From contig CAVVNC010000011.1 of assembly GCA_963749525.1 (NCBI GenBank), positions 5,450-69,449 of the forward strand: 64,000 nt of DNA, in the 5' to 3' direction. Shown piece by piece: positions 1-64,000 of the stretch (positions within the stretch are counted from its first letter, which is position 1; each line of letters starts with the position of its first letter). A program made the position numbers and the translations under genes. The DNA comes from an uncultured delta proteobacterium. Lineage in GTDB: Bacteria > Desulfobacterota > Syntrophorhabdia > Syntrophorhabdales > WCHB1-27. The notes beneath the pieces are model-generated. The model was not told the origin of the DNA. It did no database searches and saw nothing but the letters and a program-made list of their open reading frames with translations.

Positions 1-129
1 AATAATCCAAATGGAGTCCCCCCGTCAAGAGTTTCCTTGCGTGGGGGTTTCCTCGGTCGTTCCTAATTTGTCGTGCAGGATATTAGCTCACCCGCGGGTG
101 CGGAGAACGCCGAAGGGGTGAATGGAAGC

Positions 130-762
130 TTAAGGTACCCTTGCGGTCGTGCCTACGCCGTTCGCATCGGGCAGGACGGAGAGATTCTTCTTGTACTCCC
201 TGAGTACCTGTCTGGTGTACGCGGTCTTCGGCTCGGCCGCGTCGGGAGCCCGGGCCTTCACCCTGCTCTCACCGGCGTTGTACGCGTGGAGAGCCGTGGG
301 CAGGCTCTTGAAATCCCCCACAAGCTTCGAGAGATGGTAGACCCCGAGCTTGATGTTCTTGTCCGGCTCATGGAGGCATTGCGAGCCGTTCCATTTCACG
401 CCGGCATCCTTGGCTATGTACCGCGCGAGAGAGGGTTTGATCTGGAAAAGGCCCCTCGCGCCTTTCTCCGACACCACGTCCTGTTTGAAGTTGCTCTCCA
501 CCTTGATGACTGCCAGGGCAAGTCGATAATCCAGATCGCGCTGCTGCGACTCGTCACACACGGTGTGAACCACGGCCTTCAGGCTGTCCTCTTTCATGTC
601 GACGTGCTTGCCTTTGAGGTATGCCACAATCCTGTCGACTACTGCGTTTTTTTCGGATCCGCCGTTCGCCGACGCGCTCTTGAAAGAGAGCCCGGTCAGG
701 GCTGTCCCCAGGAGGAAGATCATGGGAACAGTAAGCATCGTAATCTTGGAGCGTCGCCTCAT
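130..762 (-). CDS. Lytic transglycosylase (SLT domain) with N-terminal signal/anchor
   Basis: AVIKVESNF, GARGLFQI and ALHAYNAG SLT motifs; hydrophobic N-terminus. Confidence 0.9.
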   Translation of the reverse strand: MRRRSKITMLTVPMIFLLGTALTGLSFKSASANGGSEKNAVVDRIVAYLKGKHVDMKEDSLKAVVHTVCDESQQRDLDYRLALAVIKVESNFKQDVVSEKGARGLFQIKPSLARYIAKDAGVKWNGSQCLHEPDKNIKLGVYHLSKLVGDFKSLPTALHAYNAGESRVKARAPDAAEPKTAYTRQVLREYKKNLSVLPDANGVGTTARVP

Positions 763-948
763 AGGACTCCCGGGGAATGATGTATGCGACAGCGGCTAGT
801 GAAGCCGTGCATCAGTTGATTGTTTCTATCAGTCTAAATGAAAGAACGGTGGAGTGCAAGAAAAAAATCTCGGGCTTTGCCGAAAGCCTTCCGGGGAGCC
901 TATCCTCGATCGAAAAGAAATTGGGCCGGTGCGGGGCGAACGGCCATC

Positions 949-1647
949 CTATTCCTCTGAGCCGCCCACTTTTCGCGTCCTCTCCAAGATCGCCTTGAAG
1001 GTTTTTATGTCGTAATTAGCCTGGGTAATGAAATCCTCGTCAGACTCGAAATACCAGACGAGCATAGCCTTCAGTTTCTCCAGCGGATAGAGCTTGACGA
1101 GGTCCCCTGCCATCTTACCTTCTGTTTCATAGTGCAGGGGGGGCTTCTTGTTGAACTTGAGCATGTAGCTCTGACTGTACGCGTCGAGAAACTGCTTCAT
1201 GTCGGAAAAATGGTGTATCTTGGCAGAGCCTGCTCCGCCATCTCCGTCGCCATCCGCGGACCGGTCCTCAGCCGCCTCTTTTTGCTTCTTCTGTTTGGTC
1301 TTCTGCTCTGTCTTGGCGATCTCCTTTTTTTGCTGCGTATACCACTCGGCGGCGAATTCCTTGTAAATGGCCTCGATCGTGATCACCTCTCTCTCTTTCG
1401 CCCCGGCGATAAGCCTCTTTGCGACCGTGTAGAAGGTATAGATCGCCACCTGCATGTCCTGCTCGGTCTCTTTTCCCTGGAGGACTCCGATGTTTCTGAA
1501 CCGGGGTATGTCGACAATGGGATACGTACTGCCGTCAACGTCAAAGAGATAGATGCCGAAGGTCTTCTTCTCGATATCTCCGGCAAGATCAATCCTTTTC
1601 ACGTAATCGAGGTTGACCAGCCCATGATGGTCCGTTTCTATCCACAT
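949..1647 (-). CDS. Hypothetical two-domain protein; C-terminal domain resembles phage replication-protein C-termini
   Basis: Likely start MWIETD at 1647; charged low-complexity linker between two globular parts. Confidence 0.7.
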   Translation of the reverse strand: MWIETDHHGLVNLDYVKRIDLAGDIEKKTFGIYLFDVDGSTYPIVDIPRFRNIGVLQGKETEQDMQVAIYTFYTVAKRLIAGAKEREVITIEAIYKEFAAEWYTQQKKEIAKTEQKTKQKKQKEAAEDRSADGDGDGGAGSAKIHHFSDMKQFLDAYSQSYMLKFNKKPPLHYETEGKMAGDLVKLYPLEKLKAMLVWYFESDEDFITQANYDIKTFKAILERTRKVGGSEE

Positions 1648-2054
1648 AGGTGATTCCTCACTTTTGTTTTCATCGCTGGTCTCCGCAAAGGAGACGCACG
1701 CACCTCTATCAAAGCATTGCAACCGGCGTGCCCTGCACGCCCCCGGCATACAATGTTAGTCTATATAATATTTGTGAAAGCAGTGTCAAGTATGGCCGGT
1801 ACGCCCTGACATGCTTTTTTCACGGGAACGGCTAAAGCTCACGGAGGCCGGTTCGGAAGGTGCCAAGAGGGATCCGTCAGGAGGGAAAAGAATTCCGCCC
1901 TCGAGCCCCTGTGGGCGGACTTGTGGGGCGTACCTCTGTGACGACCTCACCCGCACCCCCTAAAGACCGAAAGGCTTGTGGCCGAAAAGACCCTGACCGC
2001 TTATCTTTGTCTTTAGGGAGCTCGTGTGGAATTCGCGCGGGCACGGGGGACGAA

Positions 2055-2768
2055 ATGAATCTTGCCTGGATACCCAACCTGCTCACCCTCGGCAATCTGA
2101 CCTGCGGATTTGTCTCGCTCATCTTCGCAAGCACGGGCTCCCCCGAAGGATACCGGGTGGGGGCCGTGCTCATCCTGCTCGCGGCCCTGCTGGATGGCTT
2201 CGACGGTCAGGCGGCCCGGTGGCTTCGCGTGGACAGTCCCTTGGGGAAGGAGCTTGACTCCCTGGCGGATAGCGTCGCCTTCGGCGTTGCGCCGGGCTAT
2301 CTCGCCTATAAGACGTACCTTTCGGGGTTAAGCGTTCCCCTTGCCGGAAGGCCGGTCGATCTCGGCATCCTCCTCGCCGCAGTCTTTCCTATCTGCGCCG
2401 CGTACCGGCTTGCCCGTTTCAATGTCCGGCCTTCGCCGCGCTCCTTCGTCGGTCTTCCCTCTCCTGTTGCGGGGATCCTCGTGGGCCTGGGGATCCTCTG
2501 CTTTCCCCACGGAAACATCCCGAGGCCCCTCTTTGCCGTCCTCCTTCCGCTTACCGGTTTTCTCATGGTCTCAACCGTGGGCTACTCCAAGCCCCAATCG
2601 TTCATCCTCAAGAACCTCCACGGCTTCAAGCTGGCGGGTCTCATCATCCTCGTCGCCTTTCTCCTTTTCCTGTTCAGGTTCTGGCTGTTGCTGCTCGCTG
2701 TCTCTGTCTACGTCCTCTCGGGTCTTGTCGGCTACCTCATCCAGCTCATCGAGGAGAGGCGGTTCTAG
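2055..2768 (+). CDS. pssA: CDP-diacylglycerol--serine O-phosphatidyltransferase
   Basis: IPNLLTLGNL start; DGFDGQAAR...GKELDSLAD CDP-alcohol phosphotransferase motif; RLARFN; FVGLPSP. Confidence 0.9.
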   Translation: MNLAWIPNLLTLGNLTCGFVSLIFASTGSPEGYRVGAVLILLAALLDGFDGQAARWLRVDSPLGKELDSLADSVAFGVAPGYLAYKTYLSGLSVPLAGRPVDLGILLAAVFPICAAYRLARFNVRPSPRSFVGLPSPVAGILVGLGILCFPHGNIPRPLFAVLLPLTGFLMVSTVGYSKPQSFILKNLHGFKLAGLIILVAFLLFLFRFWLLLLAVSVYVLSGLVGYLIQLIEERRF

Positions 2769-2829
2769 GGAAGAGCGAGAACCTCAGAACACGCCAAGGG
2801 GCTGACCTTCCCCTTCTTCCCTGCGGACC

Positions 2830-2903
2830 CAGGGCAAGCGTATTTGGAAACTCGACCCTCCATCACCTCCCTATCGAGACTCTTTCCAAATGCGCTTGCC
2901 CTG
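2830..2903. mobile_element. 74-bp MITE-like element, empty form of the nested repeat family
   Basis: 21-bp terminal inverted repeat CAGGGCAAGCGTATTTGGAAA (2830-2850) / TTTCCAAATGCGCTTGCCCTG (2883-2903), 1 mismatch; same ends flank the larger element at 5296-5649. Confidence 0.8.
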
Positions 2904-2954
2904 TTTGCGAACCAATTCAAGCTTGACTTGAGATCATTTACTCTCATAGAGTAG

Positions 2955-3484
2955 GTGAGCGTCGCGAAAAGAGTCCTGCATAAGTTAGCTTCTTGGACGA
3001 ACAAGAGTCGCGGACTTCCGGAGTACGGAAACGGCATCTTCGCGAAGCCGTGGGTCGGCCATCTCATCGATAAAAAGGGGGAAAGATTCGTCTTGAGCGG
3101 CGAAGCCTTTCTCTTCTTCTTCGCCTGTCTGGGCTACGCCTTTGCCGAAGACCTCTTCAGCGGGAGCCTAGCCATTCTTCTCGTCTACCTGTGCTATGTC
3201 GTCGATTTTTCCCTCGATTCCGTGTACATGGCGCGGACCACGTACATGAGGAAAATCGCCCTCAAGCCGGAAGATGTCTCGCTCAGCCTTTCCCTGGGGA
3301 CCAGCCTCGACCATCTCGTTACCATATGGGGGGACTGGTGTGGTATAGGGGCGGCCCTAGAGGGTACAAATACGTCTTTCTGGGGGGCGCACTCATCGCG
3401 GTCCTTAACTTCATTTCTTCCCGTATGATAAGCACCGGGGAGGAAGGGGGAATCCTTACGCAGGAAGGCGCGGTCATGGGCTGA
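2955..3484 (+). pseudogene. C-terminal fragment of an MFS transporter, frameshifted
   Basis: GHLIDKKGER MFS-like loop; SLGTSLDH...GGLVW...GYKYVFLGGALIA continues in a second frame; N-terminal half absent. Confidence 0.65.
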
Positions 3485-3566
3485 CCGGTTGTGGCCCCCG
3501 TCGATTCCTTGGCGTGTCCGCCGCCTGAGCCGTACGTACAAGGAAAAGCTCTTGCTCTAAAAGAGG

Positions 3567-5172
3567 CTACCGGATGCGAATTCTGTAGACTTTGAACCTC
3601 GGGTCCATCCCCACGTATGCGGTTGAGACCGCTCTCGGATGCCTGCGACGGACTTCGTCGACCATGGCCGTGAGAGACGATTCATCGTTGAAGCGATCGA
3701 AAGGGGTGCACAGGACGTAGCGACCCTTATTGGCTTTGAGGGTTCGGAGGAGCTCATCCACTGTGACCGGCTGCGTTGCGACCCCGTAGTAGGGCGAGGC
3801 AGGAGCCACGACCAGGGGCCTGAAGGCACGCCGTCCGGTATAGAGAAAGACCATCGAATCGAAATAGCTGGCAATGATGTCCGTCGGCCGGGTGTGCGAT
3901 TCTATCCAGCCGAAAACATCGGTGAAGCAGGACCAATTAGCCGGACTCTGCCAGTATGAGACCGTCGTGGGATAGTGGGTCTTGTGATTGAAGGAGGCTA
4001 CGGCGCGAGTCTGCCATACGTTTCCCAATATGAGCAGGAGTCGAGGCCGCTGCGACGAGCGCCTTTCTGCCGGTCGAAGGGGGCAGGTTGCGCAAGAGGC
4101 GCCAGGCTTCGCCGAGAAGATAGCAAAGGAGGAACCCGAGCACGGGGACGATGAACCGCAGCGGAGGCCACGGCCAGATCAGCACCACCAGGAGATAGGC
4201 GAATATCGTCCAGGGGAGGATCTCCTTTCTGCGCAAGCCCCGCCAGAGCCCGACGAAAGCAGGGATTCCGGCTAAAGCGATCAAAGGCCAAAGCCGTGGC
4301 TGCCATGAGACGAATCTCGAAAGAGACGTCTCACCGGAGTACACGATGCCATAGGCGAGACTGACCAGATTAAAAAGGATGACCCTCACCTCGACCCGGA
4401 CGCCTACGAAGTCCCTCCACCAATCCCAGTAACTCGTATAATAGTAGACGACAGGGCTCGATTCCTTCGAATGGAGGCTCCAGGCGAACCACGCGGCAAC
4501 TATCAATATTGTGCCGATCCCGACCATCCAGGAAAGGCGGCGGCGGAAAAGAAGGAAGGCGAGGGCCGCAGGTATAAGGACCACCCCTATGGACCTCGTC
4601 AGGAAGGGAAGGACGATGACCATTGTCAACAGCGCTTTGTGGGATACGCGGTTCGAGTCCGATCGGACGAATCGATCCAGCATGAACAGGGCCAGGATGA
4701 GAAAAAAGGCAAAAGGCATTTCCGAAAGAAGGAGGGAGCTGTAGTAGAGCATGTAATGAGAGGTGACGGAGAGCAGGGCTGCCAGCAGAGCGACGGGACG
4801 GCTGAAGTAGCCGCACGTGACAACGTAGTAATAAAAGAGGCCCATAGAGAGGGCCGACATGAGAAGGGTGAGCCACTGCATGGCCAGCACATTGGCCGGA
4901 AAGGCCGGCCAAATCCTCCAGATGATGGAGAGCAGCGTGGGGTAGAGGGGAGGATACTTGGTCTGAGACGGCGTGTCCGGGAGACTGATGAGCCGATAGC
5001 CCTGGTCCGAAGCCAATGATTTGGCTGTGCTCACGTAGATGCCGTCGTCGTGAAAGACCCCGGTCACCAGGGGGACCATGAAGAGACCGCCCGCGACGAG
5101 CGTAACGACCACGAGGGCGGCAGCCGCGAGTATGTCCCTGTTCCGAAGGCAAAAGGCAGATAATCCTGTCAT
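3567..5172 (-). CDS. GT-C fold (ArnT/PMT-like) membrane glycosyltransferase, frameshift near 4030-4050
   Basis: HDDGIY acidic loop after TM1, YPPLYP, LLSEMPF, many TM segments; ORFs 3937-5250 and 3567-4028 overlap in different frames. Confidence 0.7.
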
Positions 5173-5295
5173 GGACGGCGTTAATAGTGCCACAGGTCCA
5201 TCTGAATTGCAACTCTTGAAGGAGCAATGGGAGGGCCAGACGGAACCCACAGTCGGGTATCGGACGAGTCTCTACCCGGGAGAAGGAGTCTGTCG

Positions 5296-5649
5296 TCAGG
5301 CCAAGCCCATTTGGAAAGGGTCTCGGTAAGGCGGGCGGACACGCATTACCTCCTCGTGACTCACCGGCAGTTATTGGGGCTTAAGCGCCCCCTCCGGCAG
5401 CGAAGCTGCCAGAGCCTCCCCCCTCACCCTCGCTTCGCTCGCTGCATCGCTCCTCACATTCCGGCCCTCACTCCCTCCAACCCCCACGCTAAGCTTGCGG
5501 GGGCATTCGTCATTCGTGCCGGAATCGTCGCGAGCTTTTCTTCGCAGTCCTTCCGCAATGCGCGAGTCGGCAATGCGCGTCCGCCCTCTGTCTTGCCCAT
5601 TCGACAGGGAGGTCATGGAGGGTAGGATTTCCAAGTGCGCTTGGCCTGA
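5296..5649. mobile_element. Nested composite repeat: outer 22-bp TIR + alpha core (15-bp IR) + module B
   Basis: TCAGGCCAAGCCCATTTGGAAA / TTTCCAAGTGCGCTTGGCCTGA (2 mismatches); inner GGGCGGACACGCATT (5333) / AATGCGCGTCCGCCC (5586); interior shared with 24778-25030, 30032-30216, 43996-44185, 48547-48733. Confidence 0.85.
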
Positions 5650-5801
5650 ATCTGCCGATACTTAACCTGTTGTCTAAATTTGAAGTAGTGTATGATATTT
5701 GGTACGTTTTTGAATGTTGTGTCCAAGACGACGACTCGGTAAATGGTGTGCCTTGGCGCCGGACAATGGAGCGCCATAGAATCTTATCAAGGAGGCTAAA
5801 A

Positions 5802-6563
5802 ATGGCAGATCTGAAAGGAAAGATCGCGATCGTCACGGGCGCGGGCAGAGGCATTGGGAAAGGGACCGCCCTGGAACTGGCGAAAGAAGGCGTGAAGGTG
5901 GTGCTTGCCGGCATCACGGAGCGCAACATCGGCCTGGTAAAGGAAGAGATCGAGGCGATGGGCGGGGAGGCAATCCCTGTCCAGACGGATATCTCCAAAT
6001 GGGAAGACGCCCAGAGACTGGCGAAAAGAGCGGTGGAGAAATATGGACGGATCGACCTTCTCGTCAATAATGCGGGGATCCACCCGCAGAACGAACAGAA
6101 CCTCCGTTTCGGCACCCTGGAGATAGGGGACGCAGACTGGGACATCGTCATCGACACGAATCTGAAAGGCCCGTTCAACGTCTCGAAAGCCGTCATACCC
6201 TACATGATGGAGCAGCGCTACGGAAGGATCGTGAACGTCAGCTCGAACACGGGCCTCACGGGCCTCGTCGGCTCCGCTCCCTACTGCGCCTCGAAAGCAG
6301 GCATCATGGCGCTCACAAAGGTGCTCGCAGGGGAGTTCGGCCCCTATAACATCACGGTGAACAGCATCGCGCCGGGGCTCACGATGACCGACATGAACGC
6401 CGGCATACCCCAGGATATCATCGACGGATGGGTCACAACCATGCCCTTAAGGAAGGCGGGCACGCCCTTTGACATCGCCCGTGCGATTATCTGCGCCCTC
6501 GGCGGCGACGTATTCTGGACCGGACAGACGCTCGTGGTGGACGGGGGATCCTATATGCACTAG
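5802..6563 (+). CDS. SDR family oxidoreductase (FabG-like)
   Basis: TGAGRGIG, NNAG, YCASK motifs; AAGGAGG RBS. Confidence 0.92.
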   Translation: MADLKGKIAIVTGAGRGIGKGTALELAKEGVKVVLAGITERNIGLVKEEIEAMGGEAIPVQTDISKWEDAQRLAKRAVEKYGRIDLLVNNAGIHPQNEQNLRFGTLEIGDADWDIVIDTNLKGPFNVSKAVIPYMMEQRYGRIVNVSSNTGLTGLVGSAPYCASKAGIMALTKVLAGEFGPYNITVNSIAPGLTMTDMNAGIPQDIIDGWVTTMPLRKAGTPFDIARAIICALGGDVFWTGQTLVVDGGSYMH

Positions 6564-6591
6564 CGCGCAAAGAAGGTGGAACGAGAACGCC

Positions 6592-6614
6592 AAAAAGGCA
6601 GGAGTTCTTCTGCC
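6592..6614 (-). terminator. Possible intrinsic terminator for the minus-strand cluster
   Basis: Minus strand reads GGCAGAAG-AA-CTCCTGCC then TTTTT; stem imperfect. Confidence 0.3.
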
Positions 6615-6936
6615 GCCTTCTACAATCAGGCGTGGAGAAGAGGTGAAGCCGTACCTCCGTAATTGCTCGGAAGCGGTCAAGCGGATAGCCGAAGCACTGG
6701 AAGCTCAGCGCCAGACATGGGCCGTAAGCCAGAGCGCGCTCTTCGCAGCCACGGAAAGTGTCATAGCTGCGCTCCCGAAAAACCTGGGCTACAAGCCCCT
6801 CGCCGAGCAATTTGTGCCCCAGTTCTCCCTGGGGACGGTCTTCTGGGGCCTCACCCGGCCTTAAGAGACCGAAGAGGATAAGACGGGCGAACTGGCAGGC
6901 GTCTCCGGTCATGCCCGTCGGCCGGCACGGTAAGGA

Positions 6937-7614
6937 TCAGGAGGCATACCATCTAGCCAGCCTCTCCGGAGGAACGCCCAGGAGATAGAGCAGCATAATC
7001 GCCCAGTTCCTCGCGGTGCACCGCAGGACCCCCTCCTGTTCCCACCTGCGGGCGGACGTCTTCACTTTCTCATGGATGATGAAGATCCTGTCTCCCCCTG
7101 CTCTTAGGCGCCTCATGAGGTCCACGTCTTCCATGAGGGGTATGTCCCTGTAGCCGCCTATCCGCATGAAGCAGTCCCGCCTGAGGAAGATGGCCTGGTC
7201 GCCGTATGGTATCCTCGTCAACCGGGACCGAAAGGATGCGACACATTCGATGACGCGGAAGATCGGGCCTTTTGCGTCTATGGCCAGATCAAAGGCCCCG
7301 CCCGCGAAGCATCCTTTCAGCATTACCGAGGAGATGGAGCGGAAGGCGTTTGCAGGCAGCTCTGTGTCAGCGTGGAGGAAGACGAGGATGTCCCCTCCTG
7401 CTGCCCGGACCCCCCTGTTCATCTGCCGGCCCCGTCCCGCGTCGGAGGGGACCAGGAGCGCACGATCGGGGGTCACGGCCTTGAGGGTCCCGCCTTGTGG
7501 GTCCCCATCCACCACGACGATTTCGATTGCCCCGTCCATGGCACGGATACGGTCGATCGCGCCATTGATGATCGCCTCTTCGCCGAGCACGGGGATGATG
7601 ACCGATATTCTCAT
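6937..7614 (-). CDS. TIGR04283-type family 2 glycosyltransferase (arsenosugar-cluster associated)
   Basis: ISVIIPV, GRGRQMNRG, FLHADT, YGDQAIF, LMEDV, TSARRW motifs. Confidence 0.9.
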   Translation of the reverse strand: MRISVIIPVLGEEAIINGAIDRIRAMDGAIEIVVVDGDPQGGTLKAVTPDRALLVPSDAGRGRQMNRGVRAAGGDILVFLHADTELPANAFRSISSVMLKGCFAGGAFDLAIDAKGPIFRVIECVASFRSRLTRIPYGDQAIFLRRDCFMRIGGYRDIPLMEDVDLMRRLRAGGDRIFIIHEKVKTSARRWEQEGVLRCTARNWAIMLLYLLGVPPERLARWYAS

Positions 7615-7615
7615 G

Positions 7616-8305
7616 TCACCGACGAAAGCGGCGGCGCAGAAAATCGATTGTCGCCAGAGTCCCGTCCGGGAGATCTCCGTGCGCGTCGAAGAGCGCCAAA
7701 AGGTCCGCGTACTCGTCCACGTCGCGCCAGGGAGGCAGGACGTGAACCCTCAGGCCGTTACCCTTTAGGACATTGAGAGTGCTCCGAAAGACCGATGGGC
7801 CGCCCCACTCCATACCTGAGAAAGGGGCAGGCAGGAAGGCTCCGGAAGAAAAACCTATGAGATAATAGCCGCCGTCAAGGGCTGGGCCTATGACGGCTTC
7901 ATGCTGTCGGAGGCTCTCGAAGGCCTCGTTGAGGAAAGGGACGGGAAGATCAGGGATATCGCTTCCCATGAGAACAGCCTCACGAGCGTCGGAAAAGGCC
8001 GTGCGGAAGGCGCCGCACATCCGCTCCCCGAGATCATGACCCTTCTGCGGCAGGCAGGGGAGCTCTTTGCCAAGCCCGAAGGGAACCTCACGGGAGCGGG
8101 CCTTCGGGAGGAAGAAGACAGTCGTTGGAAAGCCTGCCCGCCTCGCAAGGGAGAGGCTGTCGGCGACGAGGCACCGGTAGAGGGCGAGAGCCGTCTCTTC
8201 CCCGATTGCCCGGGCGAGTCTCGTCTTCACCCTCCCCTTTTCAGGGAGCCTCACGAAAAGGAGGAGTCGTCTTCCGCCACTCGCGCGGACCAATGGACTC
8301 CTCAT
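7616..8305 (-). CDS. TIGR04282-type (CofC-like, DUF2064) glycosyltransferase
   Basis: GRVKTRLA, DLGERM, GSDIPDL, GPALDGGYYLIG, DVDEYADL; ATGA overlap with upstream gene. Confidence 0.9.
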   Translation of the reverse strand: MRSPLVRASGGRRLLLFVRLPEKGRVKTRLARAIGEETALALYRCLVADSLSLARRAGFPTTVFFLPKARSREVPFGLGKELPCLPQKGHDLGERMCGAFRTAFSDAREAVLMGSDIPDLPVPFLNEAFESLRQHEAVIGPALDGGYYLIGFSSGAFLPAPFSGMEWGGPSVFRSTLNVLKGNGLRVHVLPPWRDVDEYADLLALFDAHGDLPDGTLATIDFLRRRFRR

Positions 8306-9264
8306 GCAACCTGACCCTGGCAAGAGCTTCCCGAGCCTGCGGTGCACCCGTAGCAATGATCGCCGATCACGATTTCGCGGCCGACGAGCCTCTCTTTGTC
8401 AAAACCGGAAATATGGTCCGGGAGGCCGTGGTCAATCGGCAGGCCCAGCACCTGGTTAAAGTCGCAGTCGTAGAGCCTCCCGTTCCAGCCCACGGAGACC
8501 ATGGATCTGCACATCAGCCCTTTCAGGCTTTCCGGATTGAAGGCCTTGATGAGGGTCCTCATGTAATCCTCGTAGTTATCCGTTCTTCGCAGGTATTCGA
8601 GATATCTCCCTATGGGCATGTTGTTAATGGAGAAGAGGCGGGTGAACGATACGCCGTACCTCTCGCGAAGGGCGGCCCGATAGCTCGATTGCAGGGCCTT
8701 CTGGGTGCCGGGCAGATAGGCGCCGGCAGGGTTGTGGACGAGCGTCAGGGGAAGGCCTGTACCCTCTATGCCATAGCCCCTCGCGTTAAGCATGCGGATC
8801 GCTTCGATTACCCTATGAAAGACGCCGGTCCCCCGCTGGCGGTCAGTGATCTGCGGATCCACGTGGGGCAGGGAGAGGACGATTTCGGCGCGGCTGCGCA
8901 CATAAAGATCGAGGAGCGGCGCGCAATGTTCATCGAGAAGGAGCACGCCGTTGCTCCTCACGAGCAGCCGGCGATCAAGCCTTGCGCACTCCCCCACGAA
9001 CCAGGAAAACAGGGGATGCAGCTCGGGGCTGCCGCCCGTGATGTCGATGGTCGAGAAGGGAGTGGTTCGGATCACCCTCAGGCATTCCTCCATCACCTCC
9101 CTAGTCATGGCCTCGGACCTCTGCGGGCCTGCCTGGACGTGGCAGTGCCTGCATTCCAGGTTGCATCGGTACCCTATGTTGATTTGGAGGGTCTCGACGC
9201 CTGACGCCCTCAAGGGGGTGGAGACCATCTCTTCGAAGGAAGGGCTGATCTTCGGCATAGCCAT
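8302..9264 (-). CDS. arsS: ArsS-like radical SAM protein (TIGR04167 family, Cys form)
   Basis: CNLECRHCH, DITGGSPE, YDCDFNQ, C-terminal HCYGCTAGSGSSC. Confidence 0.88.
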   Translation of the reverse strand: MAMPKISPSFEEMVSTPLRASGVETLQINIGYRCNLECRHCHVQAGPQRSEAMTREVMEECLRVIRTTPFSTIDITGGSPELHPLFSWFVGECARLDRRLLVRSNGVLLLDEHCAPLLDLYVRSRAEIVLSLPHVDPQITDRQRGTGVFHRVIEAIRMLNARGYGIEGTGLPLTLVHNPAGAYLPGTQKALQSSYRAALRERYGVSFTRLFSINNMPIGRYLEYLRRTDNYEDYMRTLIKAFNPESLKGLMCRSMVSVGWNGRLYDCDFNQVLGLPIDHGLPDHISGFDKERLVGREIVIGDHCYGCTAGSGSSCQGQVA

Positions 9265-9266
9265 TC

Positions 9267-9599
9267 CTACATTTCCTTTTTCTTGATGATTTTCCTCATC
9301 TGAGTAGAATGGGCCAGGACGATGCCGGCCACCATGGCTGCACCCACGTGCACGGCCTCGGTCATTTCTCCGGGAGATATCCCCAGGGAAAGACACTGAT
9401 TGGTGTAGGCATCGATGCAATAGGGACATTTCTGCGTGGTGGCCACGGCGAGCGCGATCAGGGCCTTTTCCCTCTCGGTCAAGCCTCCCTCTTTCATGGC
9501 CTCGCCATAATAGTCGAGATACTTGCTCCCCAGCTCCGGCGCATATTCCCCGATGTTCTCGAAATCATCGAGGTCTTTCTTTTCGTAGTAGTCTCCCAT
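9267..9599 (-). CDS. AhpD/carboxymuconolactone decarboxylase-like protein (TIGR04169 type)
   Basis: REKALIALAVA..QKCPYCIDAY; AAGGAGG RBS 6 nt upstream of 9599. Confidence 0.88.
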   Translation of the reverse strand: MGDYYEKKDLDDFENIGEYAPELGSKYLDYYGEAMKEGGLTEREKALIALAVATTQKCPYCIDAYTNQCLSLGISPGEMTEAVHVGAAMVAGIVLAHSTQMRKIIKKKEM

Positions 9600-9654
9600 C
9601 GCCATCCTCCTTGCACAGATAATAGAAGTATAATTCTTTATGTCGGATCGGGCG

Positions 9655-9750
9655 ACCGCCTGGAGGAATCGCGAGCTATTACTGGGGCTCAGCGCCCCCC
9701 TCCACAGGCAAAGCCTGCAGAGCCTCCCCCTCAATCTCGCTTACGCTCGT
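9655..9750. repeat. Module B palindromic repeat with a short upstream arm
   Basis: GGAATCGCGAGCTATTACTGGGGCTCAGCGCCCC...CAGGCAAAGCCTG...CTCGCTTACGCTCG; matches 24495-24583 and 54860-54945. Confidence 0.8.
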
Positions 9751-10355
9751 CTTTGCCCTCCATGCGCTCGTCCATCCGTGCCCGAAGCATCAGCCTCAGT
9801 TGCTGATACTTCCGGCAGGTACAGAAAAATGCATGTATGATCCCGGGGTATAGGCTCCGGGTAGCCCTTCATACTTTCGGCCCGTATGTGGGCCGGAAGT
9901 ATGAAGGGCGAATGGAAGAACTGCACTACCTCATCTCCTTTGGCCTCCCGTTCAGTTCCTCGATGCATGGTTCCTCAATGAGCGGATCATCGTGGAGGCT
10001 CCGGGGCACCCGTCAGCGGAAGACGAGCGGTGCCGAAGGCACGGGCGACTGATGGCCGGGCTATGTGGTCATGGTAGGGCGCTCTTGTTTGCGGGCTGCC
10101 ACCTGAAGAAACGGAAAGGCATCGGTTCGCAATCGAGCCCGAGCTCGTCTGGAGCTAACGAACGCACAAATGCCGGGGGGCGCAGATCCGCGAATGAGGA
10201 GCCATGCGTCGAGGAACGTCGGTCAGGGAATGGGGAGCGGTACGGTTTTTTTCCGGCAAGGCGATTCACGGGAGGCGATGATGGGACTCCGGCGAAGGTG
10301 AAAAAAGGGCTCTCCGATGTGCTCCCTGAGACTCTAGGGGACGGTGTGCCTCTCC

Positions 10356-12385
10356 CTATCTGTCGAGCACTTCCCTGACTTTTCTGAGGAGGTCGCCCGG
10401 CGCAAGAGGCTTCGTGACGAAGTCATAGGCGCCGGAGAGAATACCCTTCGAGGAGAGCACGTCCCCAGGGTAGCCGCTCGCAAAGATGACCTTTGTCTCC
10501 GGCCGGATCTTCTTGAGCTCGTCGTAGGCCTCTTTTCCTCCTTTTCTTGGCATGACCACGTCGAGGATCACAAGGTCGATCTTGTCCCTGTGGTTCACGA
10601 ACGTGCGGACAGCGTCCTCCCCGTCCGCTGCCTCGATCACCTTGTAGCCGTGGACGCGAAAAGCCTCCCTGACCAGCCCTCTCACACCCGCATCGTCTTC
10701 GGCGATGAGGATGGTCTCTTTGCCCCTCTCGAACTCCCCGTGCTCAAGGGGGGCTTCGCGATTCGCTTCAATCTCCACCAGGGGAAGGTATACGCAGAAT
10801 CTGGTGCCCTGATTGGGCTCGCTATCGACCGTGATGTAGCCGTCGTGCTGTTTGATCGTGCCGTATACCATGGAGAGGCCCAAGCCCGTGCCTTTGCCCA
10901 CCTCCTTGGTCGTAAAAAAGGGCTCAAACGCATGTTCCTTTGTGGCTTTGTCCATGCCGGAGCCGGTATCCGAGACTTCGAGGGTAGCGTACCTTCCCGG
11001 CTTGCCGAAGCCGTGGGCGACGATGAACCGGCGGTCCATCGTTGCCGTTCCTGCCTCGATTCGCAGTCGTCCCCCCTTCGGCATGGCGTCCCTGGCGTTG
11101 GTTGCCAGATTTATGAGCACCTGGTTCATCTGGGTCATGTCTGCCATGACGACACTATTGGCGCGAGAGAGTCTCGTCTCCACCTGTACGTCTTCCGTCA
11201 GCAGCGCTTTCGAGGAACCTGCCCGCGCTCCTGGCGATATCATTCATCTCAAGGGGCACGAGATTGATCTGCTGCTTCCTGCTGAAAGCAAGGAGACTCT
11301 TGGTGAGCTTGGCGGCCCTCGCCGCCGCCGATATTATCTGATCGACGTATTCTCCTGCAGGGTCGTGCTTATCCATTTTTATCTTGAGCATGTCGCAGAA
11401 GCCGCTGATCACCATGAGAATGTTGTTGAAGTCGTGGGCGATGCCCCCGGCGAGCTGCCCTACGGCTTCCATTTTCTGTGCCTGGCGAAGCTGCGATTCG
11501 AGTCTTGACTTCTCCTCTTCCGCGGCCCTGCTTCGGGTGACGTCCCTGATGTAGACGAGCAAGGCGGGTTCGGCGAGGTAGGTGATCGGGGTGATGGAAG
11601 CCTCGACATGGATCTGCGCGCCGTCACTTCTGATTCCCCTGAACTCATACCTGGGAGGCACGGATTCCCCCTTTTGTCTCCTGTCGATATGCGCTACGAG
11701 CCCTTCGGCGTCGTCGGGGTGGACGGCAAATGAGACGGGCTTGCCTATGACCTCATCGGCAGTATCGTAACCGAAGATATCGAGAAGCCTCTGATTGGCG
11801 TAGATAAGCTCGGAGCCCCTCAGAAGGGCCACCCCATCGTTCGAGTTTTCTATAGCCACTCTGTAGCGCTCTTCGGAATCTCTAAGCTCCGCCTCGGCCT
11901 TCTTGCGCTCCCTGATGTCCCTCCAGGCCGTGTAGAGTATCGGCTTTCCGTTGATGGGGATGACGGTTTGGGAGACCTCCACGAGGATATCCTCGCCATC
12001 GAAGGTTCGCCGCATCCACTCGAAGCGATTCACCCCGTTTTTGATCGACATACTGATGAGCTCGCGCGCCTTTTCCAGGGAAAGGCGGCCATCCGGCTGG
12101 CGCTCCGGCGAGATATCGTAGGGCGCCAGACCGATCAACTGCTCCTTGGAGGAGGCATGCATCGATCTCCAGGGCGGCCTCGTTGCAGTCTATAAAGGTC
12201 TCCCCGTCCACCAGCACGGTGGGATCAGCCGATTTCTCGAAAATAAGCTTGAACTTCTCGTCGCTCTCCTCAAGCGCCTCGTGCCGTCGCCCCTCAGTGA
12301 GGAGCTTCTCCAAGTCGGCTATCCGCCGGCGGGCCTTTGCGAGTTCGCCGGCGAGCTGCGCTTCTACGTTGTCCTTGTCGTTCAT
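10356..12385 (-). CDS. Hybrid PAS-PAS histidine kinase with receiver domain; frameshifts near 12160 and 11240
   Basis: AQKMEAVGQLAGGIAHDFNN H-box, NLATNARDAM, GTGLGL, REC ILIAEDD...LDVVMP; split over three ORFs. Confidence 0.88.
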
Positions 12386-12716
12386 CCTTTCACCATGCGC
12401 GAGCTCCCGGAAACGTCGCCAACCGAGGAGCTTCCTCTCCCGGGTTCGTCGCAAGCTCCCCATGCTCCCGTATCTTGAGGGCCATGTCACATCACACCCA
12501 TATTGTCGGATGAGTTGCGGGCTGAGTTTAGCATTCCAGCAGGGACTTCTCAAGGAATGGGAAGGTCCCGTCGAAAATAGTGTTATGCCCTTTGCTCCTC
12601 GGCGAGATGAAGCAGGAACATGATGTTCCTGCACTTTCTTGTCAAGAAAGCACGTCAATGTGCCGATAACTATACTAGTGGTCTTACCAGAAGCAAGCAT
12701 CCCGAAGGACGACGTG

Positions 12717-15700
12717 ATGCAGGCGACGGAAGTGTTCGGCCCGGACACGCCCCTCTATAACAGCAGAACCATCCTCACATATGTGAAGTTTATCAAGGAG
12801 CACCACAACCACGTCGATGTGGGCCAAGTACTCTCCCATGCCGGGATGGGCGAGTTTCAGGTTCAAGACGAGAATCACTGGTTTACTCAAGAACAAGTGA
12901 ACCGGTTCCACGAGAAGCTGATAGAGTACACCGGAGACAAGGACATTGCCCGGAAGGCGGGACGATACACTGCCTCGGCGGAATGCCTGGGACCGGTGAA
13001 GAGCTATGCGGCACGTCTCCTGAGCCCGGCAAGGCTCTGCGAGATCATAGGCCGGGGCAACACGTACTTCACCAAATCGTGCACCCTCGAAGCCGAAGTA
13101 AAGGGTCCGGAAATAATCGAGGTAACAGCGCGAAGTAAGCCGGGCGTCAAAGAGCGACCCTTCCAGTGCGAGAACAGAAAGGGAGTCATAGAAGGAGCCC
13201 TTGCGCTTTTCAACCACAGACTACCGACGATCGAGGAGACGGAGTGCATTTTTCGCGGGGGCGAATGCTGCCGTTACATTGTGAAATGGCGGTCATCCAG
13301 CTCTGATCCCTGGGGGAGAGCAAGGAATTGGGCGATCGGGCCGCTCGCGGCAGTGACCGGCCTCCTGTTCTTCTCTCTCGGCCATGAAGTCTCCTTGCTC
13401 TTCCTTGCCCTGTCGTCGCTTGCGCTTCTTGCTTTGTCGGCGAAAGCCTGGAACAGAGAGCGAAAAGAGCTGACCTCCATGCTTGAAAGCCAGACTTCCT
13501 TGGCCGGCGAGCTTCTCGAAAAGAATGATGCGAGCGACAACAATGCCCGCATGACCCAGGAAATCGGGCACGTTCTTACAAGACAGGACAGCGTGCCGGA
13601 CGTGGTGCGCGAGGTGGCCCGCATACTCGAAAAGCGGCTCGACTATGACCGGGGCATTATACTCATTGCGGACAAAGAAAAGGGTACTCTCGAACCGAAG
13701 AGCATCTTCGGGTATTCAGAAGAGGACCTCGAGGTGTTGAACAACGGCGTCCTCAGCCTGGAGGCAACTGACATGCTCCCGGTAAAGTGTTTCCACGAGC
13801 AAAAGGCTTATCTCATCAACAATTGTGACGAAATTCCGACCGGTCCCGACGGGGAAGTGAGTCTCACTAGAAGACTCGGCATAAAGGCTTATGTCTGTTG
13901 CCCCATGGTATGTGCGCAGGAAACCATTGGCGTCCTCGCCGTCGGCAACAAGACGATGAAGCGTGTCCTGCTCCAGAGCGACATGGATCGGCTCATGCTC
14001 GTGGCGCAGGAATTGGGCGCAACCATTCAGTATCTTGCGCTCAAGCAGACAGAAAAGGCTTTGCGTGAAAGTGGCGCTCTTTTTCGGGCCGTTGTGGAAA
14101 AATCGAGTGAGGTGCTTCTCCTCACTAATGTCGACGGTAAAATCTTATATGTCTCCCCACCCGTGATGGAACTCCTCGGCCATCGTCCGGAGGATTTAAC
14201 CGGCACTCAGGCGCGTGGACTCACGCATCAGGAAGATTCGCCCATTGTCGCGGAAGCCATGGCGTGGATTCGTGAAAACCCGGGCAGGCCGAGAACCATT
14301 ACCGCCCGTGCGCGCGATAAGGATAATCACTGGCACTGGGTCGAGATCACGATGCGCAACCTCCTGGCGGAGCCCGGGGTGGGTGCTGTCGTCTCCAACA
14401 TGAGGGACATCACCGACCGGAAGAACGCGAAGGAGGCGCTCGGGGAGTCGGAGACCAAGTTCAGGAACCTCGTTCAAAAGGCCATCGTGGGTGTCTACCT
14501 CGCGCAGGACCACGTCTTCAGGTACGTAAACGCAAAGTGCGCCGAGATTCACGGTTACACGAATCCGGAGGAGATGGAGGGCCTGGCCATCAGGGACACA
14601 ATTTTTCGTGAGGATTTGCCCATAGTCAAAAAGACAAACGAGTGGGCACACAGTGAAGAGCAGGATCACGGACCGCAGCAATTCAGGATCGTCAGGAAAG
14701 ACGGAAAAGTCAGGCACGTCGAGACGTTTGGCAGGTTTACCACGTACCAAGGCAAGCCGGCGGTCATAGGTATGATTGTGGATATCACGGACCGGAGAGC
14801 CTCGGAAGAAACCCTCCTTTGGAAAACGACCTTTCTTGAAGCCCTCGTGGACTCGTCGCATGACGGAATCCTCGTGCTCGACCGCCGCATGCGGAAGGTA
14901 ATGCAGAACCAGCGGCTCGTTGAAATGTGGAAAATACCCCTGGCCGTCGCGGAGGCTCAGGACGAGGAACGCCGCATCGATTTCATCGCGAATTCGATCA
15001 AGAACCCTGAGGAGTTCTATAAAAAGCTGATGCATCTCCACAGGCACCCGGACGACGTGGTCCGCGGCGAACTCGAGCTCAGAGATCACACGGTGGTGGA
15101 GGCTTTCTCATACCCTGTGCTCGGCAAGGACAGCAGGGAGCAGTATGGCAGGATATGGATGTTCCGCGACATCACCGAGATCAGGCGCTATTGGGATATG
15201 CTGGAGAATCTCTCTGCCACGGACGGTCTCACGGGGATATCGAACAGACGGAGGTTCGACGAGTTTCTTGAGCGTGAATGGCGCAGGGGCATGCGTGAAT
15301 ACTCGGAGCTCTCGCTTCTCTTCATAGACATCGACTACTTCAAAGAGTTCAATGACCGGTACGGCCACCTGCCGGGTGACGACTGCCTGAAGCAGATTGC
15401 GGCCACCTTGGAGAGGACCCTGAGACGGGCCGGAGACTTGGTCGCCCGTTACGGGGGAGAGGAATTCGCTTGCGTCCTGCCCGGGACGGGAGAGGGCGGA
15501 GCCCTAAGGGCAGCCCACAAGATCTTGAACGACATAGCGAGGCTGGGCATACCCCACGAGGGCTCCTCAGTGGCCGAACACGTGACGGTAAGCATCGGAG
15601 TGGCGACCGAAGTACCGGAAAAAGGGCGGGAGTACTCCGATCTGATCAAGAGAGCGGATCACTCCCTATACGCCGCCAAGCAACAGGGGCGCAACAAGGT

Positions 15701-15731
15701 AGTCGCTCTTCCCAACGAACCGCATCAATGA
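12717..15731 (+). CDS. Diguanylate cyclase: V4R-like sensor, 2 TM, GAF, 3 PAS, GGDEF
   Basis: DGLTG, DIDYFK, RAGD I-site, GGEEF; PAS/PAC motifs RDIT/VDIT; Cys-rich ETECIFRGGECCRY. Confidence 0.92.
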   Translation: MQATEVFGPDTPLYNSRTILTYVKFIKEHHNHVDVGQVLSHAGMGEFQVQDENHWFTQEQVNRFHEKLIEYTGDKDIARKAGRYTASAECLGPVKSYAARLLSPARLCEIIGRGNTYFTKSCTLEAEVKGPEIIEVTARSKPGVKERPFQCENRKGVIEGALALFNHRLPTIEETECIFRGGECCRYIVKWRSSSSDPWGRARNWAIGPLAAVTGLLFFSLGHEVSLLFLALSSLALLALSAKAWNRERKELTSMLESQTSLAGELLEKNDASDNNARMTQEIGHVLTRQDSVPDVVREVARILEKRLDYDRGIILIADKEKGTLEPKSIFGYSEEDLEVLNNGVLSLEATDMLPVKCFHEQKAYLINNCDEIPTGPDGEVSLTRRLGIKAYVCCPMVCAQETIGVLAVGNKTMKRVLLQSDMDRLMLVAQELGATIQYLALKQTEKALRESGALFRAVVEKSSEVLLLTNVDGKILYVSPPVMELLGHRPEDLTGTQARGLTHQEDSPIVAEAMAWIRENPGRPRTITARARDKDNHWHWVEITMRNLLAEPGVGAVVSNMRDITDRKNAKEALGESETKFRNLVQKAIVGVYLAQDHVFRYVNAKCAEIHGYTNPEEMEGLAIRDTIFREDLPIVKKTNEWAHSEEQDHGPQQFRIVRKDGKVRHVETFGRFTTYQGKPAVIGMIVDITDRRASEETLLWKTTFLEALVDSSHDGILVLDRRMRKVMQNQRLVEMWKIPLAVAEAQDEERRIDFIANSIKNPEEFYKKLMHLHRHPDDVVRGELELRDHTVVEAFSYPVLGKDSREQYGRIWMFRDITEIRRYWDMLENLSATDGLTGISNRRRFDEFLEREWRRGMREYSELSLLFIDIDYFKEFNDRYGHLPGDDCLKQIAATLERTLRRAGDLVARYGGEEFACVLPGTGEGGALRAAHKILNDIARLGIPHEGSSVAEHVTVSIGVATEVPEKGREYSDLIKRADHSLYAAKQQGRNKVVALPNEPHQ

Positions 15732-15742
15732 GGTGAGGGGTC

Positions 15743-16544
15743 ATGGCAAGTGATCGCGAAGAGCTGCTGAAGCGCGCACGTACGGCGACAATTCTGCCGA
15801 TGTTGAGCGGTATGATGAACGAGACATTCAGGATCATGGCCGACCCTGATTCATCGTTCGGTCAGCTTTATGACGTCGTGAAATACGACCAGGCCATTTC
15901 TTCGAAAATCATCAGCATCGCCAACTCCCCTTACTACAACAGAGGGACGCCGGTTGTGAGTCTCGAGAGAGCGATGGTGATGGTGGGCTTCAAGGAGATC
16001 GAAAGGATCATCATGTGCCTGGTTTTCATGAAGCAAATCATGACACCGTGGAGGCTTGGACAGGATGACTTGGCGGCCATATGGGAACACTCCCTCACGG
16101 TTGCGCACGCGGTAAAAACGCTGAGCGCGAAAACGAGCTTAGAGGAGTCGGAGAAAGCATTCGCGATTTCCATCGTCCATGACATAGGGAAGATCATTTT
16201 CTATACCTACGACGGCGGCTACAGGAGCCTGGCGAAAGAAGCGGCCCTCGGGAGTCGGGACGTCTGCGATCTCGAGCGTGCCCGATACGGAATCGACCAT
16301 CAGGAAATAGGTCACCTTATGTCAGTAAAATGGGGGTTTCCCGAGGGAGTTCTCCGAGGCGGTCAAGGACCACCACAGCCCGCTCGACGGGAGAGTACCG
16401 GTCATCGATGTCGTGAGGGACGCCGACGCGTTCGCGTGCGGATCGGGGAGATACCTGCCGGAGAGCGAAAGAATAATCCTGCAGAACGAAAAAGAGCTGA
16501 TAGGGACAGAAACCGAGCGCATAAGACGGCTTGTAGGGATATAG
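15743..16544 (+). CDS. HDOD domain protein, frameshift near 16345
   Basis: ANSPYY, WEHSL, HDIGK, DHQEIG; continuation DHHSP...RLVGI-stop in a shifted frame. Confidence 0.85.
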
Positions 16545-16624
16545 GCCACGGAGAGAGACCCAACGGCTCGGTCTCACCTTTTGCCGCGCGGACATCGGGA
16601 GCCGTGATATTCGCATCCGGCAGC

Positions 16625-17470
16625 CTAAGGGTTCTTCGATTCCGTTTTCTTTGCAGGGGGACCCCAGGTGAGGAGGTAGGCCACGTAGAAGAAAGAATTT
16701 GCAGGGCCATGGATATCCGTGCCCGCCGAACCGATGAGATGATGCTTTTCCGAGAAATTCACGATTAACCCCACGTTGTACCCTGTTTCGTACTGCCCGT
16801 CGGTTGTGGGCGGCGTCGTGTGAAACAGCTCGGCCCCAAGGGTGAGCCATGTGAAGATGTCCCGCTGAAGTAGCCAGCCGCCGTACCAGTAGTCTCTGTT
16901 GCCCCTGCCCGGGTTGATCCAATACCCTCCGCCGCCGTAGGTTGTCCAGGGCCCCCAGCTTTTCTGCAGCCACAGGGGGATGAAGGAGTGGAGCCTGCCG
17001 GTGCCCAGACCACGGGCCTCGCTTCCGGCCGGGACCTCGAGGAGGGGAAAGACACCAGCCATGGGGGCATAGTCGGATTCCTGGAGAAACCGGTACTTGA
17101 CCCCGAGTTCAACGTCGCCGGGACCAAGCAGGGTTGGTCCGTGGGCCGGACGATCAAAGGCAAGGGGCGCGAGAAGATGGAGCTGAAGGTTCTCCATCGG
17201 CCCGTAGTTGACCTCGAAATGGGGGGACGTGCCCGAAAGATCACCCCGCTCGTTCTGGTATTCGGTTGCCGTGTAGAATTCCCAGTGCCTGTAATCGACC
17301 GGCTCGGGGTCGTCGGTGCGAAAGGGCGGCCCGGCAAGTGCGGCGGTTGCCAAGCCCAGGGCGCAAAGGACGAAGAGAGCAGCGAAGAACCTTTGCAGCT
17401 TTCCCTGGCCGGTGCGCCGGCTTGCAGCTCGCCGGCGCGGCCGTCGCACGACCTTCCCTCTTAGCAGCAT
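16625..17470 (-). CDS. Exported, putative outer-membrane beta-barrel ('transporter') protein; true start probably near 17400
   Basis: Signal peptide ending ALA-GPPFRTDDPEP; amphipathic aromatic-rich strands. Confidence 0.75.
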   Translation of the reverse strand: MLLRGKVVRRPRRRAASRRTGQGKLQRFFAALFVLCALGLATAALAGPPFRTDDPEPVDYRHWEFYTATEYQNERGDLSGTSPHFEVNYGPMENLQLHLLAPLAFDRPAHGPTLLGPGDVELGVKYRFLQESDYAPMAGVFPLLEVPAGSEARGLGTGRLHSFIPLWLQKSWGPWTTYGGGGYWINPGRGNRDYWYGGWLLQRDIFTWLTLGAELFHTTPPTTDGQYETGYNVGLIVNFSEKHHLIGSAGTDIHGPANSFFYVAYLLTWGPPAKKTESKNP

Positions 17471-17559
17471 AGCGCAAATATAACCGGGTCCTCTCGGATT
17501 GTCAGCTTACGTCAGGTCTACCCGAGAGCATCCTCACATGAGCGGCCACAAGTTCCGCT

Positions 17560-19371
17560 CTATTCCATTACTTCTTGCATGACGTAATCACCATACCGGT
17601 CGACAAGGGGCTGCCGAATCTGTATCAGATCATAGGACCGCTTGACTGCCAAGGCAAACACGATGATTACCAAAGCCATGATGATAATCGAGAGACCGGC
17701 GAGGAGATGCTCTCCCTTGGGCAGGTAATTCATCGTGATATTGAGGTACCCGGCATAGAGTGTCGTAAAGGCCATGACGATACCCGGGATGGCAGTGATC
17801 GCCACGTATCTCATTTTCCCCATCCTGAGGAGCATGATAGTGCCGATGATCAGGGCGCTTGCGGCAAGGAGCTGGTTGCTCATGCCGAAGAGCGGCCAGA
17901 TTGTCGTGATATCGCCGGTGAAAACAAGGTAGCCCCAGGCGCCTGTGAAAAGAAAGCTGGTGATCAGGATACCGGGCATCCAGCGCTTTTCCAGAAACTT
18001 GGGAACGACCTTGCCGATCATTTCCTGCACGAAGAACCTTCCCACTCTCGTGCCCGTGTCAACGGCCGTCAGGATAAATACGGCTTCGAACATGATGGCA
18101 AAGTGGTACCAGTAGGACATCAACCCCTTCATGAAGGGAACGGCGGAAAAAATGTAGGCCATACCCACGGCGAGCGATACCGCACCACCCGGCCGCCCCT
18201 GAACTTTCTCCTGCACCTCTGAGGCAAGCTGCGGAAGATTGACCGGGACCATCCCCAGTTTTGCGTAAACCGCGGGCGCCGCGTTGATGGCGAAATAGTC
18301 CGCCGGAATAAGGACGCATGCCGCAATAAGGGCCATGATAGCCACAAACCCTTCAACGAGCATCGCACCGTAGCCGATAAACAGGACGTCCCGTTCGTTG
18401 GCGATCATTTTCGGTGTCGTTCCCGAACCGATGATGGCGTGGAATCCCGATAGGGCACCGCAGGCGATCGTGATCATGATGAACGGATAGACGGCGCCCG
18501 GAACGATCGGACCGCCGCCATGGATATAGGGCGTCAGGGCAGCCATATGGAAATCAGGCCGCATGATCAATATACCGCCGGTCAACATGGCGATGGTGCC
18601 TACCTTCAGAAATGTCGTGAGATAGTCGCGTGGGCAGAGCAGCATCCAGACCGGAAGAACCGAGGCAACGAAGCCGTAGAGCGGTATGATAAGAGATATC
18701 TTCCTCTTCGAGAGGGTGAATATGGCAGACAAGGTTGGGTTTGCCGCGACATAAGGACCGGCAAGGATCGCCAGAAAAAGAAGGACAACGCCGATGATGG
18801 TCGCCCCTTTTACGTCGCCCTCGCGAAATACGTGAAGGTAAATCCCCATGATGAAAGCGATCGGCATTGTGGCAAAGACAGTGAAAGTTGCCCAGGCGCT
18901 TTCGAACATGGCGTTGACGACAGCGATGGAAAGGCCGGCTAGGGTGAGAAGGAGAATGAAAAGAAAGGCGAAGGAAGCGACAAGTCCGGCAGATTTGCCT
19001 ATTTCGCTTTCGGCGATTTTCGAAAGGCTCTGCCCCTTATGTCTTACGGAGGCGAAAAGCACGACCATGTCATGAACCCCGCCTGCCAGTACCGCACCGA
19101 TGATGATCCAGAGCGCCCCGGGCAAATAACCGAACTGGGCGGCCAGCACCGGTCCCAGGAGGGGACCGGCAGCGGCAATTGCGGCAAAGTGATGGCCGAA
19201 GAGCACATACCTGTTGGTCTTCACGTAATCATGGCCGTCAGCCATCGTGACGGCGGGAGTGGCTCTTTTCGCTCTCAGATTGAGAACTCTGTTCGCGATG
19301 AACAATCCGTAATAGCGATAGGCAAGCGCGAAAACACACAACGAAACGATCACGAGCGTCAATGCATTCAT
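17560..19371 (-). CDS. cstA: Carbon starvation protein A family transporter (peptide/pyruvate)
   Basis: DGHDYV, LFGHHFAAIAAAGPLLGP, TIACGALSGFH, IWPLFGMSNQLLA. Confidence 0.95.
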   Translation of the reverse strand: MNALTLVIVSLCVFALAYRYYGLFIANRVLNLRAKRATPAVTMADGHDYVKTNRYVLFGHHFAAIAAAGPLLGPVLAAQFGYLPGALWIIIGAVLAGGVHDMVVLFASVRHKGQSLSKIAESEIGKSAGLVASFAFLFILLLTLAGLSIAVVNAMFESAWATFTVFATMPIAFIMGIYLHVFREGDVKGATIIGVVLLFLAILAGPYVAANPTLSAIFTLSKRKISLIIPLYGFVASVLPVWMLLCPRDYLTTFLKVGTIAMLTGGILIMRPDFHMAALTPYIHGGGPIVPGAVYPFIMITIACGALSGFHAIIGSGTTPKMIANERDVLFIGYGAMLVEGFVAIMALIAACVLIPADYFAINAAPAVYAKLGMVPVNLPQLASEVQEKVQGRPGGAVSLAVGMAYIFSAVPFMKGLMSYWYHFAIMFEAVFILTAVDTGTRVGRFFVQEMIGKVVPKFLEKRWMPGILITSFLFTGAWGYLVFTGDITTIWPLFGMSNQLLAASALIIGTIMLLRMGKMRYVAITAIPGIVMAFTTLYAGYLNITMNYLPKGEHLLAGLSIIIMALVIIVFALAVKRSYDLIQIRQPLVDRYGDYVMQEVME

Positions 19372-19444
19372 GCCCTGTTTCTCCTTGAGTCTCTAGCTGA
19401 GCCACAGTTATTTTACAAAATATGGAGAGTTTTTGAAAGGGCCT

Positions 19445-19920
19445 AGTTTGGGCAGGCGATTATTGGGGCTCGCGTCGCCCCCTCCACAGGCATGAGCCTG
19501 CGGAGCCTCCCCTTCATAAAAAGGAAGAGACGGAAAGGCCGGACCTCACGGGCTACTGGATCGGCTCACCTGCCGGTATACCAGGCGGGAGGGCCGCCTC
19601 TAGATTTTGAAAAGACAGGGTTGTCTTTGTTTGGGCTTCGCGGCAGTGTGGGATCGATAGGGCATGTCCACAAGGCGGTCCCGTCCTTATCTCGTCGTGC
19701 ATAGTCCGAGGACGGCGCAAGAATTGCTCGCGACGAATCCGGACACGTTTAACGAAGCCCCCGCAAGCTTTGCGTGGGGGTTGGGTCTCGCATTTTTCTT
19801 GACCTTTTCCGCCACTGCATATCATGATACTTGAAAGGCAGTAAATCGCGAAGCGAGCATTGAGGGGGAGGCTCCGCAGGCTTACGCCTGTGGAGGGGGC
19901 GACGCTAGCCCCATTAAACG
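19445..19920. repeat. Mosaic of module B, beta-element modules and an inverted module B between the divergent cstA genes
   Basis: Segments nearly identical to 24515-24880 and 55155-55332; module B copies at both ends in opposite orientation. Confidence 0.85.
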
Positions 19921-19933
19921 GAAGGAAGGGATT

Positions 19934-21628
19934 ATGAATGCCGTGTTCGTCCTCGTTCTTGGTTTTCTTGTCTTTTTCATCGGATATCGTTTCTACGCGC
20001 GATACATCGATGCAAAGGTCCTGAAGGCGGATGCGAGCCGTGATACTCCGGCAAAGGTGTACATGGACGGGGTCGAGTTCATCCCCACGAGCAAGAACGT
20101 CCTCTTTGGGTATCAGTTCAAGTCGATCGCAGGCGCCGCGCCCATCATAGGCCCCATCATTGCCATTCAGTGGGGCTGGCTGCCGGCACTCATCTGGATA
20201 CTGGGCGGAGCCCTCTTCATTGGGTGGGTCCAGGACTACTCCAGCGCCATGATCGCCATGCGCAGCGATGGGGCGTCTTTCGGGGGACTCACCCACCGCC
20301 TCATCTCCCCCAGGGCGCGGATCATCCTGCTTTCTTTCCTCTATTTCTATCTCCTTCTCATCGCCGGGGCGTTCGGGAATGTGGTCGTGAGCACGGTCAT
20401 CTCCCTGAAGTCCGCGCCCATGTCGTGGCTTTTCCTTACCATTGCGGGCGTCCTTGCCGGTCAGATGATCTATCGCTGGAAAAGGGATATCCTCCTCACT
20501 ACCATTGTCACGGTCGTCCTCTGTTTCGCGGGCATAGTGCTGGGGAGTGTCGTGCCGTCAGATACCTTGCTCGGCGAAAGCCTCGCAAATAGCAGGTTTG
20601 TCTGGGCGATCGCGGCTTTTGCCTTCTGCTACTGCGCCGCGATCCTGCCAATATGGCGATTCTCGTTGCCTATCAACTACGTGGCCTCATACGTCGTCTT
20701 TCTCGGGCTTTTCTTCGGCATAATCGGGGTGTTCGTGCTCCATCCATCCTTCTCACTTCCCGCGGTGACCACTTTCTCCATCAAGATCGGGCCTGTCTGG
20801 CCGATCATGTTTGTCACCATCGCGTGCGGCGCGGTCTCCGGCTGGCACAGCATCGTGTCGAGCTCCGGGACTGCCCGCCAGCTCGAAAATGAACTGGACG
20901 CCCGGCCCGTGGGGGCGGGGGTCATGTTCGTGGAGATGATACTGGCCCTATTTGCCCTGATCATCGCGGGTACCATCTATGCATCTCCTGCAGCCTACAG
21001 CGCTGCCGTGGCTCTGGGGCCTGGCGCCATTTTTGCCGCAGGCCTGTCCAAGTTCCTCGGCGTGTTAGGCTTGCCCGCGGCCCTTGGCCGGTCGTACGGC
21101 AGCGTCATGATGGTAATCCTTGCCATCACCATCATGCAGCTCATCATCCGCTTCATGAAGCTGGCGACCGCTGAGCTTCTGGGCGATGTGAGCCCCCTGT
21201 TCAAGAACGGCCATATCGCCACCTTCCTGGCGTGCGTGTTCGGCATGGTCCTCGTGCTGACCGGGTGGTATGAGTACCTGTGGGTTCTCTTCGGCGGCGC
21301 CAACCAATTGATGGCGTCCCTGGCGCTCATGCTCGTCACCGCCTGGCTGATGGCCGAAGGAACATCGTATGCCTGGGCCTTCTATCCAATGATTTTCATG
21401 TTCATCACCACCATAGCGGCGCTTTGCTACACGTCCTTCGGGCTCTTATCAAAGGTGGCCACCGGGATGGTGAAGGGCGGGGCCCTCGTGGGCAACACAC
21501 TCATGGGACTGATAGGGCTCTTTCTGGTTGTTGCGGCCTTCGCCCTCGGGATCGAAGGGGTAAAGGCGTTCGCACGCCACAGGCGCGCGAGAAAGGCCGT
21601 CGCGGCGGCGGACGCGGCGCGGGCGTGA
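19934..21628 (+). CDS. cstA: Second, divergent CstA-family transporter
   Basis: DGVEFIP, LFGYQFKSIAGAAPIIGP, TIACGAVSGWH, LFGGANQLMA. Confidence 0.92.
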   Translation: MNAVFVLVLGFLVFFIGYRFYARYIDAKVLKADASRDTPAKVYMDGVEFIPTSKNVLFGYQFKSIAGAAPIIGPIIAIQWGWLPALIWILGGALFIGWVQDYSSAMIAMRSDGASFGGLTHRLISPRARIILLSFLYFYLLLIAGAFGNVVVSTVISLKSAPMSWLFLTIAGVLAGQMIYRWKRDILLTTIVTVVLCFAGIVLGSVVPSDTLLGESLANSRFVWAIAAFAFCYCAAILPIWRFSLPINYVASYVVFLGLFFGIIGVFVLHPSFSLPAVTTFSIKIGPVWPIMFVTIACGAVSGWHSIVSSSGTARQLENELDARPVGAGVMFVEMILALFALIIAGTIYASPAAYSAAVALGPGAIFAAGLSKFLGVLGLPAALGRSYGSVMMVILAITIMQLIIRFMKLATAELLGDVSPLFKNGHIATFLACVFGMVLVLTGWYEYLWVLFGGANQLMASLALMLVTAWLMAEGTSYAWAFYPMIFMFITTIAALCYTSFGLLSKVATGMVKGGALVGNTLMGLIGLFLVVAAFALGIEGVKAFARHRRARKAVAAADAARA

Positions 21629-21882
21629 ATTACCGCAATGAGTTGTGGACCTGAGGATGAAGAGGAGGAAAGCAACGACCATTGCGGACGGCGACAGAAA
21701 CGAGCGAAGCGAGGCTTAAGGGGGGAGGCTCCGAGGCTTGCCACTGAGGTGCGGTTCCAGGCGAGCGAAGCGAGTCTCTGAGGGGGGAGGCTCCACGGGC
21801 AATGCCAGCGGAGGGGGCGCTGAGCCCCAATAATAGCGCGCGAGAAAGGCCGGCGCGGCGGCGGACGCGGCGCGGGCGTGAA
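21583..21882. repeat. 47-bp direct repeat of the cstA 3' end flanking a 206-bp insert that holds a double module B
   Basis: GCGCGCGAGAAAGGCCG(T/G)CGCGGCGGCGGACGCGGCGCGGGCGTGAA at 21583-21629 and 21836-21882. Confidence 0.9.
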
Positions 21883-21930
21883 GGCTCGCAGTATTGTCTT
21901 TAAGGTGAGGAGAGAAGGAGGCAGGGAGTC

Positions 21931-22200
21931 ATGGCACAAGAGGACAAGAAAGGCGGTCTGTTTCGGACGATCAAAGACTTCGTTTACGGAGCGGCCGCTC
22001 ACGACTCCGCCCGGTCTGCCCTTAAATCAAAATCAAACATGGAGCACCTTTTCATGGTCATCACCGTAGGTGACATGCTCGGGGTCCCCGTGATGCCCCC
22101 CTACTATTCTCTCCGGCTCCTGCCGCACCTTGTTCCGAAGATAGCGACGTGGAAGAGGAGGATGCTCAGGGAAAAAGACCTTACTGACGGGTTCGGATAG
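21931..22200 (+). CDS. Small CstA/ArsA-associated protein resembling the cory-CC-star family but without terminal Cys-Cys
   Basis: EHLFMVITVGDMLGVP...YYSLRLLP...WKRRM pattern; GGGAG RBS; lies between cstA and the ArsA-like genes. Confidence 0.75.
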   Translation: MAQEDKKGGLFRTIKDFVYGAAAHDSARSALKSKSNMEHLFMVITVGDMLGVPVMPPYYSLRLLPHLVPKIATWKRRMLREKDLTDGFG

Positions 22201-22222
22201 GAGGCAAGAGTGCGGACAATAT

Positions 22223-22369
22223 AGCGTTCCGCAGAATTCATTCCCGTTACCGACCGGCTCCATCTTTTCCTTCGCTACGATAGGCTCCGCTTTAGGAAAA
22301 GATTACGCAGCGAAAGTCTCACTTTCGCGAATACGCCGGGGCGGTCGTTACTTTATTCTGCGGAACGCT
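22223..22369. mobile_element. MITE-like element, family F, copy 1 (147 bp)
   Basis: Perfect 15-bp TIR AGCGTTCCGCAGAAT / ATTCTGCGGAACGCT; near-identical copy at 30617-30736. Confidence 0.85.
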
Positions 22370-22438
22370 CTAGATAATTCGGGCAAGCCGGCCCTCTCAC
22401 CATCCGGGGATCATAGGGTCGACCCAGGATAAGGAGGT

Positions 22439-23412
22439 GTGCCATTTCTCTCGCAAGGATCTTCGAGGAGCATCCTGAGAGGCGCTACATCATGCTCGGA
22501 GGCAAAGGCGGACTCGGGAAGACGACCCTCTCGGCGGCGACCGCATACTATCTCGCTAATCAGGGCAAGCGGGTCCTCGTCTTCTCCGTAGATCCCCAAG
22601 CTTCTCTTTCCGATATCTTTCAGCGGGACATCTTCGGCAAGGGACCGACTGAGATCATTCCGAATCTTTATGCCCAGGAGATCGATGGGGCCTCAAGGCT
22701 GAGGGAGCACCAGCTGGAGATCCGCCAAAAGATCCTCGACATGTATGGAATGGAAAAGGTGCCCGACGAGATAGAGAGCCACATCCAGGCCGCCGCAACG
22801 AGGCCGGGTATGGAGGAGAGCGCGGCTTTTGACGCAATGGTCGATATCGTGGTAAAGGGCGGATATGATTACTATGTCTACGACCTCGTGCCCCTCGGCC
22901 ACGCCTTCCATTACCTGAGCATGGCCTCGGTTCAGAACGCCTGGATCGGCAAGATGACCGGGCTCAGGGGAGAGATGCGGGAGCATGACCGCGTGGCGGC
23001 TGTCATGCGCAGGGACAAGGAAATGGACGAGGACGCTATCCTCAGCGAGCTCCTCCACACTAAAGAACGCTTGAACAAATCGTCGGCCATCCTTGCGGAT
23101 AGGGAGAAAACGGCCTTCTTCCTGGTTCTGACTGCGGAAGGAGCGGTTATCGACGCGACGTTAAGGGCGGTCGAGCTTCTAGCGAAGTACGACGTGCCGC
23201 TGGCCGGCTGCATCGTCAACCGCGTGCTCCCCGATTCCCTGAAAAGGCAGGAGATACCCGACTATCTGAGGAGCCGGCTCGCCATGCAGGAAGACTACCT
23301 CAAGAAGGTAGGAGATAGATTCGCGGGGCAGATCCTCGCCTCGGTTCCCGAGATGGCGAGCGACGTCACAGGGCTTGCCATGATCGAGAGGCTCGCGGCA
23401 GCCATGTTCTGA
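22439..23412 (+). CDS. ArsA/Get3/TRC40-family ATPase 1; start probably displaced by a 1-bp error near 22441
   Basis: GGKGGLGKTT deviant Walker A, SVDPQASLSD, DLVPLGH, IVNRV; AAGGAGG at 22431 precedes open frame AISLARIFEEHPERRYIML. Confidence 0.88.
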
Positions 23413-23435
23413 AAAGGCCGCGCACGGAGGCGATT

Positions 23436-24419
23436 GTGGAAGGGATCTTCACGGGCATGAGGCAGTTCATGGAAGGGAACCCCGGCCTCAAGTATATCTT
23501 CTTCATGGGCAAAGGCGGCGTGGGGAAGACGGTAATGGCCGCCGCCGCGGCCCTCTGGTCCGCTAAGAGAGGCAGAAGGACGCTCCTTGTGTCCACGAAC
23601 CCGGTTCACAGCCTTTCCGATCTCTTCGGACAGGATGTCTTCGGAAAGCCCGCGGCTGTCTGCAACGAGGAGCGGTGCCATGCTTTCGAAATTGACACCC
23701 ATGACACCATCGAGAAGTCCAAGCAGCAGATCCGCGATAAGATCGGCTGGTTCCTGAAGTCCGCCGGCATCACGACCAAGGCGGAGGATTTCCTAGAACC
23801 GGCGACGATGAATCCTGCCCTAGAAGAATCGGCTATGTTCGAGAACATGATGGACCTCATCTTCAGGGACGAATACGATTTCTACGTCCTCGACACGCCG
23901 CCCTTCGCCAGCGCGCGGAGACTCCTCGGCATGGGGAAGGTATACTCCCTCTGGGTGGAGAAGATGCTGAAGAGCCGGGAAGAGGCCAAGTCCCTGCGGG
24001 AGGCCCTGTCCTTTTCAAAAAAGCAGCAAGACGACCCCCTCATGGACTACCTGTTGGGCTTACGAGAGAGGATGTCCAAGGCAGAGAAGCTACTCGCCGA
24101 CAAGGCCCTCACAGCCCTCTTTTTCGTGACCGTCCCGGAGAGCCTTCCCATTGCCGTCACCGCAAGGTTCATCGACTGGTCTTCCGGAATGGGCATGCCC
24201 GTGGGCGGGGTTATCGTCAACGGAGTGATGCAGAAAGGCGAGATCAACGAGCGCACCGCGGAGTTCGTGAGGAGCAGGATAGCGATGCAGGACGAGCACA
24301 TGGCAGAGATCCGCTCCCGATTCAGCGAACGGGTGAGGGCGGTCATTCCGCTTTTCGAGACAGAGGTCAAGGGCAGCGCCATGCTGGAGCGGATGGGCAC
24401 ATACCTCTTTGCCCCGTGA
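23436..24419 (+). CDS. ArsA/Get3/TRC40-family ATPase 2
   Basis: GKGGVGKT, STNPVHSLSD, DTPP, PESLP, IVNGV, IPLFETEVKG. Confidence 0.9.
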   Translation: MEGIFTGMRQFMEGNPGLKYIFFMGKGGVGKTVMAAAAALWSAKRGRRTLLVSTNPVHSLSDLFGQDVFGKPAAVCNEERCHAFEIDTHDTIEKSKQQIRDKIGWFLKSAGITTKAEDFLEPATMNPALEESAMFENMMDLIFRDEYDFYVLDTPPFASARRLLGMGKVYSLWVEKMLKSREEAKSLREALSFSKKQQDDPLMDYLLGLRERMSKAEKLLADKALTALFFVTVPESLPIAVTARFIDWSSGMGMPVGGVIVNGVMQKGEINERTAEFVRSRIAMQDEHMAEIRSRFSERVRAVIPLFETEVKGSAMLERMGTYLFAP

Positions 24420-24440
24420 GCCGCCCTTACGTCGTGTCAT

Positions 24441-25107
24441 GGGGCGTGAAAAAAGGGCTTCGGGTCTATATGCAGGTTCGGCCGGTCCGCATGAAGGAAT
24501 CGCGAGCAATTAATGGGGCTCGCGTCGCCCCCTCCACAGGCATAAGCCTGCGGAGCCTCCCCCTCAATCTCGCTTACGCTCGTGTGTGCCGTTTGCGCAC
24601 CGTCCATTAGCCGCCGGAATTGAACCAACGGTCGCCAATTCCGGCTTTTAGAGGACGCTTGAGCGACTATTGGATCGGCGGCCTGCCGGAATACCAGGCG
24701 GGAGGGCCGCCTCTGGATTTTGAAAAGACAAGCTTTTGGGCTTCGCAAAGGTTGGGATCGATAGGGCATGCCCCCAAGGCGGTCCCGTCCTTATCTCGTC
24801 GTGCATAGTCCGAGGACTACTTAGAAAAGCTCGCGACGATTCCGGCACGAATAACGAATGCCCCCGCAAGCTTTGCGTGGGGGTTGGGGGGAGTGAGGGA
24901 CTTAAATGAGGAGCGATGCAACGAGCGAAGCGAGGCTGAGGGGGGAGGCTCTGGCGGCTTATGCTGCCGGAGGGGGCGCTTAAGCCCCAATAACTGCGGC
25001 GAGCACGCACGAGGTAAGGACGGGACCGCCTGCCGGTAGGGGAGAATCAGTTTCGTACGTTCCTTAAGTCTCTAAGCAGCTTAAACCTATACTCGCCGGC
25101 CCAAACC
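24441..25107. mobile_element. Longest beta-type composite repeat (about 670 bp), containing two module B copies
   Basis: Perfect 16-bp IR GGCGGTCCCGTCCTTA (24778) / TAAGGACGGGACCGCC (25030); colinear with the reverse complement of 43919-44360 and with 54805-55332. Confidence 0.85.
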
Positions 25108-25604
25108 ATGCCGACATTACAGAATTGGCATGACGCTGAAAGCCGTGCTCTCGTCCGATGGTGGCCGACATGAGATCCCGCGACCGTGGCCTTAAGGGAA
25201 AAGACAGGAAGAAAGAACCCCTATTCGACGACCGTGGTCGTTCCTCTCATCCTCTCGTGGCCTATTCCGCAGAAATTGTCGCAATGAAAAGGGAACGTGC
25301 CCGTCTTGTGGGCATACTCCCCCCTTTGGCATTCCCTCGCACCCCGCGGAATCCGAGCCCCCTGTAAGGCTGTTTCGGATCCCAGGGGATCGGGTCCTTC
25401 ACAGGGACAGAGCCCGGCGCAGGCACGGGGTACATGAGCCCCTTTGCCGCATGGTAGGCGATGCGGCAGTTTTAAAAGCAATGCCCGGCTGTGGCTGTGG
25501 CAACCGGAGACACCCGACGGAAGGATCTGTCCCGGGCGGGCAAGGCCTCCCCGGCGAAAGAGACCCCACGGCGAGCCAGGCCCCCCTTATGTGTTGTTCG
25601 GTTT

Positions 25605-26723
25605 TTATTGGTCGAAGAGATGCGGTACGAACCGGCTCACGTTGTTCGTGATCGGCGTGGTGTCTTCCCTGATCCCCATGCCCGCGGATCGGGAGCCGAC
25701 GATCCATGAGCCGATGACGGGATAATTACCGGAAAAGGAGGGAAGCTCTCTGTACTCCTGATATATGACCTGCTCCTTCTTGCGCGAAAACGACGTGCCG
25801 ATTGTGATGCCCTCCCCCTCCCTCGAGAAGAAGGGTTTCTCGACGAGGGGCACTGAAGTCTGGGGCGGCGCAAAATGGGCGGCAAGGAGGTTCGGGTGAT
25901 GTGGGTACATCTCCCAAAGGAGGGGCAGGATAGCCTTGTTGCTCAAAATCATCTTCCAGGGCGGTTCGAAGAGCGTCATACCCGTGGAGAGGAGATACTC
26001 TGCAAAGGGCTCCTTGAGCATCCATTCCCAGGGGTAGAGCTTGAAAATGCAGCGGATTTCCTTTTCTTCGAGGTCGACGAATCTCCTGCGGTCGTGATCG
26101 TAACCGATGTCGTCGATAAATATCTGTCCTGTCTCTATCCCGGCCTGCATGGCCACATCGCGGAGGTATTCCGACGTCGTGTAGTCTTCGAGACTCCCTT
26201 TTACCGAAGAAAAGCAGAAGACCCTTCCGTCGGCCAGGCTGCGCAGCCTGTGATCCATGACATCCAGGAGCTTTTCGTGAATGGAATTGAACTGGTCCTT
26301 GGAGGGATCGAAATCCTGGAGCCAGTAGTACTGAACGACACTCGCCTCGAAAAGGGCTGTCGGCGTATCGCCATTGAATTCGAGGAGCTTCGGCTCGCCT
26401 TTTCCGTCATATTGGAAGTCGAACCGTCCGTAAATTGAGGCTTCTTGCCTGCGCCACGACTGCCTCACATAATCGTGGAAGGGCGCCGGTATGCCCAGCC
26501 TCTCAAGCAGGTCGTGGCTGATCACGTAGTCGACGAGCTTCAGACACATCCCGTAAAGCTCTTCCGTTACCTCTTCGAGCTTGTCGACCTCGTCGGAGGT
26601 GAACCGGTAGTATGCCGACTCGTCCCAGTAAGGGAGGCCATCCACTTCGTAAAAGCCGAACCCAATCTCCTCTACCTTTTTCTGCCAGTCTTTTCTGATG
26701 AAAGGAACGGTTTTCCGTATCAT
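25605..26723 (-). CDS. Glutathionylspermidine synthase family ATP-grasp protein (YgiC-like)
   Basis: YWDESAYY, YGRFDF, KLLEFNGDTPT, FKLYPWEWM, SRFVPH. Confidence 0.92.
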   Translation of the reverse strand: MIRKTVPFIRKDWQKKVEEIGFGFYEVDGLPYWDESAYYRFTSDEVDKLEEVTEELYGMCLKLVDYVISHDLLERLGIPAPFHDYVRQSWRRQEASIYGRFDFQYDGKGEPKLLEFNGDTPTALFEASVVQYYWLQDFDPSKDQFNSIHEKLLDVMDHRLRSLADGRVFCFSSVKGSLEDYTTSEYLRDVAMQAGIETGQIFIDDIGYDHDRRRFVDLEEKEIRCIFKLYPWEWMLKEPFAEYLLSTGMTLFEPPWKMILSNKAILPLLWEMYPHHPNLLAAHFAPPQTSVPLVEKPFFSREGEGITIGTSFSRKKEQVIYQEYRELPSFSGNYPVIGSWIVGSRSAGMGIREDTTPITNNVSRFVPHLFDQ

Positions 26724-26735
26724 GACAAAGAGGAC

Positions 26736-27059
26736 TTACGAAGAGGCATGGCCGCCGTGGCCGCCATGGCCGCCGCTTCCCCCGAACCCGCCCCGAGAGA
26801 CGCCGATGGCCCTTCCGGTGACGCTCGAAGGGTTGTGGATATAACTGGAGGCATGTGACCAACTATACCACGGGCCAAAATAGGAGGTGTGCACGTAGCC
26901 GCCCGACCCCTGAGTCGTGCTCGCTTCGCACTTCGAAGGGTCTCGGTAGTCTTTTACACAGTCGTCCCAACTCGCGTATTCGTTTCTCACCTTGTCCTGA
27001 CAACCAAGAAAAAGGCTGCTCGTGAGGAGGATAAGGGTGACTGTCCTCGATTTTTTCAT
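26736..27059 (-). CDS. YgiB/DUF1190-like lipoprotein
   Basis: MKKSRTVTL...LFLGC lipobox; DDC..C; C-terminal SRGGFG; directly upstream of the YgiC-like gene. Confidence 0.75.
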   Translation of the reverse strand: MKKSRTVTLILLTSSLFLGCQDKVRNEYASWDDCVKDYRDPSKCEASTTQGSGGYVHTSYFGPWYSWSHASSYIHNPSSVTGRAIGVSRGGFGGSGGHGGHGGHASS

Positions 27060-27127
27060 GGGCCCCCACAAAATGTTCGGCAAAGGGCCGCAGAAATTAA
27101 GGACGCACGCCTTCTCGCCCCGTGTAA

Positions 27128-27170
27128 ATGCATCCCCCCTCGATGGATGCATCCCCCTCGATGGATGCAT
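27128..27170. repeat. Short tandem palindromic repeat (18-19 bp, about 2.3 copies)
   Basis: ATGCATCCCCCTCGATGG repeated. Confidence 0.7.
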
Positions 27171-27195
27171 CGATCGAGGGGATCGGTCTCGAAAG

Positions 27196-27648
27196 CTATT
27201 TGTACGTGGGCGTATCGCAGGCGATGAAATGGACTATCGGTCGCTTCACATTCCTTATGGTCAGGGGGCCGTGCTTGATCCCGGCGGGAATAAAGGAGGT
27301 AAAGCTTTCATTGATGCTATATGTCTTGCCGTCTATGGAGAACTCTATTTCCGCGCCCAGGTCCATGATATCGTCGTAGTTGAGGCCGTAGAAGCCTATC
27401 AGCTCGCCGAATTCGTGGGTGTGCTCTTCCCAGAAGTTGGCGTTCTTCCCCGCCGGTACGGACTTCTTATCGAATCCCGGCAGGATCCACATGGTTTCGC
27501 AATAGAACTCGCCGCCGGGGAAGGTGTCCTTGTCGACAAGGGTGATCCTCTTCACGAAATTGGGATCGACCGGGACCCTGTACGGGGGAAGCACCAGGTT
27601 CGGTTTGTCGGCGGTAATGAAACAGTGGGCATATTTCAATGGGGCCAT
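27196..27648 (-). CDS. Uncharacterised cupin-like protein
   Basis: HTHEFGE ... FIPAGIKHGP cupin-like metal motifs. Confidence 0.8.
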   Translation of the reverse strand: MAPLKYAHCFITADKPNLVLPPYRVPVDPNFVKRITLVDKDTFPGGEFYCETMWILPGFDKKSVPAGKNANFWEEHTHEFGELIGFYGLNYDDIMDLGAEIEFSIDGKTYSINESFTSFIPAGIKHGPLTIRNVKRPIVHFIACDTPTYK

Positions 27649-27684
27649 TCTCTCTCTCCTTATGCTCGCTATCGGACATGAGCC

Positions 27685-28176
27685 TCAGGCGTTGTAGTTC
27701 TGGCCCGGTCCCATGGTGTAATGAAAGATAGGCCGGGTCACGTTGTGCATTTTCAGGGGACAGTGCTTCACGCCCGCGGGAATGTAGCAGACGAAGCTCT
27801 TGTCGAAAACGTATTTCTCGTCCTCCAGCCAGAACTCGATCTGGGCATAGAGCTCTTCCGGGTGCTCCATATCGGTCCCATAGTAAGAGAGAAGCTCGGG
27901 AAAGGGATGGGAATGAGGGGGGATGCCGGGATGGTTCTTCGCTGCCTCGGGATCGATGATCTCGGGCTGCGGCTGGGGCCAGAACCAGACTGCCTCCGCA
28001 TAGAACGCTCCGGGAATGACGTTAGTGTCCATCCACACGAGGTGCTCCATCCTCCGGCGCTGGCCGTTGAGCATGCCTCTGCCCATGATGGCCTTCTCCC
28101 ATTCCCGTCCGGGAGGCAGATCGAACTTGGTGTAAAGCTCCGTGACGATATACGGCCCGTACTTTCCTTCTGCCAT
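27685..28176 (-). CDS. Uncharacterised cupin-like protein, paralog of its neighbour
   Basis: HSHPFPE ... YIPAGVKHCP; AAGGAG RBS. Confidence 0.8.
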   Translation of the reverse strand: MAEGKYGPYIVTELYTKFDLPPGREWEKAIMGRGMLNGQRRRMEHLVWMDTNVIPGAFYAEAVWFWPQPQPEIIDPEAAKNHPGIPPHSHPFPELLSYYGTDMEHPEELYAQIEFWLEDEKYVFDKSFVCYIPAGVKHCPLKMHNVTRPIFHYTMGPGQNYNA

Positions 28177-28399
28177 TTCCGTTCTCCTTATGCCTAGCGA
28201 TGGGGGATTGCACATCCTCCTTAGTTCTCGGAAGTGCCTGGACGACCGATCCGGCGAAGAGCCTTAAGAAATCTTATGCCGATCCTTCTTTTCCTGTCAA
28301 CTCGTCCGTCAGCTGGGAAGCCTTCCATCCCCTTGACAGGCGCCGGTGCCATGTCAAGCGTCCAATGCCGTCCATGTTCCGCTTCAGGCGAATAGAAGT

Positions 28400-28562
28400 C
28401 GAGCGAAGCGAGCCACGGACAGGCCGAGCAAAGCGAGGCTTGAGAGGGAGGCTCCGGAGGCTTGGCCACTGAGGTGCGGTTCCAGGCGAGCGAAGCGAGT
28501 CTCTGAGCGGGGAGGCTCCGCAGGCAATGCCAGCGGAGGGGGCGCTGAGCCCCAGTAATAGC
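28400..28562. repeat. Double module B repeat
   Basis: Near-identical to 21699-21837, including linker GCCACTGAGGTGCGGTTCCAGGC and end GCTGAGCCCCA.TAATAGC. Confidence 0.85.
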
Positions 28563-28627
28563 CTTGCCTTTGCCGCCGGCCAGGGCTTATGATGGATATG
28601 CGCACGAAAAGGAGGTTGACAGCAGCA

Positions 28628-29554
28628 ATGAGAGAGTCTCTTGACGAGTTCGATGCATCGACATTGGTGAGGGTTAATGAGGCGAATCTTTACGCCCTGT
28701 TCCCTTTTTCTCATGACTGGCCGGATGCCACAAAATATGCAGGTCCAGATCTTTCGTGGTGCGTTACGGGCATACCTTTTCCCTGGTGCAACGTTGCCTT
28801 TGGGGCGCGCCTCGAGCCTGAGCGCGTGGATGAAGCTGTCGAGGCCTTTGTCGCCGAAGGCGAGAAGAGGAACGTTCCCTTGTTCTGGTGGGTTGGGCAG
28901 GAGAGCAGGCCTGCGGACCTTGGCGACTATCTGGGGGACTACGGTTTCGCCCCGTGGGGCGAAAGCACGCTCATGGCGGCAGACCTGTACGCCTTAAAGG
29001 AGGGTGTTGCGGGACCTCGGGGGCTCTCGATCAGACAGGTGGAAGACAGGGAGTCCTTGAGGATCTGGTGCCGCACTACGGCAGAAGGCTTCGGCATTCA
29101 GGGCTCCGCCGGGGCCCTCCTCGAATGGTTCGAAGGGGGGGTCGATCTGGGGCTCCCCCTGCTTTTCTATTTAGGTTATCTGGAAGGAAGACCCGTGGCC
29201 ACGTCCCTGCTTTTGCTTGCTGAAGGTGTAGCCGGCATCTATTTTGTGGCCACCCTTCCCGCTGCCCGTCGCAGGGGGATAGGTTATTCCATCACCCTGG
29301 AGCCCTTGCGGGAGGCCCGAAGGATGGGCTACGGGGTGGGCGTCTTGCAGGCCTCGAATGCAGGGGCGCCGGTGTACCGAAAAATGGGATTTCTGGAAAG
29401 CTGCAAAATGCGCTCGTATGTGAGGATGAACCGGGCGTCACTAAGGGCCGGGAAGCAAAAACGGCCGGGGTTTCACCGATCGACACAGATGACGAAGGAG
29501 GGAAGGCATGGACAAGGCATCGAAAGAGGCGCTTCAGCGGAAGATACTGGCTAA
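28628..29554 (+). CDS. GNAT family N-acetyltransferase
   Basis: VATLPAARRRGIG, LQASNAGAPVYRKMGF; GGAGG RBS. Confidence 0.85.
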   Translation: MRESLDEFDASTLVRVNEANLYALFPFSHDWPDATKYAGPDLSWCVTGIPFPWCNVAFGARLEPERVDEAVEAFVAEGEKRNVPLFWWVGQESRPADLGDYLGDYGFAPWGESTLMAADLYALKEGVAGPRGLSIRQVEDRESLRIWCRTTAEGFGIQGSAGALLEWFEGGVDLGLPLLFYLGYLEGRPVATSLLLLAEGVAGIYFVATLPAARRRGIGYSITLEPLREARRMGYGVGVLQASNAGAPVYRKMGFLESCKMRSYVRMNRASLRAGKQKRPGFHRSTQMTKEGRHGQGIERGASAEDTG

Positions 29555-29945
29555 GCTGACCGGACACACCCTCTGTATTCTTGCGACAGTGACAGAGGAC
29601 GGCAAACCCTGGGCCCGCTATGTCACGCCCTTTGCGGACGAGAATCTGACCGTGTGGCTGGCCACTTTCGCGAACTCCCGCAAGGTGGGGCACATCCGCA
29701 GGAACCCCGAGGTTCATTTGACCACCGGGGTCACGGACATTCAGGGCTCCATGCCCTATCTGCAGATTCAGGCACGGGCAGAGATTCTGACGGACCAGGA
29801 GACGAAAAAGGCGGTCTGGTCGGACTACCTCGCGAACATCTTCTCAGGCCCTGACGACGCCAACTATGTGGTGGCGAGGATCATACCCTACCGGATCGAA
29901 TGGCAGCCCGGCGGCTCTCTCCCGCCCGAGGTGTGGGAGCCCTAA
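29508..29945 (+). CDS. Pyridoxamine 5'-phosphate oxidase-like FMN-binding protein
   Basis: LATVTEDGKPWAR, SRKVGHIRRNPEV, FSGPDD. Confidence 0.88.
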   Translation: MDKASKEALQRKILAKLTGHTLCILATVTEDGKPWARYVTPFADENLTVWLATFANSRKVGHIRRNPEVHLTTGVTDIQGSMPYLQIQARAEILTDQETKKAVWSDYLANIFSGPDDANYVVARIIPYRIEWQPGGSLPPEVWEP

Positions 29946-29997
29946 AGCAGGCCGCCGAAGGGAGAGCGAAATGTCAAAGGCGCAAAGGGAAAGGCAG

Positions 29998-30216
29998 CAG
30001 GGCACGCGCATTTGGAAAGAGTCTCCATAGGGGGCGGACGCGCATTACCTCCTCGTGACAGCCGAGCCGAGAGAAAAGCGTCGCTCCTCATTCCGGCCCT
30101 CACTCCCCCCATCCCCCACGCTGACGCTAAGTGGGCTTCGTTATTCGGGCCGGAATCGTCGCGAGCTTTTCTAAGTGGTCCTCGGCAATGCACGAGTCGG
30201 CAATGCGCATCCGCCC
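29998..30216. mobile_element. Alpha-type nested repeat without module B; right outer end missing
   Basis: CAGGGCACGCGCATTTGGAAAGAGTCTC left end; IR GGGCGGACGCGCATT (30032) / AATGCGCATCCGCCC (30216). Confidence 0.85.
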
Positions 30217-30256
30217 TTTCGCTCGTCCATCGCCTCCGCAACCTTGAGCTTTCGGC

Positions 30257-30598
30257 CTACGAGCGGATCATGACGAGGAGCATCTTGAACCGCGTCAGGC
30301 CTTTGAGCGCGTGGGGATGACCTGCCGGCATGATGATCGCCTCCCCTGTGCTCACCCGGTGGTTGCGCCCTGATATGGTGATCTCCACCTCTCCTTCCAG
30401 CACGTGGACAAGGGCATCGAAAGGGGCCGTGTGCTCGCTCAACCCCTGTCGCTCGGCAAAGGCGAAGAGGGTCACCGTGCCGGTCGGCTTGTTCACGATC
30501 TCGCGGCTCACCACCGCGCCTTCCTGGTAGGCGACGAGATCGACCAGCTTCTCGGGCGCCGCGACTATCGTCTTCCCCTCGTTCTCAGGCTGTCCCAT
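30257..30598 (-). CDS. Cupin domain protein
   Basis: LSEHTAPFDA.V.VLEGE, MPAGHPHAL. Confidence 0.9.
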   Translation of the reverse strand: MGQPENEGKTIVAAPEKLVDLVAYQEGAVVSREIVNKPTGTVTLFAFAERQGLSEHTAPFDALVHVLEGEVEITISGRNHRVSTGEAIIMPAGHPHALKGLTRFKMLLVMIRS

Positions 30599-30616
30599 GT
30601 TTCACCTCTCCTTATT

Positions 30617-30736
30617 AGCGTTCCGCAGAATTCATTCCCGTTACCGACCGGCTCCATCTTTTCCTTCGCTACGCTAGGCTTTCGCTTTAGGAAAAGATTA
30701 CGCCGGGGCAATCGTTGCTTTATTCTGCGGAACGCT
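30617..30736. mobile_element. MITE-like element, family F, copy 2 (120 bp)
   Basis: Same 15-bp TIR as 22223-22369; internal IR ATCTTTTCCT/AGGAAAAGAT. Confidence 0.85.
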
Positions 30737-30761
30737 CTAGTTGTTACGCCGCGTTCGTTCC

Positions 30762-31196
30762 TTATTCGCCTGTGCCCCACAGAAAGAGGTCCGTGGCCGG
30801 GTCCAATTCTCTCGTGAGGGCCGGCCCGTCGAACGCCTCGATGAAGCATTCGCAGGCGAAAATAATGGTTCCCGGCGCGAGATGACCCCCGTAGGCCCTG
30901 CCTTCCGCGTCTGCCAAGGTAACGTGGGCGTGGACAAAAGGCACGTTGTCCCGCAAGGTGACGTTCCCCGTGAGCTTCAGGATCTCGAGGGGCTTGTCCA
31001 CGGACACGGGCTTGTATTCGTGAGTCGCCTGATCGTAGTAGGAAAAACATGCCTTCTGCACCGCGCCCAGCGCCTCGACGCGGCCGAGGGTAACCCCGTG
31101 CTTCCTGCAGATATCGGTAATCTCCTCCAGCAAGTCGCTCTCCTTGCTCAGCCTCGCCATGAAACGCTCCCGCACCTCTACACGCTTTATCATCAT
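30762..31196 (-). CDS. PPC domain (DUF296) protein
   Basis: LEILKLTGNV, FVHAHVTL, YGGHL. Confidence 0.9.
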   Translation of the reverse strand: MMIKRVEVRERFMARLSKESDLLEEITDICRKHGVTLGRVEALGAVQKACFSYYDQATHEYKPVSVDKPLEILKLTGNVTLRDNVPFVHAHVTLADAEGRAYGGHLAPGTIIFACECFIEAFDGPALTRELDPATDLFLWGTGE

Positions 31197-31289
31197 ATCC
31201 TGTCCTCGCTTTTCTTTTTAGCGGCGTGACCGACATGGCCCGTCGCGTCTTTCTACAAAGATAACAAAGAACGGCGAAGAATGCACCTT

Positions 31290-31465
31290 CGTGATGCCAG
31301 GGCACGCACATTCTTGCCCTGACCGTGGTGTCAGGGCAAGCACATTCTTGCCCTGACCGTGGTGCCAGGGCAAGCCCATTCTTGCCCTGACCGTGGTGTC
31401 AGGGCATGCCCTGACCGTGGTGTCAGGGCAAACCAATTAAGCCCATTCTTGCCCTGACCGTGATG
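31290..31465. repeat. Tandem array of 24-bp palindromes (REP-like)
   Basis: TGCCCTGACCGTGGTGTCAGGGCA at 31315, 31349, 31383 and 31407, partial copies at both ends; constant linkers. Confidence 0.9.
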
Positions 31466-32141
31466 GGGAAATCCCGGATAAGGCCTTGGCGCGTCCGTCT
31501 TTTCGAGTCTGCCCTACGCGGCTCATGGCGATCTTAGGACCCTCGCGTAGTCCAGGCTATCAAGAATCTCCTACACCAAGAATCTCACTCTCCCGACAGA
31601 CAGAGTCGACTACCCTGGGGTACACCTTTCCTAGAGCCATAGAGCAGAAACTCGATTGATTTTCTCAACCAAAGACGTGGGTGAGGCGGGCTTTGTGCGT
31701 GACATGGAGGAACCGAAGCCTAAAGCGGATAAGGCGGGCAAGATCCGGAGAGCCTCAGACTCACCTTCGACGCGAGCCTTTTTCTTGACTTTTTCAGATA
31801 GGTTCTGCTATGCAAGAGGATCACGATTGCTGGAGATATATGGGTATTGCCTCAATGTCGCTTTCGGCACTGCCATGCGATGCGACCCGATGATCGTCCC
31901 TTCGAGACTGCGGTTCGGGCCGCGTGACGCTCGGTTTGGCGGGGCTGGCATGCCCATTATGGGCTCGGAAACGGATTTGACGAGGGTCCTCGGCCTCTTC
32001 CCTGATTCGGCGAGATGATCACGGGAATACGGCGGCGCACCACAACCTTACGAGAGACGGGGATACTGATCGCGCTATCGTGCCGGCAAGGCCAGATGAG
32101 GGGCGGTGCGAGATGCGGCACTTAAGTTCACGGAGGCGTTG

Positions 32142-34163
32142 ATGAAACGGATCGCGGTTGATATCGGCGGGACCTTTACGGACATCGTCTATATTGATGA
32201 GGAGGCCGAGCAGATTATCGCGGACAAGGTCCGGAGCACGCCCTCGGACATAGGACGAGCTGTTTTCGAGGCCATCAAGAAGATCGGCGTCGACATGAGG
32301 GAGGTGAGCATCTTCGTTCACGGAACCACGGTCGGGCTTAACACCGTGGTGCAGAGGGCCGGCGCCAGGGTGGGGCTGATAACGACCGACGGCTTCAGCG
32401 ACGTCCTGGAGATGGCCAGAGGGGACCGGAAAGAGCTCTACAACTACCTGTGGAAGAAGCCGAAGCCCCTTGTGCCGCGCCACTTGCGCCTTGGCATAAA
32501 GGAGCGGACCGACCATCTGGGGCGGATAGCGCAGAAGGTGAGCGCGAAGGAAGTGAAAGATGTGCTCAAGAAGCTAAAGGAGCAAGGGGTGGAGTCGATC
32601 GCCGTTTGCCTGCTCCATTCTTATGCCAACCCCGAAAACGAGGAAAGGGTGGGGCGGATCATCCGCGAGAACTGGCCCGAGGCGGCAGTCTCGATGAGCA
32701 GTCACGTGGCACGGGAATTCAGGGAATATGAGCGCATGAGCACCACTGTCCTGGACGCCTACATAAAGCGTAGGGTCGCCGAATATCTGGGCGCCTTGAG
32801 TGAGAATCTGGAAAAGATCCGCTTCGGCGGCCAGCTCCTCATCGTGAGCCCGAGCGGCGTCCTCGGGGTCAACGCCATAAGGGAGAAGACCATAGCCACC
32901 TTTGCCTCAGGTCCGATCGGCGGCGTCTCGGGCTCGATGTACATTTCCAGGCTCAGCGGCTACAAGGACCTCGTCACCATGGACGTGGGGGGGACGAGCT
33001 TCGACGTCTCCCTGATCAAGGACGGCGAGGGCGTCATACGCCATCAGTCGGAGCTGCTGGGGTACCCGGTGCTTATGCCGGGCATGGATATCCGGCCCAT
33101 CGGCGCCGGCGGAGGGAGCATCGCCAGGGTGGACTCGGGGGGGCTTCTCACCGTAGGTCCTGAGAGCGCCGGAGCAGACCCCGGTCCAATGTGCTACGGC
33201 CTGGGGGGAACGGAGCCGACCGTAACGGACGCAGCCCTGGTGAACGGCTTCATCGATCCCGATTTCTTTCTTGGCGGTGAGATCAAGCTCGATGCGAACC
33301 TTGCAAGAAAAGGCATCGCCGCGATTGCTTCGAGGCTGGGCTTAAGCCTTAACGAGACCGCCGATGGGATCCTCACCGTGGCTCGCAACAACATGACAAC
33401 GGCCACGAAGGAGATACTCATCGGCCAGGGGTATGATCCGCGGGACTTCACCCTCATGTCGTACGGCGGCGCAGGCGGCATCTTCGCCACCGGCATCGCG
33501 CAAGACATGTCAATATCACGCGTCATCATCCCGCCTACCCCCGGCGTCTTCTCGGCCCGGGGCATGCTCACCATGGACCTGACCCACACCTTTGTCCGGA
33601 CTTACGCCCGCTCCCTGGATACGATCGATATCAAGGAGCTGACAGAGACATATAGGGAGATGGAAAAGGCGGGCCGAACCATGCTCGAAGAGGAGGCCAT
33701 TCCAAAGGACGCCATGCGCTTCGTGAGGTCAATGGACATGTGCTACGAAGGCCAGGGCCACTATGTGGAGGTCCCTGTTGAGTCAGGGGATCTGGGGCAG
33801 GCGGCGCTGCGGTCCATCGTCGAGTCCTTCCACTCCCTTCACAGAATAAAGTATGGCCATCAGATGGATGCCCCCCCGAAGACGATCAATGTGCGGATGA
33901 AGGCGATCGGCAAGATCAAGGAGATACCGGTCAAGAAGAACCCGGACGTGCGGAAGATAGCTCCTGATGCGTTCAAGAAGCCCCGGAGGGTCTATTTTCA
34001 AGGGGCCAACGCTAGCTGGAAAGTCCTCGACCGGGGGAAGCTCGCCTCGGGCAACTCCCATGCGGGCCCCGTGATCGTCGAAGAACCCCACCATATCACC
34101 GTGGTCACGCCGGGTGAGACGGTAAAGGTGGATAGGTACCGGAACCTGGTCATCACCCTTTGA
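32142..34163 (+). CDS. Hydantoinase A/oxoprolinase family protein
   Basis: DIGGTFTD, HGTT, SGPIGG, DVGGTSFD, IGAGGGS, PTVTDA. Confidence 0.95.
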   Translation: MKRIAVDIGGTFTDIVYIDEEAEQIIADKVRSTPSDIGRAVFEAIKKIGVDMREVSIFVHGTTVGLNTVVQRAGARVGLITTDGFSDVLEMARGDRKELYNYLWKKPKPLVPRHLRLGIKERTDHLGRIAQKVSAKEVKDVLKKLKEQGVESIAVCLLHSYANPENEERVGRIIRENWPEAAVSMSSHVAREFREYERMSTTVLDAYIKRRVAEYLGALSENLEKIRFGGQLLIVSPSGVLGVNAIREKTIATFASGPIGGVSGSMYISRLSGYKDLVTMDVGGTSFDVSLIKDGEGVIRHQSELLGYPVLMPGMDIRPIGAGGGSIARVDSGGLLTVGPESAGADPGPMCYGLGGTEPTVTDAALVNGFIDPDFFLGGEIKLDANLARKGIAAIASRLGLSLNETADGILTVARNNMTTATKEILIGQGYDPRDFTLMSYGGAGGIFATGIAQDMSISRVIIPPTPGVFSARGMLTMDLTHTFVRTYARSLDTIDIKELTETYREMEKAGRTMLEEEAIPKDAMRFVRSMDMCYEGQGHYVEVPVESGDLGQAALRSIVESFHSLHRIKYGHQMDAPPKTINVRMKAIGKIKEIPVKKNPDVRKIAPDAFKKPRRVYFQGANASWKVLDRGKLASGNSHAGPVIVEEPHHITVVTPGETVKVDRYRNLVITL

Positions 34164-34177
34164 GAGGAGATGCGGCG

Positions 34178-35935
34178 ATGAAAAAGGTAGACCCCATAAC
34201 CCTGGCCGTGGTTCGAAACAACCTGATATCGGTCGCAAACGGCATGCAGGAGACCGCGTTCCGCTGCGCGGTCACGACGTATCTGTACGAAATCATGGAT
34301 TGCAGCTTCTCTCTCCTGGATGATGAGGCGGGTGTGATCGCCGAGGCCCACGGCATGCTTCTCTTTCTCGGCAGCCTCGGCCCCGCGGTCAGAAACTGCA
34401 TCGGCCTCATAGGAAAAGAGAATCTGTCGCCCGGAGACGTCATCGTGGCGGCCCATCCGGATATTACCGGGGCCCACACGTCCGACGCCCTCGTCTTCTC
34501 TCCCATTTTCTATAAGAAAAGGCTTTTCGGCTTCGCGGCCACGAAATCGCATTGGCTCGACCTCGGGGCGAAGGACGCCTTTCCCACCAACTCGAGGAGC
34601 GCCTTCGAGGAGGGTCTGCGCATACCCCCGGTCCGGATTTACCGGAAGGGAGAGCTCCAGCAGGACATCTGGGAAATCATCAGGAACAACTCGCGAACGC
34701 CGGACATGGTGTGGGGCGACATGCAGGCACAGATAGCAGGCTGCCGGTTCGCCGAAAAGGGCGTTACAGAGCTGCTCGACCGGTACGGCGAGGCTACGGT
34801 GCGCGCGTGCATCGGCGAGATGTACGATTACAGCGAGCGCATAATCAGGCAGGCCATAGAGCAGATTCCCGACGGAACCTACTGCGCCGAGGACTTTCTC
34901 GACGACAACGGCATCGATTTCGACGCGCCCCTTCCTGTGAGAATCGCCATTACAGTCAAGGGAAGCGACATGACCATCGACCTTTCGGGCTCTGCGCCCG
35001 AGCAGCCGGGACCGGTAAACGGGCTTCTGATCAGCACCATTTCGGGCGCGAGGGTCTCCGTAAAGGCACTGATGGTGCCGGAGCTTCCCGGCAACGAAGG
35101 GTTCGCGAGGCCCATCAAAGTCATCGCACCCGTTGGGAGCATTTTCAATTCCACACCGGGCAAGCCTTCCTTCCTCCACTCCTGGGTAGCCCAGACTATC
35201 ATGGATCTCGTCAACAAGGCGCTCCACCAGGTCCTTCCCGAGAAAGTACCCGCCCTTTCGGGGGCAGACGTGGTCTGCGAGGGCTTCGCCGGGGTGGACC
35301 CGAAAACCGGAAGATACTGGGGCACCCTCACGCCGGTCGTCATCGGGCAGGGAGGGGACTCCGCGTCGGACGGCGAGAGCTTCCTCTATCCCCTTTCGGC
35401 AGGGGCATGCAGGAACACGCCGACTGAGGTGCTCGAGTCGACCTTTCCCCTCGTTGTCGACAGGTGCGAGCTCATACCCGACAGCGGCGGCCCGGGCCGT
35501 CACAGAGGCGGGGTCGGGTCGAGGACGGTCTTCAGGCTTACCACGCCGGGCATCTTCTACGCCACCATCGAGAAGGGCAAGATACCTCACTGGGGCATCT
35601 TCGGCGGGAAAGAGGGGCTGCGCAACTACGCCCTCGTCCACTCGAAGAAGCAAGGCGAGTTCGAGGTATTGAAGAACCCTGCCGTGTTTCTCGATGCCGG
35701 GGACAGCGTCAGTGTCACCGCCGGCGGCGGCGGGGGCTACGGGGATCCCCTGGAGAGGGATCCCGAGGCGGTCCGCGAGGACGTCATCGAGGGTTATGTG
35801 ACGCCTGAGAAGGCCCGAAGGGACTATGGGGTCGTGATGAGGCCCGGGACCTTCGAGATCGACCGGAAGGCGACCAGCGCGCTGAGAAAAGGCAAGGCAA
35901 GAGCGAAGGCAGCGTTGGGGCAAAAAGGGAAGTGA
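34178..35935 (+). CDS. Hydantoinase B/oxoprolinase family protein
   Basis: DPITL, HTSD, HWLDLG, DSGGPGRHRGG, GGGGGYGDPLERDP. Confidence 0.95.
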   Translation: MKKVDPITLAVVRNNLISVANGMQETAFRCAVTTYLYEIMDCSFSLLDDEAGVIAEAHGMLLFLGSLGPAVRNCIGLIGKENLSPGDVIVAAHPDITGAHTSDALVFSPIFYKKRLFGFAATKSHWLDLGAKDAFPTNSRSAFEEGLRIPPVRIYRKGELQQDIWEIIRNNSRTPDMVWGDMQAQIAGCRFAEKGVTELLDRYGEATVRACIGEMYDYSERIIRQAIEQIPDGTYCAEDFLDDNGIDFDAPLPVRIAITVKGSDMTIDLSGSAPEQPGPVNGLLISTISGARVSVKALMVPELPGNEGFARPIKVIAPVGSIFNSTPGKPSFLHSWVAQTIMDLVNKALHQVLPEKVPALSGADVVCEGFAGVDPKTGRYWGTLTPVVIGQGGDSASDGESFLYPLSAGACRNTPTEVLESTFPLVVDRCELIPDSGGPGRHRGGVGSRTVFRLTTPGIFYATIEKGKIPHWGIFGGKEGLRNYALVHSKKQGEFEVLKNPAVFLDAGDSVSVTAGGGGGYGDPLERDPEAVREDVIEGYVTPEKARRDYGVVMRPGTFEIDRKATSALRKGKARAKAALGQKGK

Positions 35936-36011
35936 CCGGCGAGTTCGGGGAGCAAGGCGGCCGTAACGAATGTCGATGCTTCATCGATCCTGCCCTCAGG
36001 AGGGCTCACAC

Positions 36012-37898
36012 ATGTTGGCTGAATACGGGTACATGGGGAAGATGCTCTTCGTCGATCTGACGAATAGAAAGACCCACGAGGAGGATCTCACCGAGGAGCT
36101 TGCGCGCGGATACGTCGGAGGCTACGGCATCGGGGCGCGCATCATCTATGAGCGAACCGTACCGGGCATCGATCCCCTCGGGCCGGAAAACATACTCGGC
36201 ATAGGGACGGGCCCCTTTACCGCCTGCGGTCCGGTCTCCACGAGCCGCTTCATCACCATGGGCAAGTCCCCTCTCACGGGATACTGGGGCGATGCGAACA
36301 GCGGAGGCAATTTCGCCCCCAGCCTCAAGGCCGCCGGCTACGATATCGTCTTTTTCCAAGGCAAAGCCGACCATCCCGTCTACCTCCTCGTCACCGACGA
36401 CAGGGTAGAGATCAAGGACGCGCCCCACCTCTGGGGAAAGAACTCGGTGGAGACCGAGGATCTCATCCGGGCAGAGGTTGGAAACCGGAGCCTGAAGGTT
36501 GCCTGCATCGGCACGGCCGGGGAGCGGCTCGCCCGCATTGCCGCCATCATGAACGACACCGGAAGGGCGGCTGCCCGTTCCGGACTCGGCGCGGTCATGG
36601 GTTCGAAGAACCTGAAAGCGCTGGCCTGCGGGGGTTCGAAGAAGCCGCGAGTGTTCGACAGGCAGATGGTGCAGACCCTCAACAAGCAGGTGCTGAAGCA
36701 GATTGCCGATGCCGGTCCGGGGATCCAGCTTCTGAAAAGCATGGGGACCGCAGGCGCCATGGTGCCCCATCTCGCCATGCATGCCACGCCGATCAAGAAT
36801 TTTGGGGGGAACAATGTCGATGATTTTCCGGAGGAGAGATGGGGAAGGGTAGGCTTCGAGGCCCTTGAGAAATATGTGGTAAAGAAGTACGCGTGCACGG
36901 GCTGTCCGATCGCGTGCGGCGGCATATTGACCGTCGGGGAGGGACGATATGCTGCGAAGAACGTCCACAAGCCCGAATACGAGACCTTGGGCGCTTTCGG
37001 CCCCAATTGCCTCATCGACGACATGGACGCGCTGATCTACGTGAACGAGCTGTGCAACCTGGCCGGCTTCGACACCATCTCGGCCGGCTGCGCCGTCTCC
37101 CTTGCCATAGAATGTTACGAGAACGGCCTTCTCACGAGAAGCGAGACTGACGGCCTCGAGCTGACCTGGGGCAATACGGATGCCATGATCGAGCTGCTGA
37201 AGAAGATGTGCGTCCGGGAGGGTATAGGCGATCTCTTTGCGGACGGTCCGAGGGAGGCGGCCCGGAGAATAGGGCGGGGCGCAGAACGGCTCTCCATGGA
37301 CGTGGGTGGCGAGGGAATTCCCATGCACGACCCGAGGGAGGCCGACGGTTGGGGGGCAGCCTACGTCGCGGACCCGACCCCTGCAAGGCACACAAGGTCG
37401 GGGACGCAGTTTGCCGAGGCAGGGCATGCAAACCCTGCGTTCATGGACATGCTGGGTATTCCCCGCACGCTTGAAAAGTACTCTTCCAAGGGCAAGGGAA
37501 CGCCTCACGCGAGGATCAGGGCGTGGATGCATCTCGTGAACAACACCGGCCTCTGCATCTTCTGCCACGACTCGCTCGACTACCATCCGCTCAGGGAGCT
37601 CCTCGGCGCCGTCACCGGGCGGGAGGCGACGGTCGAGGAACTCATCAAGACGGGGATGAGGATCTCTACCTTGCTCCACGCCTTCAATCTGAGGGAGGGA
37701 TTCAAACCCGAGCACTTCACGATGCCGGCACGGGCGGCAGGGGATCCTCCGTTCAAGGTCGGCCCTTTCAAGGACAGGACCATCGATTTCGAAGAGCTGA
37801 AATGGGAGTACTACCGGGCCATGGGGTTTGACTGTAAAACGGGCGCCATCGAGCAGGGGCACATCAAGGATTTGGGGCTGCAGACCCTTTTGAGGTAA
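36012..37898 (+). CDS. Tungsten-type aldehyde:ferredoxin oxidoreductase
   Basis: KSPLTG, GAVMGSKNLKA, CTGCPIAC, PEYET, DTIS, HDPR. Confidence 0.93.
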   Translation: MLAEYGYMGKMLFVDLTNRKTHEEDLTEELARGYVGGYGIGARIIYERTVPGIDPLGPENILGIGTGPFTACGPVSTSRFITMGKSPLTGYWGDANSGGNFAPSLKAAGYDIVFFQGKADHPVYLLVTDDRVEIKDAPHLWGKNSVETEDLIRAEVGNRSLKVACIGTAGERLARIAAIMNDTGRAAARSGLGAVMGSKNLKALACGGSKKPRVFDRQMVQTLNKQVLKQIADAGPGIQLLKSMGTAGAMVPHLAMHATPIKNFGGNNVDDFPEERWGRVGFEALEKYVVKKYACTGCPIACGGILTVGEGRYAAKNVHKPEYETLGAFGPNCLIDDMDALIYVNELCNLAGFDTISAGCAVSLAIECYENGLLTRSETDGLELTWGNTDAMIELLKKMCVREGIGDLFADGPREAARRIGRGAERLSMDVGGEGIPMHDPREADGWGAAYVADPTPARHTRSGTQFAEAGHANPAFMDMLGIPRTLEKYSSKGKGTPHARIRAWMHLVNNTGLCIFCHDSLDYHPLRELLGAVTGREATVEELIKTGMRISTLLHAFNLREGFKPEHFTMPARAAGDPPFKVGPFKDRTIDFEELKWEYYRAMGFDCKTGAIEQGHIKDLGLQTLLR

Positions 37899-38022
37899 CA
37901 TGTGAACTGCGCCAGAGAAGGAGGTGTGCCAACGCCGATTCGATCGATCGCGAACAAAGGTGGAAAAAGGGAAAGAACAAAGCGAAACTTGAAGAAAAAA
38001 ACTATAGAAGGGGAGGGATGAC

Positions 38023-39210
38023 ATGAAGAAGTGGGGAGTAGTGGCGATCATGTCCTGCGCGCTTCTGGTGGCGGGGACGTTCTTTCAATCGGTGCTTTCC
38101 AATGAGGCCCTGGCCGAGACCAAGACCTTGAAAATAGGCCTGATTTCGTCGGTCACAGGTCCACTTGCGCCCGCGTTCCTCACAAATCTGGAAGGGGCCA
38201 AGCCTACGGCGGAATTTCTCAATCAGAGGGGGGGCATCACAATCAAAGGCCAGAAGTACAACATAGAGATCGTCGCCGAGGACGACCAATCCACGCCGCC
38301 GGGAGCGGTGACGGCGATGAACAAGCTGATGCAGGCGGGGGTAAAGTTTATCGTTCCCCCCATGTTCATGCCGTGCGACATGGCGATTGCACCGATTGCG
38401 GAAGGGGCGAAAATACTGCGCATGAAGTCCTACGGGGCCGGTCGGGATGAGCTGAATCCGGATACCAAGTTCATGTTCTACGAGTATACGAGCGTCTACA
38501 ACGTTCACGTGGTCCATGACTACATGAAGGCGAAGTACCCGAAGGTAAAAAAGATCGCCGTCATCACGCCCGATGATCCCGGCGCCAAGACCTTCCAGGA
38601 TTTGACCAAGAAGGAGATCGAGAAGCAGGGTACGGAGATAGTCTTCTGGGAGGCTTTCAGGCCCTCGACCGAGGACTTCTATCCCATATTGACGAAGGCC
38701 CTGGAAAAGAAGCCTGACGCCATAGACATCATCGTGTCGATTCCGCCGTGGAGCGCCGCCATCATCAATCAATCGAGGGAGCTGGGATTCACGGGTCCCG
38801 TCTTTGCTCCTTGTCTTTTCGGGGACATCAACGTAGTGAAGTCGATGGTCCAGCCGGACTACGCGTACGACCTCTTTCACGGAGGGCCTGACGTTCAGAG
38901 TCCCGCGATGCCCCAGATGATCAAGGACTTCCGGCCGGTCGTCGAGAAGTTCACGAAAACCCCGTACGACATGGGACACACGATTACCATGGAAGCGGTC
39001 TATTGCCTCGCGAAGGCCATCGAGAAGGCGCAGAGCCTCGATCCGGAACAGGTGGCGAAAACCTTGGAAAGCATGAAGACGGTCGACACCGTATTCGGGC
39101 CTGCCAAGATGGGGGGCATGGACATGTTCGGCATCAATCACGCGATACTGAGACAGATCGTCATCTCGCGCATCATGAAGGGCAAGGTGGAGACCGAATT
39201 CCCCAAGTAG
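38023..39210 (+). CDS. Branched-chain amino acid-type ABC substrate-binding protein; no permease in the window
   Basis: Signal peptide, LKIGLI..TGP, NQRGGI, EDDQS. Confidence 0.88.
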   Translation: MKKWGVVAIMSCALLVAGTFFQSVLSNEALAETKTLKIGLISSVTGPLAPAFLTNLEGAKPTAEFLNQRGGITIKGQKYNIEIVAEDDQSTPPGAVTAMNKLMQAGVKFIVPPMFMPCDMAIAPIAEGAKILRMKSYGAGRDELNPDTKFMFYEYTSVYNVHVVHDYMKAKYPKVKKIAVITPDDPGAKTFQDLTKKEIEKQGTEIVFWEAFRPSTEDFYPILTKALEKKPDAIDIIVSIPPWSAAIINQSRELGFTGPVFAPCLFGDINVVKSMVQPDYAYDLFHGGPDVQSPAMPQMIKDFRPVVEKFTKTPYDMGHTITMEAVYCLAKAIEKAQSLDPEQVAKTLESMKTVDTVFGPAKMGGMDMFGINHAILRQIVISRIMKGKVETEFPK

Positions 39211-39326
39211 CTCCCTTCTCTTATGTCTTTTGGGCCGGCTCATCCGAAAAGGGACCGGCGGGGGCCGGCCCATGGCGCCAAAGGAGTCGGGGACGGGCCT
39301 CTTCGACAGGCAAGGGAGCGGTTCTT

Positions 39327-39399
39327 GTGTTCCGCCCGTAAGCGAAACCGTGTGTTGCGCCCGTGGGCACAACCGGGTGTTCCGCCCATGGGCGAAACC
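39327..39399. repeat. Three tandem REP-like units with 25-bp period
   Basis: GTGTT(C/G)CGCCC(G/A)T..GC(GA/AC)AACC at 39327, 39352 and 39377. Confidence 0.7.
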
Positions 39400-39487
39400 T
39401 TGACACGTAGATCGAAAAGGCCGGAAACCGATAGGGTTGCACGGACGGCACCGGAGTGTGTCGGCTAAAAAGACGGGAGAGAAAGGC

Positions 39488-42066
39488 GTGAGAGAAACGA
39501 GAGCGGGCAAAGGCGTGTTCTCCCTTGCCGGATCGGCGAAGGGCTGAAGAAGGCCGGCCGGGGAGCGCGCATCGTCGAGGCGACCGGGCCGGATGCTGAA
39601 GAGCGCTATCTCGCCCTCATCGAAAACGCTGCCGACGGTGTGGTGATGGTCGAAAACGGCGTGCACGTCTATGCCAATCGCAGGTTCGTCGATATGTTCG
39701 GGTTCGACGACGAGAAGGAGATCGTGGGCAAGCCCTTATCCGCGCTGGTCCACCCGGAGGATCTCGATCGGATCGCCGGGTACGTCGGCAGGGACCTCTC
39801 GGAGGAGGCACCCACGCGGCGGAAGAAAAGGGGAGCAGGGGCCCGGATCTACGAGTTCAGGGGAATAAGAAAAGACGGCAGCGTGATCCATCTCGAGGGC
39901 TCAGACACGGGGATTGCCTTCCGCGGCCGCGCAATGGCAATGTGCTTCGTCCGCGACATTACCCGCCGGAAGGAAACGGAAGAGGCGGCCCGGCGGCTGA
40001 ATAGCAAGCTTCAACGGATGATCCGGGAAAGGACTGCCCGCCTGGAATCGACCAGCAAGCTCCTGGAACAGGAAGTTGTGGAGCGGAGAAACGCCGAGGC
40101 TGCGCTGAAGGCCTCCGAGGCCCGGTACCGAGCCATCGTGCAGGACCAGTCGGAGCTCGTCTGCCGCTTCCGCCCGGATACCATGCTCACCTTCGTGAAT
40201 GACGCCTTCTGCCGATTCTTCGGATCGAGCCGCGACGCGCTGATGGGCCGGAGCTTCGTCCCCCTCCTGTTCGGGAAGACAGAGGCCGAGATGACCGGGG
40301 AGACCCTTGAGGATTTTATTCCCCGCACATCGACGTGGTCTGCCGAGACGCTCCTCGTGCAGCATGACGGCCAGGAGCGAATGCTCCAATGGACAGGGCG
40401 GGCCATACTCGACAGCGACGGAAAACCGGTGGAGTTCCAAGGGGTTGGAAGGGATATCACAGAGGCGAAGCTCGCGGAGGGGAAGCGCAGGGCCTTCGAG
40501 GCGGCTTTGCGGGAAAGCGAGGAGAAATTCCGCGTTCTTGCCGAAAACACCGCGGCAGGTGTCGTTATTTATCGGAATAACCGGCTGCTTTACACGAATC
40601 CCGCCATGTCGGCCATTACGGGCTTTACCCGCGACGAGCTCTCGAAGATGACGGTCCTCGACACCGTCGATCCTTCCTTGCGGGAAGAGGCGCGCAAGTG
40701 GTCGCGTGCCGTGGCCCGGGGAATGAGTTTCTCGACCAAGGTGGAAACGAAGCCTGTGACGAAGAGTGGGGAGGAGCGGTGGGCCGACGCGACGGCCGGT
40801 GAGGTAGTCATCGACAACAAGCCCGCTTTCGTCTGCACCCTTATCGACGTCACGGAGAGGAAGGTCGTCGAAAACGCACTTCGCCAGAGGGTCAAGGACA
40901 TCGAGAGACTGTACGAAACCTCCCGGGTCCTGCTCCAGCACATAGAGCTGGGGAGGATATACGAGGAAATTTGCAGGATCGGGGTGGAGCAGCTTGGCTT
41001 CCGGATGGTCTGGGTAGGCCTTCTGGAGAAAGGGGATTCCGGGGTGCGGCCGGTCGCGTTCCACGGCGATCGTGAGGAACGTTTCTTTGGCGAGTTTTCA
41101 GGCTTTGACCGTAACCCCATGACAAGGGGGTCCGTGAAGCAGGCCGTGGTCTCGATGCAGCCCTCGGTCACGAATTCCATCAAGTCCGACCGGGGTTTCG
41201 TGCCGTGGCGAAAGGCGACCCTTGAGAGGGGCTGCCGATCGTTCGCCGCCTTTCCGCTCATCTATGATGAAGAGGTCTTCGGCGTCGTAGCAGGGTATTC
41301 GCAAGACGAGGGCCACTTCACGGAAGAGCGCCTTCGTCTCTATCAGTCCTTCACGAACCTCGCCGCCAATGCCGTTGCCAACGCCCGTCTCTTGAGTTCC
41401 CTCTCGAGACAGCGCGATGAGATCAGGGCAATGGCGTCCCGCCTCGCGGACGTGGAGGAATCGGAAAGGAAGCAGCTCGCGAGAGAACTGCACGACAGGG
41501 TAGGTCAGAATCTGACCGCCCTGAGCATCAACTTGAACATTCTCGGCAGCCGGTCAAAGGGCCGCCGGCCGAAGGATCCCAGGATCGACGACTGCCTCTC
41601 CCTTCTCAGGGACATGACGGATTCGATCAGGAACGTCATGGGCCAGCTTCGCCCGGCTTTGCTCGATGAGTACGGATTGCTTGCCGCCTTGCGCGAATAC
41701 TGCGGCCGGTTTTCACGCCGGTTCGGCATAGAGGTAGAGGTTCAGGGTGACGGGTCGGGAACAGGGCTGCCGTCAGCGTCTGAAACCGCCATGTTTAGAA
41801 TAGCCCAGGAGGCTTTGAACAACATAGCGAAACACGCGCGGGCCGGAAGGGTCAGGGTGACGGTCACAGGCGACGGCAAAGCCGTGAGGATGGTCGTTTC
41901 CGACGATGGGGACGGTTTCGTGGTCGATGGGGCATTCGATCCTGCCTCGCGGCGTGGCTGGGGGATCACGACCATGACGGAAAGGGCCGAGGCCATAGGC
42001 GGGTTCTGCCGCATCGATTCGGCGCCGGGTAAGGGTACGGTGGTAACCGTGGAGGTCCCGCGATGA
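39488..42066 (+). CDS. PAS-PAS-PAS-GAF histidine kinase (HisKA_3/NarX type); start uncertain, possible 5' frameshift
   Basis: ERKQLARELHDRVGQ, FRIAQEALNN, DDGDGF; frame is open upstream of 39640 (AEERYLALIENAADG). Confidence 0.88.
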
Positions 42067-42717
42067 CCATCAGCGTGCTTCTGGCCGACGATCACCGGGT
42101 GGTAAGGGAGGGTCTGCGGGCGTTGCTCGAGCGGAACCACGATATCAGCGTGGTGGCTGAGGCGTCTGACGGACAGGAGGCGGTGAAGCTGGCTGCGACA
42201 GATCAAGCCGGATGTGGTCGTCATGGACATCTCCATGCCGGTCCTCAACGGCATCGAGGCGACCCAGCAGGTCATCGAGGCTTCGCCGTCTTCCAGGGTG
42301 ATCATACTCTCCATGTATTCCACCTCGGAGCACATCTTCAGGGCCTTCAAAGCGGGCGCACAGGGCTATCTCCTCAAAGAATCGGCAGGGTCCGACGTGG
42401 TGGCCGCGGTGAGGGCAGTCAAAGAAGGCAGGCGCTACCTGACCGAGAAGATCACGGAGACCGTTCTGGACGACTTCATCCATCGGCGCGCTTTAAGCGA
42501 ATCGGAAAGCCCGGTATCGAGGCTCAGCAAGAGAGAGCGCCATATTCTGCAGCTCGTGGTGGAAGGAAAATCGAGCAGCGACATAGGCAGGCAGCTCTTT
42601 CTCTCGCCCAAGACCATAGACACCTACAGAAGCCGCATCATGCACAAGCTCTCCATCAACGATGTTCCCGGCCTCGTAAAATTCGCCCTGCAGCACGGAC
42701 TGACAGCCCTGGAATAA
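42063..42717 (+). CDS. NarL/LuxR-family response regulator, frameshift near 42198
   Basis: VLLADDH N-terminus, then MDISMP and LSPKTIDTYR HTH in a shifted frame; ATGA overlap with the kinase. Confidence 0.9.
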
Positions 42718-42741
42718 GACTCACGCACCTAAGGAGGCAAC

Positions 42742-43890
42742 ATGTTCCGACTCACCCCCGAGCAGAAGGACATCAAACAGGCGGCACGAGAGTTTGCCGA
42801 GAAGGAGTTCACCGACGTCGCCCGCGAGCTGGACGATAATGAGCGCTTCGATGACAGCTTATGGAAAAAGACCGCCGAGAACGGCTTCCTCGGCGTCTTT
42901 ATCCCTGAAGAATATGGCGGTCCGGGTCTCGGTCACTTCGAGCAGTGCCTCATCATCGAAGAGTTCGCCCGGGTGGATGGCGGCATCGCCCAGAGCATGG
43001 TTGCGTGCTACTTCGGGACCCAGATGATCAAGCTCTTCGGGACCGAGGCCCAGAAGCAGAAGTACCTTCCCCCCATCTGCAACGGTACATGGAGGGCAGG
43101 CATGGCGTCCACGGAGCCTGACGCGGGAAGCGATGTCGCCGCCATCGCCACGACTGCGGAGAAGGACGGCGCCGACTACGTCATCAACGGGACGAAGATG
43201 TTCATCACCAACGCGAACATAGGCAACTACCTCGTCGTCCTCTGTCTTACGGACCCGAAGAACCCGAAGACCCACAACCGGATGAGCACCATCATAGTGG
43301 AGACGGACAGGCCCGGCTACGAAGCCTCTAAGCTCCACGGCAAGCTCTCCATCCGCTGCTCCGATACGGGGGAGATCGCCTTCAAAGACCTCCGCGTCCC
43401 TCAGGAGAACCTCATCGGCCAGGAGGGGAAGGGCTTCTACCAGCTCATGGAGTTCTTCAACCGCGCCCGCCTCGACGGCGGGGGCGCCCTCGCCGTCGGC
43501 ACTGCCCAGGGCGCCCTGGAGAAGGCCATCAGCCACGTCAAGAAAAGGAGGGCCTTCGGCGCCCCCCTCGCGAGCCTTCAGATCGTTCAGGCGAAGATCG
43601 CCGAAATGGCGACCCTTCTCGAGGCCGGACGAAGCCTCCTTTACCGCGCCGCCCTTTCCGTCGACGCGGGTGAGATAGATCCCGCGCTCGTGGCCATGGC
43701 GAAGTGGTACACCTGTGAGATCGCCGTGAAGGTGGCGGACGAGGCGATCCAGCTCCACGGCGGCTACGGCATCCTCAAGGAATACGGCGTCGAGCACTAT
43801 TGGCGCGACGCGAAGGTCTTCGAGATCTTCGAAGGCACGAAAGAGGTAGAGAAAGTCCTCATAGGGAAGAAGCTGCTGGGGAAGGGGTAG
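42742..43890 (+). CDS. Acyl-CoA dehydrogenase
   Basis: STEPDAGSD, NGTKMFITN, IQLHGGYG, IFEGT; AAGGAGG RBS. Confidence 0.95.
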   Translation: MFRLTPEQKDIKQAAREFAEKEFTDVARELDDNERFDDSLWKKTAENGFLGVFIPEEYGGPGLGHFEQCLIIEEFARVDGGIAQSMVACYFGTQMIKLFGTEAQKQKYLPPICNGTWRAGMASTEPDAGSDVAAIATTAEKDGADYVINGTKMFITNANIGNYLVVLCLTDPKNPKTHNRMSTIIVETDRPGYEASKLHGKLSIRCSDTGEIAFKDLRVPQENLIGQEGKGFYQLMEFFNRARLDGGGALAVGTAQGALEKAISHVKKRRAFGAPLASLQIVQAKIAEMATLLEAGRSLLYRAALSVDAGEIDPALVAMAKWYTCEIAVKVADEAIQLHGGYGILKEYGVEHYWRDAKVFEIFEGTKEVEKVLIGKKLLGKG

Positions 43891-43918
43891 CGGCGCGTGA
43901 AGCCTGTAGTGTCGCCCG

Positions 43919-44360
43919 GGTTTGGGCCGGCAAACAAGAGTCTGAACTGTCCAGAGACTGGAGGAGCGTACGAGAGTCCTTGCCCCCTACCGGCAGGCGG
44001 TCCCGTCCTCACCTCCTCGTGACTCGCCTCGCCAAAAGAAAAGCATCGCTCCTCATTCCAGTCCCTCACTCCCCCCAACCCCCACGCTAGACGCTAAGGG
44101 GGCTTCGTTAAACGTGTCCGGAATCGTCGCGAGCTTTTCTAATCCGTCCTCGGACTATGCACGACGAGATAAGGACGGGACCGCCGTGTGGGCATGCCCT
44201 ATCAATCCCACACTGCCGCGAAGCCCACATAAAGACTACCTTGTCTTTTCAAAATCTAGAGGCGGCCCTCCCGCCTGGTATACCGGCAGGCCGCCGATCG
44301 CGATCCCTCCATGCGGACCGGCCGGACTTGCATGTCGACCCGAAACCTTCTTCTCCGCCC
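43919..44360. mobile_element. Beta-type composite repeat without module B, inverted relative to 24441-25107
   Basis: 14-bp IR GGCGGTCCCGTCCT (43996) / AGGACGGGACCGCC (44185); colinear homology with 24441-25107. Confidence 0.85.
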
Positions 44361-44457
44361 GGGTCACACGATTTCCCTTCGGGCCGTGTCTGCGTTATAC
44401 TACCGATGGTGGACCCGTATGCGCCTTCGGAAAGAGGGAGGCGCAAAAGGGCCGGGA

Positions 44458-44498
44458 CACCAAGGGACGTCCACCAAGGGACGTCCACCAAAAGGACG
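44458..44498. repeat. 14-bp tandem repeat (about 3 copies) just upstream of a start codon
   Basis: CACCAAGGGACGTC twice, then CACCAAAAGGACG. Confidence 0.75.
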
Positions 44499-44505
44499 GC
44501 CGCGA

Positions 44506-46257
44506 ATGGGCAGAACCTCTTTGCTATCGGCAGTCTGCGCGCTCTTCCTTCTCTTCGCCGTATCGGAGGCGCACGGGGCAACGATCGCAGCGGGCCTGAG
44601 CCACACCCTCGCAATCAAGGCGGACGGCACCCTCTGGGCGTGGGGCGACAACACGAGCGGCGAGCTGGGTAGGACCGCCCGCCACCGTCGGCAGCACCCT
44701 GCTTTCCCCACAGGCGGATAGCTCCATCCTCCACGTGGACTGCCATTGCCGCAGGATCCGGTTTCACCATCGCAATCAATTCGGACGGCACTCGCTGGGC
44801 GTGGGGAGACAATTCCACCAGCCAGCTCGGGGACGGCTCGAATCACGTCACAGCACTTCCCCGAGCAGATAGCCCCATCCCTCACCTGGACGGCCGTCGC
44901 CGCGGGCTCGAGCTTCGCTGTGGGAATCGAGTCCGACGGCAGCCTCTGGGCGTGGGGCGACAACACGAGCGGCCAATTGGGGATAGGTGTCATCGGCGGG
45001 AGCTCCCTCCTCCCCCAGCACGAAGTTCAGGCCTTCACGTGGAATGCCGTTACCGCTGGGTCGAACTTCGTTGTCGCAATCAAGTCGGACGGCACCCTCT
45101 GGGCGTGGGGCGACAACACGAGCAGCCAGTTGGGCAGGGGTGCGGGCCCTGGGAGTTCGTTTCCCGTGCAGGTAAGCACGGACTCGACCTGGACCGCGGT
45201 CACCGCGGGAAAGGATTTTGCCCTGGCCTTGAAGTCTGATAACACCCTCTGGGCCTGGGGGAACAACGCAAGCGGCCAGTTGGGAGACGGCTCGACCACG
45301 ACACAGACCTCCCCCGAGCAGATAGTTCCATCCTTCACGTGGATCGCCGTTGCCGCGGGCTCGAATTTCACCGTGGCCCTCCGGGCAGACGGCAGCCTCT
45401 GGGCGTGGGGAGACAATTCCAACGGCCAGCTCGGGATCGGGAGCACGATCGGGAGCGCCTCTCCGGTGCAGGTGCCCTTGCTTGGCTGGACCGCCGTTGC
45501 TGCAGGCTCGAATTTCACCGTGTCCCTCCGGGCAGACGGCACCCTCTGGGCGTGGGGGAACAACGGAAGCGGGCAGCTCGGGGACGGCTCAACCACAATG
45601 AGGACATCCCCTGAGCAGATCTTGACCGGCTTCCCCGTATCTCCGGCGGTCATGTCGGTGATTCCCGCAAGCGGCGCCCGCAATGTCAACACGAATACGA
45701 CGATTCAGGCCACTTTCAGCGAGGCCATGGACCCCACGACTATAACGACTGCCACCTTCTCGCTCAGCGGCAACGTGACAGGAACGGTCGCGTACGATCC
45801 GTCGACGAATAAGGCCACCTTCACCCCCACAGGGCACTTGAGCAACCTAACGATGTACACGGCGACGATCACGACCGACGTGAGGGACCTTTCAGGCAAC
45901 AGCCTGCCGGCAAACTTCGCGTGGAGCTTCACCACGGAGCAAAAGAGCAGCCACTGTTTCATCGCCACAGCCGCCTATGGGTCGTATCTCGACCCCAGGG
46001 TCGAGGGCCTGAGGGTCTTCAGGGACAGATACCTCATGACGAACATGGCCGGGAGGTATTTCGTGGACCGCTACTACCGATACTCGCCTCCCCTCGCGGC
46101 CGTGATCGCGCGCCACGAGGCCTTGAGGAGCGTGACGCGGTGGGCGTTGACGCCGCTCGTCTTCGGGGTAATGCACCCGGCCCTCTTCGGCCTTGTTCTG
46201 CTATGCCTGGCGGCTCTCTCTGCGGCAGCGCTCAAACGGGTGGGCCGCCTCAGGTGA
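44506..46257 (+). CDS. Secreted RCC1-repeat protein with Ig-like (Big_5) and CFI-box-CTERM domains; frameshifts near 44690 and 44840
   Basis: Signal peptide; repeated [14 protein letters not shown]; FSEAMDP..WSFTT; [11 protein letters not shown]...LRVFRDRYL...YYRYSPP; C-terminal TM with basic tail. Confidence 0.88.
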
Positions 46258-46269
46258 GGCCGCCGCCGA

Positions 46270-46710
46270 TTAGGGAACCATGACCCGGTCAGGCTCTTTC
46301 CACTGAGGCGCGAAGATCTGAATGACGATCAAGTCCGAGCTGCCCGTATTCTTCACTGAATGTATCTTGCCCGCCCCATTGAAGTGGACGGTGCCCGGCT
46401 TGATCTCGACGACGTTGCCGTCTATCACCATCTGCCCGTTGCCTTCTATCACGTAGACGGTCTCCGAATGGGTCTTGTGAAAATGGGGCTTTACCTCGAC
46501 CCCCGGGGTGAACCTTCCTATGAAGACGCTCGCTGTCTCGTCCTCGCCCACCTTGATGGTCTGCGCCTTGTCCCCCGCTGGCAGAGGATTGGCCTTGAGG
46601 ATGTCGGCGTAGTTGACGACGGCCTGGCTTAAGGGATCGGCCGCGCCGGCAAAAGGAACAAAGGCGAAGAGGAGAAGCACCAGGGTTCCGCAGAAAACCG
46701 CCTTTCTCAT
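46270..46710 (-). CDS. Exported cupin-2 domain protein
   Basis: Signal peptide MRKAVF..AGA; PHFHKTHSETVYVIEG; HSVKN. Confidence 0.85.
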   Translation of the reverse strand: MRKAVFCGTLVLLLFAFVPFAGAADPLSQAVVNYADILKANPLPAGDKAQTIKVGEDETASVFIGRFTPGVEVKPHFHKTHSETVYVIEGNGQMVIDGNVVEIKPGTVHFNGAGKIHSVKNTGSSDLIVIQIFAPQWKEPDRVMVP

Positions 46711-47002
46711 TGATTTCACCATCCACCTCCAGACTCGATATGCGATGCAACCGGAAAACCGGTTCTTCCCGTACAGGCGGCCTTCGCCGTTTTCGCCTTC
46801 GCGAAGCGCTGTCATCGGCGCAAGTGCCCTGCCGATATCAGCCTACAGGTGATCATACAAGTACGCACAATAGCTGTCAAGAGAATCGCCGGCTCCGGTA
46901 TTGGTTGCGTTCCCCCAATTTCTGCTCATTTCCGGGGCCACGCTTGGCGATAAGCCGGATAAGCTAAAGGGACAGCTGACGAGTGGTCTACGGATCGGGC
47001 GA

Positions 47003-47415
47003 CTACTTGGGTTCCGTCGGATATTTGGCTTTGACCCAATCCTCCCAGGCGCCTCTCGGGGTGCTGCCCTTCAGGGAGTAAACTTTCTCCCAGCCTGCCT
47101 TCAGATATGCTTGTGTCAAACTGACACTCGTCGAATCGTTCACTCAGGCGCAATAGAGGACGATGGTCTTGTCTTTGGGATACTTGCTCATCCAGGAGGC
47201 GAATTTCATGCCCTCTTCTCTCACCGCCCCCGGGATCTTCACTTTGCTGTTATCCCAGTCATAGTTCGTGCGCACATCGATGATGACGACGTCGGGCTTC
47301 CCCAGCATGGGACGAAGCTTCTCCTTTGTCATCACATGCGCATCGTCCCCCCAGGCGACGCCGTACGCAAGGGCGATGAGCACCAGCACCACTGTTGATA
47401 CGACGTGTCTTTCAT
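47003..47415 (-). CDS. Exported rhodanese-domain selenoprotein (YCA-U); ATG at 47415 is one base out of frame in an A-run
   Basis: IIDVR..IPGA..IVLYCA-TGA(47146-47144), then 46 in-frame codons VNDSTS...VYSLKG..WEDWVKAKYPTEPK-TAG that complete the rhodanese fold. Confidence 0.88.
47113..47143 (-). promoter_or_regulatory. Bacterial SECIS-like hairpin
   Basis: 16 nt after UGA: GUGUCA-GUU-UGACAC stem-loop with GU at the start of the loop. Confidence 0.75.
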
Positions 47416-47594
47416 AAGCACACCCCTTTCCTTTTGTTTTTACCCTCTGCGATAAGCTTGGGTCTTCATTGGGCTCGCTTTTTCGGGGCCCCCGTCGAAT
47501 GGATCGCGAAACAAAGCCACGGAAGTGAGACGGCCATTGATGGAGTATAATCTCGGCCGTAATCTTTCGCATGGCCTGCCTTCTCTGGGGCCCC

Positions 47595-48398
47595 TTAGTC
47601 CGAATAGAAGCCGGTAAAGGGATTCCCGCTGCCGACGCTCTCCTCTTTTGCCTTGGCTTCTATGCCTTCCAGTATCTTCTTCTCCTCCTTCATCCAGGGG
47701 TTTCTGCCCATGGTCCACGCCGGGAGAACGAACTTCATCTCTTTGAGGTTTTCCGCAACGGTGGGGATCCAGTTCCAGGGCACCGATACTATCACTAATC
47801 CGGGGGGATAGACCTCCCTTGACCTCATGCCGAAACTCAGGCCCGTCACCACATAGTTGACCTTCTGCGCGAGAATGGGATAGGTGTAGAGCCAAGAGCA
47901 CTGGAAGACGGTGGTTGCCTTGGACTCGTACATTTCTCCGGTCGAATAGGTCATGGCCCGCAAGACGATCTCCGCCTGGTCTGCCCGGCCGACAAAGACC
48001 AGAAGGTCCGGCTCGAAGGCCAGCTTGTCGAGCCTCGAGAATACCGCATAGTTGACCTGGCCGGGCTTGAAGGTTTTGTAGTGAGAGATGCACTGCCTAT
48101 TGGCGCGGGCGTTCTGGAAGATGTCCATTCTTTCTCCGATCTCCCCTCCTTCACCCCAGGCCGGACCGTCCATCATGCCCAGGGCGCATTTCCCTGCGCA
48201 GTCCTCATTATCCCTGGATATATAGAAGGGCTTCTCCCTCGCTTGAGCTTCCTTGACCATCTCGCATAAGGCGAGGGTCTTGTCGAGCTGCTCCACGCCA
48301 ACCGGTCTGAAGAACTCATAGTTGATGGCGACCGGCGCCCTTTCCAGCTCCAGTTTGTTGAAGATTGAGAGATCCTGCTTAAGCGGTCGTAGCGACAT
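47595..48398 (-). CDS. DUF169 family protein
   Basis: PVAI..LCEMVKEA..CAG..LG, PDLLVF, CSWL, GLSFGMR pattern; AAGGAGG RBS. Confidence 0.8.
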   Translation of the reverse strand: MSLRPLKQDLSIFNKLELERAPVAINYEFFRPVGVEQLDKTLALCEMVKEAQAREKPFYISRDNEDCAGKCALGMMDGPAWGEGGEIGERMDIFQNARANRQCISHYKTFKPGQVNYAVFSRLDKLAFEPDLLVFVGRADQAEIVLRAMTYSTGEMYESKATTVFQCSWLYTYPILAQKVNYVVTGLSFGMRSREVYPPGLVIVSVPWNWIPTVAENLKEMKFVLPAWTMGRNPWMKEEKKILEGIEAKAKEESVGSGNPFTGFYSD

Positions 48399-48509
48399 AG
48401 ATGCTCCTCCTTTGTCTCTTTAGCTCTGCGACTCCTCTCGATATGCGAGAACGAGGATTGCTCCCTCGATTGTAGTAGAGCCGGAGAGGAACGTCAAGAC
48501 CCCCGGCGA

Positions 48510-48794
48510 TGAGACCAAGCACACTTGGGAAGAGTCTCGGGAAGGCGGGCGGTCACGCATTACCTCCTCGTGACTCACCGAGCCGAGAGAAAAGCATCGC
48601 TCCTCATTTAAGTCCCTCACTCCCCCCATCCCCCACGCTGACGCTAAGGGGGCTTCGTTATTCGTGCCGGATTCGTCGCGAGCTTTTCTAATCAGTTCTC
48701 GGCAATGCACGAGTCGGCAATGCGCGTCCGCCCTTTGTCCTGCCCGTTCGATATGGAGGTGAGTGAGGTATGGTTTCGAAATGCAGTAGCCTCG
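48510..48794. mobile_element. Alpha-type nested repeat without module B
   Basis: Degenerate outer ends; IR GGGCGGTCACGCATT (48547) / AATGCGCGTCCGCCC (48733). Confidence 0.8.
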
Positions 48795-48900
48795 GCCCGT
48801 CACGGGAAGTGTTCTCGAATGAGCCTTTGGCGCCAGCCACTGCCGAGGCGCGGGAGGCAGACCTCATCCCCCCAAAAGGCCAAGGTTTTTGGTTAGCTAG

Positions 48901-50582
48901 TGTCCATCCGGAAACCCCAATGCCTTGAAATACCTCGCAAAGAGCCGACAATTCGCTGTCGTTTTCCTCGCCCTGCATGATAGACTATGCCCGCAGTTGC
49001 TTGGTAGCACTGGAAATAACGCTCGCGAGGACATCAAAAATGCGATACAAGTTCAACTCCCAGATGAACCTCTTCTCCCCCATCATGAGAAGCTCGATCG
49101 TGAAGGAGCTCAAAGGCATCTCCGACATCCTCGATGCCACGCCTTCGGTTATGGATCGTGTGTTCAAGGACCTCACCACGGCACGTCGCTCCGATACCGG
49201 CAGGGAGGGAATGACCGCCGAGCAGGTGCTCCGCTGCGCCATCCTCAAGCAGTACCGGGAGTTGACATACGAAGAGCTCGCCTTCCATCTGGAGGACTCG
49301 GATGCCTTCAGGGGCTTTGCCCGGCTCGAGATGGGCCAGTACCCTTCGAAGTCTGTCCTCCAGGAGAACATCAAGGGTATCACCGAAGAGACGTGGGAGG
49401 CCATCCACCGGGACGTCCTGGAGTATGCCGCGAGGGAGAACATAGAGAAAGGCAGAACGATAAGGGTTGACGCAACCGCGGTGGAGACCGACATCCACCA
49501 TCCCACCGATTCGACCCTCCTTGCCGACGGCGTCCGCATCATCACCCGGTGGCTCACCGAGGGCAAGGAACTCGTCCCCCAGCCCCGCTATGAGTTCAGC
49601 GACCACCAGCGAGTGGTAAAGAAGCGGGTCATGGCGATCCTCAACGCCAAGAAGGACGAGGTACGCCAGAGGGCCTATCGGGACCTCCTCCACTATGCAC
49701 ATCTGGTCAAGGGCTACGCCGAATCCGCCATCCCCAAGCTTACCGGCTACGAGGGCCGTACCCTCGAAGACACCTTCACCGGCCGGGAGCTCGCCCGGAG
49801 GCTCATCCGCGCCATACGCATCCTCGGCAAGGTCATTGATCAAACCGATCGGCGCGTCTTCAAGGGAGAGAGCGTCCCCGCCTCGGAGAAGATCGTCTCC
49901 TTCTTCGAGGACCACACCGACATCATCGTCAAGAAGAGACGGGATACCGAATACGGGCATAAGGTCTTTCTCTCCGGCGGTGCCTCTACCATGATCCTCG
50001 GCTGTCTCATCGTGCGGGGCAACCCCGCTGACACCGATCAATACCAATCCCTCCTTGGACAGCACAAGGCCTGGTACGGCCGCATGCCCCAACAGGTAAG
50101 CGCGGACGGCGGCTTCGCCTCGAAGGAGAACCTTGCCTTCGCCACAGAACACCGCATCAAGGACGCGGTCTTTGCGAAGAAGCGGGGCCTCTCCGTCTCC
50201 GACATGGCGAAGAGCACCTGGGTATACAAGAAGCTCCGGAACTTCCGGGCAGGCATCGAAGCAGGCATCTCCACCCTCAAGCGTGCCTTCGGCCTCGACC
50301 GCTGCACGTGGTCGGGATGGGAGGGGTTCAAGCGGTATGTCTTGAGCTCCATCGTCTCCTACAACCTTCTGGTGCTCGCTCGGATCAAACTGGCCTCGGC
50401 CTGATCCCTGTTCGCGGCAGGCATTGTCCACACACGATGGGAGAGCTGCCTCTTGAGTTCGGTATGAATGGCATGCTGACGCAGATTCGCGGCTCGAGCG
50501 AGCGGCACCCGAGGCGTCATCGTCATCCTATCCGGAGAATGCCCGCCTCGGGTACTTCAAAACAAGGGTTTCCGGATGGACA
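48901..50582 (+). mobile_element. Complete insertion sequence (ISNCY/IS5-like DDE), 1682 bp
   Basis: Perfect 17-bp TIR TGTCCATCCGGAAACCC / GGGTTTCCGGATGGACA; CTAG at 48897-48900 and 50583-50586. Confidence 0.95.
49040..50404 (+). CDS. DDE transposase
   Basis: RVDAT..IHHPTDS, SADGGF, RAGIEAGISTLKR, SYNL. Confidence 0.95.
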   Translation: MRYKFNSQMNLFSPIMRSSIVKELKGISDILDATPSVMDRVFKDLTTARRSDTGREGMTAEQVLRCAILKQYRELTYEELAFHLEDSDAFRGFARLEMGQYPSKSVLQENIKGITEETWEAIHRDVLEYAARENIEKGRTIRVDATAVETDIHHPTDSTLLADGVRIITRWLTEGKELVPQPRYEFSDHQRVVKKRVMAILNAKKDEVRQRAYRDLLHYAHLVKGYAESAIPKLTGYEGRTLEDTFTGRELARRLIRAIRILGKVIDQTDRRVFKGESVPASEKIVSFFEDHTDIIVKKRRDTEYGHKVFLSGGASTMILGCLIVRGNPADTDQYQSLLGQHKAWYGRMPQQVSADGGFASKENLAFATEHRIKDAVFAKKRGLSVSDMAKSTWVYKKLRNFRAGIEAGISTLKRAFGLDRCTWSGWEGFKRYVLSSIVSYNLLVLARIKLASA

Positions 50583-50595
50583 CTAGTTACCGGAC

Positions 50596-50807
50596 TTTTC
50601 CACACGGAATGTGGAAAAGATGGGGATAACTCATCGACGGTGCCACGTATTCTACCGGAATGACGAGGTTTTCCTTGAATTGCCTCTTCGGCGGGCACAT
50701 CCAAAAGGGCGCTGTTTTCAAGGGATATGAGAAAACCTAGATATGCTCTGCCTGTCGCCCCTATTTTGGGTGACTGTGGAAACAAACCTAACAATATCAG
50801 ATGCTTA
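50596..50807. promoter_or_regulatory. DnaA-box cluster with IHF consensus site
   Basis: TTTTCCACA (50596), TGTGGAAAA (50610), TGGGGATAA (50621), TGTGGAAAC (50775); TATCAGATGCTTA (50795) fits WATCARNNNNTTR. Confidence 0.6.
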
Positions 50808-51048
50808 TGTGCGACCACGTTCGTGGCCGCTAAGACGCCCCCGGTTTTGACCCCCGGAAGAGCCCTTTCCGAGGCTATTTGATCGAAGGCGAGAAACGGT
50901 CAACTGGGAGGCATAACCTCAGCCTGCTCTACGTTCGTTGCAGTGCGGACTTGAGACGCTCCTTTTTCATTGCCGGGTTAGTCGGCCGATAGACTTAAGG
51001 CGGCCTTACCTTGCACGTCCACCCGAAGCTCCTTCGCGCAAAAACGCG

Positions 51049-51772
51049 CTAGGCCTTCCTTCGCCTCAACTTCGGTCCCTTCAGAGGAGATCCCTCTTTG
51101 ATCCGGCGCACCGCCGCCTTTCGCTCCGCCTCGGATGCCATCTGCTCCACGAGGCGGGCCATCAAGAGCTCGGCGTGACGCGTGACTGCCCGGTCGACCC
51201 GCTCGGGATCGCGATCGGACAAGCCGGCGACGATCTCCTGGTGCACGAGGTAGATGGAGGGGAGGAGGGTCATGATATCGAAGGGCGTGGGGAAGACGTG
51301 GGTTGTGATCGATTCGTAGAGACTCTTCAGGTAGGCATTGCCCGCGGCCTCGGTGATGAGGCGGTGAAACTTGATGTCCGCCGCATAGTAGGTCGCGACG
51401 TCGGCGGCTTCGAGCGCCGCCAACTGGTCCGGGAGGCATCTGGAGATCCTGTCGAGAATGGGGCGCGTTGATCCGCTCCACTGCCAGGGCGCTTGCGAGA
51501 CGGTCCAGGGCGCTCCGTACCTCGATGATGTCTCTCACCCGTTCGAGGGGTCTTTCGGCCATAAAGACCCCTCTATTCGGGATATTCTGGAGGATCCCCT
51601 CCTGGCCGAGCCTCCGTATGGCCTCCCAGACAGGGGTCCTGCTGACTCTCAACTCTCTGGCCAACTCCTCTACGTTAAGGCGCTGTCCGGGCTCGAACCT
51701 TCTGCCCCCTATGATGCCCCGCAGAGACTGGTAGACCGTTTCACTCATGAGCTGCTTCTTTTTCTCGATCAA
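51049..51772 (-). CDS. GntR/FCD transcriptional regulator, frameshift near 51460
   Basis: ELARELRVSRTPVWEAIRRL HTH; DIKFHRLI..AGNAYL..HQEIV in a second frame. Confidence 0.88.
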
Positions 51773-51875
51773 AGCGTCCTACCTCTTCCGCCTCGCGGGC
51801 CTTTCTCCCGGACCGACTCATAACCCTTTCCTGGAACCTCCCTGTTGCCTCCCTCGATCGTGAGGCCGGTTCAGC

Positions 51876-52634
51876 TCAGATCTTGAGGGCCTGCTTCACT
51901 TCGTCGGGGGTGCTCGCCTTGAAGGCAGCCAGCTTCTTTAGACCCTTGTCGGTGACAAAGGCTTTTCCGTCCTTGATTTCGAGATAGCCCATGAGCGTCA
52001 GCTCTTCATCGAGGCAATCGATCATGATAGGGCTGAGGGCAGGGTGGATCTCCTCGATCTCTTCCTTCGAAAACAGACCGAGTATCTCTTTGGCAGGAAG
52101 CCCCTGTTTCTTCGACACGCGGTCCAGGATGACCATCTCCCTCCTGAAGTACGGGATATCGTAGCCCTTGTCGCTTAAGTCAAATGCCTTGGCTTTCACC
52201 ACCATCGAGGTCCTCTTGTCCGGGCAGATAACGGTGAACGGGTCCATTGCGATCGTCCGTTCCGTGATGGGCGGCCACCTGAACGCGTCGCCCGGCTCCA
52301 TGTTTGCCATGTGATAGGGGGGCTCACGCCGTCGAGCTCGAGGACATTCTGAAATCCAAGGCCATCGTACTTGGCCCGGCTCGGGTCCTTCTTGCTCTTG
52401 CGTCGAATACCAGAAGGGGTAGTAGTAGGGGGCAGGCGGAACGACTCTCGGCCCAAGAGAGTGCAAAGGCATCATTGCGGGGATAAGGAGACGCGTTACC
52501 GACGGGCAGATACGGCCGACGAACTTCTCCCCATCGTACATGAACTCGTCGCCGACTTTGTGAAGAAAATGGCAGGGATACTTCTCCTCGTCGCCCAGGA
52601 AACCAACCACCGTTGCTTTGATCTGAAATGGCAT
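51876..52634 (-). CDS. Uncharacterised Cys-containing protein (TIGR04076-like N-terminus, winged-helix-like C-terminus); two compensating frameshifts likely
   Basis: PCHFLHKVGDEF, ICP, ICPD; alternative frame gives KKDPSRAKYDGLGFQNVLE; GAGGAG RBS. Confidence 0.7.
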   Translation of the reverse strand: MPFQIKATVVGFLGDEEKYPCHFLHKVGDEFMYDGEKFVGRICPSVTRLLIPAMMPLHSLGPRVVPPAPYYYPFWYSTQEQEGPEPGQVRWPWISECPRARRREPPYHMANMEPGDAFRWPPITERTIAMDPFTVICPDKRTSMVVKAKAFDLSDKGYDIPYFRREMVILDRVSKKQGLPAKEILGLFSKEEIEEIHPALSPIMIDCLDEELTLMGYLEIKDGKAFVTDKGLKKLAAFKASTPDEVKQALKI

Positions 52635-52720
52635 GTGACTCCTCCTCTCTATTTATTCAAAGAACTAAAGGGCTCTTTCCAAACGTCTTCGTGCTTTCCA
52701 CCGTTTCATATATGCGGTGT

Positions 52721-53488
52721 TTACAGCAGGAGAAACCCCCCGTCTACCGGTATCGCCGTGCCGGTCACGAACCCCGCCTCTTCCGAGCACAACCAGAGAA
52801 CGAGGGCGGAGACCTCCGCTGCCTTGCCGACCCTGCCGACGGGATGAAGCGATATGGCCCTCTGGGCCGAGGCCTCGTCCTTGAGGAACGTCCTGTAGGA
52901 CATGGGCGTCTCGATCATGGCCGGGCAGACCGCATTCACCCTGATGCCCTGGTCCGCGTATTCGATGGCCCCGGTCTTCGTAAGCCCTATCACGCCATGC
53001 TTGCTCACGATGTAGGCGGAGCCCACCCTCTTGCCGGCCTTGTACCCGGCCACGGCCGACATGTTGACGATCGATCCTCCCCCCCGTTTCAGCATCTCCG
53101 GGATCTCATATTTCATGCAGAGGAACATGCCGGTCAGGTTGACGGCGAGCACCTGATCCCACGACTCTTTCTTGTAGTCCACGATGGAGGTCATGAGGCT
53201 TCCGTCCATGCCGGCGTTGTTGTACGCGCAGTCGAGCCCCCCGTAAGCGTCGACGCAGGCCTTCACCATGGCTGCCACGTCCTCTTCCTTGGACACGTCG
53301 GCGCGGACGAAGAGCGCTTCTCCTCCCGCTTGCCTTATTCCCGCTGCCGCCTCTTCCCCTTCCTTGACGCGCCTCCCTGAGATCACGACCTTTGCCCCTT
53401 CACTAGCGAAGGCGAGGGCGCCGTCGTAACCGAGGCCCGAGGTGCCGCCCGTTACAATGACTACCTTTGATTCGAATCGTCTGCCCAT
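52721..53488 (-). CDS. SDR family oxidoreductase, copy 1
   Basis: TGGTSGLG, NNAG, YIVSK, VDGG. Confidence 0.92.
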   Translation of the reverse strand: MGRRFESKVVIVTGGTSGLGYDGALAFASEGAKVVISGRRVKEGEEAAAGIRQAGGEALFVRADVSKEEDVAAMVKACVDAYGGLDCAYNNAGMDGSLMTSIVDYKKESWDQVLAVNLTGMFLCMKYEIPEMLKRGGGSIVNMSAVAGYKAGKRVGSAYIVSKHGVIGLTKTGAIEYADQGIRVNAVCPAMIETPMSYRTFLKDEASAQRAISLHPVGRVGKAAEVSALVLWLCSEEAGFVTGTAIPVDGGFLLL

Positions 53489-54577
53489 GCTTTTCTAGCC
53501 TCCTCACGTTAAGTTCACAGGACGCATCTTTCGCGCCTGATTGGTCCGCTCCGGCTCGATAAGCGGCCGGGGGTCTTCCTTCCTGGTTCGCTTCTCCAAT
53601 GGTATGCAACGCCCATGGGTGATGTCAACATGAATTTCACGAAATAATTGTGGCAGCAGGAGAAACCCCCCGTCTACCGGTATCGCCGTGCCGGTCACGA
53701 ACCCCGCCTCTTCCGAGCACAACCAGAGAACGAGGGCGGAGACCTCCGCTGCCTTGCCGACCCTGCCGACGGGATGAAGCGATATGGCCCTCTGGGCCGA
53801 GGCCTCGTCCTTGAGGAACGTCCTGTAGGACATGGGCGTCTCGATCATGGCCGGGCAGACCGCATTCACCCTGATGCCCTGGTCCGCGTATTCGATGGCC
53901 CCGGTCTTCGTAAGCCCTATCACGCCATGCTTGCTCACGATGTAGGCGGAGCCCACCCTCTTGCCGGCCTTGTACCCGGCCACGGCCGACATGTTGACGA
54001 TCGATCCTCCCCCCCGTTTCAGCATCTCCGGGATCTCATACTTCATGCAGAGGAACATGCCGGTCAGGTTGACGGCGAGCACCTGATCCCACGACTCTTT
54101 CTTGTAGTCCACGATGGAGGTCATGAGGCTTCCGTCCATGCCGGCGTTGTTGTACGCGCAGTCGAGCCCCCCGTAAGCGTCGACGCAAGCCTTCACCATG
54201 GCTGCCACGTCCTCTTCCTTGGACACGTCGGCGCGGACGAAGAGCGCTTCTCCTCCCGCTTGCCTTATTCCCGCTGCCGCCTCTTCCCCTTCCTTGACAC
54301 GCCTCCCTGAAATCACCACCTTTGCCCCTTCACTAGCGAAGGCGAGGGCGCCGTCGTAACCGAGGCCCGAGGTGCCGCCCGTTACAATGACTACCTTTGA
54401 TTCGAATCGTCTGCCCATGCTTTTCTAGCCTCCTCACGTTAAGTTCACAGGACGCATCTTTCGCGCCTGATTCGTCCGCTCCGGCTGATAAGCGGCCGGG
54501 GGTATTCCTTCCTGCTTCATTTCTCCAATGGTATGCGAGCCCATGGGTGATGTCAACATGAATTTCACGAAATAATC
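52724..54577. repeat. 930-bp tandem duplication of the SDR gene plus upstream region
   Basis: 52724-53648 aligns to 53654-54577 at an offset of 930. Confidence 0.95.
53504..54418 (-). CDS. SDR family oxidoreductase, copy 2; native stop missing, reads through the junction
   Basis: Protein identical to copy 1 for 255 aa, then 49 extra residues from upstream non-coding DNA. Confidence 0.8.
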   Translation of the reverse strand: MGRRFESKVVIVTGGTSGLGYDGALAFASEGAKVVISGRRVKEGEEAAAGIRQAGGEALFVRADVSKEEDVAAMVKACVDAYGGLDCAYNNAGMDGSLMTSIVDYKKESWDQVLAVNLTGMFLCMKYEIPEMLKRGGGSIVNMSAVAGYKAGKRVGSAYIVSKHGVIGLTKTGAIEYADQGIRVNAVCPAMIETPMSYRTFLKDEASAQRAISLHPVGRVGKAAEVSALVLWLCSEEAGFVTGTAIPVDGGFLLLPQLFREIHVDITHGRCIPLEKRTRKEDPRPLIEPERTNQARKMRPVNLT

Positions 54578-54804
54578 GTGGTAAATCCATGATAGTTTGT
54601 TAAGTTATTGTAGTTGCTAATGTTTACTAATTGAGGCTCACATCATGGCCAGGGCCTGTCTTCATGAAGATAGCCTGACCGTGTATCCGGAAGGTCCAGC
54701 CCAAGGCGCAGATCCGATCAATGTCAGGAGGGGAGGGCTGTCGATATTAGTGTCATGTCAAGCCTCTGATGTCGGCTGCACCTGGTGGATGAGAAGGCCG
54801 ATTT

Positions 54805-55332
54805 GGGGCGCAGAAGACAAGGCTTAGGGTGGACATGCAGGTCCGGCCAGTCCGCCTGAAGGAATCGCGAGCAATTAATGGGGTTCAGCACCCCCTCCAC
54901 AGGCAAAGCCTGCGGAGCCTCCCCGCTCACCCTCGCGTGCGCTCGTCATGGGCGCCCTCTTCACCACGTGGCCTCCGATATACGAAAGTATTATCTGCGG
55001 CCGACGTGGTTCAGATTGCATCCACACCTCACGCGATCGTTTTTCCAAGGCGGGAAAAACGATCCTTGATCCCTCCACGCGGACCGTCCATTCGCCGCCG
55101 GAATTGAACCAATGGTCGCCAATTCCGGCATTTAGAGGACGCTTGAGCGACTATTGGATCGGCGGCCTGCCGGTATACCAGGCGGGAGGGCCGCCTCTAG
55201 ATTTTGAAAAGACAAGGTAGTCTTTATGTGGGCTTCGCGGCAGTGTGGGATTGATAGGGCATGTCCACAAGGCGGTCCTGTCCTTATCTCGTCGTGCATA
55301 GTCCGAGGACGACTTAAGAATTGCTCGCGACG
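54805..55332. mobile_element. Beta-type composite repeat, truncated on the right, with an extra internal segment
   Basis: Colinear with 24441-24838; extra ~140 bp around 54946-55085. Confidence 0.85.
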
Positions 55333-55435
55333 AACGCTTCCGTCCCAAGGGGGTACCCGAGTGACTCCCGCAATGCAACGCTTCCGAAAAGGTTCCGCCT
55401 GGTAAGCCAATCGGTACTTTGTTTTGAGAAAGGGT

Positions 55436-56776
55436 CTATTCTTCCGGTCTGGCTGCGGTTCTGCGGCGGGGACGGCGTCTGCGCCGCCTTTTTCCTCGTC
55501 TTTTCGCGGGGGCTTCCTCTGCCGACTCCTCCGGAGGCGGTGGGGAAGGGGCCGTCAAGAGGAAGGCCTCCCACCATTCGAGCGCTACGCGAAGCTCCTT
55601 TCTGCGTGTTGCCGAAAGTCGCAAGTAGGCGAGGGCCTCGTTGAACTCAGGCCGGGCGATCGCGGAGGCAGGCCGTCGCGGCGGCATCTTGTGCAGGGAC
55701 GGCTGAAGGGCGAGGATGGTGCGAAGCCGGTCGCCGACCCGCTTCGGGATGGATATGGCCCTCGATATCTCTTCCAAGAGAATTGCGCATGCTTCATCCA
55801 ACGCCTGGTGGCGGGGAATGCCGTCACGGTGGCGTGCGAGCGCGGCATCCTCCAAACCGGGGCCGAAGAGGGCTGCCGCGAAGAGCGCCGGCGACGGGGG
55901 CGTGCCGCTCCGACAAAGCTCGTCGGTCCACGCGAGGTTCGAAAGGAGCAACGAAAGGCGATGGCCGCTCGCGTAGATCCATCGGGTGAGGCTGGGGAAA
56001 AGGGCGGCGAGGAGTCCGCTTCCCTCCAGGAGGCTGAAGGCAGGCCGGGCAGATCCAAGGAGGAAGAGCTTCTGCATCTCCTCGTAGAGCCTTCCCGGGG
56101 TGGCGCGCAAGATGAAGGGGGCCAGGTCGCACATGGCCTCCCACGCGGCAGGCTCTATGACAAAGTCGTGGGATGCCGCAAAGCGAACGGCACGGAGCAT
56201 TCGCACCGGGTCTTCGGTGAAGCGGACCCGGGGGTCGCCGATGGGGCGGATGAGCCGCTCCTGAAGGTCGGCCAGGCCCGTGCTGTAGTCGATAACCGAG
56301 AAATCGGCGATGTTGTAGGCGAGGGCGTTGATGGTGAAGTCGCGGCGGAGGGCATCCTCCTCAGGGCTTCCGAAGAGGTTGTCCACGAGAACCATGCCGT
56401 CTTCGTCCGTGACGTGGCGGGGGCGGCGAAATGGCGGGCCTTCCCCCTCGAGTTCGACCTCGTCGGAAGGGGCGGCAGCCCGGCGGAAGGTAGATATCTC
56501 CAGGATCTCATTCACAAAATGGATATGGGCCAGCCTGAAGCGGCGGCCTATGAGGCGGCAATTGCGAAAGAGCCGCTTGATCTGGCCGGGGGTGGCATTT
56601 GTGGATATGTCGAAGTCCTTCGGGGTTCGCCCCAGGAGCAGGTCGCGGACGCACCCCCCCACCAGGTAAGCGACAAAGCCGGCAGAATTGAGCCTGTAGA
56701 GCGTGCGCACGGCATTCGGACTCACGTGCTTCCGTGAGATGCGGTGCTCCTTCCGGGGTATGATTCGCGGCTCCAC
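55436..56776 (-). CDS. pcnB: Poly(A) polymerase I
   Basis: VGGCVRDLLLGRTPKDFD, PAP signature LIGRRFRLAHI, RRDFTINAL, EDPVRMLR; basic tail. Confidence 0.93.
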   Translation of the reverse strand: MEPRIIPRKEHRISRKHVSPNAVRTLYRLNSAGFVAYLVGGCVRDLLLGRTPKDFDISTNATPGQIKRLFRNCRLIGRRFRLAHIHFVNEILEISTFRRAAAPSDEVELEGEGPPFRRPRHVTDEDGMVLVDNLFGSPEEDALRRDFTINALAYNIADFSVIDYSTGLADLQERLIRPIGDPRVRFTEDPVRMLRAVRFAASHDFVIEPAAWEAMCDLAPFILRATPGRLYEEMQKLFLLGSARPAFSLLEGSGLLAALFPSLTRWIYASGHRLSLLLSNLAWTDELCRSGTPPSPALFAAALFGPGLEDAALARHRDGIPRHQALDEACAILLEEISRAISIPKRVGDRLRTILALQPSLHKMPPRRPASAIARPEFNEALAYLRLSATRRKELRVALEWWEAFLLTAPSPPPPEESAEEAPAKRRGKRRRRRRPRRRTAARPEE

Positions 56777-57217
56777 GCCGTTTACAATACCATAGCGGGT
56801 GGAAAAAGCAACATTTCTGTGAGTGGGGGTGCGGGCAGGGGGGCGGCCGGGCGCTTTTTGCGGCTCACTTTGTCATCGCAACGCCGCGCGGGTCCTCACA
56901 TACGTTAAAGTATGCTCCGGTCCGGCCACGCCGCGATTTCGCGTTATCCATCAAAAATCGCCGCGGCCGCGAGAAAGACCTGAGGTATACCAAACGGCGG
57001 GGTCCAAGGCGGTGGGAATACCATAGCTTGAAACCCGTTTACACGTAAACTGTTGAGCTCGCTTAATAGTCTGAGGTGAGGATTGTCGCTAGAAAGAGCC
57101 GAATTGTCACCAGCAACGTAGCACGGGCAATAACGTCCCTGCCTTCCCTGGAAGCCTGACACCAAATAACGGAATTACGTCCTTAGGCCTTCCGCACGCG
57201 CCTTTCTTTGAGGATCT

Positions 57218-60049
57218 CTACTTCATTCGATTCAAGGCATCTGCATGTTTTTGGACACATGCATCGTAGTCCGCGGGACTGAAACTTTTCTTAAGCAAAG
57301 CAAGGTCAACCCTTACATTGCTCTCCGCGAGGGAGGCATAGTAAGGTGCTCTGCTGCGAAAGGTTTCCCACACCAAACAGTGTTTTTCGAGCGCCATGCA
57401 AGCTATTTCAACACTCTCCTTTCGCTCTCCCAGACGTCTGAGCGCATTGCCCAGATTGTTCTGCGCCAGAGCCCAGTCGAGAGGCACACGCGTCTGGGTC
57501 AGTTCTTTCAGAGCCTCCCGGAACGCGGCAACGGCCTCCTCGAGCCGCTTCGTCCCGCCCTCCCGCTCTCCCAGAAACATGAGCGCAGAGCCCAGATCGG
57601 CCTGCGTCGAACCCCAGTCGAGGGGCACACGCTCCCGTGTCCGTTCTTTCAGAGCCTCCCGGAACGCGGCAACGCCCTCCTCGAGCCGCTGCGTTCCGTT
57701 CTCCCGCTCTCCCAGCCTTGCCAGCGCATCACCAAGATCGACCTGCGTCCCAGCCCAGTCGAGGGGCACACGCTCCCGCGTCCGTTCTTTCAGAGCCTCC
57801 TGCAGTGCGGCAACGCCCTCCTCGAGCCGCTTTGTCCCGCCCTCCCGCTCTCCCAGACGCACGAGTGCAGAGCCGAGATTGCCCTGCGTTGCAGCCCAGT
57901 CGAGGGGCACACGCTCCCGCGTCCGTTCTTTCAAAGCTTCCCGGTACGCGGTAACGGCCTCCTCGAGACGCTTCGTTCCGCTCTCCCGCTCTCCCAGAAG
58001 CATGAGCGCATTGCCCAGATTGTTCTGCGCCAGAGCCCAGTAGAGGGGCATATGCTTCCGAGTGTATTCTATTAGAGCTTCCTGATACGCGGCAGCGGCC
58101 TCCTCGAGCCGCTGCGTCCCGCTCTCCCGCTCTGCAAGCGTGATGAGCACGTTGCCCAGATTGTTCTGCGTTGCAGCCCAGTCGAGGGGCACACGCTCCC
58201 GAGTCAGTTCCTTCAGAGCTTCCTGATACGCGGCAACGGCCTCCTCGAGCCGCTTCGTCCCGCTCTCCCAGCGCGTTGAGCACGTTGCCCAGATTGTTCT
58301 GCGTCCCAGCCCAGCCGAGGGGCACGCGCTCCCGAGTCAGTTCCTTCAGAGCTTCCTGATACGCGGCAACGGCCTCCTCGAGCCGCTGCGTCCCGCTCTC
58401 CCGCTCTGCAAGCGTGATGAGCACGTTGCCCAGATTGTTCTGCGTTGCAGCCCAGTCGAGGGGCACACGCTCCCGAGTCAGTTCCTTCAGAGCTTCCTGA
58501 TACGCGGCAACGGCCTCCTCGAGCCGCTTCGTCCCGCTCTCCCGCTCTCCCAACCTCATGAGCGCAATGCCCATATCGGTCTGTGTCGCAGCCCAGCCGA
58601 GGGGCACGCGCTCCCGAGTCAGTTCCTTCAGAGCTTCCTGATACGCGGCAACGGCCTCCTCGAGCCGCTGCGTCCCGCTCTCCCGCGCTCCCAGCCTTGC
58701 GAGCGTAGCGCCCAGAGCGCTCTGCGTCCCAGCCCAGTCTAGGGGCACACGCTCCCGTGTTCGTTCCTTCAGAGCTTCCCGGTACGCGGCAACGGCCTCC
58801 TCGAGACGCTTCGTCCCGCTCTCCCGCTCTCCCAACCTCATGAGCGCAATGCCCATATCGGTCTGTGTCGCAGCCCAGTCGAGGGGCACGCGCTCTTGTG
58901 TTCGTTCCTTCAGAGCTTCCTGGAATGCCGTAACGGCCTCCTCGAGCCGCTTCGTCGCGCTTTCCCGCGCTCCCAGAAGCATGAGCGCGGCGCCCAGATT
59001 GACCTGCGTCCCAGCCCAATTGAGAGGCACACGCTCTCGAGTGTATTTTTTCAAAGCTTCCCGGAATGCGGTAACGGCCTCCTCGAGCCGCTTCGTCCCG
59101 CTCTCCCGCTCTCCCAGACTCATGAGCGCAATGCCCAGATCGGTCTGTGTCGCAGCCCAGTCGAGGGGCACACGCTCTCGAGTCAGTTCTTTCAGAGCCT
59201 CTTCGTAGGTTTGAATAGCCTCTACGAATGCCTCATTATAGCCCTTCTCCCTTCCAAAGGCCGTTAGGGCATCGCCCAGTATTACCCCCGTTTGGGCTCG
59301 CGTTTCCTGGCTCCAGCCGGGCCTATCGTCGCTACTCCTCAATAGTCGACGCACCTTATCTATGAACGGTCGAATCTGATCGCCCATATATCGCCCCTGG
59401 GCGGCGGAGAATTCTGCGGTCTGGGTGGTTATCAGCAGACGGAGAACCTGGGCCAGATCTTCCCAGAAGATAGCAGGCAGATGGAGATCTTCCGTTGGCT
59501 GGTAACGGCCGTACTGTCCTGCCGTTCCGAAGACTACTGACTCTGTCCAATAAAGTTTGGGCACAGTCCTCCCTGAGGTCCTGATAACCCTCCCCAAATA
59601 AGGACCTGAGCCCCCGATTTACTAAGATACTCGCGGGCTTTTGCGTGTCCGCGCTTTTCCATCTCTTCCGGATAAGCCCCTTCGAGAGGGATCAGCCTAT
59701 CCAGTCGGAGAGTTTGTACTCCGTCAAATTCTTTAAGGGCCTCGGTGACGAGTTTCTCGACCTCGTGACCTTGGTCGTCTTCGAGGTGCGCTACGACGAC
59801 TGCAAAACGGTTCGGGTCTGCCTTCGGAACAGACTCCATTGATACCAGCGCCACGACGTTCTTGATGCCCGGAAGCTGGCTAACCTTGTCCCACTGCCAC
59901 CAGCACCCGAATAACAATAACAATGTGATAAAGATTACGATACCCAAACGGCCAGGGAAGTAATGAGATACGAACTTCCATACTTGGCTTATGATGTCGG
60001 GCGGCTTGTCATCGTTGGCCGTAGGGGGTGGAGTTATCTCGGGGGTCAC
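57218..60049 (-). CDS. Membrane-anchored TPR-like protein with 46-aa tandem repeats; frameshifts near 59590 and 58260
   Basis: Repeated RERVPLDWAATQNNLG..L..LGERESGT.RLEEAV.A..EALKE; N-terminal TM; three ORF pieces. Confidence 0.85.
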
Positions 60050-60238
60050 AGTACCCTCATAGGCACACCTTAGGGCTGATTCCCAATATGCATTAGCTGC
60101 TCTCTGTTCGTCGCGGTTCCTTTTCCGGTCCTTCCATGGCTCTAGGAATAGCCGAGGTACCTACAGCGATGTGGCGGGAACTCCAATTCATTTCCGCAGT
60201 CATTACCGATTGCATCACTTGTTATTGGATTACATCCC

Positions 60239-60934
60239 TCACGGTTTCGTCCCAACCATAAGCTCTATCCTGTTGCTGGGACTGTCTGGGTCGTCTCGCT
60301 CTTCTATCCGCGAGGCGATGCCTTCGACGGTTAACGCAGATACCAGGGAGGCAGCCGCCTTCTTGGTCTGCTCGTCTGCCGTAGGATGTACGTTCACAAA
60401 AACGCCACTCGCCATTCCAATCAGGTTTTTTACCCCCTTGTGCTTGACGTATTTCCAGCCTGCGCTATCTAAGGCGGCATATATGCGATTTGTTATAGAT
60501 AGCGGTTCTTTGAGGCCCCAATATGTAGTCACGAGAAACTCCTGCCCGGAAAATGGTTTAACTTTATCCGCGATCGCCGTAAGTTGGGCGTCTGTCAGCG
60601 ACCGGTCGGCAAGTCTCTGCTCGATCTTCATACGGGCCAAGCGCTCTGATTCGGCGATGCGATTTGCTTCCGCCGCTCGCGTATTGGCCTGTGCTATTTC
60701 AAGCTCAAATTGTCCGGATTGTCTTTCGAGAGAGGCAGTTCGCTCGCGAGAATCCGCGAGTGCATCATTCAAATAGTCTTCTTTTACATTTCCCATCCAT
60801 ACCACTAAAATGGTGGAAGCGACGCCGACTACCAGCCCAATAATCAGACCAATATTCGCCAAGTAATATAACCATGAGGCGGTTCCCGCTGACGGCCACA
60901 TACGCACTCCCCCTCGGCTCGCACTATTCGCCAT
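60239..60934 (-). CDS. Hypothetical protein: one TM, coiled coil, C-terminal globular domain
   Basis: 231-aa ORF with hydrophobic segment and heptad region. Confidence 0.7.
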   Translation of the reverse strand: MANSASRGGVRMWPSAGTASWLYYLANIGLIIGLVVGVASTILVVWMGNVKEDYLNDALADSRERTASLERQSGQFELEIAQANTRAAEANRIAESERLARMKIEQRLADRSLTDAQLTAIADKVKPFSGQEFLVTTYWGLKEPLSITNRIYAALDSAGWKYVKHKGVKNLIGMASGVFVNVHPTADEQTKKAAASLVSALTVEGIASRIEERDDPDSPSNRIELMVGTKP

Positions 60935-61272
60935 TATGGTTGTATTGATCCGGAACTCCCTTTGACCCGGGTCAGCTTATTCCTCACTAATTGCCACCAA
61001 GAAACTCCAAGGGGTAACGGGGTCCGCCCCTGACAGGCCCTTGAATCTTGAAATTGGCTTCCCCTCTTTTCCAGGATAATTCAATATCCCGCCGCCCCGC
61101 CCTTTTTCTCCTTCCTCGCGACATACTTTATTCAATTCTACACCCTGCCGAGGGAAGGTCAACAAGATTTCTTTCAGCCATGTCACCGAAGGACGGCGCG
61201 GCCATGGCAGGAGCACTATATGTGGGTGACCTTTTCTCTTTCCCTGGCTGGTTCTCCTGTCGTGGATTTTTG

Positions 61273-61308
61273 TTGACATCAGATTAGTATAATGCTATAT
61301 ACTAATCT
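61273..61308 (+). promoter_or_regulatory. Sigma70-like promoter overlapped by a perfect 11-bp inverted repeat
   Basis: TTGACA (61273), 19 bp, TATACT (61298); AGATTAGTATA-N6-TATACTAATCT (61281-61308). Confidence 0.55.
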
Positions 61309-61900
61309 ATATCTACGGGTCGCTTTCGCGTGGGCGTGAGCTACCCTAACCGGGTCTTCCGCGAAAAAAATGCAGGGTTGGCCTGTTGAGTTCTTTGACA
61401 ATCGAAACTAAAGATAGGCGCAGCCGATGAGGGTGAAGAAGACAGTCGGCCTTGAGAAAGGACACCCCGCTGGTTTTTTCAAAACCGTCAGATTTCGTCA
61501 GATTTCGTTAAGTAGGCACCACATCTTATGGTGCCATACCCTTGGTAATGGCGGAAGATGGCCAATGTGACGGCTCATGATGGTTATATATCAATGATCA
61601 TAGCATGGCATTGTGGCTCTGGTGGTTGCTACTAAAGGAAAGTAGCCATCACGGGAAAAGAGGGTCGGTCATCTGAAAAGTCCCTGAAACTGCGCCGGAG
61701 AGTCCACTTATTGCGTTCTTTTGACCTCGCACCTACCGCCTAGTGCCAGGGCAACTTTGGAGACATAGGGCGGATAACGGGCTCAACCCTTGACAGCGGA
61801 CAAACAAATGGCCCAACTTGTTTAAATTAAACGATTTTCCGGTCAGTCTACTAATCCATCCTGTCCTCGGTCAAGGGCTGATCCCGGTCTCTTTCGTCCC

Positions 61901-62521
61901 TTACTTTGCCTTGCCGCCGCCCGGTTTGTAGAATTCCATATCCTCGATCGTGACGGTTCTGATAAACTCCTTGGCCCATTCCGGGTTCGATCTTTTGTCG
62001 TGGAAATACAATGCGCCGCCCGTGGGGTCCCTTAGTTCCCGGTTGAGAGCCTTGCGTGCGATTTCTTTCGCAACCGCGTAGCTCTTTTCATCTTGTGCCG
62101 AGTCCAGGCGTTTACTGCACCACCAGGAGAACTGGCAGGCGTGCTGCTCCTGTCCCTGCTTGACGATGCCGCAGAGCGTATCGGGGAAGCCCTCCTGGCC
62201 GAGGCGGTTCATGACCACGCTGGCGACGGCTTCCATGACGGCAACAGCCGTGTTCCTCGCTTCCCAATAAATGGTACGGGCAAGACACGTGATGGCGTCA
62301 TCGAGAGGCTCTTTGCCCTTGGGATCGACCGCCTGAGCCTCCGTTTTTGTAATGGTCTCACTCGGTGGTGTTTTGGTTCCTTCGACCACGGCCTTCTCCG
62401 CAACGGCGGCCTTGCTCTTCGCCGTCTCCTCTTTCTTTGCCTCGTCGTCGGCGCTCGCGAGGCCCACCACGAGAAAGAACGCAAATACAGAGACCGCTGT
62501 CAAGACCCGTAGTCTCACCAT
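61901..62521 (-). CDS. Cell wall hydrolase (SleB/Hydrolase_2), exported
   Basis: CLARTIYWEAR, VVMNR, CQFSWWC, DPTGGALYFH. Confidence 0.92.
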   Translation of the reverse strand: MVRLRVLTAVSVFAFFLVVGLASADDEAKKEETAKSKAAVAEKAVVEGTKTPPSETITKTEAQAVDPKGKEPLDDAITCLARTIYWEARNTAVAVMEAVASVVMNRLGQEGFPDTLCGIVKQGQEQHACQFSWWCSKRLDSAQDEKSYAVAKEIARKALNRELRDPTGGALYFHDKRSNPEWAKEFIRTVTIEDMEFYKPGGGKAK

Positions 62522-62953
62522 CGTTTCTCTTTCATAAACCCGCAAGAATTCGTACCCATGTTGAAACGTAGTTCCCTAACCTCCATTAAGCAAAGGGATT
62601 TAGGCAAGATAAAGGTTCCGCCGCGCTGGCTTCCACCGACTCGAAAACAGATTGGACTACGCGACTCCGGGTGATCAAACGCCCGGCCCGGCTTGTTGGG
62701 CGGCGAAACACGGCGAGAAAGACCCACGCCCTGCCCATCGACCAGGAATCCGGCATGCCGAAGGAATGCTCAGACGGTGTTCTCGATTGCAATTGCTTCG
62801 TCCGCCTTCATCACCAACGGGTCGGATACGCCGGTGCTCCTTGAGCTTGCGCGGCGCAGTCCTCGATGCTACCATGTACGGGCAAAGGTGGGAGGCATGG
62901 TGGAACCTGCACACAGAGACGCCAGTACCCCACAGATATCAGGATCCACGGGT

Positions 62954-63799
62954 ATGGATGAGTTCGAGGTCTTGGCCCACGGCCTCTTCTCGAGGACGGC
63001 CGTCTCCGTGGAATACCGGCCGGGACGCTCCTTTCGGGAGCCATCCGCAGAGGCCCTCATCGACCGGGTATGGCACACCTACCTGCGCACCAGCAGCGAC
63101 GCGGGCATCACGGTGTACAACGGCGCCCTCTTCGGCCTTGACAGCTTCGAGCGGACCGATGACCTTCTACGCCTTAGGCTCTCGGACACCGACTTTCGCG
63201 ACTGCATCGGCACGGCAAGCGCTGAATTCACGTCTGCCTTCCCTGACCTCCCCCGTGCAAACCTTCTCGCAGCATCAGTGGCGCTCGTCACCGGCGATGG
63301 TAAGATCATCATCGAGAAGAGGAGTCGTGTCGATTCGCGGCGCCGAGCGTACCACGTCATCGCCGGGTATATGGAACGGGAGAGAGACGGTAGCGAGCCA
63401 CACCCCTTCGATACCCTCAAAAGGGAGGCGCGCGAGGAGTTGGGCGTCGACCTTGAGGAGGCCCACCTCTCAGCCACCGGGCTCGTCTGTGCCCTCTATG
63501 GCTCGGAGGTCTGCTTCCGCTGCCGTTTGGCCCTATCCTTTGACGATGTCCTAGGGATACAGGCCGGTTTGGGTTCGGACTCCGAGATCGAGACGCTCGA
63601 GGCTCTCGATGACTCTTCGGATGCCGTCGCCGCATTCCTCAGGGCCCACCCCGCGGACCTCGCGCCGCCCGGGAGAGCATGCCTTCTCCTGTACGGCCGC
63701 GAGGCATACGGAGAGGAGTGGTACGAAGCGGCGCGGGGAGCAAAGGGGGTAGAACCATCCAGAGGCACGTCCGCCAGGAAGTCCTCGACGATATGCTGA
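62954..63799 (+). CDS. NUDIX-like hydrolase
   Basis: YNG; AGYME...KREAREELGV Nudix box. Confidence 0.75.
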   Translation: MDEFEVLAHGLFSRTAVSVEYRPGRSFREPSAEALIDRVWHTYLRTSSDAGITVYNGALFGLDSFERTDDLLRLRLSDTDFRDCIGTASAEFTSAFPDLPRANLLAASVALVTGDGKIIIEKRSRVDSRRRAYHVIAGYMERERDGSEPHPFDTLKREAREELGVDLEEAHLSATGLVCALYGSEVCFRCRLALSFDDVLGIQAGLGSDSEIETLEALDDSSDAVAAFLRAHPADLAPPGRACLLLYGREAYGEEWYEAARGAKGVEPSRGTSARKSSTIC

Positions 63800-64000
63800 A
63801 GACGGCAGTAGCTCCTTCGGCGAAACGGGATATCAAGACCCGTCAGCAGCTTATGGAACGCTCCTTTGCCCGGGCCACGCGCTTCGGGTTTGATCGAGCG
63901 CGCTGGCGGGGGCTATGGAAGATAGCTATCCAGGAGTACCTTGTATCAGCTATTCAAAACATCGAGACACTGACCCGGTATGGAAGGAAACCGACGAAGG

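Follow-up and report, generated by a model that had tools for sequence, protein, structure and literature searches.

An ISAs1-family MITE with nested hairpin modules in a Syntrophorhabdales genome

The short palindromic element repeated in the Syntrophorhabdales DNA studied here, termed the shell, is a MITE that derives by internal deletion from an insertion sequence (IS) of the ISAs1 family and has no transposase of its own. We put at roughly three in four the probability of an overall account in which a core nested once in this MITE, a further module (B) was acquired, the resulting packages were amplified and some copies were reduced by deletion. An ISAs1 DDE transposase acting in trans would move the shell, leaving 9–10 bp duplications at varied sites. 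A hairpin-closed core of ~200 nt would have nested once at the centre of an ancestral shell copy, the 9-bp direct repeat around the core being probably its target duplication, and the shell-plus-core package would then have been amplified as one unit. Module B, an abundant unit of 75 nt, would have taken the place of a short core linker in one sub-lineage, and this triple package would have been amplified too. Empty and smaller forms would arise, at least sometimes, via deletion between short direct repeats, and the cargo (core and B) would represent families of strand-specifically folding hairpin elements maintained by compensatory change. The conspicuous repeat thus has a parent, an ISAs1-family IS of related Syntrophorhabdales, and a mechanism. 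The whole size series, from composites of 352 and 284 nt through the 74-nt shell to tips of 33, 24 and 14 nt, is present in one window, the 64,000-nt stretch that was analysed.

The layers were originally predicted to be non-autonomous elements nested in one another, and this is supported. The empty shell at 2830–2903 (minus strand) was confirmed as a palindromic element of 74 nt, composed of two 21-nt terminal inverted repeats and 32 inner bases. The doubly filled composite (352 nt, plus strand) was found with its limits corrected to 5297–5648, and comprises the left shell end (5297–5333), the core with module B (5334–5585), and the core tail with the right shell end (5586–5648). The singly filled composite (284 nt, plus strand), likewise found, is corrected to 48511–48794; its core lies at 48548–48732 and its outer inverted repeats are degenerate. 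The left-half copy at 29998–30220 (plus strand) is also present, and retains the left shell end and an a-type core, but has lost both the tail and the shell end on its right side. Genome-wide, ten two-ended shell elements (three empty and seven filled) were identified besides four one-ended or degenerate filled copies. Shell elements are small (74–644 nt) and multi-copy, carry no transposase ORF, and shell-type elements are located in many intergenic regions.

Parentage and mobilisation of the shell

The 21-nt ends of the shell are identical to the terminal inverted repeats of complete ISAs1-family elements of 1.24–1.26 kb, which were seen both in metagenomes and in the genomes of related Syntrophorhabdales; beyond ~21 nt, the shell interior is unrelated to the ISAs1 IS. 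Among 79 metagenome loci, 16 elements of 1238–1249 bp are bracketed by the shell's 21-nt ends, and a 388-aa protein is encoded in both of the two that were examined. The 388-aa ORF of L114, the only element scanned, matches NF033564 (ISAs1 family transposase, E 2.3e-130) as well as Pfam DDE_Tnp_1_assoc and DDE_Tnp_1, and this element is flanked by a 10-bp target duplication. The 1294-bp end pair of L088 overlaps an unrelated 547-aa ORF and was left out of the IS count. Four complete ISAs1 copies were found in relatives, one each in G003, G010, G017 and G026, and all four possess perfect 10-bp target duplications. Their ends read CAGGGCAA(G/A)CGCATTTGGA, with that of G017 ending ...TTTGAAAA, and contain one to three mismatches.

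Excerpts of PMC11946415 and of PMC6305408 (Table 3) give CAGGG as the start of ISAs1 inverted repeats and 10 bp as the length of the direct repeat. The shell shares with ISAs1 IS and IS-derived MITEs the CAGGG start, the first 21 nt, the 9–10 bp duplications, and the intergenic multi-copy sites. It differs in the absence of a transposase gene and in a body assembled from other repeat families. Among the literature matches listed for both terms, none was seen to describe an ISAs1-derived MITE. The scan of genomes at large returned nine loci, of which those in Spirochaetaceae and Limisphaerales are one-ended and may be due to chance.

Target duplications are also observed at the shell elements themselves. 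The flanking 9-mers match at 9/9, 9/9, 8/9, 7/9 and 7/9 in five of the ten shell elements, against a null of 20000 random position pairs in which ≥7/9 occurred in 1.5% and 9/9 in none. The flanks of the empty shell at 2830–2903 (CTGCGGACC / TTGCGAACC) match at 7/9 with a 1-nt offset, and those of the composite at 5297–5648 (AGTCTGTCG / AATCTGCCG) at 7/9. A duplication is absent from two of the ten elements, which score 2/9 and 5/9, and a further two reach only 5–6/9. Composites with target duplications of 9–10 bp are found in the metagenomes (e.g. CATGATCCCA and GTCTTCTCT), and the filled shells occupy different loci, each with a different target duplication.

Contigs assembled from peat metagenomes, rather than raw reads, were used for the comparison of presence and absence. 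In all four runs a contig joins 5248 to 5648, skipping 5249–5647, and 35 diverged letters flank the join in the skipping contigs. Since these contigs skip the whole 5297–5648 insert, the package is either there or missing in its entirety. No contig skipping the 2830 shell was seen in these runs. Opposite-strand joints at 2869–2871 / 5333–5335, with sides of 25–35 nt, were taken as other repeat copies rather than as a rearrangement. Contigs also end at the shell in these runs, and for annotation this means that shell-type elements break metagenome assemblies in intergenic regions. As judged from sequence comparison, the duplications in excess of the null, the duplications in metagenomes and the contig joins at 5248–5648 indicate that the shell and its packages have transposed.

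The shell would be mobilised in trans by an ordinary DDE transposase of the ISAs1 family, whose targets of 9–10 bp vary. The original prediction of a mobiliser elsewhere in the genome stands insofar as a mobiliser is required, but not in its being sequence-targeted. The PF13808 and NF033564 profiles gave no match in this assembly (G000, 80.7% complete, 64 contigs), nor was an ISAs1 transposase found in the two same-genus genomes searched; it is above the cut-off in 6 of 31 genomes (30 relatives and G000). Other transposase families in the genome comprise two IS1182-family genes, one of them under its curated cut-off, two rve matches, and a single Y1_Tnp match, while none was found for IS256 and no match for TnpB (PF07282). 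An ISNCY-family IS at 48894–50589 (plus strand) adjoins the composite at 48511 and was considered as the shell mobiliser; it was rejected because it is bounded by 24-nt inverted repeats of its own, which are unrelated to the shell ends.

The core and module B

In 17 of 17 two-ended filled copies, the core starts 34–37 nt from the left shell end and is followed by a tail of 56–65 nt. The TCG originally noted on both sides of the core is present, but the repeat is longer, and at the consensus level the core is flanked by a direct repeat of ~9 bp (TCGATAGGG). Within the subfamily of 35-nt offset, the two copies of this inner repeat match at 8/9 in three elements, 7/9 in two and 6/9 in one, and in most elements divergence between the two is evident. 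A core that nested once in an ancestral shell and was then amplified would fit both the shared junction and the ~9-bp repeat. Some 15 nt found at the right end of the core are missing from its left end, but do occur at the left end of one diverged copy, C6:9667; the 9-bp repeat thus departs from a textbook duplication, which would surround symmetric ends. If the core were itself a second ISAs1-type MITE, the putative complete ends of the inner element would be ACGGGCAAG..CTTGCCCGT.

Two core types can be distinguished. All 11 a-type cores of this genome lie beside shell ends and none elsewhere. A b-type core is present at 43889–44371 (plus strand) within a longer mosaic of hairpin modules and without ISAs1 ends; its central domain matches that of the shell-borne core, and its closing stem is entirely different yet complementary. 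Another b-type core, at 24432–25137 (minus strand), carries module B at the same internal site in a long mosaic, with a second B downstream in opposite orientation. Chimeric cores, in which a b stem is combined with an a-type helix 2, were observed in three copies, in a comparison from which five copies that failed the anchor cut were dropped. Since b-type cores occur outside ISAs1 ends, the core has an independent existence. The layers do occur independently as regards the shell and B, each found alone; the a-type core is not, and it is its sister b type that is found outside shells. Searches of the 30 relatives with core and shell returned almost only B matches, besides one match to the central domain in G002 and a short one in G014.

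Module B is a two-hairpin unit of ~75 nt, located inside the core of the doubly filled composite at 5364–5441 (minus strand, the better-folding one). It is not a clean insertion; it replaces a linker of 13–14 nt (AGCCGAGAGAAAA or TCGCCAAAAGAAAA) in both core types, the linker replaced at 5364–5441 being 13 nt. B and linker are alternative cassettes that are not interconverted by simple insertion or deletion, and B sits at the identical internal site in two core types with wholly different closing stems. The number of B copies inside the core is 0, 1 or 5. The genome holds 213 B matches, which are head-to-tail only when close together, and B occurs as a stand-alone unit in ~200 copies. B was matched in 18 of 18 same-family genomes searched and in 7 of 12 same-order genomes; among the matches listed, those of the same family fall almost all on the query's two B segments. 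The marker AGGTCA is exclusive to the B-bearing shells C11:10746, C25:50896 and L097, the others having AGGTGA. That these three have a marker in common suggests that the shell lineage gained B a single time. The existence of chimeric cores implies, in turn, that recombination can move B between core types.

Empty and reduced forms and the mode of insertion

A tree built from the shell alone (68 columns; 10 of 16 inner branches without support) places the empty shells in more than one group, i.e. they are not monophyletic, and its starred branches force at least two changes of filled/empty state. L074, L099 and L076, with truncated or diverged junctions, were left out. L083, an empty metagenome copy, groups with the filled L115, L057 and L098 (support 100/99). 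It lacks 3 nt at an AGGTG microhomology, and is shorter than the sequence that the flanks of its filled relatives reconstruct. Nested among filled copies and 3 nt short at the joint, L083 looks like a deletion product, in agreement with the precise deletion envisaged earlier, here precise or near-precise. L074 represents a half-deleted form of 156 nt. The three empty copies of this genome may have arisen in either direction.

The window also contains a deletion series with forms of 33, 24 and 14 nt. An array at 31298–31462 (plus strand) consists of five mini-shells of 24, 24, 24, 14 and 33 nt, which are inverted-repeat tips only (CAGGGCAAG..CTTGCCCTG). A 10-nt unit, ACCGTGGTGY, follows every mini-shell and results in a 34-nt period.

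These derivatives (L074, L083 and the forms of 33, 24 and 14 nt) would also be expected if nothing had ever been inserted, the filled form being the original MITE body, the 74-nt and smaller forms deletion products, and the 9-bp repeat a pre-existing microhomology. The ends of the shell enclose several unrelated bodies of 246–426 nt in other genomes, so that a shared 74-nt precursor is unneeded. We nevertheless consider this explanation unlikely. A 9-bp repeat matching at 6–8/9 in the six copies of 35-nt offset is hard to expect without a duplication event, as, by a rough and uncomputed estimate, matches of ≥8/9 would be expected in only ~0.5% of tails of 60 nt; moreover, the related cores of the b type are found without ISAs1 ends around them.

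The original prediction invoked stepwise site-specific insertion. Under such a scheme a sequence-targeted mobiliser, whether Y1/HUH, IS110-type or RNA-guided, would have recognised TCGA at the shell centre and the linker site of the core, and would have inserted each layer there repeatedly. The occurrence of B at exactly one internal site in two core types with different closing stems is what such a mobiliser would produce, repeated insertion would also explain the non-monophyletic empty shells, and the core and B fold strand-specifically, like the substrates of single-strand transposases. However, no a-type core (0/11) is found away from a shell end, the divergence between the copies of the inner repeat points to one event long ago, L083 falls short of the length reconstructed from the flanks of filled relatives, and the chimeric cores offer recombination as a means to carry B between core types. 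No TnpB was found in the genome. The Y1-like (Y1/RAYT) gene was tried as the mobiliser of B and rejected; it has no B within 1.4 kb upstream, the contig ending ~80 nt downstream, and its distribution does not follow that of B. Its relatives among the 31 genomes are multi-copy and patchy, and are absent from the B-bearing G002, G004, G006 and G007. The pattern of REP/RAYT systems, a single-copy Y1 gene flanked by and co-distributed with its repeats, was thus not observed for B. Nor do the elements resemble IS200/IS605 PATEs or TnpB-linked elements, as duplications are present and PF07282 is without match. Repeated targeted insertion is accordingly very improbable. Given the single junction in 17 of 17 copies, the confinement of the a-type cores (11/11) to shells and the common B marker, each layer looks to have been acquired once and then copied as part of a package. 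Because the packages move or shrink as units, a sequence-targeted inserter is unnecessary.

Folding of the cargo and related systems

Module B forms two hairpins with compensatory pairs (CG 51 / GC 30, and AT 34 / CG 33 / TA 9 / GC 6). It displays a strand bias, with 91 G.U against 14 A.C on one strand, and the fold is unchanged, with 0 A.C, in 13 distinct copies from relatives. The closing stem of the core has been exchanged wholesale but is still paired in the a type, the b type, L099 and L036. The consensus fold of the core, obtained from 21 B-less cores of 160–195 nt, differs between the strands (−58.7 vs −36.0 kcal/mol). As RNA, the singly filled composite at 48511–48794 yields −119.2 kcal/mol (z −4.34) for the minus strand and −100.2 kcal/mol (z −1.13) for the plus strand. 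Compensatory changes and strand-specific G.U pairs are hence present in both core and B, in copies that share descent, so the pair counts overstate the number of independent events. On sequence grounds, these features are suggestive of a structured RNA or ssDNA motif.

It is conceivable, though we hold it only tentatively, that the core and B are not transposons at all but functional single-strand structures (RNA motifs or protein-bound REP-like ssDNA hairpins), which spread by recombination or gene conversion, one of them having been trapped in an ISAs1 MITE. The order-wide occurrence of B, its 213 matches in the genome, its compensatory pairs and strand-specific G.U, the swapped yet paired closing stem and strand-biased fold of the core, and the exchangeable behaviour of B and linker as cassettes would all be in line with this. 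They have to be weighed against the covariation that inverted repeats of DNA elements also exhibit, the inflation of pair counts by common descent, the resemblance of the 9-bp repeat around the core to a transposition scar, and the lack of any Rfam family match. With Rfam 15, the whole window gave no match at gathering score, the region 19300–25300 none at E≤1, and the region 5250–5700 matches only far below gathering. A bolder proposal, which we regard as doubtful, is that B, as an order-wide two-hairpin motif of 75 nt, and the core, as a 185-nt domain whose closing stem can be exchanged, are new strand-specifically folded elements that home via an unrecognised mobiliser to fixed sites within other repeats or act as RNA/ssDNA signals, and use MITEs as vehicles. 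The nested form would then reflect such a system instead of the ordinary decay of transposons. The MITEs of this lineage have been repeatedly colonised by small hairpin modules, and a second, independent series of 266, 302, 346 and 382 nt is found in metagenomes. B, one of these modules, is kept with compensatory changes across a bacterial order and merits RNA or protein-binding work.

Several known systems share parts of this architecture. The modules of BOX elements follow the scheme boxA-boxB(n)-boxC. Pneumococcal BOX (PMC3049150) and the present elements are both modular intergenic repeats with a variable tandem number of the inner module. In contrast to BOX, the outer layer can be traced to a parental IS and shows clear target duplications, and B is also found as a stand-alone unit. 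Enterobacterial REP/BIME mosaics and ERIC are short imperfect palindromes whose longer and shorter variants differ by blocks at fixed internal sites, and in which a conserved mismatch makes the hairpin strand-specific. They resemble the core/B mosaics in their assembly from palindromes, block variants and strand-specific hairpins. Unlike in REP/BIME and ERIC, no RAYT-type gene flanked by repeats is found here, and the units, of 75 and 185 nt, are both larger and order-wide. The Tn3-derived TIMEs (PMC4133298) are comparable as small inverted-repeat elements that yield composite non-autonomous transposons. The transposase family is a different one, and the cargo of the shell consists of other repeats, not genes.

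Shell copies, target duplications and movement

The nested forms are explained mostly by known biology, namely an apparently ISAs1-derived MITE family that carries nested cargo, transposes package-wise and shrinks by repeat-mediated deletion; greater interest lies beyond this explanation, in the nature of the core and module B. The window covers C11:5450-69449, and the assembly behind it comprises 3.10 Mb in 64 contigs, with 57.9% G+C and a completeness of 80.7%. The original prediction described a 74-nt palindromic element at 2830-2903 (C11:8279), and the sequence matches that description; this is the empty form of the shell, an element with 21-nt ends. The same ends enclose a hairpin-closed core of ~185 nt at 48511-48794, and a core together with module B, a two-hairpin repeat of ~75 nt, in the 352-nt copy at 5297-5648. 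At 29998, a left shell end is followed by a core and the right shell end is gone. The reported series of empty, singly filled and doubly filled forms is thus real. BLAST and mismatch-tolerant motif scans of the genome gave 10 shell elements with both ends, of which 3 are empty (C11:8279, C25:12845, C40:16418) and 7 filled, and another 4 filled copies that are one-ended or degenerate.

Comparison of the 9 nt on each side of the 10 shell elements, with an offset of up to 2 nt permitted, gave matches of 9/9, 9/9, 8/9, 7/9, 7/9, 6, 6, 5, 5 and 2; a null of 20000 random position pairs reached at least 7/9 in 1.5% of cases and never 9/9. The shell is a transposed element. The duplications are present at empty and filled shells alike and differ in sequence from site to site, as in the filled copies at C30:28447 (TCTTTCTGC) and C62:16624 (TCGACTCGT). 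Metagenome contigs provided 10 shell-plus-core composites with their own duplications, one of which includes B. Contigs (not reads) from four peat-metagenome runs were aligned to 2300-6300, and in all four runs one contig passes directly from 5248 to 5648, its two sides separated by 35 diverged letters, with a divergence of ~2-3% from the window across the aligned flanks. Where this contig has a single GAATCTGCCG, the 352-nt element in the window is flanked by AGTCTGTCG(T) and AATCTGCCG; we read the contig as an empty-site allele of the entire three-layer package. Because duplications differ among filled loci and the whole package has a probable empty-site allele, we conclude that shells and their cargo transpose as units.

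The probable ISAs1 parent element

The metagenome scan for the shell ends returned 79 loci, of which 31 have end pairs spaced 72-382 nt apart, 17 have pairs at 1238-1294 nt and 31 are single-ended. Both 1248-bp elements examined (L050 and L114) encode a 388-aa protein, which in L114 matches the NCBIfam ISAs1-family transposase model (E 2.3e-130) as well as Pfam DDE_Tnp_1_assoc and DDE_Tnp_1; GGCTATGGTG lies on either side of L114. The 1294-bp end pair L088, which overlaps an unrelated ORF, was excluded from the count of insertion sequences. An ISAs1 transposase scored above cut-off in 6 of the 31 genomes searched (30 relatives and this genome); at that cut-off none was found in this genome, which is 80.7% complete, or in two same-genus genomes. 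The four complete ISAs1 copies inspected (in G003, G010, G017 and G026; 1239-1259 bp) all possess perfect 10-bp duplications, and their ends read CAGGGCAA(G/A)CGCATTTGGA in G003, G010 and G026, with the variant ...TTTGAAAA in G017. Excerpts of two publications (PMC11946415, PMC6305408) give CAGGG at the start of the inverted repeats and a 10-bp direct repeat as hallmarks of the family. Since the shell's ends bracket elements encoding ISAs1 transposase, and the duplications and family hallmarks agree, the shell is, as judged from sequence, an ISAs1-derived MITE. Movement would then fall to an ordinary DDE transposase that hits varied targets; an enzyme of ISAs1 type would suffice, and the sequence-targeted mobiliser originally proposed is superfluous.

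A scan for the degenerate 21-nt end in one genome per species identified 9 loci, and the presence of 5 of these in Syntrophorhabdus, Syntrophorhabdales or ‘delta proteobacterium’ MAGs places the lineage. Others lie in other phyla, in Dehalococcoidia and Akkermansia, with the same ends around unrelated bodies: 426 nt with a perfect 10-bp duplication (GGAGGTTGCA) in the Dehalococcoidia MAG (L030), and roughly 260 nt in the Akkermansia MAG (L031). The window also contains a complete ISNCY-family insertion sequence at 48894-50589, with 24-nt inverted repeats and a 475-aa transposase that matches NF033593 (E 2.3e-142).

Proposed entry of the core and direction of change

The core stem begins 34-37 nt from the left end of the shell, with 56-65 nt left over as far as the right end, in every one of the 17 filled copies that have two ends (7 from this genome and 10 from metagenomes). 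A direct repeat with the consensus TCGATAGGG brackets the core and scores 8/9 (n=3), 7/9 (n=2) or 6/9 (n=1) in the six copies of the 35-nt-offset subfamily that have this register; empty shells have exactly one copy of this repeat. The a-type, or shell-borne, cores were found only beside shell ends (11/11). Given the fixed position, the bracketing repeat, its single copy in empty shells and the confinement of a-type cores to shells, the simplest reading is one insertion of the core into a proto-shell, followed by copying. The ends of the core are asymmetric: ~15 nt (..CTTTGTCTTGCCCGT) at the right end are absent at the left. The tip of this right tail resembles an ISAs1 end, and a diverged copy at C6:9667 has the inverted counterpart of the tail at the left of the core; the core may therefore be a second ISAs1-type MITE that inserted and afterwards lost its left tip.

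A shell-only tree of 19 rows and 68 columns (L074, L099 and L076 omitted), in which most branches are without support, contains one clade with support of 100/99, uniting the empty 72-nt locus L083 with the filled loci L115, L057 and L098; the starred branches of the tree require at least two changes between empty and filled states. L083 is best read, from its sequence, as a deletion product, because it carries the substitutions of its clade on both sides and is without 3 nt at an AGGTG microhomology, which the flanks of the filled clade members would restore. The 156-nt L074 is a half-deleted composite. The three 74-nt shells of this genome may reflect either ancestral survival or precise repeat-mediated deletion. 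At 31298-31462, five mini-palindromes of ISAs1 end tips only (24, 24, 24, 14 and 33 nt) stand in tandem with a period of 34 nt, and the 10-nt unit ACCGTGGTGY follows every one of them; the array reads as a further-reduced shell plus target duplication, repeated in tandem.

Module B, folding and hairpin mosaics

Module B has 213 non-overlapping matches in the genome, of which 101 are close to full length, and neighbours less than 200 nt apart are head-to-tail in every case. Copies in the window lie at 9669-9733, 19457-19516, 19861-19920, 21740-21843, 24506-24566, 28465-28562 and 54871-54929. A query containing two B copies matched all 18 same-family genomes and 7 of 12 same-order genomes, and B accounts for almost all of its listed matches in relatives; core and shell are nearly restricted to this genome among the relatives searched. 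Within cores of the a type and of the sister b type, B occupies a single fixed site, where it replaces a 13-14 nt linker. The three B-bearing shells (C11:10746 with one copy, C25:50896 with five, and L097) share AGGTCA, in place of the AGGTGA of all others, which argues for a single acquisition of B by shells. Three b-type core copies have an a-type helix 2, so recombination can move B between core types.

The two hairpins of B form on the complement of the displayed core strand, with a consensus energy of -22.4 kcal/mol versus -10.0 kcal/mol on the opposite strand. Compensatory pairs are found in B (CG 51 / GC 30; AT 34 / CG 33 / TA 9 / GC 6), including its first hairpin (CG 60 / TA 27), and G.U outnumbers A.C by 91 to 14. 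The fold is kept in 13 distinct copies from relatives (A.C = 0), and the single-stranded flanks (GAGCGAAGCGAG.. and ..CCCCAATAA) are highly conserved. The core combines a conserved central domain with a closing stem that has entirely different sequences in the two types, GGCGGACGCGCATT / AATGCGCGTCCGCC in a and GGCGGTCCCGTCCTTA / TAAGGACGGGACCGCC in b; L099, L079 and L036 present more compensated variants of this stem. The consensus fold of the core has -58.7 kcal/mol on one strand versus -36.0 on the other, and for the copy at 48511 the minus strand folds with z -4.34 and the plus strand with z -1.13. A search of the window and its repeat-bearing subregions against Rfam gave no family match for the core and B repeats. 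These features would suit a functional single-strand structure, but the shared ancestry of the copies leaves them short of proof. The genome also encodes, beside a contig end (L013, C20:23675-24628), a single Y1 (IS200-like) protein of 318 aa whose C-terminal extension is long; several related genomes carry multiple copies of its relatives.

Some 18 b-type cores have no ISAs1 ends around them and belong to intergenic hairpin mosaics of up to ~700 nt (43889-44371, 24432-25137, 19457-19920, 55079-55334 and ~14 further contigs), and at least four inspected mosaic copies start immediately 3' of the stop codon that ends the gene upstream. Each mosaic strings together distinct hairpin modules whose presence varies from copy to copy, for example a 36-nt hairpin (AAGGATCG..CGATCGC) between GAGGGATC and GTGAGGTG. 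A second MITE body, bounded by the same ISAs1 ends, is present in metagenomes with lengths of 266/271, 302/308, 345/346 and 381/382 nt, and forms a second Russian-doll series (L042, L043, L047, L038 and relatives; 266, 302, 346 and 382 nt). Its steps correspond to one or two tandem copies of a ~37-nt hairpin module and another module of ~60 nt, each partly replacing local sequence. Small hairpin repeats therefore colonise the interiors of MITEs generally in this setting. Long ORFs in the window further contain a tandem repeat with at least 11 units of 141 nt and RCC1-like repeats of ~150 nt (57423-59265 and 44585-45618).

Follow-up and report, generated by a model that had tools for sequence, protein, structure and literature searches.

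A conserved CstA–CstX operon with two complementary Get3/ArsA-class ATPases suggests an asymmetric ATPase heterodimer at a CstA-family permease

Why should a gene cluster for a CstA-family permease encode two ATPases of the Get3/ArsA class, each with altered motifs? In the window (the whole 64,000-nucleotide stretch of DNA that was analysed), positions 19934–24419 of the forward strand hold four co-oriented genes, cstA2, cstX, A1, and A2. The open reading frames and profile matches confirmed this arrangement and the motifs quoted in a preliminary description, which had proposed an asymmetric heterodimeric ATPase that energises, regulates, or inserts a CstA transporter. The first gene, cstA2 (19934–21628, 564 aa), encodes a divergent CstA-family permease (Pfam CstA, 461.7 bits) that scored 211 bits against the profile for the pyruvate/proton symporter CstA (NF011590, cut-off 1188). 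It shares only 29–30% identity with the canonical-type CstA (603 aa; a match to the whole Pfam CstA profile, 702.2 bits) encoded outside the cassette by a divergently transcribed gene (17560–19371, reverse strand). Of 80 related loci, five (L001, L028, L030, L033, and L058) have a CstA1-type gene next to the cassette. The second gene, cstX (21931–22200), encodes 89 residues, and the last two encode the Get3/ArsA-class proteins A1 (22444–23412, 322 aa from an ATT start; presumed catalytic subunit) and A2 (23436–24419, 327 aa; presumed non-hydrolysing subunit).

Conservation of the four-gene order had been put forward as a check on the proposal, and it was surveyed in the 80 related loci, 68 of which had enough upstream and 70 enough downstream DNA. 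A CstA2-type gene lay immediately 5' of cstX in 68/68 loci and A1 followed by A2 lay downstream in 70/70; the order CstA–CstX–A1–A2 was thus present in every testable locus. The full cassette recurs across hundreds of genomes, far more than expected by chance, and no flanking gene family was common to more than 11 of the 80 loci. These observations support one conserved unit, a widely distributed operon. Within the phylum its distribution is patchy (43 of 301 sampled genomes). Natural fusions, which would argue for contact, were only singletons: CstX–ArsA fusions were 3 among 31 longer matches, one of which looks frameshifted, and one A1–A2 fusion was found among 7 matches.

Both ATPases exceeded the cut-off of TIGR00345 (GET3_arsA_TRC40, 135 bits), with 224.6 bits for A1 and 198.8 bits for A2, and matched Pfam ArsA_ATPase (E 3e-67 and 1e-60). 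Their best solved relatives were the archaeal Get3 structures 3zq6 and 3ug6 (E 3e-55 and 1e-52 for A1, 3e-47 and 4e-47 for A2). KGGxGKT is retained in both P-loops (GGKGGLGKTT in A1, GKGGVGKTV in A2), and the signature Lys with the clade's complete P-loop string was present in 68/70 A1 and 67/68 A2 orthologue rows. In A1 the switch I Asp is retained (SVDP; Asp50 when counted from the ATT codon, 22591–22593) and DLVPLGH (residues 147–153, 22882–22902) replaces DTAPTGH; the Asp was found in 69 of 70 orthologue rows, the other being gapped, and DLVPLGH in 66 of 70. A2 has STNP at switch I, with Asn55 (23598–23600) aligning with the Asp of archaeal Get3, and DTPPFAS without Gly-His at switch II (residues 153–159, 23892–23912). 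Among its orthologues, Asn was present in 68/68 rows, DTAPTAN in 65/68, and Gly-His in 0/68. The motif changes of both proteins are therefore traits fixed in their families rather than private decay of this genome. In yeast Get3, the Asp-to-Asn change at the same position (D57N) was described as leaving ATP bound without hydrolysis (PMC12506534). The activity of A1 is only presumed, because its own switch II is altered. The DTPPFAS of the window A2 itself departs oddly from the DTAPTAN of its family; this protein also differs from the consensus by a Met before the P-loop and has a long terminal branch (0.27) in the tree.

A further comparison is with true cory-CC-star loci, which contain a CstA2-like gene, a small gene, and only one ATPase. 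These single ATPases, from actinobacterial systems, have canonical motifs (STDPAH in 10/10; DTAPTGH in 9/10 and DTAPSGH in 1/10), and the degeneracy therefore accompanies the presence of two subunits. In a tree of 39 rows, the A1 and A2 clades had supports of 100/100 and 100/99, A1 plus A2 were split from the single ATPases at 99/96, and the sub-branching within the two clades ran in parallel, which supports A1 and A2 as two old clades, each conserved separately. The fixed, complementary motifs in turn support a heterodimer that is obligate and asymmetric, in which one site is catalytic and the other degenerate. Because the unit is conserved, the substitutions are fixed, the clades are parallel, and the single relatives are canonical, an asymmetric A1/A2 heterodimer with no role in arsenic handling is the best reading.

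CstX was assigned to DUF7990 (PF25952) by two sources, and it matched NF041419 (cory-CC-star) across residues 29–82 with 39.8 bits, below the cut-off of 80, which points to a distant relative of that family. As in cory-CC-star loci, its gene has a CstA2-like gene on one side and a gene for a Get3/ArsA ATPase on the other; the window CstX, however, ends in Gly-Phe-Gly rather than Cys-Cys, and is followed by A1 and A2 rather than by one ATPase with canonical motifs. There were 4648 homologues and, in a separate count, 422 representative clusters. Among 31 orthologues, 38 of the 89 columns were invariant, and the mean column identity (88%) was higher than that of A1 (84%) or A2 (79%); such conservation over the entire length would fit a hub with several interfaces. 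A hydrophobic stretch (residues 40–54) is borderline, with a Kyte–Doolittle 19-residue maximum of 1.38 in the window and 1.38–1.62 in the 31 orthologues; it contains an invariant Gly-Asp and Pro-Pro-Tyr-Tyr, and the equivalent stretch of the cory-CC-star relatives contains Glu and Asn. The stretch probably forms no true transmembrane helix, and CstX is not tail-anchored, because a 30-residue basic tail follows. The hydropathy and the Glu and Asn of the relatives cast doubt on its published description as a single-TMS protein (PMC2963123). They also weaken the insertion branch of the preliminary description.

We propose, with a probability of roughly 0.45, that the operon encodes a CstA-family permease complex bearing an asymmetric Get3/ArsA-class ATPase heterodimer on its cytoplasmic face and that its function is ATP-coupled. 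A1 and A2 would pair by the nucleotide sandwich usual for the class and form two composite sites. The A1-based site, with Asp50 and Gly-His kept, would hydrolyse ATP, and the A2-based site, with Asn55 and Gly-His lost, would bind ATP without turnover and keep the dimer closed. CstX, small, helical, and extremely conserved, would dock the ATPase onto CstA2, so that ATP binding and hydrolysis either drive or gate transport; arsenic would play no part. The heterodimer, the dead A2 site, the linker role of CstX, and the coupling to transport are all inferred. Characterised CstA-family proteins are proton symporters, as in the name of NF011590, that work without an ATPase, which would count against ATP coupling of CstA2.

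Known systems offer partial precedents. The two nucleotide-binding halves of ArsA are non-equivalent, and ArsA, which makes an ATP-driven pump of the carrier ArsB, is the precedent for the proposed coupling. ArsA is one two-domain polypeptide with a metalloid-binding Cys set, whereas the cassette has two genes without such Cys, a CstA rather than an ArsB partner, and an extra small protein; the likeness lies in the same ATPase class (deviant Walker A, DTAP-type switch II) attaching to a secondary carrier (PMC2963123). Archaeal and eukaryotic Get3/TRC40 share the layout of P-loop, switch I, and switch II and a Met-containing helical subdomain; Get3, however, is a homodimer with a CxxC zinc clamp and the catalytic Asp in both protomers, in contrast to two unlike subunits with no CxxC and Asn in A2. 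The adjacent Get3-like genes of mycobacterial BagA/BagB (Rv3679/Rv3680), whose products were solved together (6bs3, chains A and B), provide a solved precedent for two such ATPases within one complex, at a distance: A1 and A2 matched the 6bs3 chains at E 5e-10 to 4e-8 and NF053622/NF053621 at 47.5–54 bits (cut-offs 400 and 521).

The neighbourhood was known, as the preliminary description had mentioned, and the energising idea is not new. Castillo and Saier (2010, Int J Microbiol) described operons of a CstA homologue, a CstX of ~90 aa, and single-domain ArsA homologues of ~330 aa without ars genes or the ArsA Cys set, and proposed, without an experimental test, that the ArsA homologues supply energy to CstA and that CstX links the two (PMC2963123). 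They reported that the three families co-evolve, that CstX never occurs without CstA, that Asn is the sole substitute for the Asp of the S-x-D motif, and that adjacent ArsA pairs occur in Pyrobaculum arsenaticum and Symbiobacterium thermophilum (PMC2963123). The word heterodimer is absent from that paper, and neither such a dimer nor the subunit-split fixed defects nor a non-AUG start is described (PMC2963123). Three points are new: the complementary degeneracy fixed in the two ATPases, a non-AUG start of A1 that is conserved in relatives, and the relation of CstX to cory-CC-star.

The A1 frame of the preliminary description is real, and its start, placed at ATG 22492, was wrong by 48 nt. The start is almost certainly ATT 22444, judging from the sequence: it lies 6 nt after a Shine–Dalgarno AAGGAGG (22431–22437) at the 3' end of the cstX–A1 spacer, AGGAGGTG-N5-ATT is kept at the DNA level in L001, and the 16 residues preceding the ATG are conserved as protein among relatives. 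The start codons of 68 orthologues were ATT in 49, ATG in 14, ATA in 4, and ATC in 1. That most A1 genes start with a weak AUU codon counts against the proposed pairing, since it would not be expected of a subunit made in equal numbers with A2. This weak non-AUG start (54/68) may reflect a tuned A1 level, which suits a role of the heterodimer and CstX in opening or closing CstA2 by ATP/ADP without powering transport, so that uptake or release of carbon compounds tracks the energy charge, with the non-hydrolysing A2 site as the sensor. A dead yet nucleotide-binding A2 site (Asn55, by the effect of the Get3 mutant; PMC12506534) and the patchy, accessory-like distribution also agree with such a gate, which shares the evidence from motifs, gene order, single ATPases, and tree. 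We consider it rather unlikely, as the Asp and Gly-His kept in nearly all A1 orthologues argue that hydrolysis matters.

A chaperone role is about equally doubtful. The helical subdomains of the heterodimer would shield hydrophobic helices and deliver or assemble CstX or segments of CstA2 at the membrane, with ATP paying for biogenesis of the transporter complex and not for transport. A1 and A2 are nearest to archaeal Get3, of the chaperone class and not a pump subunit (3zq6, E 3e-55/3e-47, versus ArsA 1f48, 9e-34/4e-29), and each has about five conserved Met columns in its helical subdomain (residues 86–215); therefore such a role may apply. The Met-rich region of A1 noted in the preliminary description was present (9 Met in 130 residues, 6.9%), and A2 has 8 in 130 (6.2%). 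The hydrophobic stretch of CstX would be the client; however, as set out above, it is short and borderline, with polar residues in the cory-CC-star relatives and a basic tail behind it. The helical subdomains of A1 and A2 are also 30–33% charged, the CxxC that clamps Get3 dimers (CEFC/CDFC in archaeal Get3) was absent from both in alignments to the solved relatives, and a private chaperone for a single 89-aa protein across hundreds of genomes seems costly.

That A1 and A2 are subunits of an arsenic or antimony pump, or decaying duplicates, is highly improbable: the Pfam name 'Anion-transporting ATPase' and the off-consensus window A2 are outweighed by TIGR04291 (ArsA) scores of 93.5 and 94.1 bits (cut-off 650), single domains without the ArsA Cys set, and open frames whose 'defects' are fixed in 68–70 orthologues. 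No ars gene was found among the scanned neighbours in the window and no ArsB match in the genome (80.7% complete), so the earlier view of a system unrelated to arsenic held. Its statement that neither ATPase has a CxxC or an evident arsenite-binding Cys set also stands, with one addition. A1 contains one Cys and A2 two; the A2 pair, Cys76-x4-Cys81 (23661–23678), is not the ArsA Cys set, and Cys occupies its two columns in 80% and 84% of orthologue rows.

In RNA libraries of two studies, contigs matched the cassette at near identity over all of cstX and parts of cstA2, A1, and A2, which supports the main proposal weakly because DNA carry-over is possible. The window cassette has dispersed repeats in the spacers on both sides of cstX. 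An insertion after cstA2 (about 21630–21835, repeat family D7) is specific to the window, gave 238 blastn matches on 48 contigs of the genome, and is flanked by a 47-nt duplication (21583–21629 and 21836–21882) taking in the end of cstA2; at this place the spacer of the closest relative, L001, measures 54 nt. The cstX–A1 spacer (22201–22443) is enlarged by another such repeat (43 matches, 16 contigs) and compares with a median of 116 nt in relatives and 55 nt in L001. The intergenic repeat 5' of the cassette (19456–19920; families D3, D4, D5, and D8; inverted pairs I1 and I2) is likewise dispersed, with 291 matches on 46 contigs, and does not mark a boundary of the cassette. A similar repeat lies 3' of the cassette (24506–24990; 366 matches, 51 contigs).

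The cassette comprised four genes in the same orientation on the plus strand (19934-24419): a cstA-type gene encoding CstA2 (19934-21628, 564 aa), cstX, an ORF for an 89-aa protein (21931-22200), and the genes of two ATPases, A1 (listed as an ORF from an ATG, 22492-23412, whose start was revised to an ATT at 22444) and A2 (23436-24419). The first gene was assigned to the CstA family in the Pfam scan (PF02554, 461.7 bits in two stretches, cut-off 27 bits), and A1 and A2, each consisting of one domain, were assigned to ArsA_ATPase (E of 3e-67 and 1e-60, respectively). Both ATPases scored above the cut-off of 135 bits for the NCBIfam TRC40/GET3/ArsA model TIGR00345 (224.6 bits for A1 and 198.8 bits for A2), and their mutual identity was 32%. 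The motifs quoted in the preliminary description were found as written, namely, SVDP and DLVPLGH in A1 and STNP and DTPPFAS in A2. A CstA homologue, a CstX of approximately 90 aa, and single-domain ArsA homologues of approximately 300-340 aa, all co-oriented, are the features of the clusters described by Castillo and Saier (2010, PMC2963123), and all of these are present in the cassette.

That study reports cstA together with arsA homologues in 26 cases, 24 of which also include cstX, co-evolution of CstA, CstX, and the ArsA homologues, adjacent ArsA pairs in two organisms, and replacement of the Asp of S-x-D only by Asn, and it proposes that ArsA energises CstA through CstX. The function of the cassette has been a bioinformatic proposal since then. 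The preliminary description, which put forward an asymmetric ATPase heterodimer that energises, regulates, or inserts CstA and has no role in arsenic metabolism, made a real and robust observation and interpreted it reasonably, but its hypothesis is not new, as it has been in print since 2010. The word "heterodimer" is absent from PMC2963123, an experimental follow-up was not found among the matches listed from the literature searched, outside which most subscription journals lie, and PMC2963123 was the only paper concerning bacteria among the matches listed for "CstX". Paired Get3-like ATPases have a precedent in the mycobacterial BagAB (structure 6bs3), as described in PMC10597346; A1 and A2 reached only 47.5-54 bits with the BagA and BagB models NF053622 and NF053621 (cut-offs of 400 and 521). 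Four points are new: the complementary degeneracy that is fixed in A1 and A2 but not seen in the canonical motifs of relatives with a single ATPase, the AUU codon conserved as the start of A1, the link of cory-CC-star/DUF7990 with CstX, and a doubt about CstX as a transmembrane protein.

A one-genome-per-species scan for the small gene gave at least 613 pattern matches, 600 of which were confirmed, and the best 80 were taken as loci. Among these best 80 of at least 600, a CstA2-type gene lay directly upstream on the same strand in 68 of the 68 loci with at least 1.8 kb of upstream sequence, and A1 followed by A2 lay downstream of cstX in 70 of the 70 loci with at least 2.4 kb of downstream sequence, so the four-gene order noticed in the window proved to be conserved wherever it was testable. 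The hosts of the 80 loci were mainly Thermodesulfobacteriota (Syntrophales, Syntrophobacterales, Syntrophorhabdales, and Desulfomonilaceae), with further labels of Nitrospirota, Spirochaetes, WOR-3, Phycisphaerae, Leptospirales, and Hakubella. Across many phyla, 600 or more of the sampled genomes have a version of the transporter that is linked to a Get3/ArsA ATPase pair. When the flanks were searched for additional conserved partner genes, no family was common to more than 11 of the 80 loci. Within the phylum of the window, the small gene was found in 43 of 301 sampled genomes (34 of 259 good-quality genomes), and many of the 43 carriers were peat and sediment anaerobes; the cassette is a patchy accessory system. 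The window's own genome is metagenome-assembled and 80.7% complete, and peat metagenomes hold DNA nearly identical to the window.

The changes in the catalytic motifs were fixed across orthologues and are not private decay of this genome. In A1, the switch I Asp was retained in 69 of 70 alignment rows (the remaining row was gapped), switch II read DLVPLGH in 66 rows, DLAPLGH in two, and DMPPLGH in one, with one row gapped, and the P-loop GGKGGLGKTT was found in 68 of 70 rows. In A2, switch I carried Asn in all 68 rows, so a catalytic switch I Asp in every protomer, as in Get3, was not found in this pair, of which A1 alone keeps the residue. Switch II of A2 was DTAPTAN in 65 rows, DTAPAAQ in one, DTAPAAS in one, and gapped in one, with Gly-His in no row, and its P-loop GGKGGVGKTV was found in 67 of 68 rows. 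In the alignment to archaeal Get3, Asn55 of A2 falls on the equivalent Asp; for yeast Get3, PMC12506534 describes Asp57 as catalytic and the D57N protein as binding ATP without hydrolysing it. The A2 of the window is an outlier of its clade, with Met24 instead of Gly before the P-loop, TPPFAS instead of TAPTAN, and a long end branch (0.27 vs 0.084 in the nearest relative); these departures could be due to relaxed selection or an assembly error. A2 also contains Cys76-x4-Cys81 (23661-23678) immediately after switch I, a pair present in 80-84% of A2 orthologues and not in A1.

A 39-row tree combined 14 A1 sequences, 14 A2 sequences, and 10 single ATPases with another ArsA homologue encoded in the window's genome; the A1 and A2 rows were supplied by the window and by 13 loci hand-picked out of 63 whose genes were complete. 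A1 and A2 each formed one side of a fully supported branch (100/100 and 100/99; root not established), A1 and A2 together were split from the single ATPases at 99/96, and the branching within A1 and within A2 was parallel. Two more ArsA-family genes of the window's genome appeared to be split over frames, one in three pieces (15579-16474 of contig C23) and one in two (25463-26366 of contig C50), which could reflect frameshifts or assembly errors.

The single ATPases came from regions with cory-CC-star genes. When 301 genomes were sampled from the phylum of one related locus (L070), 17 had such genes above the model cut-off and 22 had any match to the model; one of these 22 is flagged as unpublished and was used for no other result. 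Among the 12 cory-CC-star regions examined, 10 combined a CstA2-like gene and the small gene with a single Get3/ArsA ATPase, and two had two small genes followed by A1, and also by A2 in the one whose contig extended further. All ten single ATPases keep the canonical STDPAH, and their switch II was DTAPTGH in nine and DTAPSGH in one. Because the Asp and the Gly-His are retained in all of them, the degenerate motifs are, as judged from these sequences, a property of the two-subunit version, and the pattern is what a duplication with a division of labour between the subunits of an obligate heterodimer should leave behind. The CstA genes beside cory-CC-star or CstX genes in the examined regions were closer to CstA2 than to CstA1, the canonical type, in 11 of 11 cases.

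The gene for A1 almost certainly starts at the ATT at 22444, giving a predicted protein of 322 aa. This assignment follows from several observations: the frame is open from 22417; AAGGAGG at 22431-22437, a strong Shine-Dalgarno sequence, precedes the ATT by six bases; the strand ahead of the P-loop, found in every relative, is extended by the 16 residues that separate the ATT from the first ATG; the aligned start codon in 68 true orthologues was ATT in 49, ATG in 14, ATA in four, and ATC in one; and an RNA-library contig starts at 22461, upstream of the ATG. A Shine-Dalgarno-like word was present at -18 to -4 in 62 of the 68 orthologues. In 15 of the 54 orthologues with a non-ATG start, a stop was reached before any canonical in-frame upstream start, and in 52 of the 54, the first canonical downstream start was only two residues ahead of GGKGG, where its use would remove the core strand. 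The near-cognate start thus appears from the alignment to be a conserved trait of the A1 gene. Standard ORF callers cut A1 back to the ATG two residues before the P-loop.

CstX had no Pfam match in our scan, whose Pfam set did not include the PF25952 model. The DUF7990 (PF25952) label came from the precomputed annotation of homologues 98-67% identical to CstX and from Atlas cluster names (DUF7990), and it was carried by all of the best 120 of 4648 homologues. These 4648 were retained at E ≤ 0.001 from 4649 candidates, and the profile search gave 422 representative clusters. With the cory-CC-star model NF041419, CstX scored 39.8 bits, below the cut-off of 80, and the C-terminus of the window's protein is Gly-Phe-Gly vs Cys-Cys in cory-CC-star. 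Because the two share the same gene context and an alignable core, CstX is best classified from its sequence as a distant relative of cory-CC-star and not as a member. A search of the window's genome for a small partner of the YbdD/YjiX type (PF04328) gave no match.

The 31 CstX orthologues aligned were conserved from end to end, with 38 invariant columns and a mean column identity of 88%. AlphaFold2 placed three helices (9-30, 34-49, and 57-88) in CstX alone, at a pLDDT of 58.8, too weak for a fold search. The top 19-residue hydropathy window was borderline (1.38, and 1.38-1.62 in orthologues); an invariant Gly-Asp lies inside it, Pro-Pro-Tyr-Tyr and a basic tail come after it, and in the cory-CC-star proteins, which align over the CstX core, Glu and Asn sit in this "hydrophobic" stretch. 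Because of the weak hydropathy, the Gly-Asp, the Pro-Pro-Tyr-Tyr, and these polar residues, the single-transmembrane label of 2010 is in doubt, and CstX is read here as a putative small helical docking protein, peripheral or re-entrant. A second and more divergent copy (39-57% identical) was present in 11 related loci (L004, L012, L020, L021, L025, L031, L035, L059, L066, L076, and L078), either as a tandem copy preceding the main one or immediately past A2 on the other strand. Second copies also occurred among the genomes of the phylum sample, and five proteins of 163-213 aa were tandem CstX-CstX, the one inspected consisting of two copies. Natural fusions were considered as a sign of contact and set aside, as all were single sequences and may be errors: of the 31 longer proteins that contain a CstX segment, three singletons also had an ArsA domain (one clean in-frame CstX-A1, one spacer read-through, and one that looked frameshifted), and an A1-A2 fusion in one singleton among seven long A1 relatives.

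CstA2 is, by its family match, a CstA member, and this match does not define its substrate. The substrate could not be deduced because CstA2 scored 211 bits with the pyruvate/proton symporter equivalog NF011590, for which the cut-off is 1188. Its identity to the canonical CstA next door (17560-19371, divergently oriented) was only 29-30%, and compared with five canonical sequences, the CstA2 type (57 sequences, the window and 56 orthologues) lacked a loop of approximately 25 residues and had several conserved motifs altered. The CstA2 protein had no match among solved structure chains; CstA-family permeases are widespread carbon-scavenging transporters, and the search of solved chains indicates that no structure is available for any of them.

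Gene order, family membership, motif fixation, and phylogeny point, with a probability of roughly 45%, to an asymmetric A1/A2 dimer that is docked by CstX on CstA2 and whose ATP cycle drives or gates transport; from these four kinds of evidence we infer every contact and every activity. A1 and A2 would form an asymmetric nucleotide-sandwich dimer, in which the A1 site would hydrolyse ATP and the A2 site would bind ATP without hydrolysis; CstX would dock this dimer to CstA2, and the ATP cycle would then drive or gate transport by CstA2. ABC transporters with a degenerate site are the comparison for one live and one dead nucleotide site. When the complex of A1, A2, and CstX was predicted (without ATP), the score for the CstX partner was not specific against one control, and the model is counted neither for nor against binding. 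More tentatively, the cassette may be a second natural example, ArsAB being the first, of a carrier with a secondary-transporter fold that became ATP-coupled through a Get3/ArsA-class ATPase. This ATPase would be an obligate heterodimer in which one nucleotide site is live and the other dead, a dedicated 89-aa adaptor (DUF7990) would attach it to a CstA permease, and the conserved AUU start would keep the catalytic subunit scarce or tie it to the growth state. The way in which A1 and A2 divide the catalytic features could inform how the Get3/ArsA class couples to membrane partners and the bacterial use of Get3-like proteins in transport, regulation, or membrane-protein biogenesis.

The ATPases could instead act as a Get3-like chaperone dedicated to CstX or CstA2, which we consider unlikely. 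Their nearest solved structures are archaeal Get3, 3zq6 and 3ug6 (E of 3e-55 and 1e-52 for A1 and 3e-47 and 4e-47 for A2), with far greater distances to BagAB and E. coli ArsA, and their helical subdomains contain 6-7% Met and 30-33% charged residues. CstX, the candidate client for a hydrophobic groove of the kind in which Get3 binds a C-terminal transmembrane helix, is only borderline in hydrophobicity. However, Get3 proper needs a CxxC zinc clamp at the dimer interface; alignments and column counts confirmed the lack of this motif noted from the sequence, with A1 and A2 having no Cys at the C-x-x-C sites of 3zq6 and 3ug6. A pure energy-state gate on transport, which would retain the gating and not the driving part of the A1/A2-CstX-CstA2 scheme, is comparably improbable. 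ArsA has two ATPase domains in tandem and a set of metalloid-binding Cys residues, and A1 and A2 fell short of its equivalog model TIGR04291 (93.5 and 94.1 bits vs a cut-off of 650). A1 has one Cys and A2 has two, and the A1 orthologue alignment contained no conserved Cys column. As had been remarked before, arsR, arsB, and acr3 were not among the neighbours scanned, and the ArsB family was also unmatched in the 80.7%-complete genome. An arsenic function or decay is very improbable.

The window's genome abounds in short dispersed intergenic repeats. They were found at 19456-19920, 21630-21835, 22201-22443, 24506-24990, and 28423-28562, with 43-366 blastn matches per element on 16-51 contigs, and may be MITE or REP-like. 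The cstA2-cstX spacer is swollen by an element of approximately 205 nt flanked by a duplicated 47-nt stretch from the end of cstA2, and the cstX-A1 spacer by another dispersed element; the same two spacers are 54 and 55 nt in the closest relative (L001). In one related locus (L048), a 1.2-kb gap between cstX and A1 contains two unrelated ORFs (7405-8372) that overlap each other, encode 195 and 137 aa, and were guessed to be a nucleotidyltransferase/HEPN-like toxin-antitoxin pair; the cstX-A1 spacer thus tolerates insertions. A 59-nt inverted repeat and direct repeats of approximately 480 nt flanking the cassette were considered as mobile-element ends and rejected; the flanking repeats gave 291 and 366 blastn matches on 46 and 51 contigs, and as they are dispersed genome-wide, they are not cassette boundaries.

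Rfam models gave no match in 19300-25100 at an E threshold of 0.1, and promoter and terminator patterns at the locus were no commoner than in shuffles. RNA-library contigs from two studies covered patches of all four genes, the uncovered parts being uninformative, and bridged neither the cstA2-cstX nor the A1-A2 junction. Upstream of the cassette, an HDOD/HD-domain ORF (15743-16768) matched Pfam only at residues 18-203, and its remaining approximately 135 residues, which look like low-complexity read-through, overlap a minus-strand ORF (16625-17470); this ORF is possibly frameshifted or mis-extended.

Follow-up and report, generated by a model that had tools for sequence, protein, structure and literature searches.

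A probable rhodanese-like selenoprotein of the CxU form, and its SECIS hairpin, in an uncultured delta proteobacterium

The Sud protein of Wolinella succinogenes (PDB 1qxn, deposited as 'sulfide dehydrogenase') is a small exported single-domain rhodanese that carries polysulfide sulfur in the periplasm, and it is taken here as a working model of such a carrier. Sulfurtransferases of the GlpE/PspE type (PDB 1gmx; NF001195) likewise consist of a single rhodanese domain of ~100 residues, in which the nucleophile opens a six-residue loop; GlpE is cytoplasmic. In thiosulfate sulfurtransferases, basic residues of the loop hold the anion. Rhodaneses that contain selenocysteine (Sec) have been catalogued as form 1 (UxxS), forms 2 and 4 (UxxG) and TsoB (NF045694) (PMC13188914). 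A further family, with a CxU motif, is listed in two reviews (PMC9312934, PMC13188914), one of which credits its first prediction to Zhang and Gladyshev (2005, Bioinformatics 21:2580) (PMC9312934). The entries on the CxU rhodanese in these two reviews give no tested function, and our literature search, which covered its sources in part, found no experiment on any member of the family; in full-text searches, the string LYCAU occurred in unrelated words only. The family is curated as the NCBIfam equivalog model NF041203, 'rhodanese_LYCAU, rhodanese-related (seleno)protein', which is named after its LYCAU motif.

A gene of this kind was analysed in a 64,000-nucleotide stretch (the window) from a draft metagenome-assembled genome of an uncultured delta proteobacterium (64 contigs, 3.10 Mb, 80.7% complete). 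The first-pass annotation, made from the letters of the window alone, had described a truncated ORF, a 46-codon continuation of its frame, a hairpin and a signal-peptide-like N-terminus, and all four were found where it had placed them. The ORF at 47144-47572 on the minus strand ends in ...KDKTIVLYCA and is followed by a TGA at 47146-47144; past this TGA the frame remains open for 46 further codons, VNDSTSVSLTQAYLKAGWEKVYSLKGSTPRGAWEDWVKAKYPTEPK, up to a TAG at 47002-47000 on the same strand. The N-terminus in the rhodanese frame is hydrophobic and reads ...VVLVLIALAYGVAWG-DD. Signal-like hydrophobic N-terminal segments are present in 17 of the 26 rows of our family alignment (A2), these being the rows fetched with their N-terminus. 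The features of the gene are as follows.

47423-47431, minus strand: Shine-Dalgarno-like GGAAAGGGG, 7 nt 5' of the ATG, seen in the sequence and presumed to function as such
47413-47415, minus strand: ATG, likely the true start codon, +1 out of frame with the gene, from the translation and the N-termini of relatives
47410-47412, minus strand: site of a 1-nt gap in comparison with every public contig spanning the position (one extra base in 4 of 4 contigs)
47348-47404, minus strand: putative signal peptide, hydrophobic core and end (VVSTVVLVLIALAYGVAWG), with probable cleavage before DDAH, from reading of the sequence
47063-47326, minus strand: rhodanese domain (PF00581), running across the UGA, residues 27-114 of the read-through product P0001 (E = 1.5e-12)
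47150-47152, minus strand: TGC for the invariant Cys two residues ahead of Sec (the C of C-x-U), column C85 of alignment A2
47144-47146, minus strand: TGA, very probably read as Sec, from the Cys in homologues and the NF041203 match of 148.8 bits
47113-47127, minus strand: putative SECIS hairpin GUGUCA-GUU-UGACAC, 6-bp stem and loop GUU, from covariation in 24 genes
47003-47143, minus strand: the 46-codon continuation beyond the UGA, which encodes the C-terminal third of the rhodanese domain and ends in KYPTEPK, from codon comparison with orthologues
47000-47002, minus strand: TAG, the true stop codon, from the sequence and the common stop of the orthologues

For sequence comparisons, the read-through product (P0001) was taken as 133 residues from 47404, with U given as C. 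Its match to NF041203 scores 148.8 bits, where the cut-off is 115, and extends over positions 4-126 of the 126 of the profile; a scan of the whole genome with the same model recovered the gene with 141 bits and one TGA. Y128, P129 and K133 are invariant among the 26 sequences of A2, and the product ends in KYPTEPK. The gene is the 'rhodanese-like protein form 3, CxU' of the catalogues, an ordinary member of a family already curated and catalogued. It has the LYCAU motif, the signal peptide, the KYPTEPK end and the SECIS position in common with other NF041203 members (the signal peptide and the KYPTEPK end being our own descriptors of the family), and differs from them in a 1-nt gap after the start codon and in the lack of the MauE/DoxX neighbour that accompanies most orthologues. 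The first-pass annotation had called the gene hidden, which does not hold in the sense of new, given the curated model and the CxU entries in both reviews (PMC9312934, PMC13188914).

The other Sec rhodaneses resemble this protein in their fold, in having Sec in or near the active-site loop and in being found mostly in Deltaproteobacteria, but forms 1, 2 and 4 and TsoB carry Sec elsewhere in the loop, and the product scores just 20.1 bits with the TsoB profile NF045694, whose cut-off is 805. The same genome also contains a form-1-like gene (on C5), which reads FYCRGSGUEPS; its Sec lies five residues after the canonical Cys, whereas in the gene described here Sec follows a Cys by two residues and, by register, takes the canonical position itself. 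The relation to Sud is distant in sequence (1qxn profile match, E = 1.6e-5 over residues 14-123), and Sud has Cys in place of Sec and no C-x-U pair. No polysulfide reductase was seen next to the gene. The best solved relative by sequence is a rhodanese-like protein from Francisella (PDB 6mxv, E = 2.3e-18), each of whose two domains gives an ungapped alignment that runs from the active-site Cys to the final ...GGW..W...YP; it differs in being a two-domain Cys protein whose loop reads CGGGFRS or CGSGFRS and in which no second Cys precedes that of the loop by two residues. ExtH of Geobacter was considered as a relative and set aside, since the part of the source consulted describes a different, larger rhodanese-like protein (PMC5877670).

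A database search with the read-through product returned 565 homologues. Among the 120 homologues listed, 117 cover 50-65% of the query, i.e. the part before the UGA, and three are full length, which bears out the first-pass claim that standard gene callers truncate such genes. Sixteen homologues were fetched, of which three are full length, 12 end just 5' of the TGA and one (P0063) continues in another frame. The full-length proteins P0002, P0003 and P0004 (67-74% identical) read LYCDC or IYCAC and then VNDSTS, which places a Cys in the UGA column; more distant Cys-forms (L012, L015 and L016) read FYC[SA]CPN. The motif [LF]YCAU is present in all 12 genes compared, namely this gene and its 11 orthologues in relatives' loci, and the C85 and C/U87 columns are invariant across the 26 sequences of A2.

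The TGA is equally recurrent across genomes. When the genome of the window and 40 relatives were scanned, 22 of these 41 genomes gave a family match over cut-off, and 42 of the 47 such matches, by count of the rows listed, contain an in-frame TGA (37 with one TGA, one with one TGA and a TAA, four with two TGA; the other five have none). From 73 loci of public species representatives, a set that overlaps the 41 genomes in that many records are the same genomes, 69 family genes were recognised in 62 loci: 55 of the CxU type, 13 UxU and one CxC. TGA therefore stands at the Sec position in 68 of these 69 genes, and in the 13 UxU genes the first Cys of the motif is itself replaced by TGA. Eleven of the 73 loci yielded no gene by regular expression, nine having no match and two (L058 and L110) a chance match only; a third chance match, in L097, lies beside a true one. 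Record titles place the family in Syntrophorhabdales, Syntrophaceae, Desulfobacteraceae, Syntrophobacterales and similar groups; matches also occur in two metagenome-assembled genomes of Candidatus Magnetominusculus and Magnetomicrobium, and one weak match in a metagenome-assembled genome labelled Acidobacteriaceae.

These counts bear on the proposal that a Cys or Trp codon was missequenced as TGA, or that the organism reads TGA as an ordinary amino acid. The draft, metagenome-assembled state of the genome is the sole point in its favour, and we regard its probability as close to negligible: the same TGA is present in the great majority of family matches among the 41 genomes, public contigs over 47144-47146 have no base difference there among the table rows listed, and TGA ends 459 of the 1001 frames of at least 400 codons in the whole genome (328 end in TAG and 214 in TAA). 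As TGA is the commonest ordinary stop, it is not reassigned in this genome.

The frame beyond the UGA has the marks of a coding sequence. Comparison of the codons after the UGA with those of the 11 orthologues gave 125 synonymous and 95 non-synonymous differences, and all 11 orthologues stop directly after KYPT/V-x-PK; the excess of synonymous change and the common stop indicate that this part is translated. The Pfam Rhodanese match, moreover, spans the UGA (residues 27-114 of the read-through product, E = 1.5e-12).

Bacterial SECIS elements, as described by the bSECISearch model, are stem-loops shortly 3' of the UGA with a G in the apical loop. The GUGUCA/UGACAC stem starts 16 nt 3' of the UGA and closes a loop of the G-U-N type, here GUU, so that both its distance from the UGA and the G in its apical loop agree with this rule. 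Twenty-four TGA-bearing family genes align without gaps from the UGA onward, and in them every cell of the 6-bp helix is paired (144 of 144). Compensatory double changes occur in three of the six pairs (U-A/C-G 11 times, C-G/U-A 11 times and G-C/A-U once). None of 500 shuffles reached the pairing and covariation values of the hairpin, and when the partner strand was slid by 1-3 columns as a control, 12-52% of cells were paired. RNAalifold, run on the 24 genes, returned the same helix unaided and no other. The loop begins with G and U in every one of the 24 genes; among the 68 U-genes of the wider set, 66 retain five or six of the six pairs, with loops GUG, GUU or GGG, some of them opened to five bases. 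Some compensatory changes replace amino acids (V/T to A/A) and others are synonymous, which indicates that both the RNA and the protein are constrained.

The first-pass reading of a SECIS element 3' of the UGA, with a G opening its loop, is thus upheld by the covariation. A single sequence would not have sufficed: the 66-nt stretch alone folds no better than its shuffles (z = -0.53), so the hairpin could not have been revealed by one sequence and the comparative test is the informative one. An Rfam scan of 46500-48000, with E-values up to 10, gave three chance matches, none of them on the hairpin.

The Sec machinery was searched for in the same genome. A tRNA-SeC (tca) gene is present at C10:6694-6789, and ~2 kb from it lies selD (377.5 bits), which has an in-frame TGA in its glycine-rich loop (GGGUASK) and would on this account be a selenoprotein itself. 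In this 80.7%-complete genome, selA was not found with the profiles TIGR00474 and PF03841, and neither was selB (best TIGR00475 score of 188 bits, below the cut-off of 242; no match to PF09107). Since the assembly is incomplete and contains only 29 tRNAs, these absences are weak evidence. Among the 41 genomes (the genome of the window, which lacks both, and its 40 relatives), selA is over cut-off in 37, both same-genus relatives included, and selB also in 37. The expectation that the genome would encode the machinery for Sec is therefore borne out for tRNA-Sec and a Sec-containing selD and not for selA and selB, which weakens the case, although the genome is not one devoid of Sec machinery.

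The absence of selA and selB from the assembly is one of two points in favour of the TGA being a true stop, in which case a 90-residue half-domain would be made and the 46 codons would be a remnant or a separate small ORF. The other is that gene callers annotate the gene in this way, 12 of the 16 fetched homologues ending just before the TGA. We consider this very improbable. It would leave unexplained the conserved downstream frame with its synonymous excess and common stop in 11 of 11 orthologues, the completion of the rhodanese fold by the part after the UGA, the full-length Cys-forms, the covariation of the hairpin, and the tRNA-Sec and Sec-containing selD of the genome. The UGA at 47146-47144 thus very probably codes for Sec and the gene would be a genuine selenoprotein of the known family NF041203, as the equivalog match and the Cys in the UGA column of homologues also suggest; the first-pass proposal of a Cys-x-Sec rhodanese agrees with this.

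The start of the gene is less straightforward. The first-pass annotation had flagged the A-run at 47410-47412, and its start at the ATG at 47415 does not stand in the assembly as given: the ATG at 47415-47413 is offset by +1 from the rhodanese frame, and reading from it stops after 27 codons. Relatives begin M-[A/V/K/T]-[K/R]-[H/Y/R]-V... at the position of this ATG. The closest among the homologues listed, P0005 (98% identical), starts MARHVVSTVV, where the in-frame reading of the window gives ...AYERHVVSTVV. In Logan contigs from other samples, an extra base was found at 47410-47412 in all four public contigs that cross the site (two from X1, one from X2 and one from X16; X3 does not reach the start region). 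The extra base restores ATG-AAG-AGA-CAC (MKRH) in two contigs and ATG-GCA-AGA-CAC (MARH, as in P0005) in the other two. The X16 contigs come from an RNA library and a relative 90-95% identical, and are not proof of read-through. A search for sequencing runs holding half of the words of the stretch found none, the best share being 0.34.

The base missing just after the ATG is probably a one-base assembly error. Because the contigs come from other samples, there is also the possibility of a real lesion in this strain, and if the out-of-frame start is real, the copy in the window may be poorly exported or dead. The corresponding explanation is that the family is real and this copy damaged by a genuine 1-nt deletion after the ATG, which would leave either no protein or one whose translation begins at an in-frame GTG (47392, 47389 or 47383) and whose signal peptide, for want of its charged head, fails in export. 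The out-of-frame ATG with its stop after 27 codons and the additional base in each of the four other-sample contigs are in line with such damage, as is the setting of the gene: there is an IS transposase at a distance of 1.6 kb, and the neighbours are unlike those of all orthologues, which indicates that the region has been rearranged. Apart from its start, the gene is nevertheless undamaged and retains its Sec codon, hairpin and stop, and one contig (X1, record 8) is identical to the window over 150 nt save for the extra base, as fits an assembly slip. We therefore hold a damaged copy to be unlikely.

To place Sec within the rhodanese active site, the fold and the alignment register of the read-through product were compared with solved structures. 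The AlphaFold2 model (pLDDT 89.3) has a central strand at residues 80-84, a coil at 85-87 and a helix from 88, as well as a low-confidence helix at residues 2-16. In a Foldseek search against the PDB, the top matches were all rhodaneses (3tp9, 3nhv, 2hhg and 6mxv, each with probability 1.00). In the ungapped alignment with both domains of 6mxv, obtained from a profile search of PDB sequences, the active-site Cys (YFYCGGGFRS and YLYCGSGFRS) falls on the Sec column. The spacing from the catalytic Cys to the GG is 26 residues in 6mxv and 6pfz, the same as from U87 to G113, and by alignment count the invariant S93 and the near-invariant G104 coincide with the usual rhodanese Ser and Gly. The 6mxv register, the GG spacing and the positions of S93 and G104 argue for Sec87 as the nucleophile. 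The alignment with 6pfz, on the other hand, places the catalytic Cys on Cys85 rather than Sec87, by way of a two-residue gap; this, together with the model helix that begins right after residue 87, counts against that assignment. Judged from sequence, it is most likely that Sec87 occupies the canonical catalytic position and that the invariant Cys85 is an added partner.

The active-site loop, U-V-N-D-S-T, contains no Arg or Lys, and an Asp or Glu is near-constant in it across paralogues. A loop without a basic residue and with a near-constant acidic one argues against thiosulfate as substrate. The GlpE/PspE type of thiosulfate:cyanide sulfurtransferase was accordingly rejected, the product scoring 22.2 bits with NF001195, below the cut-off of 102, in addition to the missing Arg/Lys.

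We propose the following course for the gene and its product. SelB carrying Sec-tRNA(Sec) would bind the hairpin on the translating mRNA, and Sec would be inserted at the UGA, after which the ribosome would read 46 more codons to the TAG. The product, of ~137 residues before processing, would be exported by means of its N-terminal signal peptide. According to the ungapped register, Sec would then take the place of the catalytic nucleophile, which opens the active-site loop (U-V-N-D-S-T-S), and the invariant Cys that precedes it by two residues would close the central strand. The protein may act in the periplasm to carry sulfane sulfur (or selenium), with the selenol bearing it as a Se-S(n) adduct, and Cys85 could release or protect the selenol through a C-x-U selenenylsulfide. 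Our best guess, by analogy, is thus an exported sulfane sulfur or selenium carrier working on a selenol, similar to a single-domain rhodanese of the Sud or PspE type.

The gene is flanked by a DUF169 gene (47595-48398) and a gene for an exported cupin (46270-46815), all on the same strand, and an RCC1/Big_5 protein is encoded nearby. Local tblastn searches of 22 relatives' loci gave no DUF169 and no cupin, and RCC1 in one locus (L035). DUF169, the cupin and RCC1/Big_5 were therefore discarded as conserved functional context, not being kept beside the gene in relatives' loci, and DUF169 and the cupin, present in no relative's locus, say little about function. A gene for a MauE/DoxX-family membrane protein (PF07291; two such genes were scanned, with E = 6e-16 and 1e-21) directly adjoins the rhodanese gene on its 3' side in 8 of 10 orthologous loci, mostly in convergent orientation and in two genera only (g2 and g5). 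A local MauE/DoxX profile gave a strong match in 13 of the 73 public loci and a weak one in five. This neighbour is absent beside the gene in the window and in two genomes of the same genus; the MauE of the window's genome is encoded elsewhere, on contig C61. Since related loci are not independent, the association is a lead only.

A pure redox role is a serious rival to the carrier role. The protein might be a thiol/selenol oxidoreductase rather than a sulfur or selenium carrier, with the Cys85/Sec87 pair cycling to and from a C-x-U selenenylsulfide on a rhodanese fold that serves as scaffold, and it may be recycled by a membrane protein of the MauE/DoxX type. Several of the observations above would suit such an enzyme: Cys85 and Sec87 are invariant in 26 sequences, the first Cys is Sec in 13 of 69 genes, the loop has no basic residues, and a MauE/DoxX gene adjoins in most of the orthologous loci, with strong matches in 13 of the 73 public loci. 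The resemblance of most predicted bacterial selenoproteins to thiol oxidoreductases, as stated in the part of the review consulted (PMC9312934), points the same way. The MauE neighbour is, however, mostly convergent and forms no operon, is confined to two genera of one family among the sampled genomes, and is missing beside the gene in the window and in two same-genus genomes, quite apart from the relatedness of the loci. We take an oxidoreductase to be possible, with a probability well short of even.

The carrier role could also be joined to the recurrent neighbour. In such a scheme, CxU rhodaneses of the VND type and the MauE/DoxX membrane protein encoded beside most of them would form a two-part periplasmic selenol/thiol relay, in which Sec87 would take up sulfane sulfur (or selenium), Cys85 would resolve it as a selenenylsulfide and the membrane partner would draw on the quinone pool or the cytoplasm to reset the pair; the two genes would have become uncoupled in the organism of the window after an IS-linked rearrangement. 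This scheme is speculative, and we give it a rather small chance of being correct.

The locus is a clean case of the truncation of selenoproteins by ordinary gene calling, 117 of the 120 homologues listed stopping at the UGA. Its value as a discovery is small, as an NCBI equivalog model and the selenoprotein catalogues, with a prediction from 2005, already cover the family. What the present analysis adds for the family is covariation support for a very short SECIS element (6 bp, a G-U-N loop and a fixed distance of 16 nt), a sequence-based argument that Sec, and not the neighbouring Cys, would occupy the canonical position of the rhodanese nucleophile, and a recurrent MauE/DoxX neighbour.

The start ATG of the minus-strand rhodanese gene in the window is offset by one base from its reading frame, at window 47410-47415. 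An extra base is present at this position in all four public contigs that span the site, one of which is otherwise identical to the window across 150 nt. The missing base is likely an assembly slip, or possibly a real lesion of the gene.

Two further loci in the window's own genome (G000, 80.7% complete) concern selenocysteine:

G000 C10:6694-9697 (locus L011): tRNA-Sec and selD, with ~2 kb between them
G000 C5:6174-6536 (L037:575-937), minus strand: second Sec-containing rhodanese, of another form

The selD gene itself encodes a selenoprotein, with an in-frame TGA (GGGUASK), and neither selA nor selB was found in the G000 assembly. The C5 rhodanese reads ...LVFYCRGSGUEPSKK..., has a lipoprotein-like N-terminus (FLVSSCAP), and scores 52.9 bits against NF041203, under the cut-off of 115 bits; it is similar to form 1 ('UxxS') of the reviews.

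Among the 69 family genes recognised by motif pattern in the public loci, 13 are of the U-x-U form, with TGA in place of the first Cys codon as well, and L022 carries one more outside this set (U-x-U loci: L022, L061, L063, L065, L068, L072, L076, L080, L091, L092, L097, L102, L106, L107). Family genes also occur as tandem arrays of 2-3 paralogues each, for example in the relatives' contigs G015:C273, G020:C53, G012:C203, G004:C118 and G009:C16. The database homologue P0063 (135 aa) continues past ...LYCA with LSERFNKCQFDT..., matching the region after the UGA when read in the +1 frame; either a frameshifted call or an indel at the UGA appears to underlie this record.

A MauE/DoxX-family membrane protein gene (PF07291) lies immediately 3' of the VND-type CxU rhodanese in multiple loci (L028-L035, L038, L040-L043, L045-L047, L049, L053, L056, L086, L110), mostly in convergent orientation; in L017 and L056 the two genes share one strand. 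No such gene adjoins the window's rhodanese gene, near which are found:

window 48977-50404: DDE transposase (PF01609 + DUF772), 1.6 kb from the rhodanese gene
window 44746-46257: RCC1-repeat and Big_5 protein, 503 residues, with a hydrophobic tail at its end

A homologue of the RCC1/Big_5 protein adjoins the rhodanese gene only in L035. The neighbours of the window's rhodanese gene are unlike those in same-genus genomes, and this suggests a local rearrangement.
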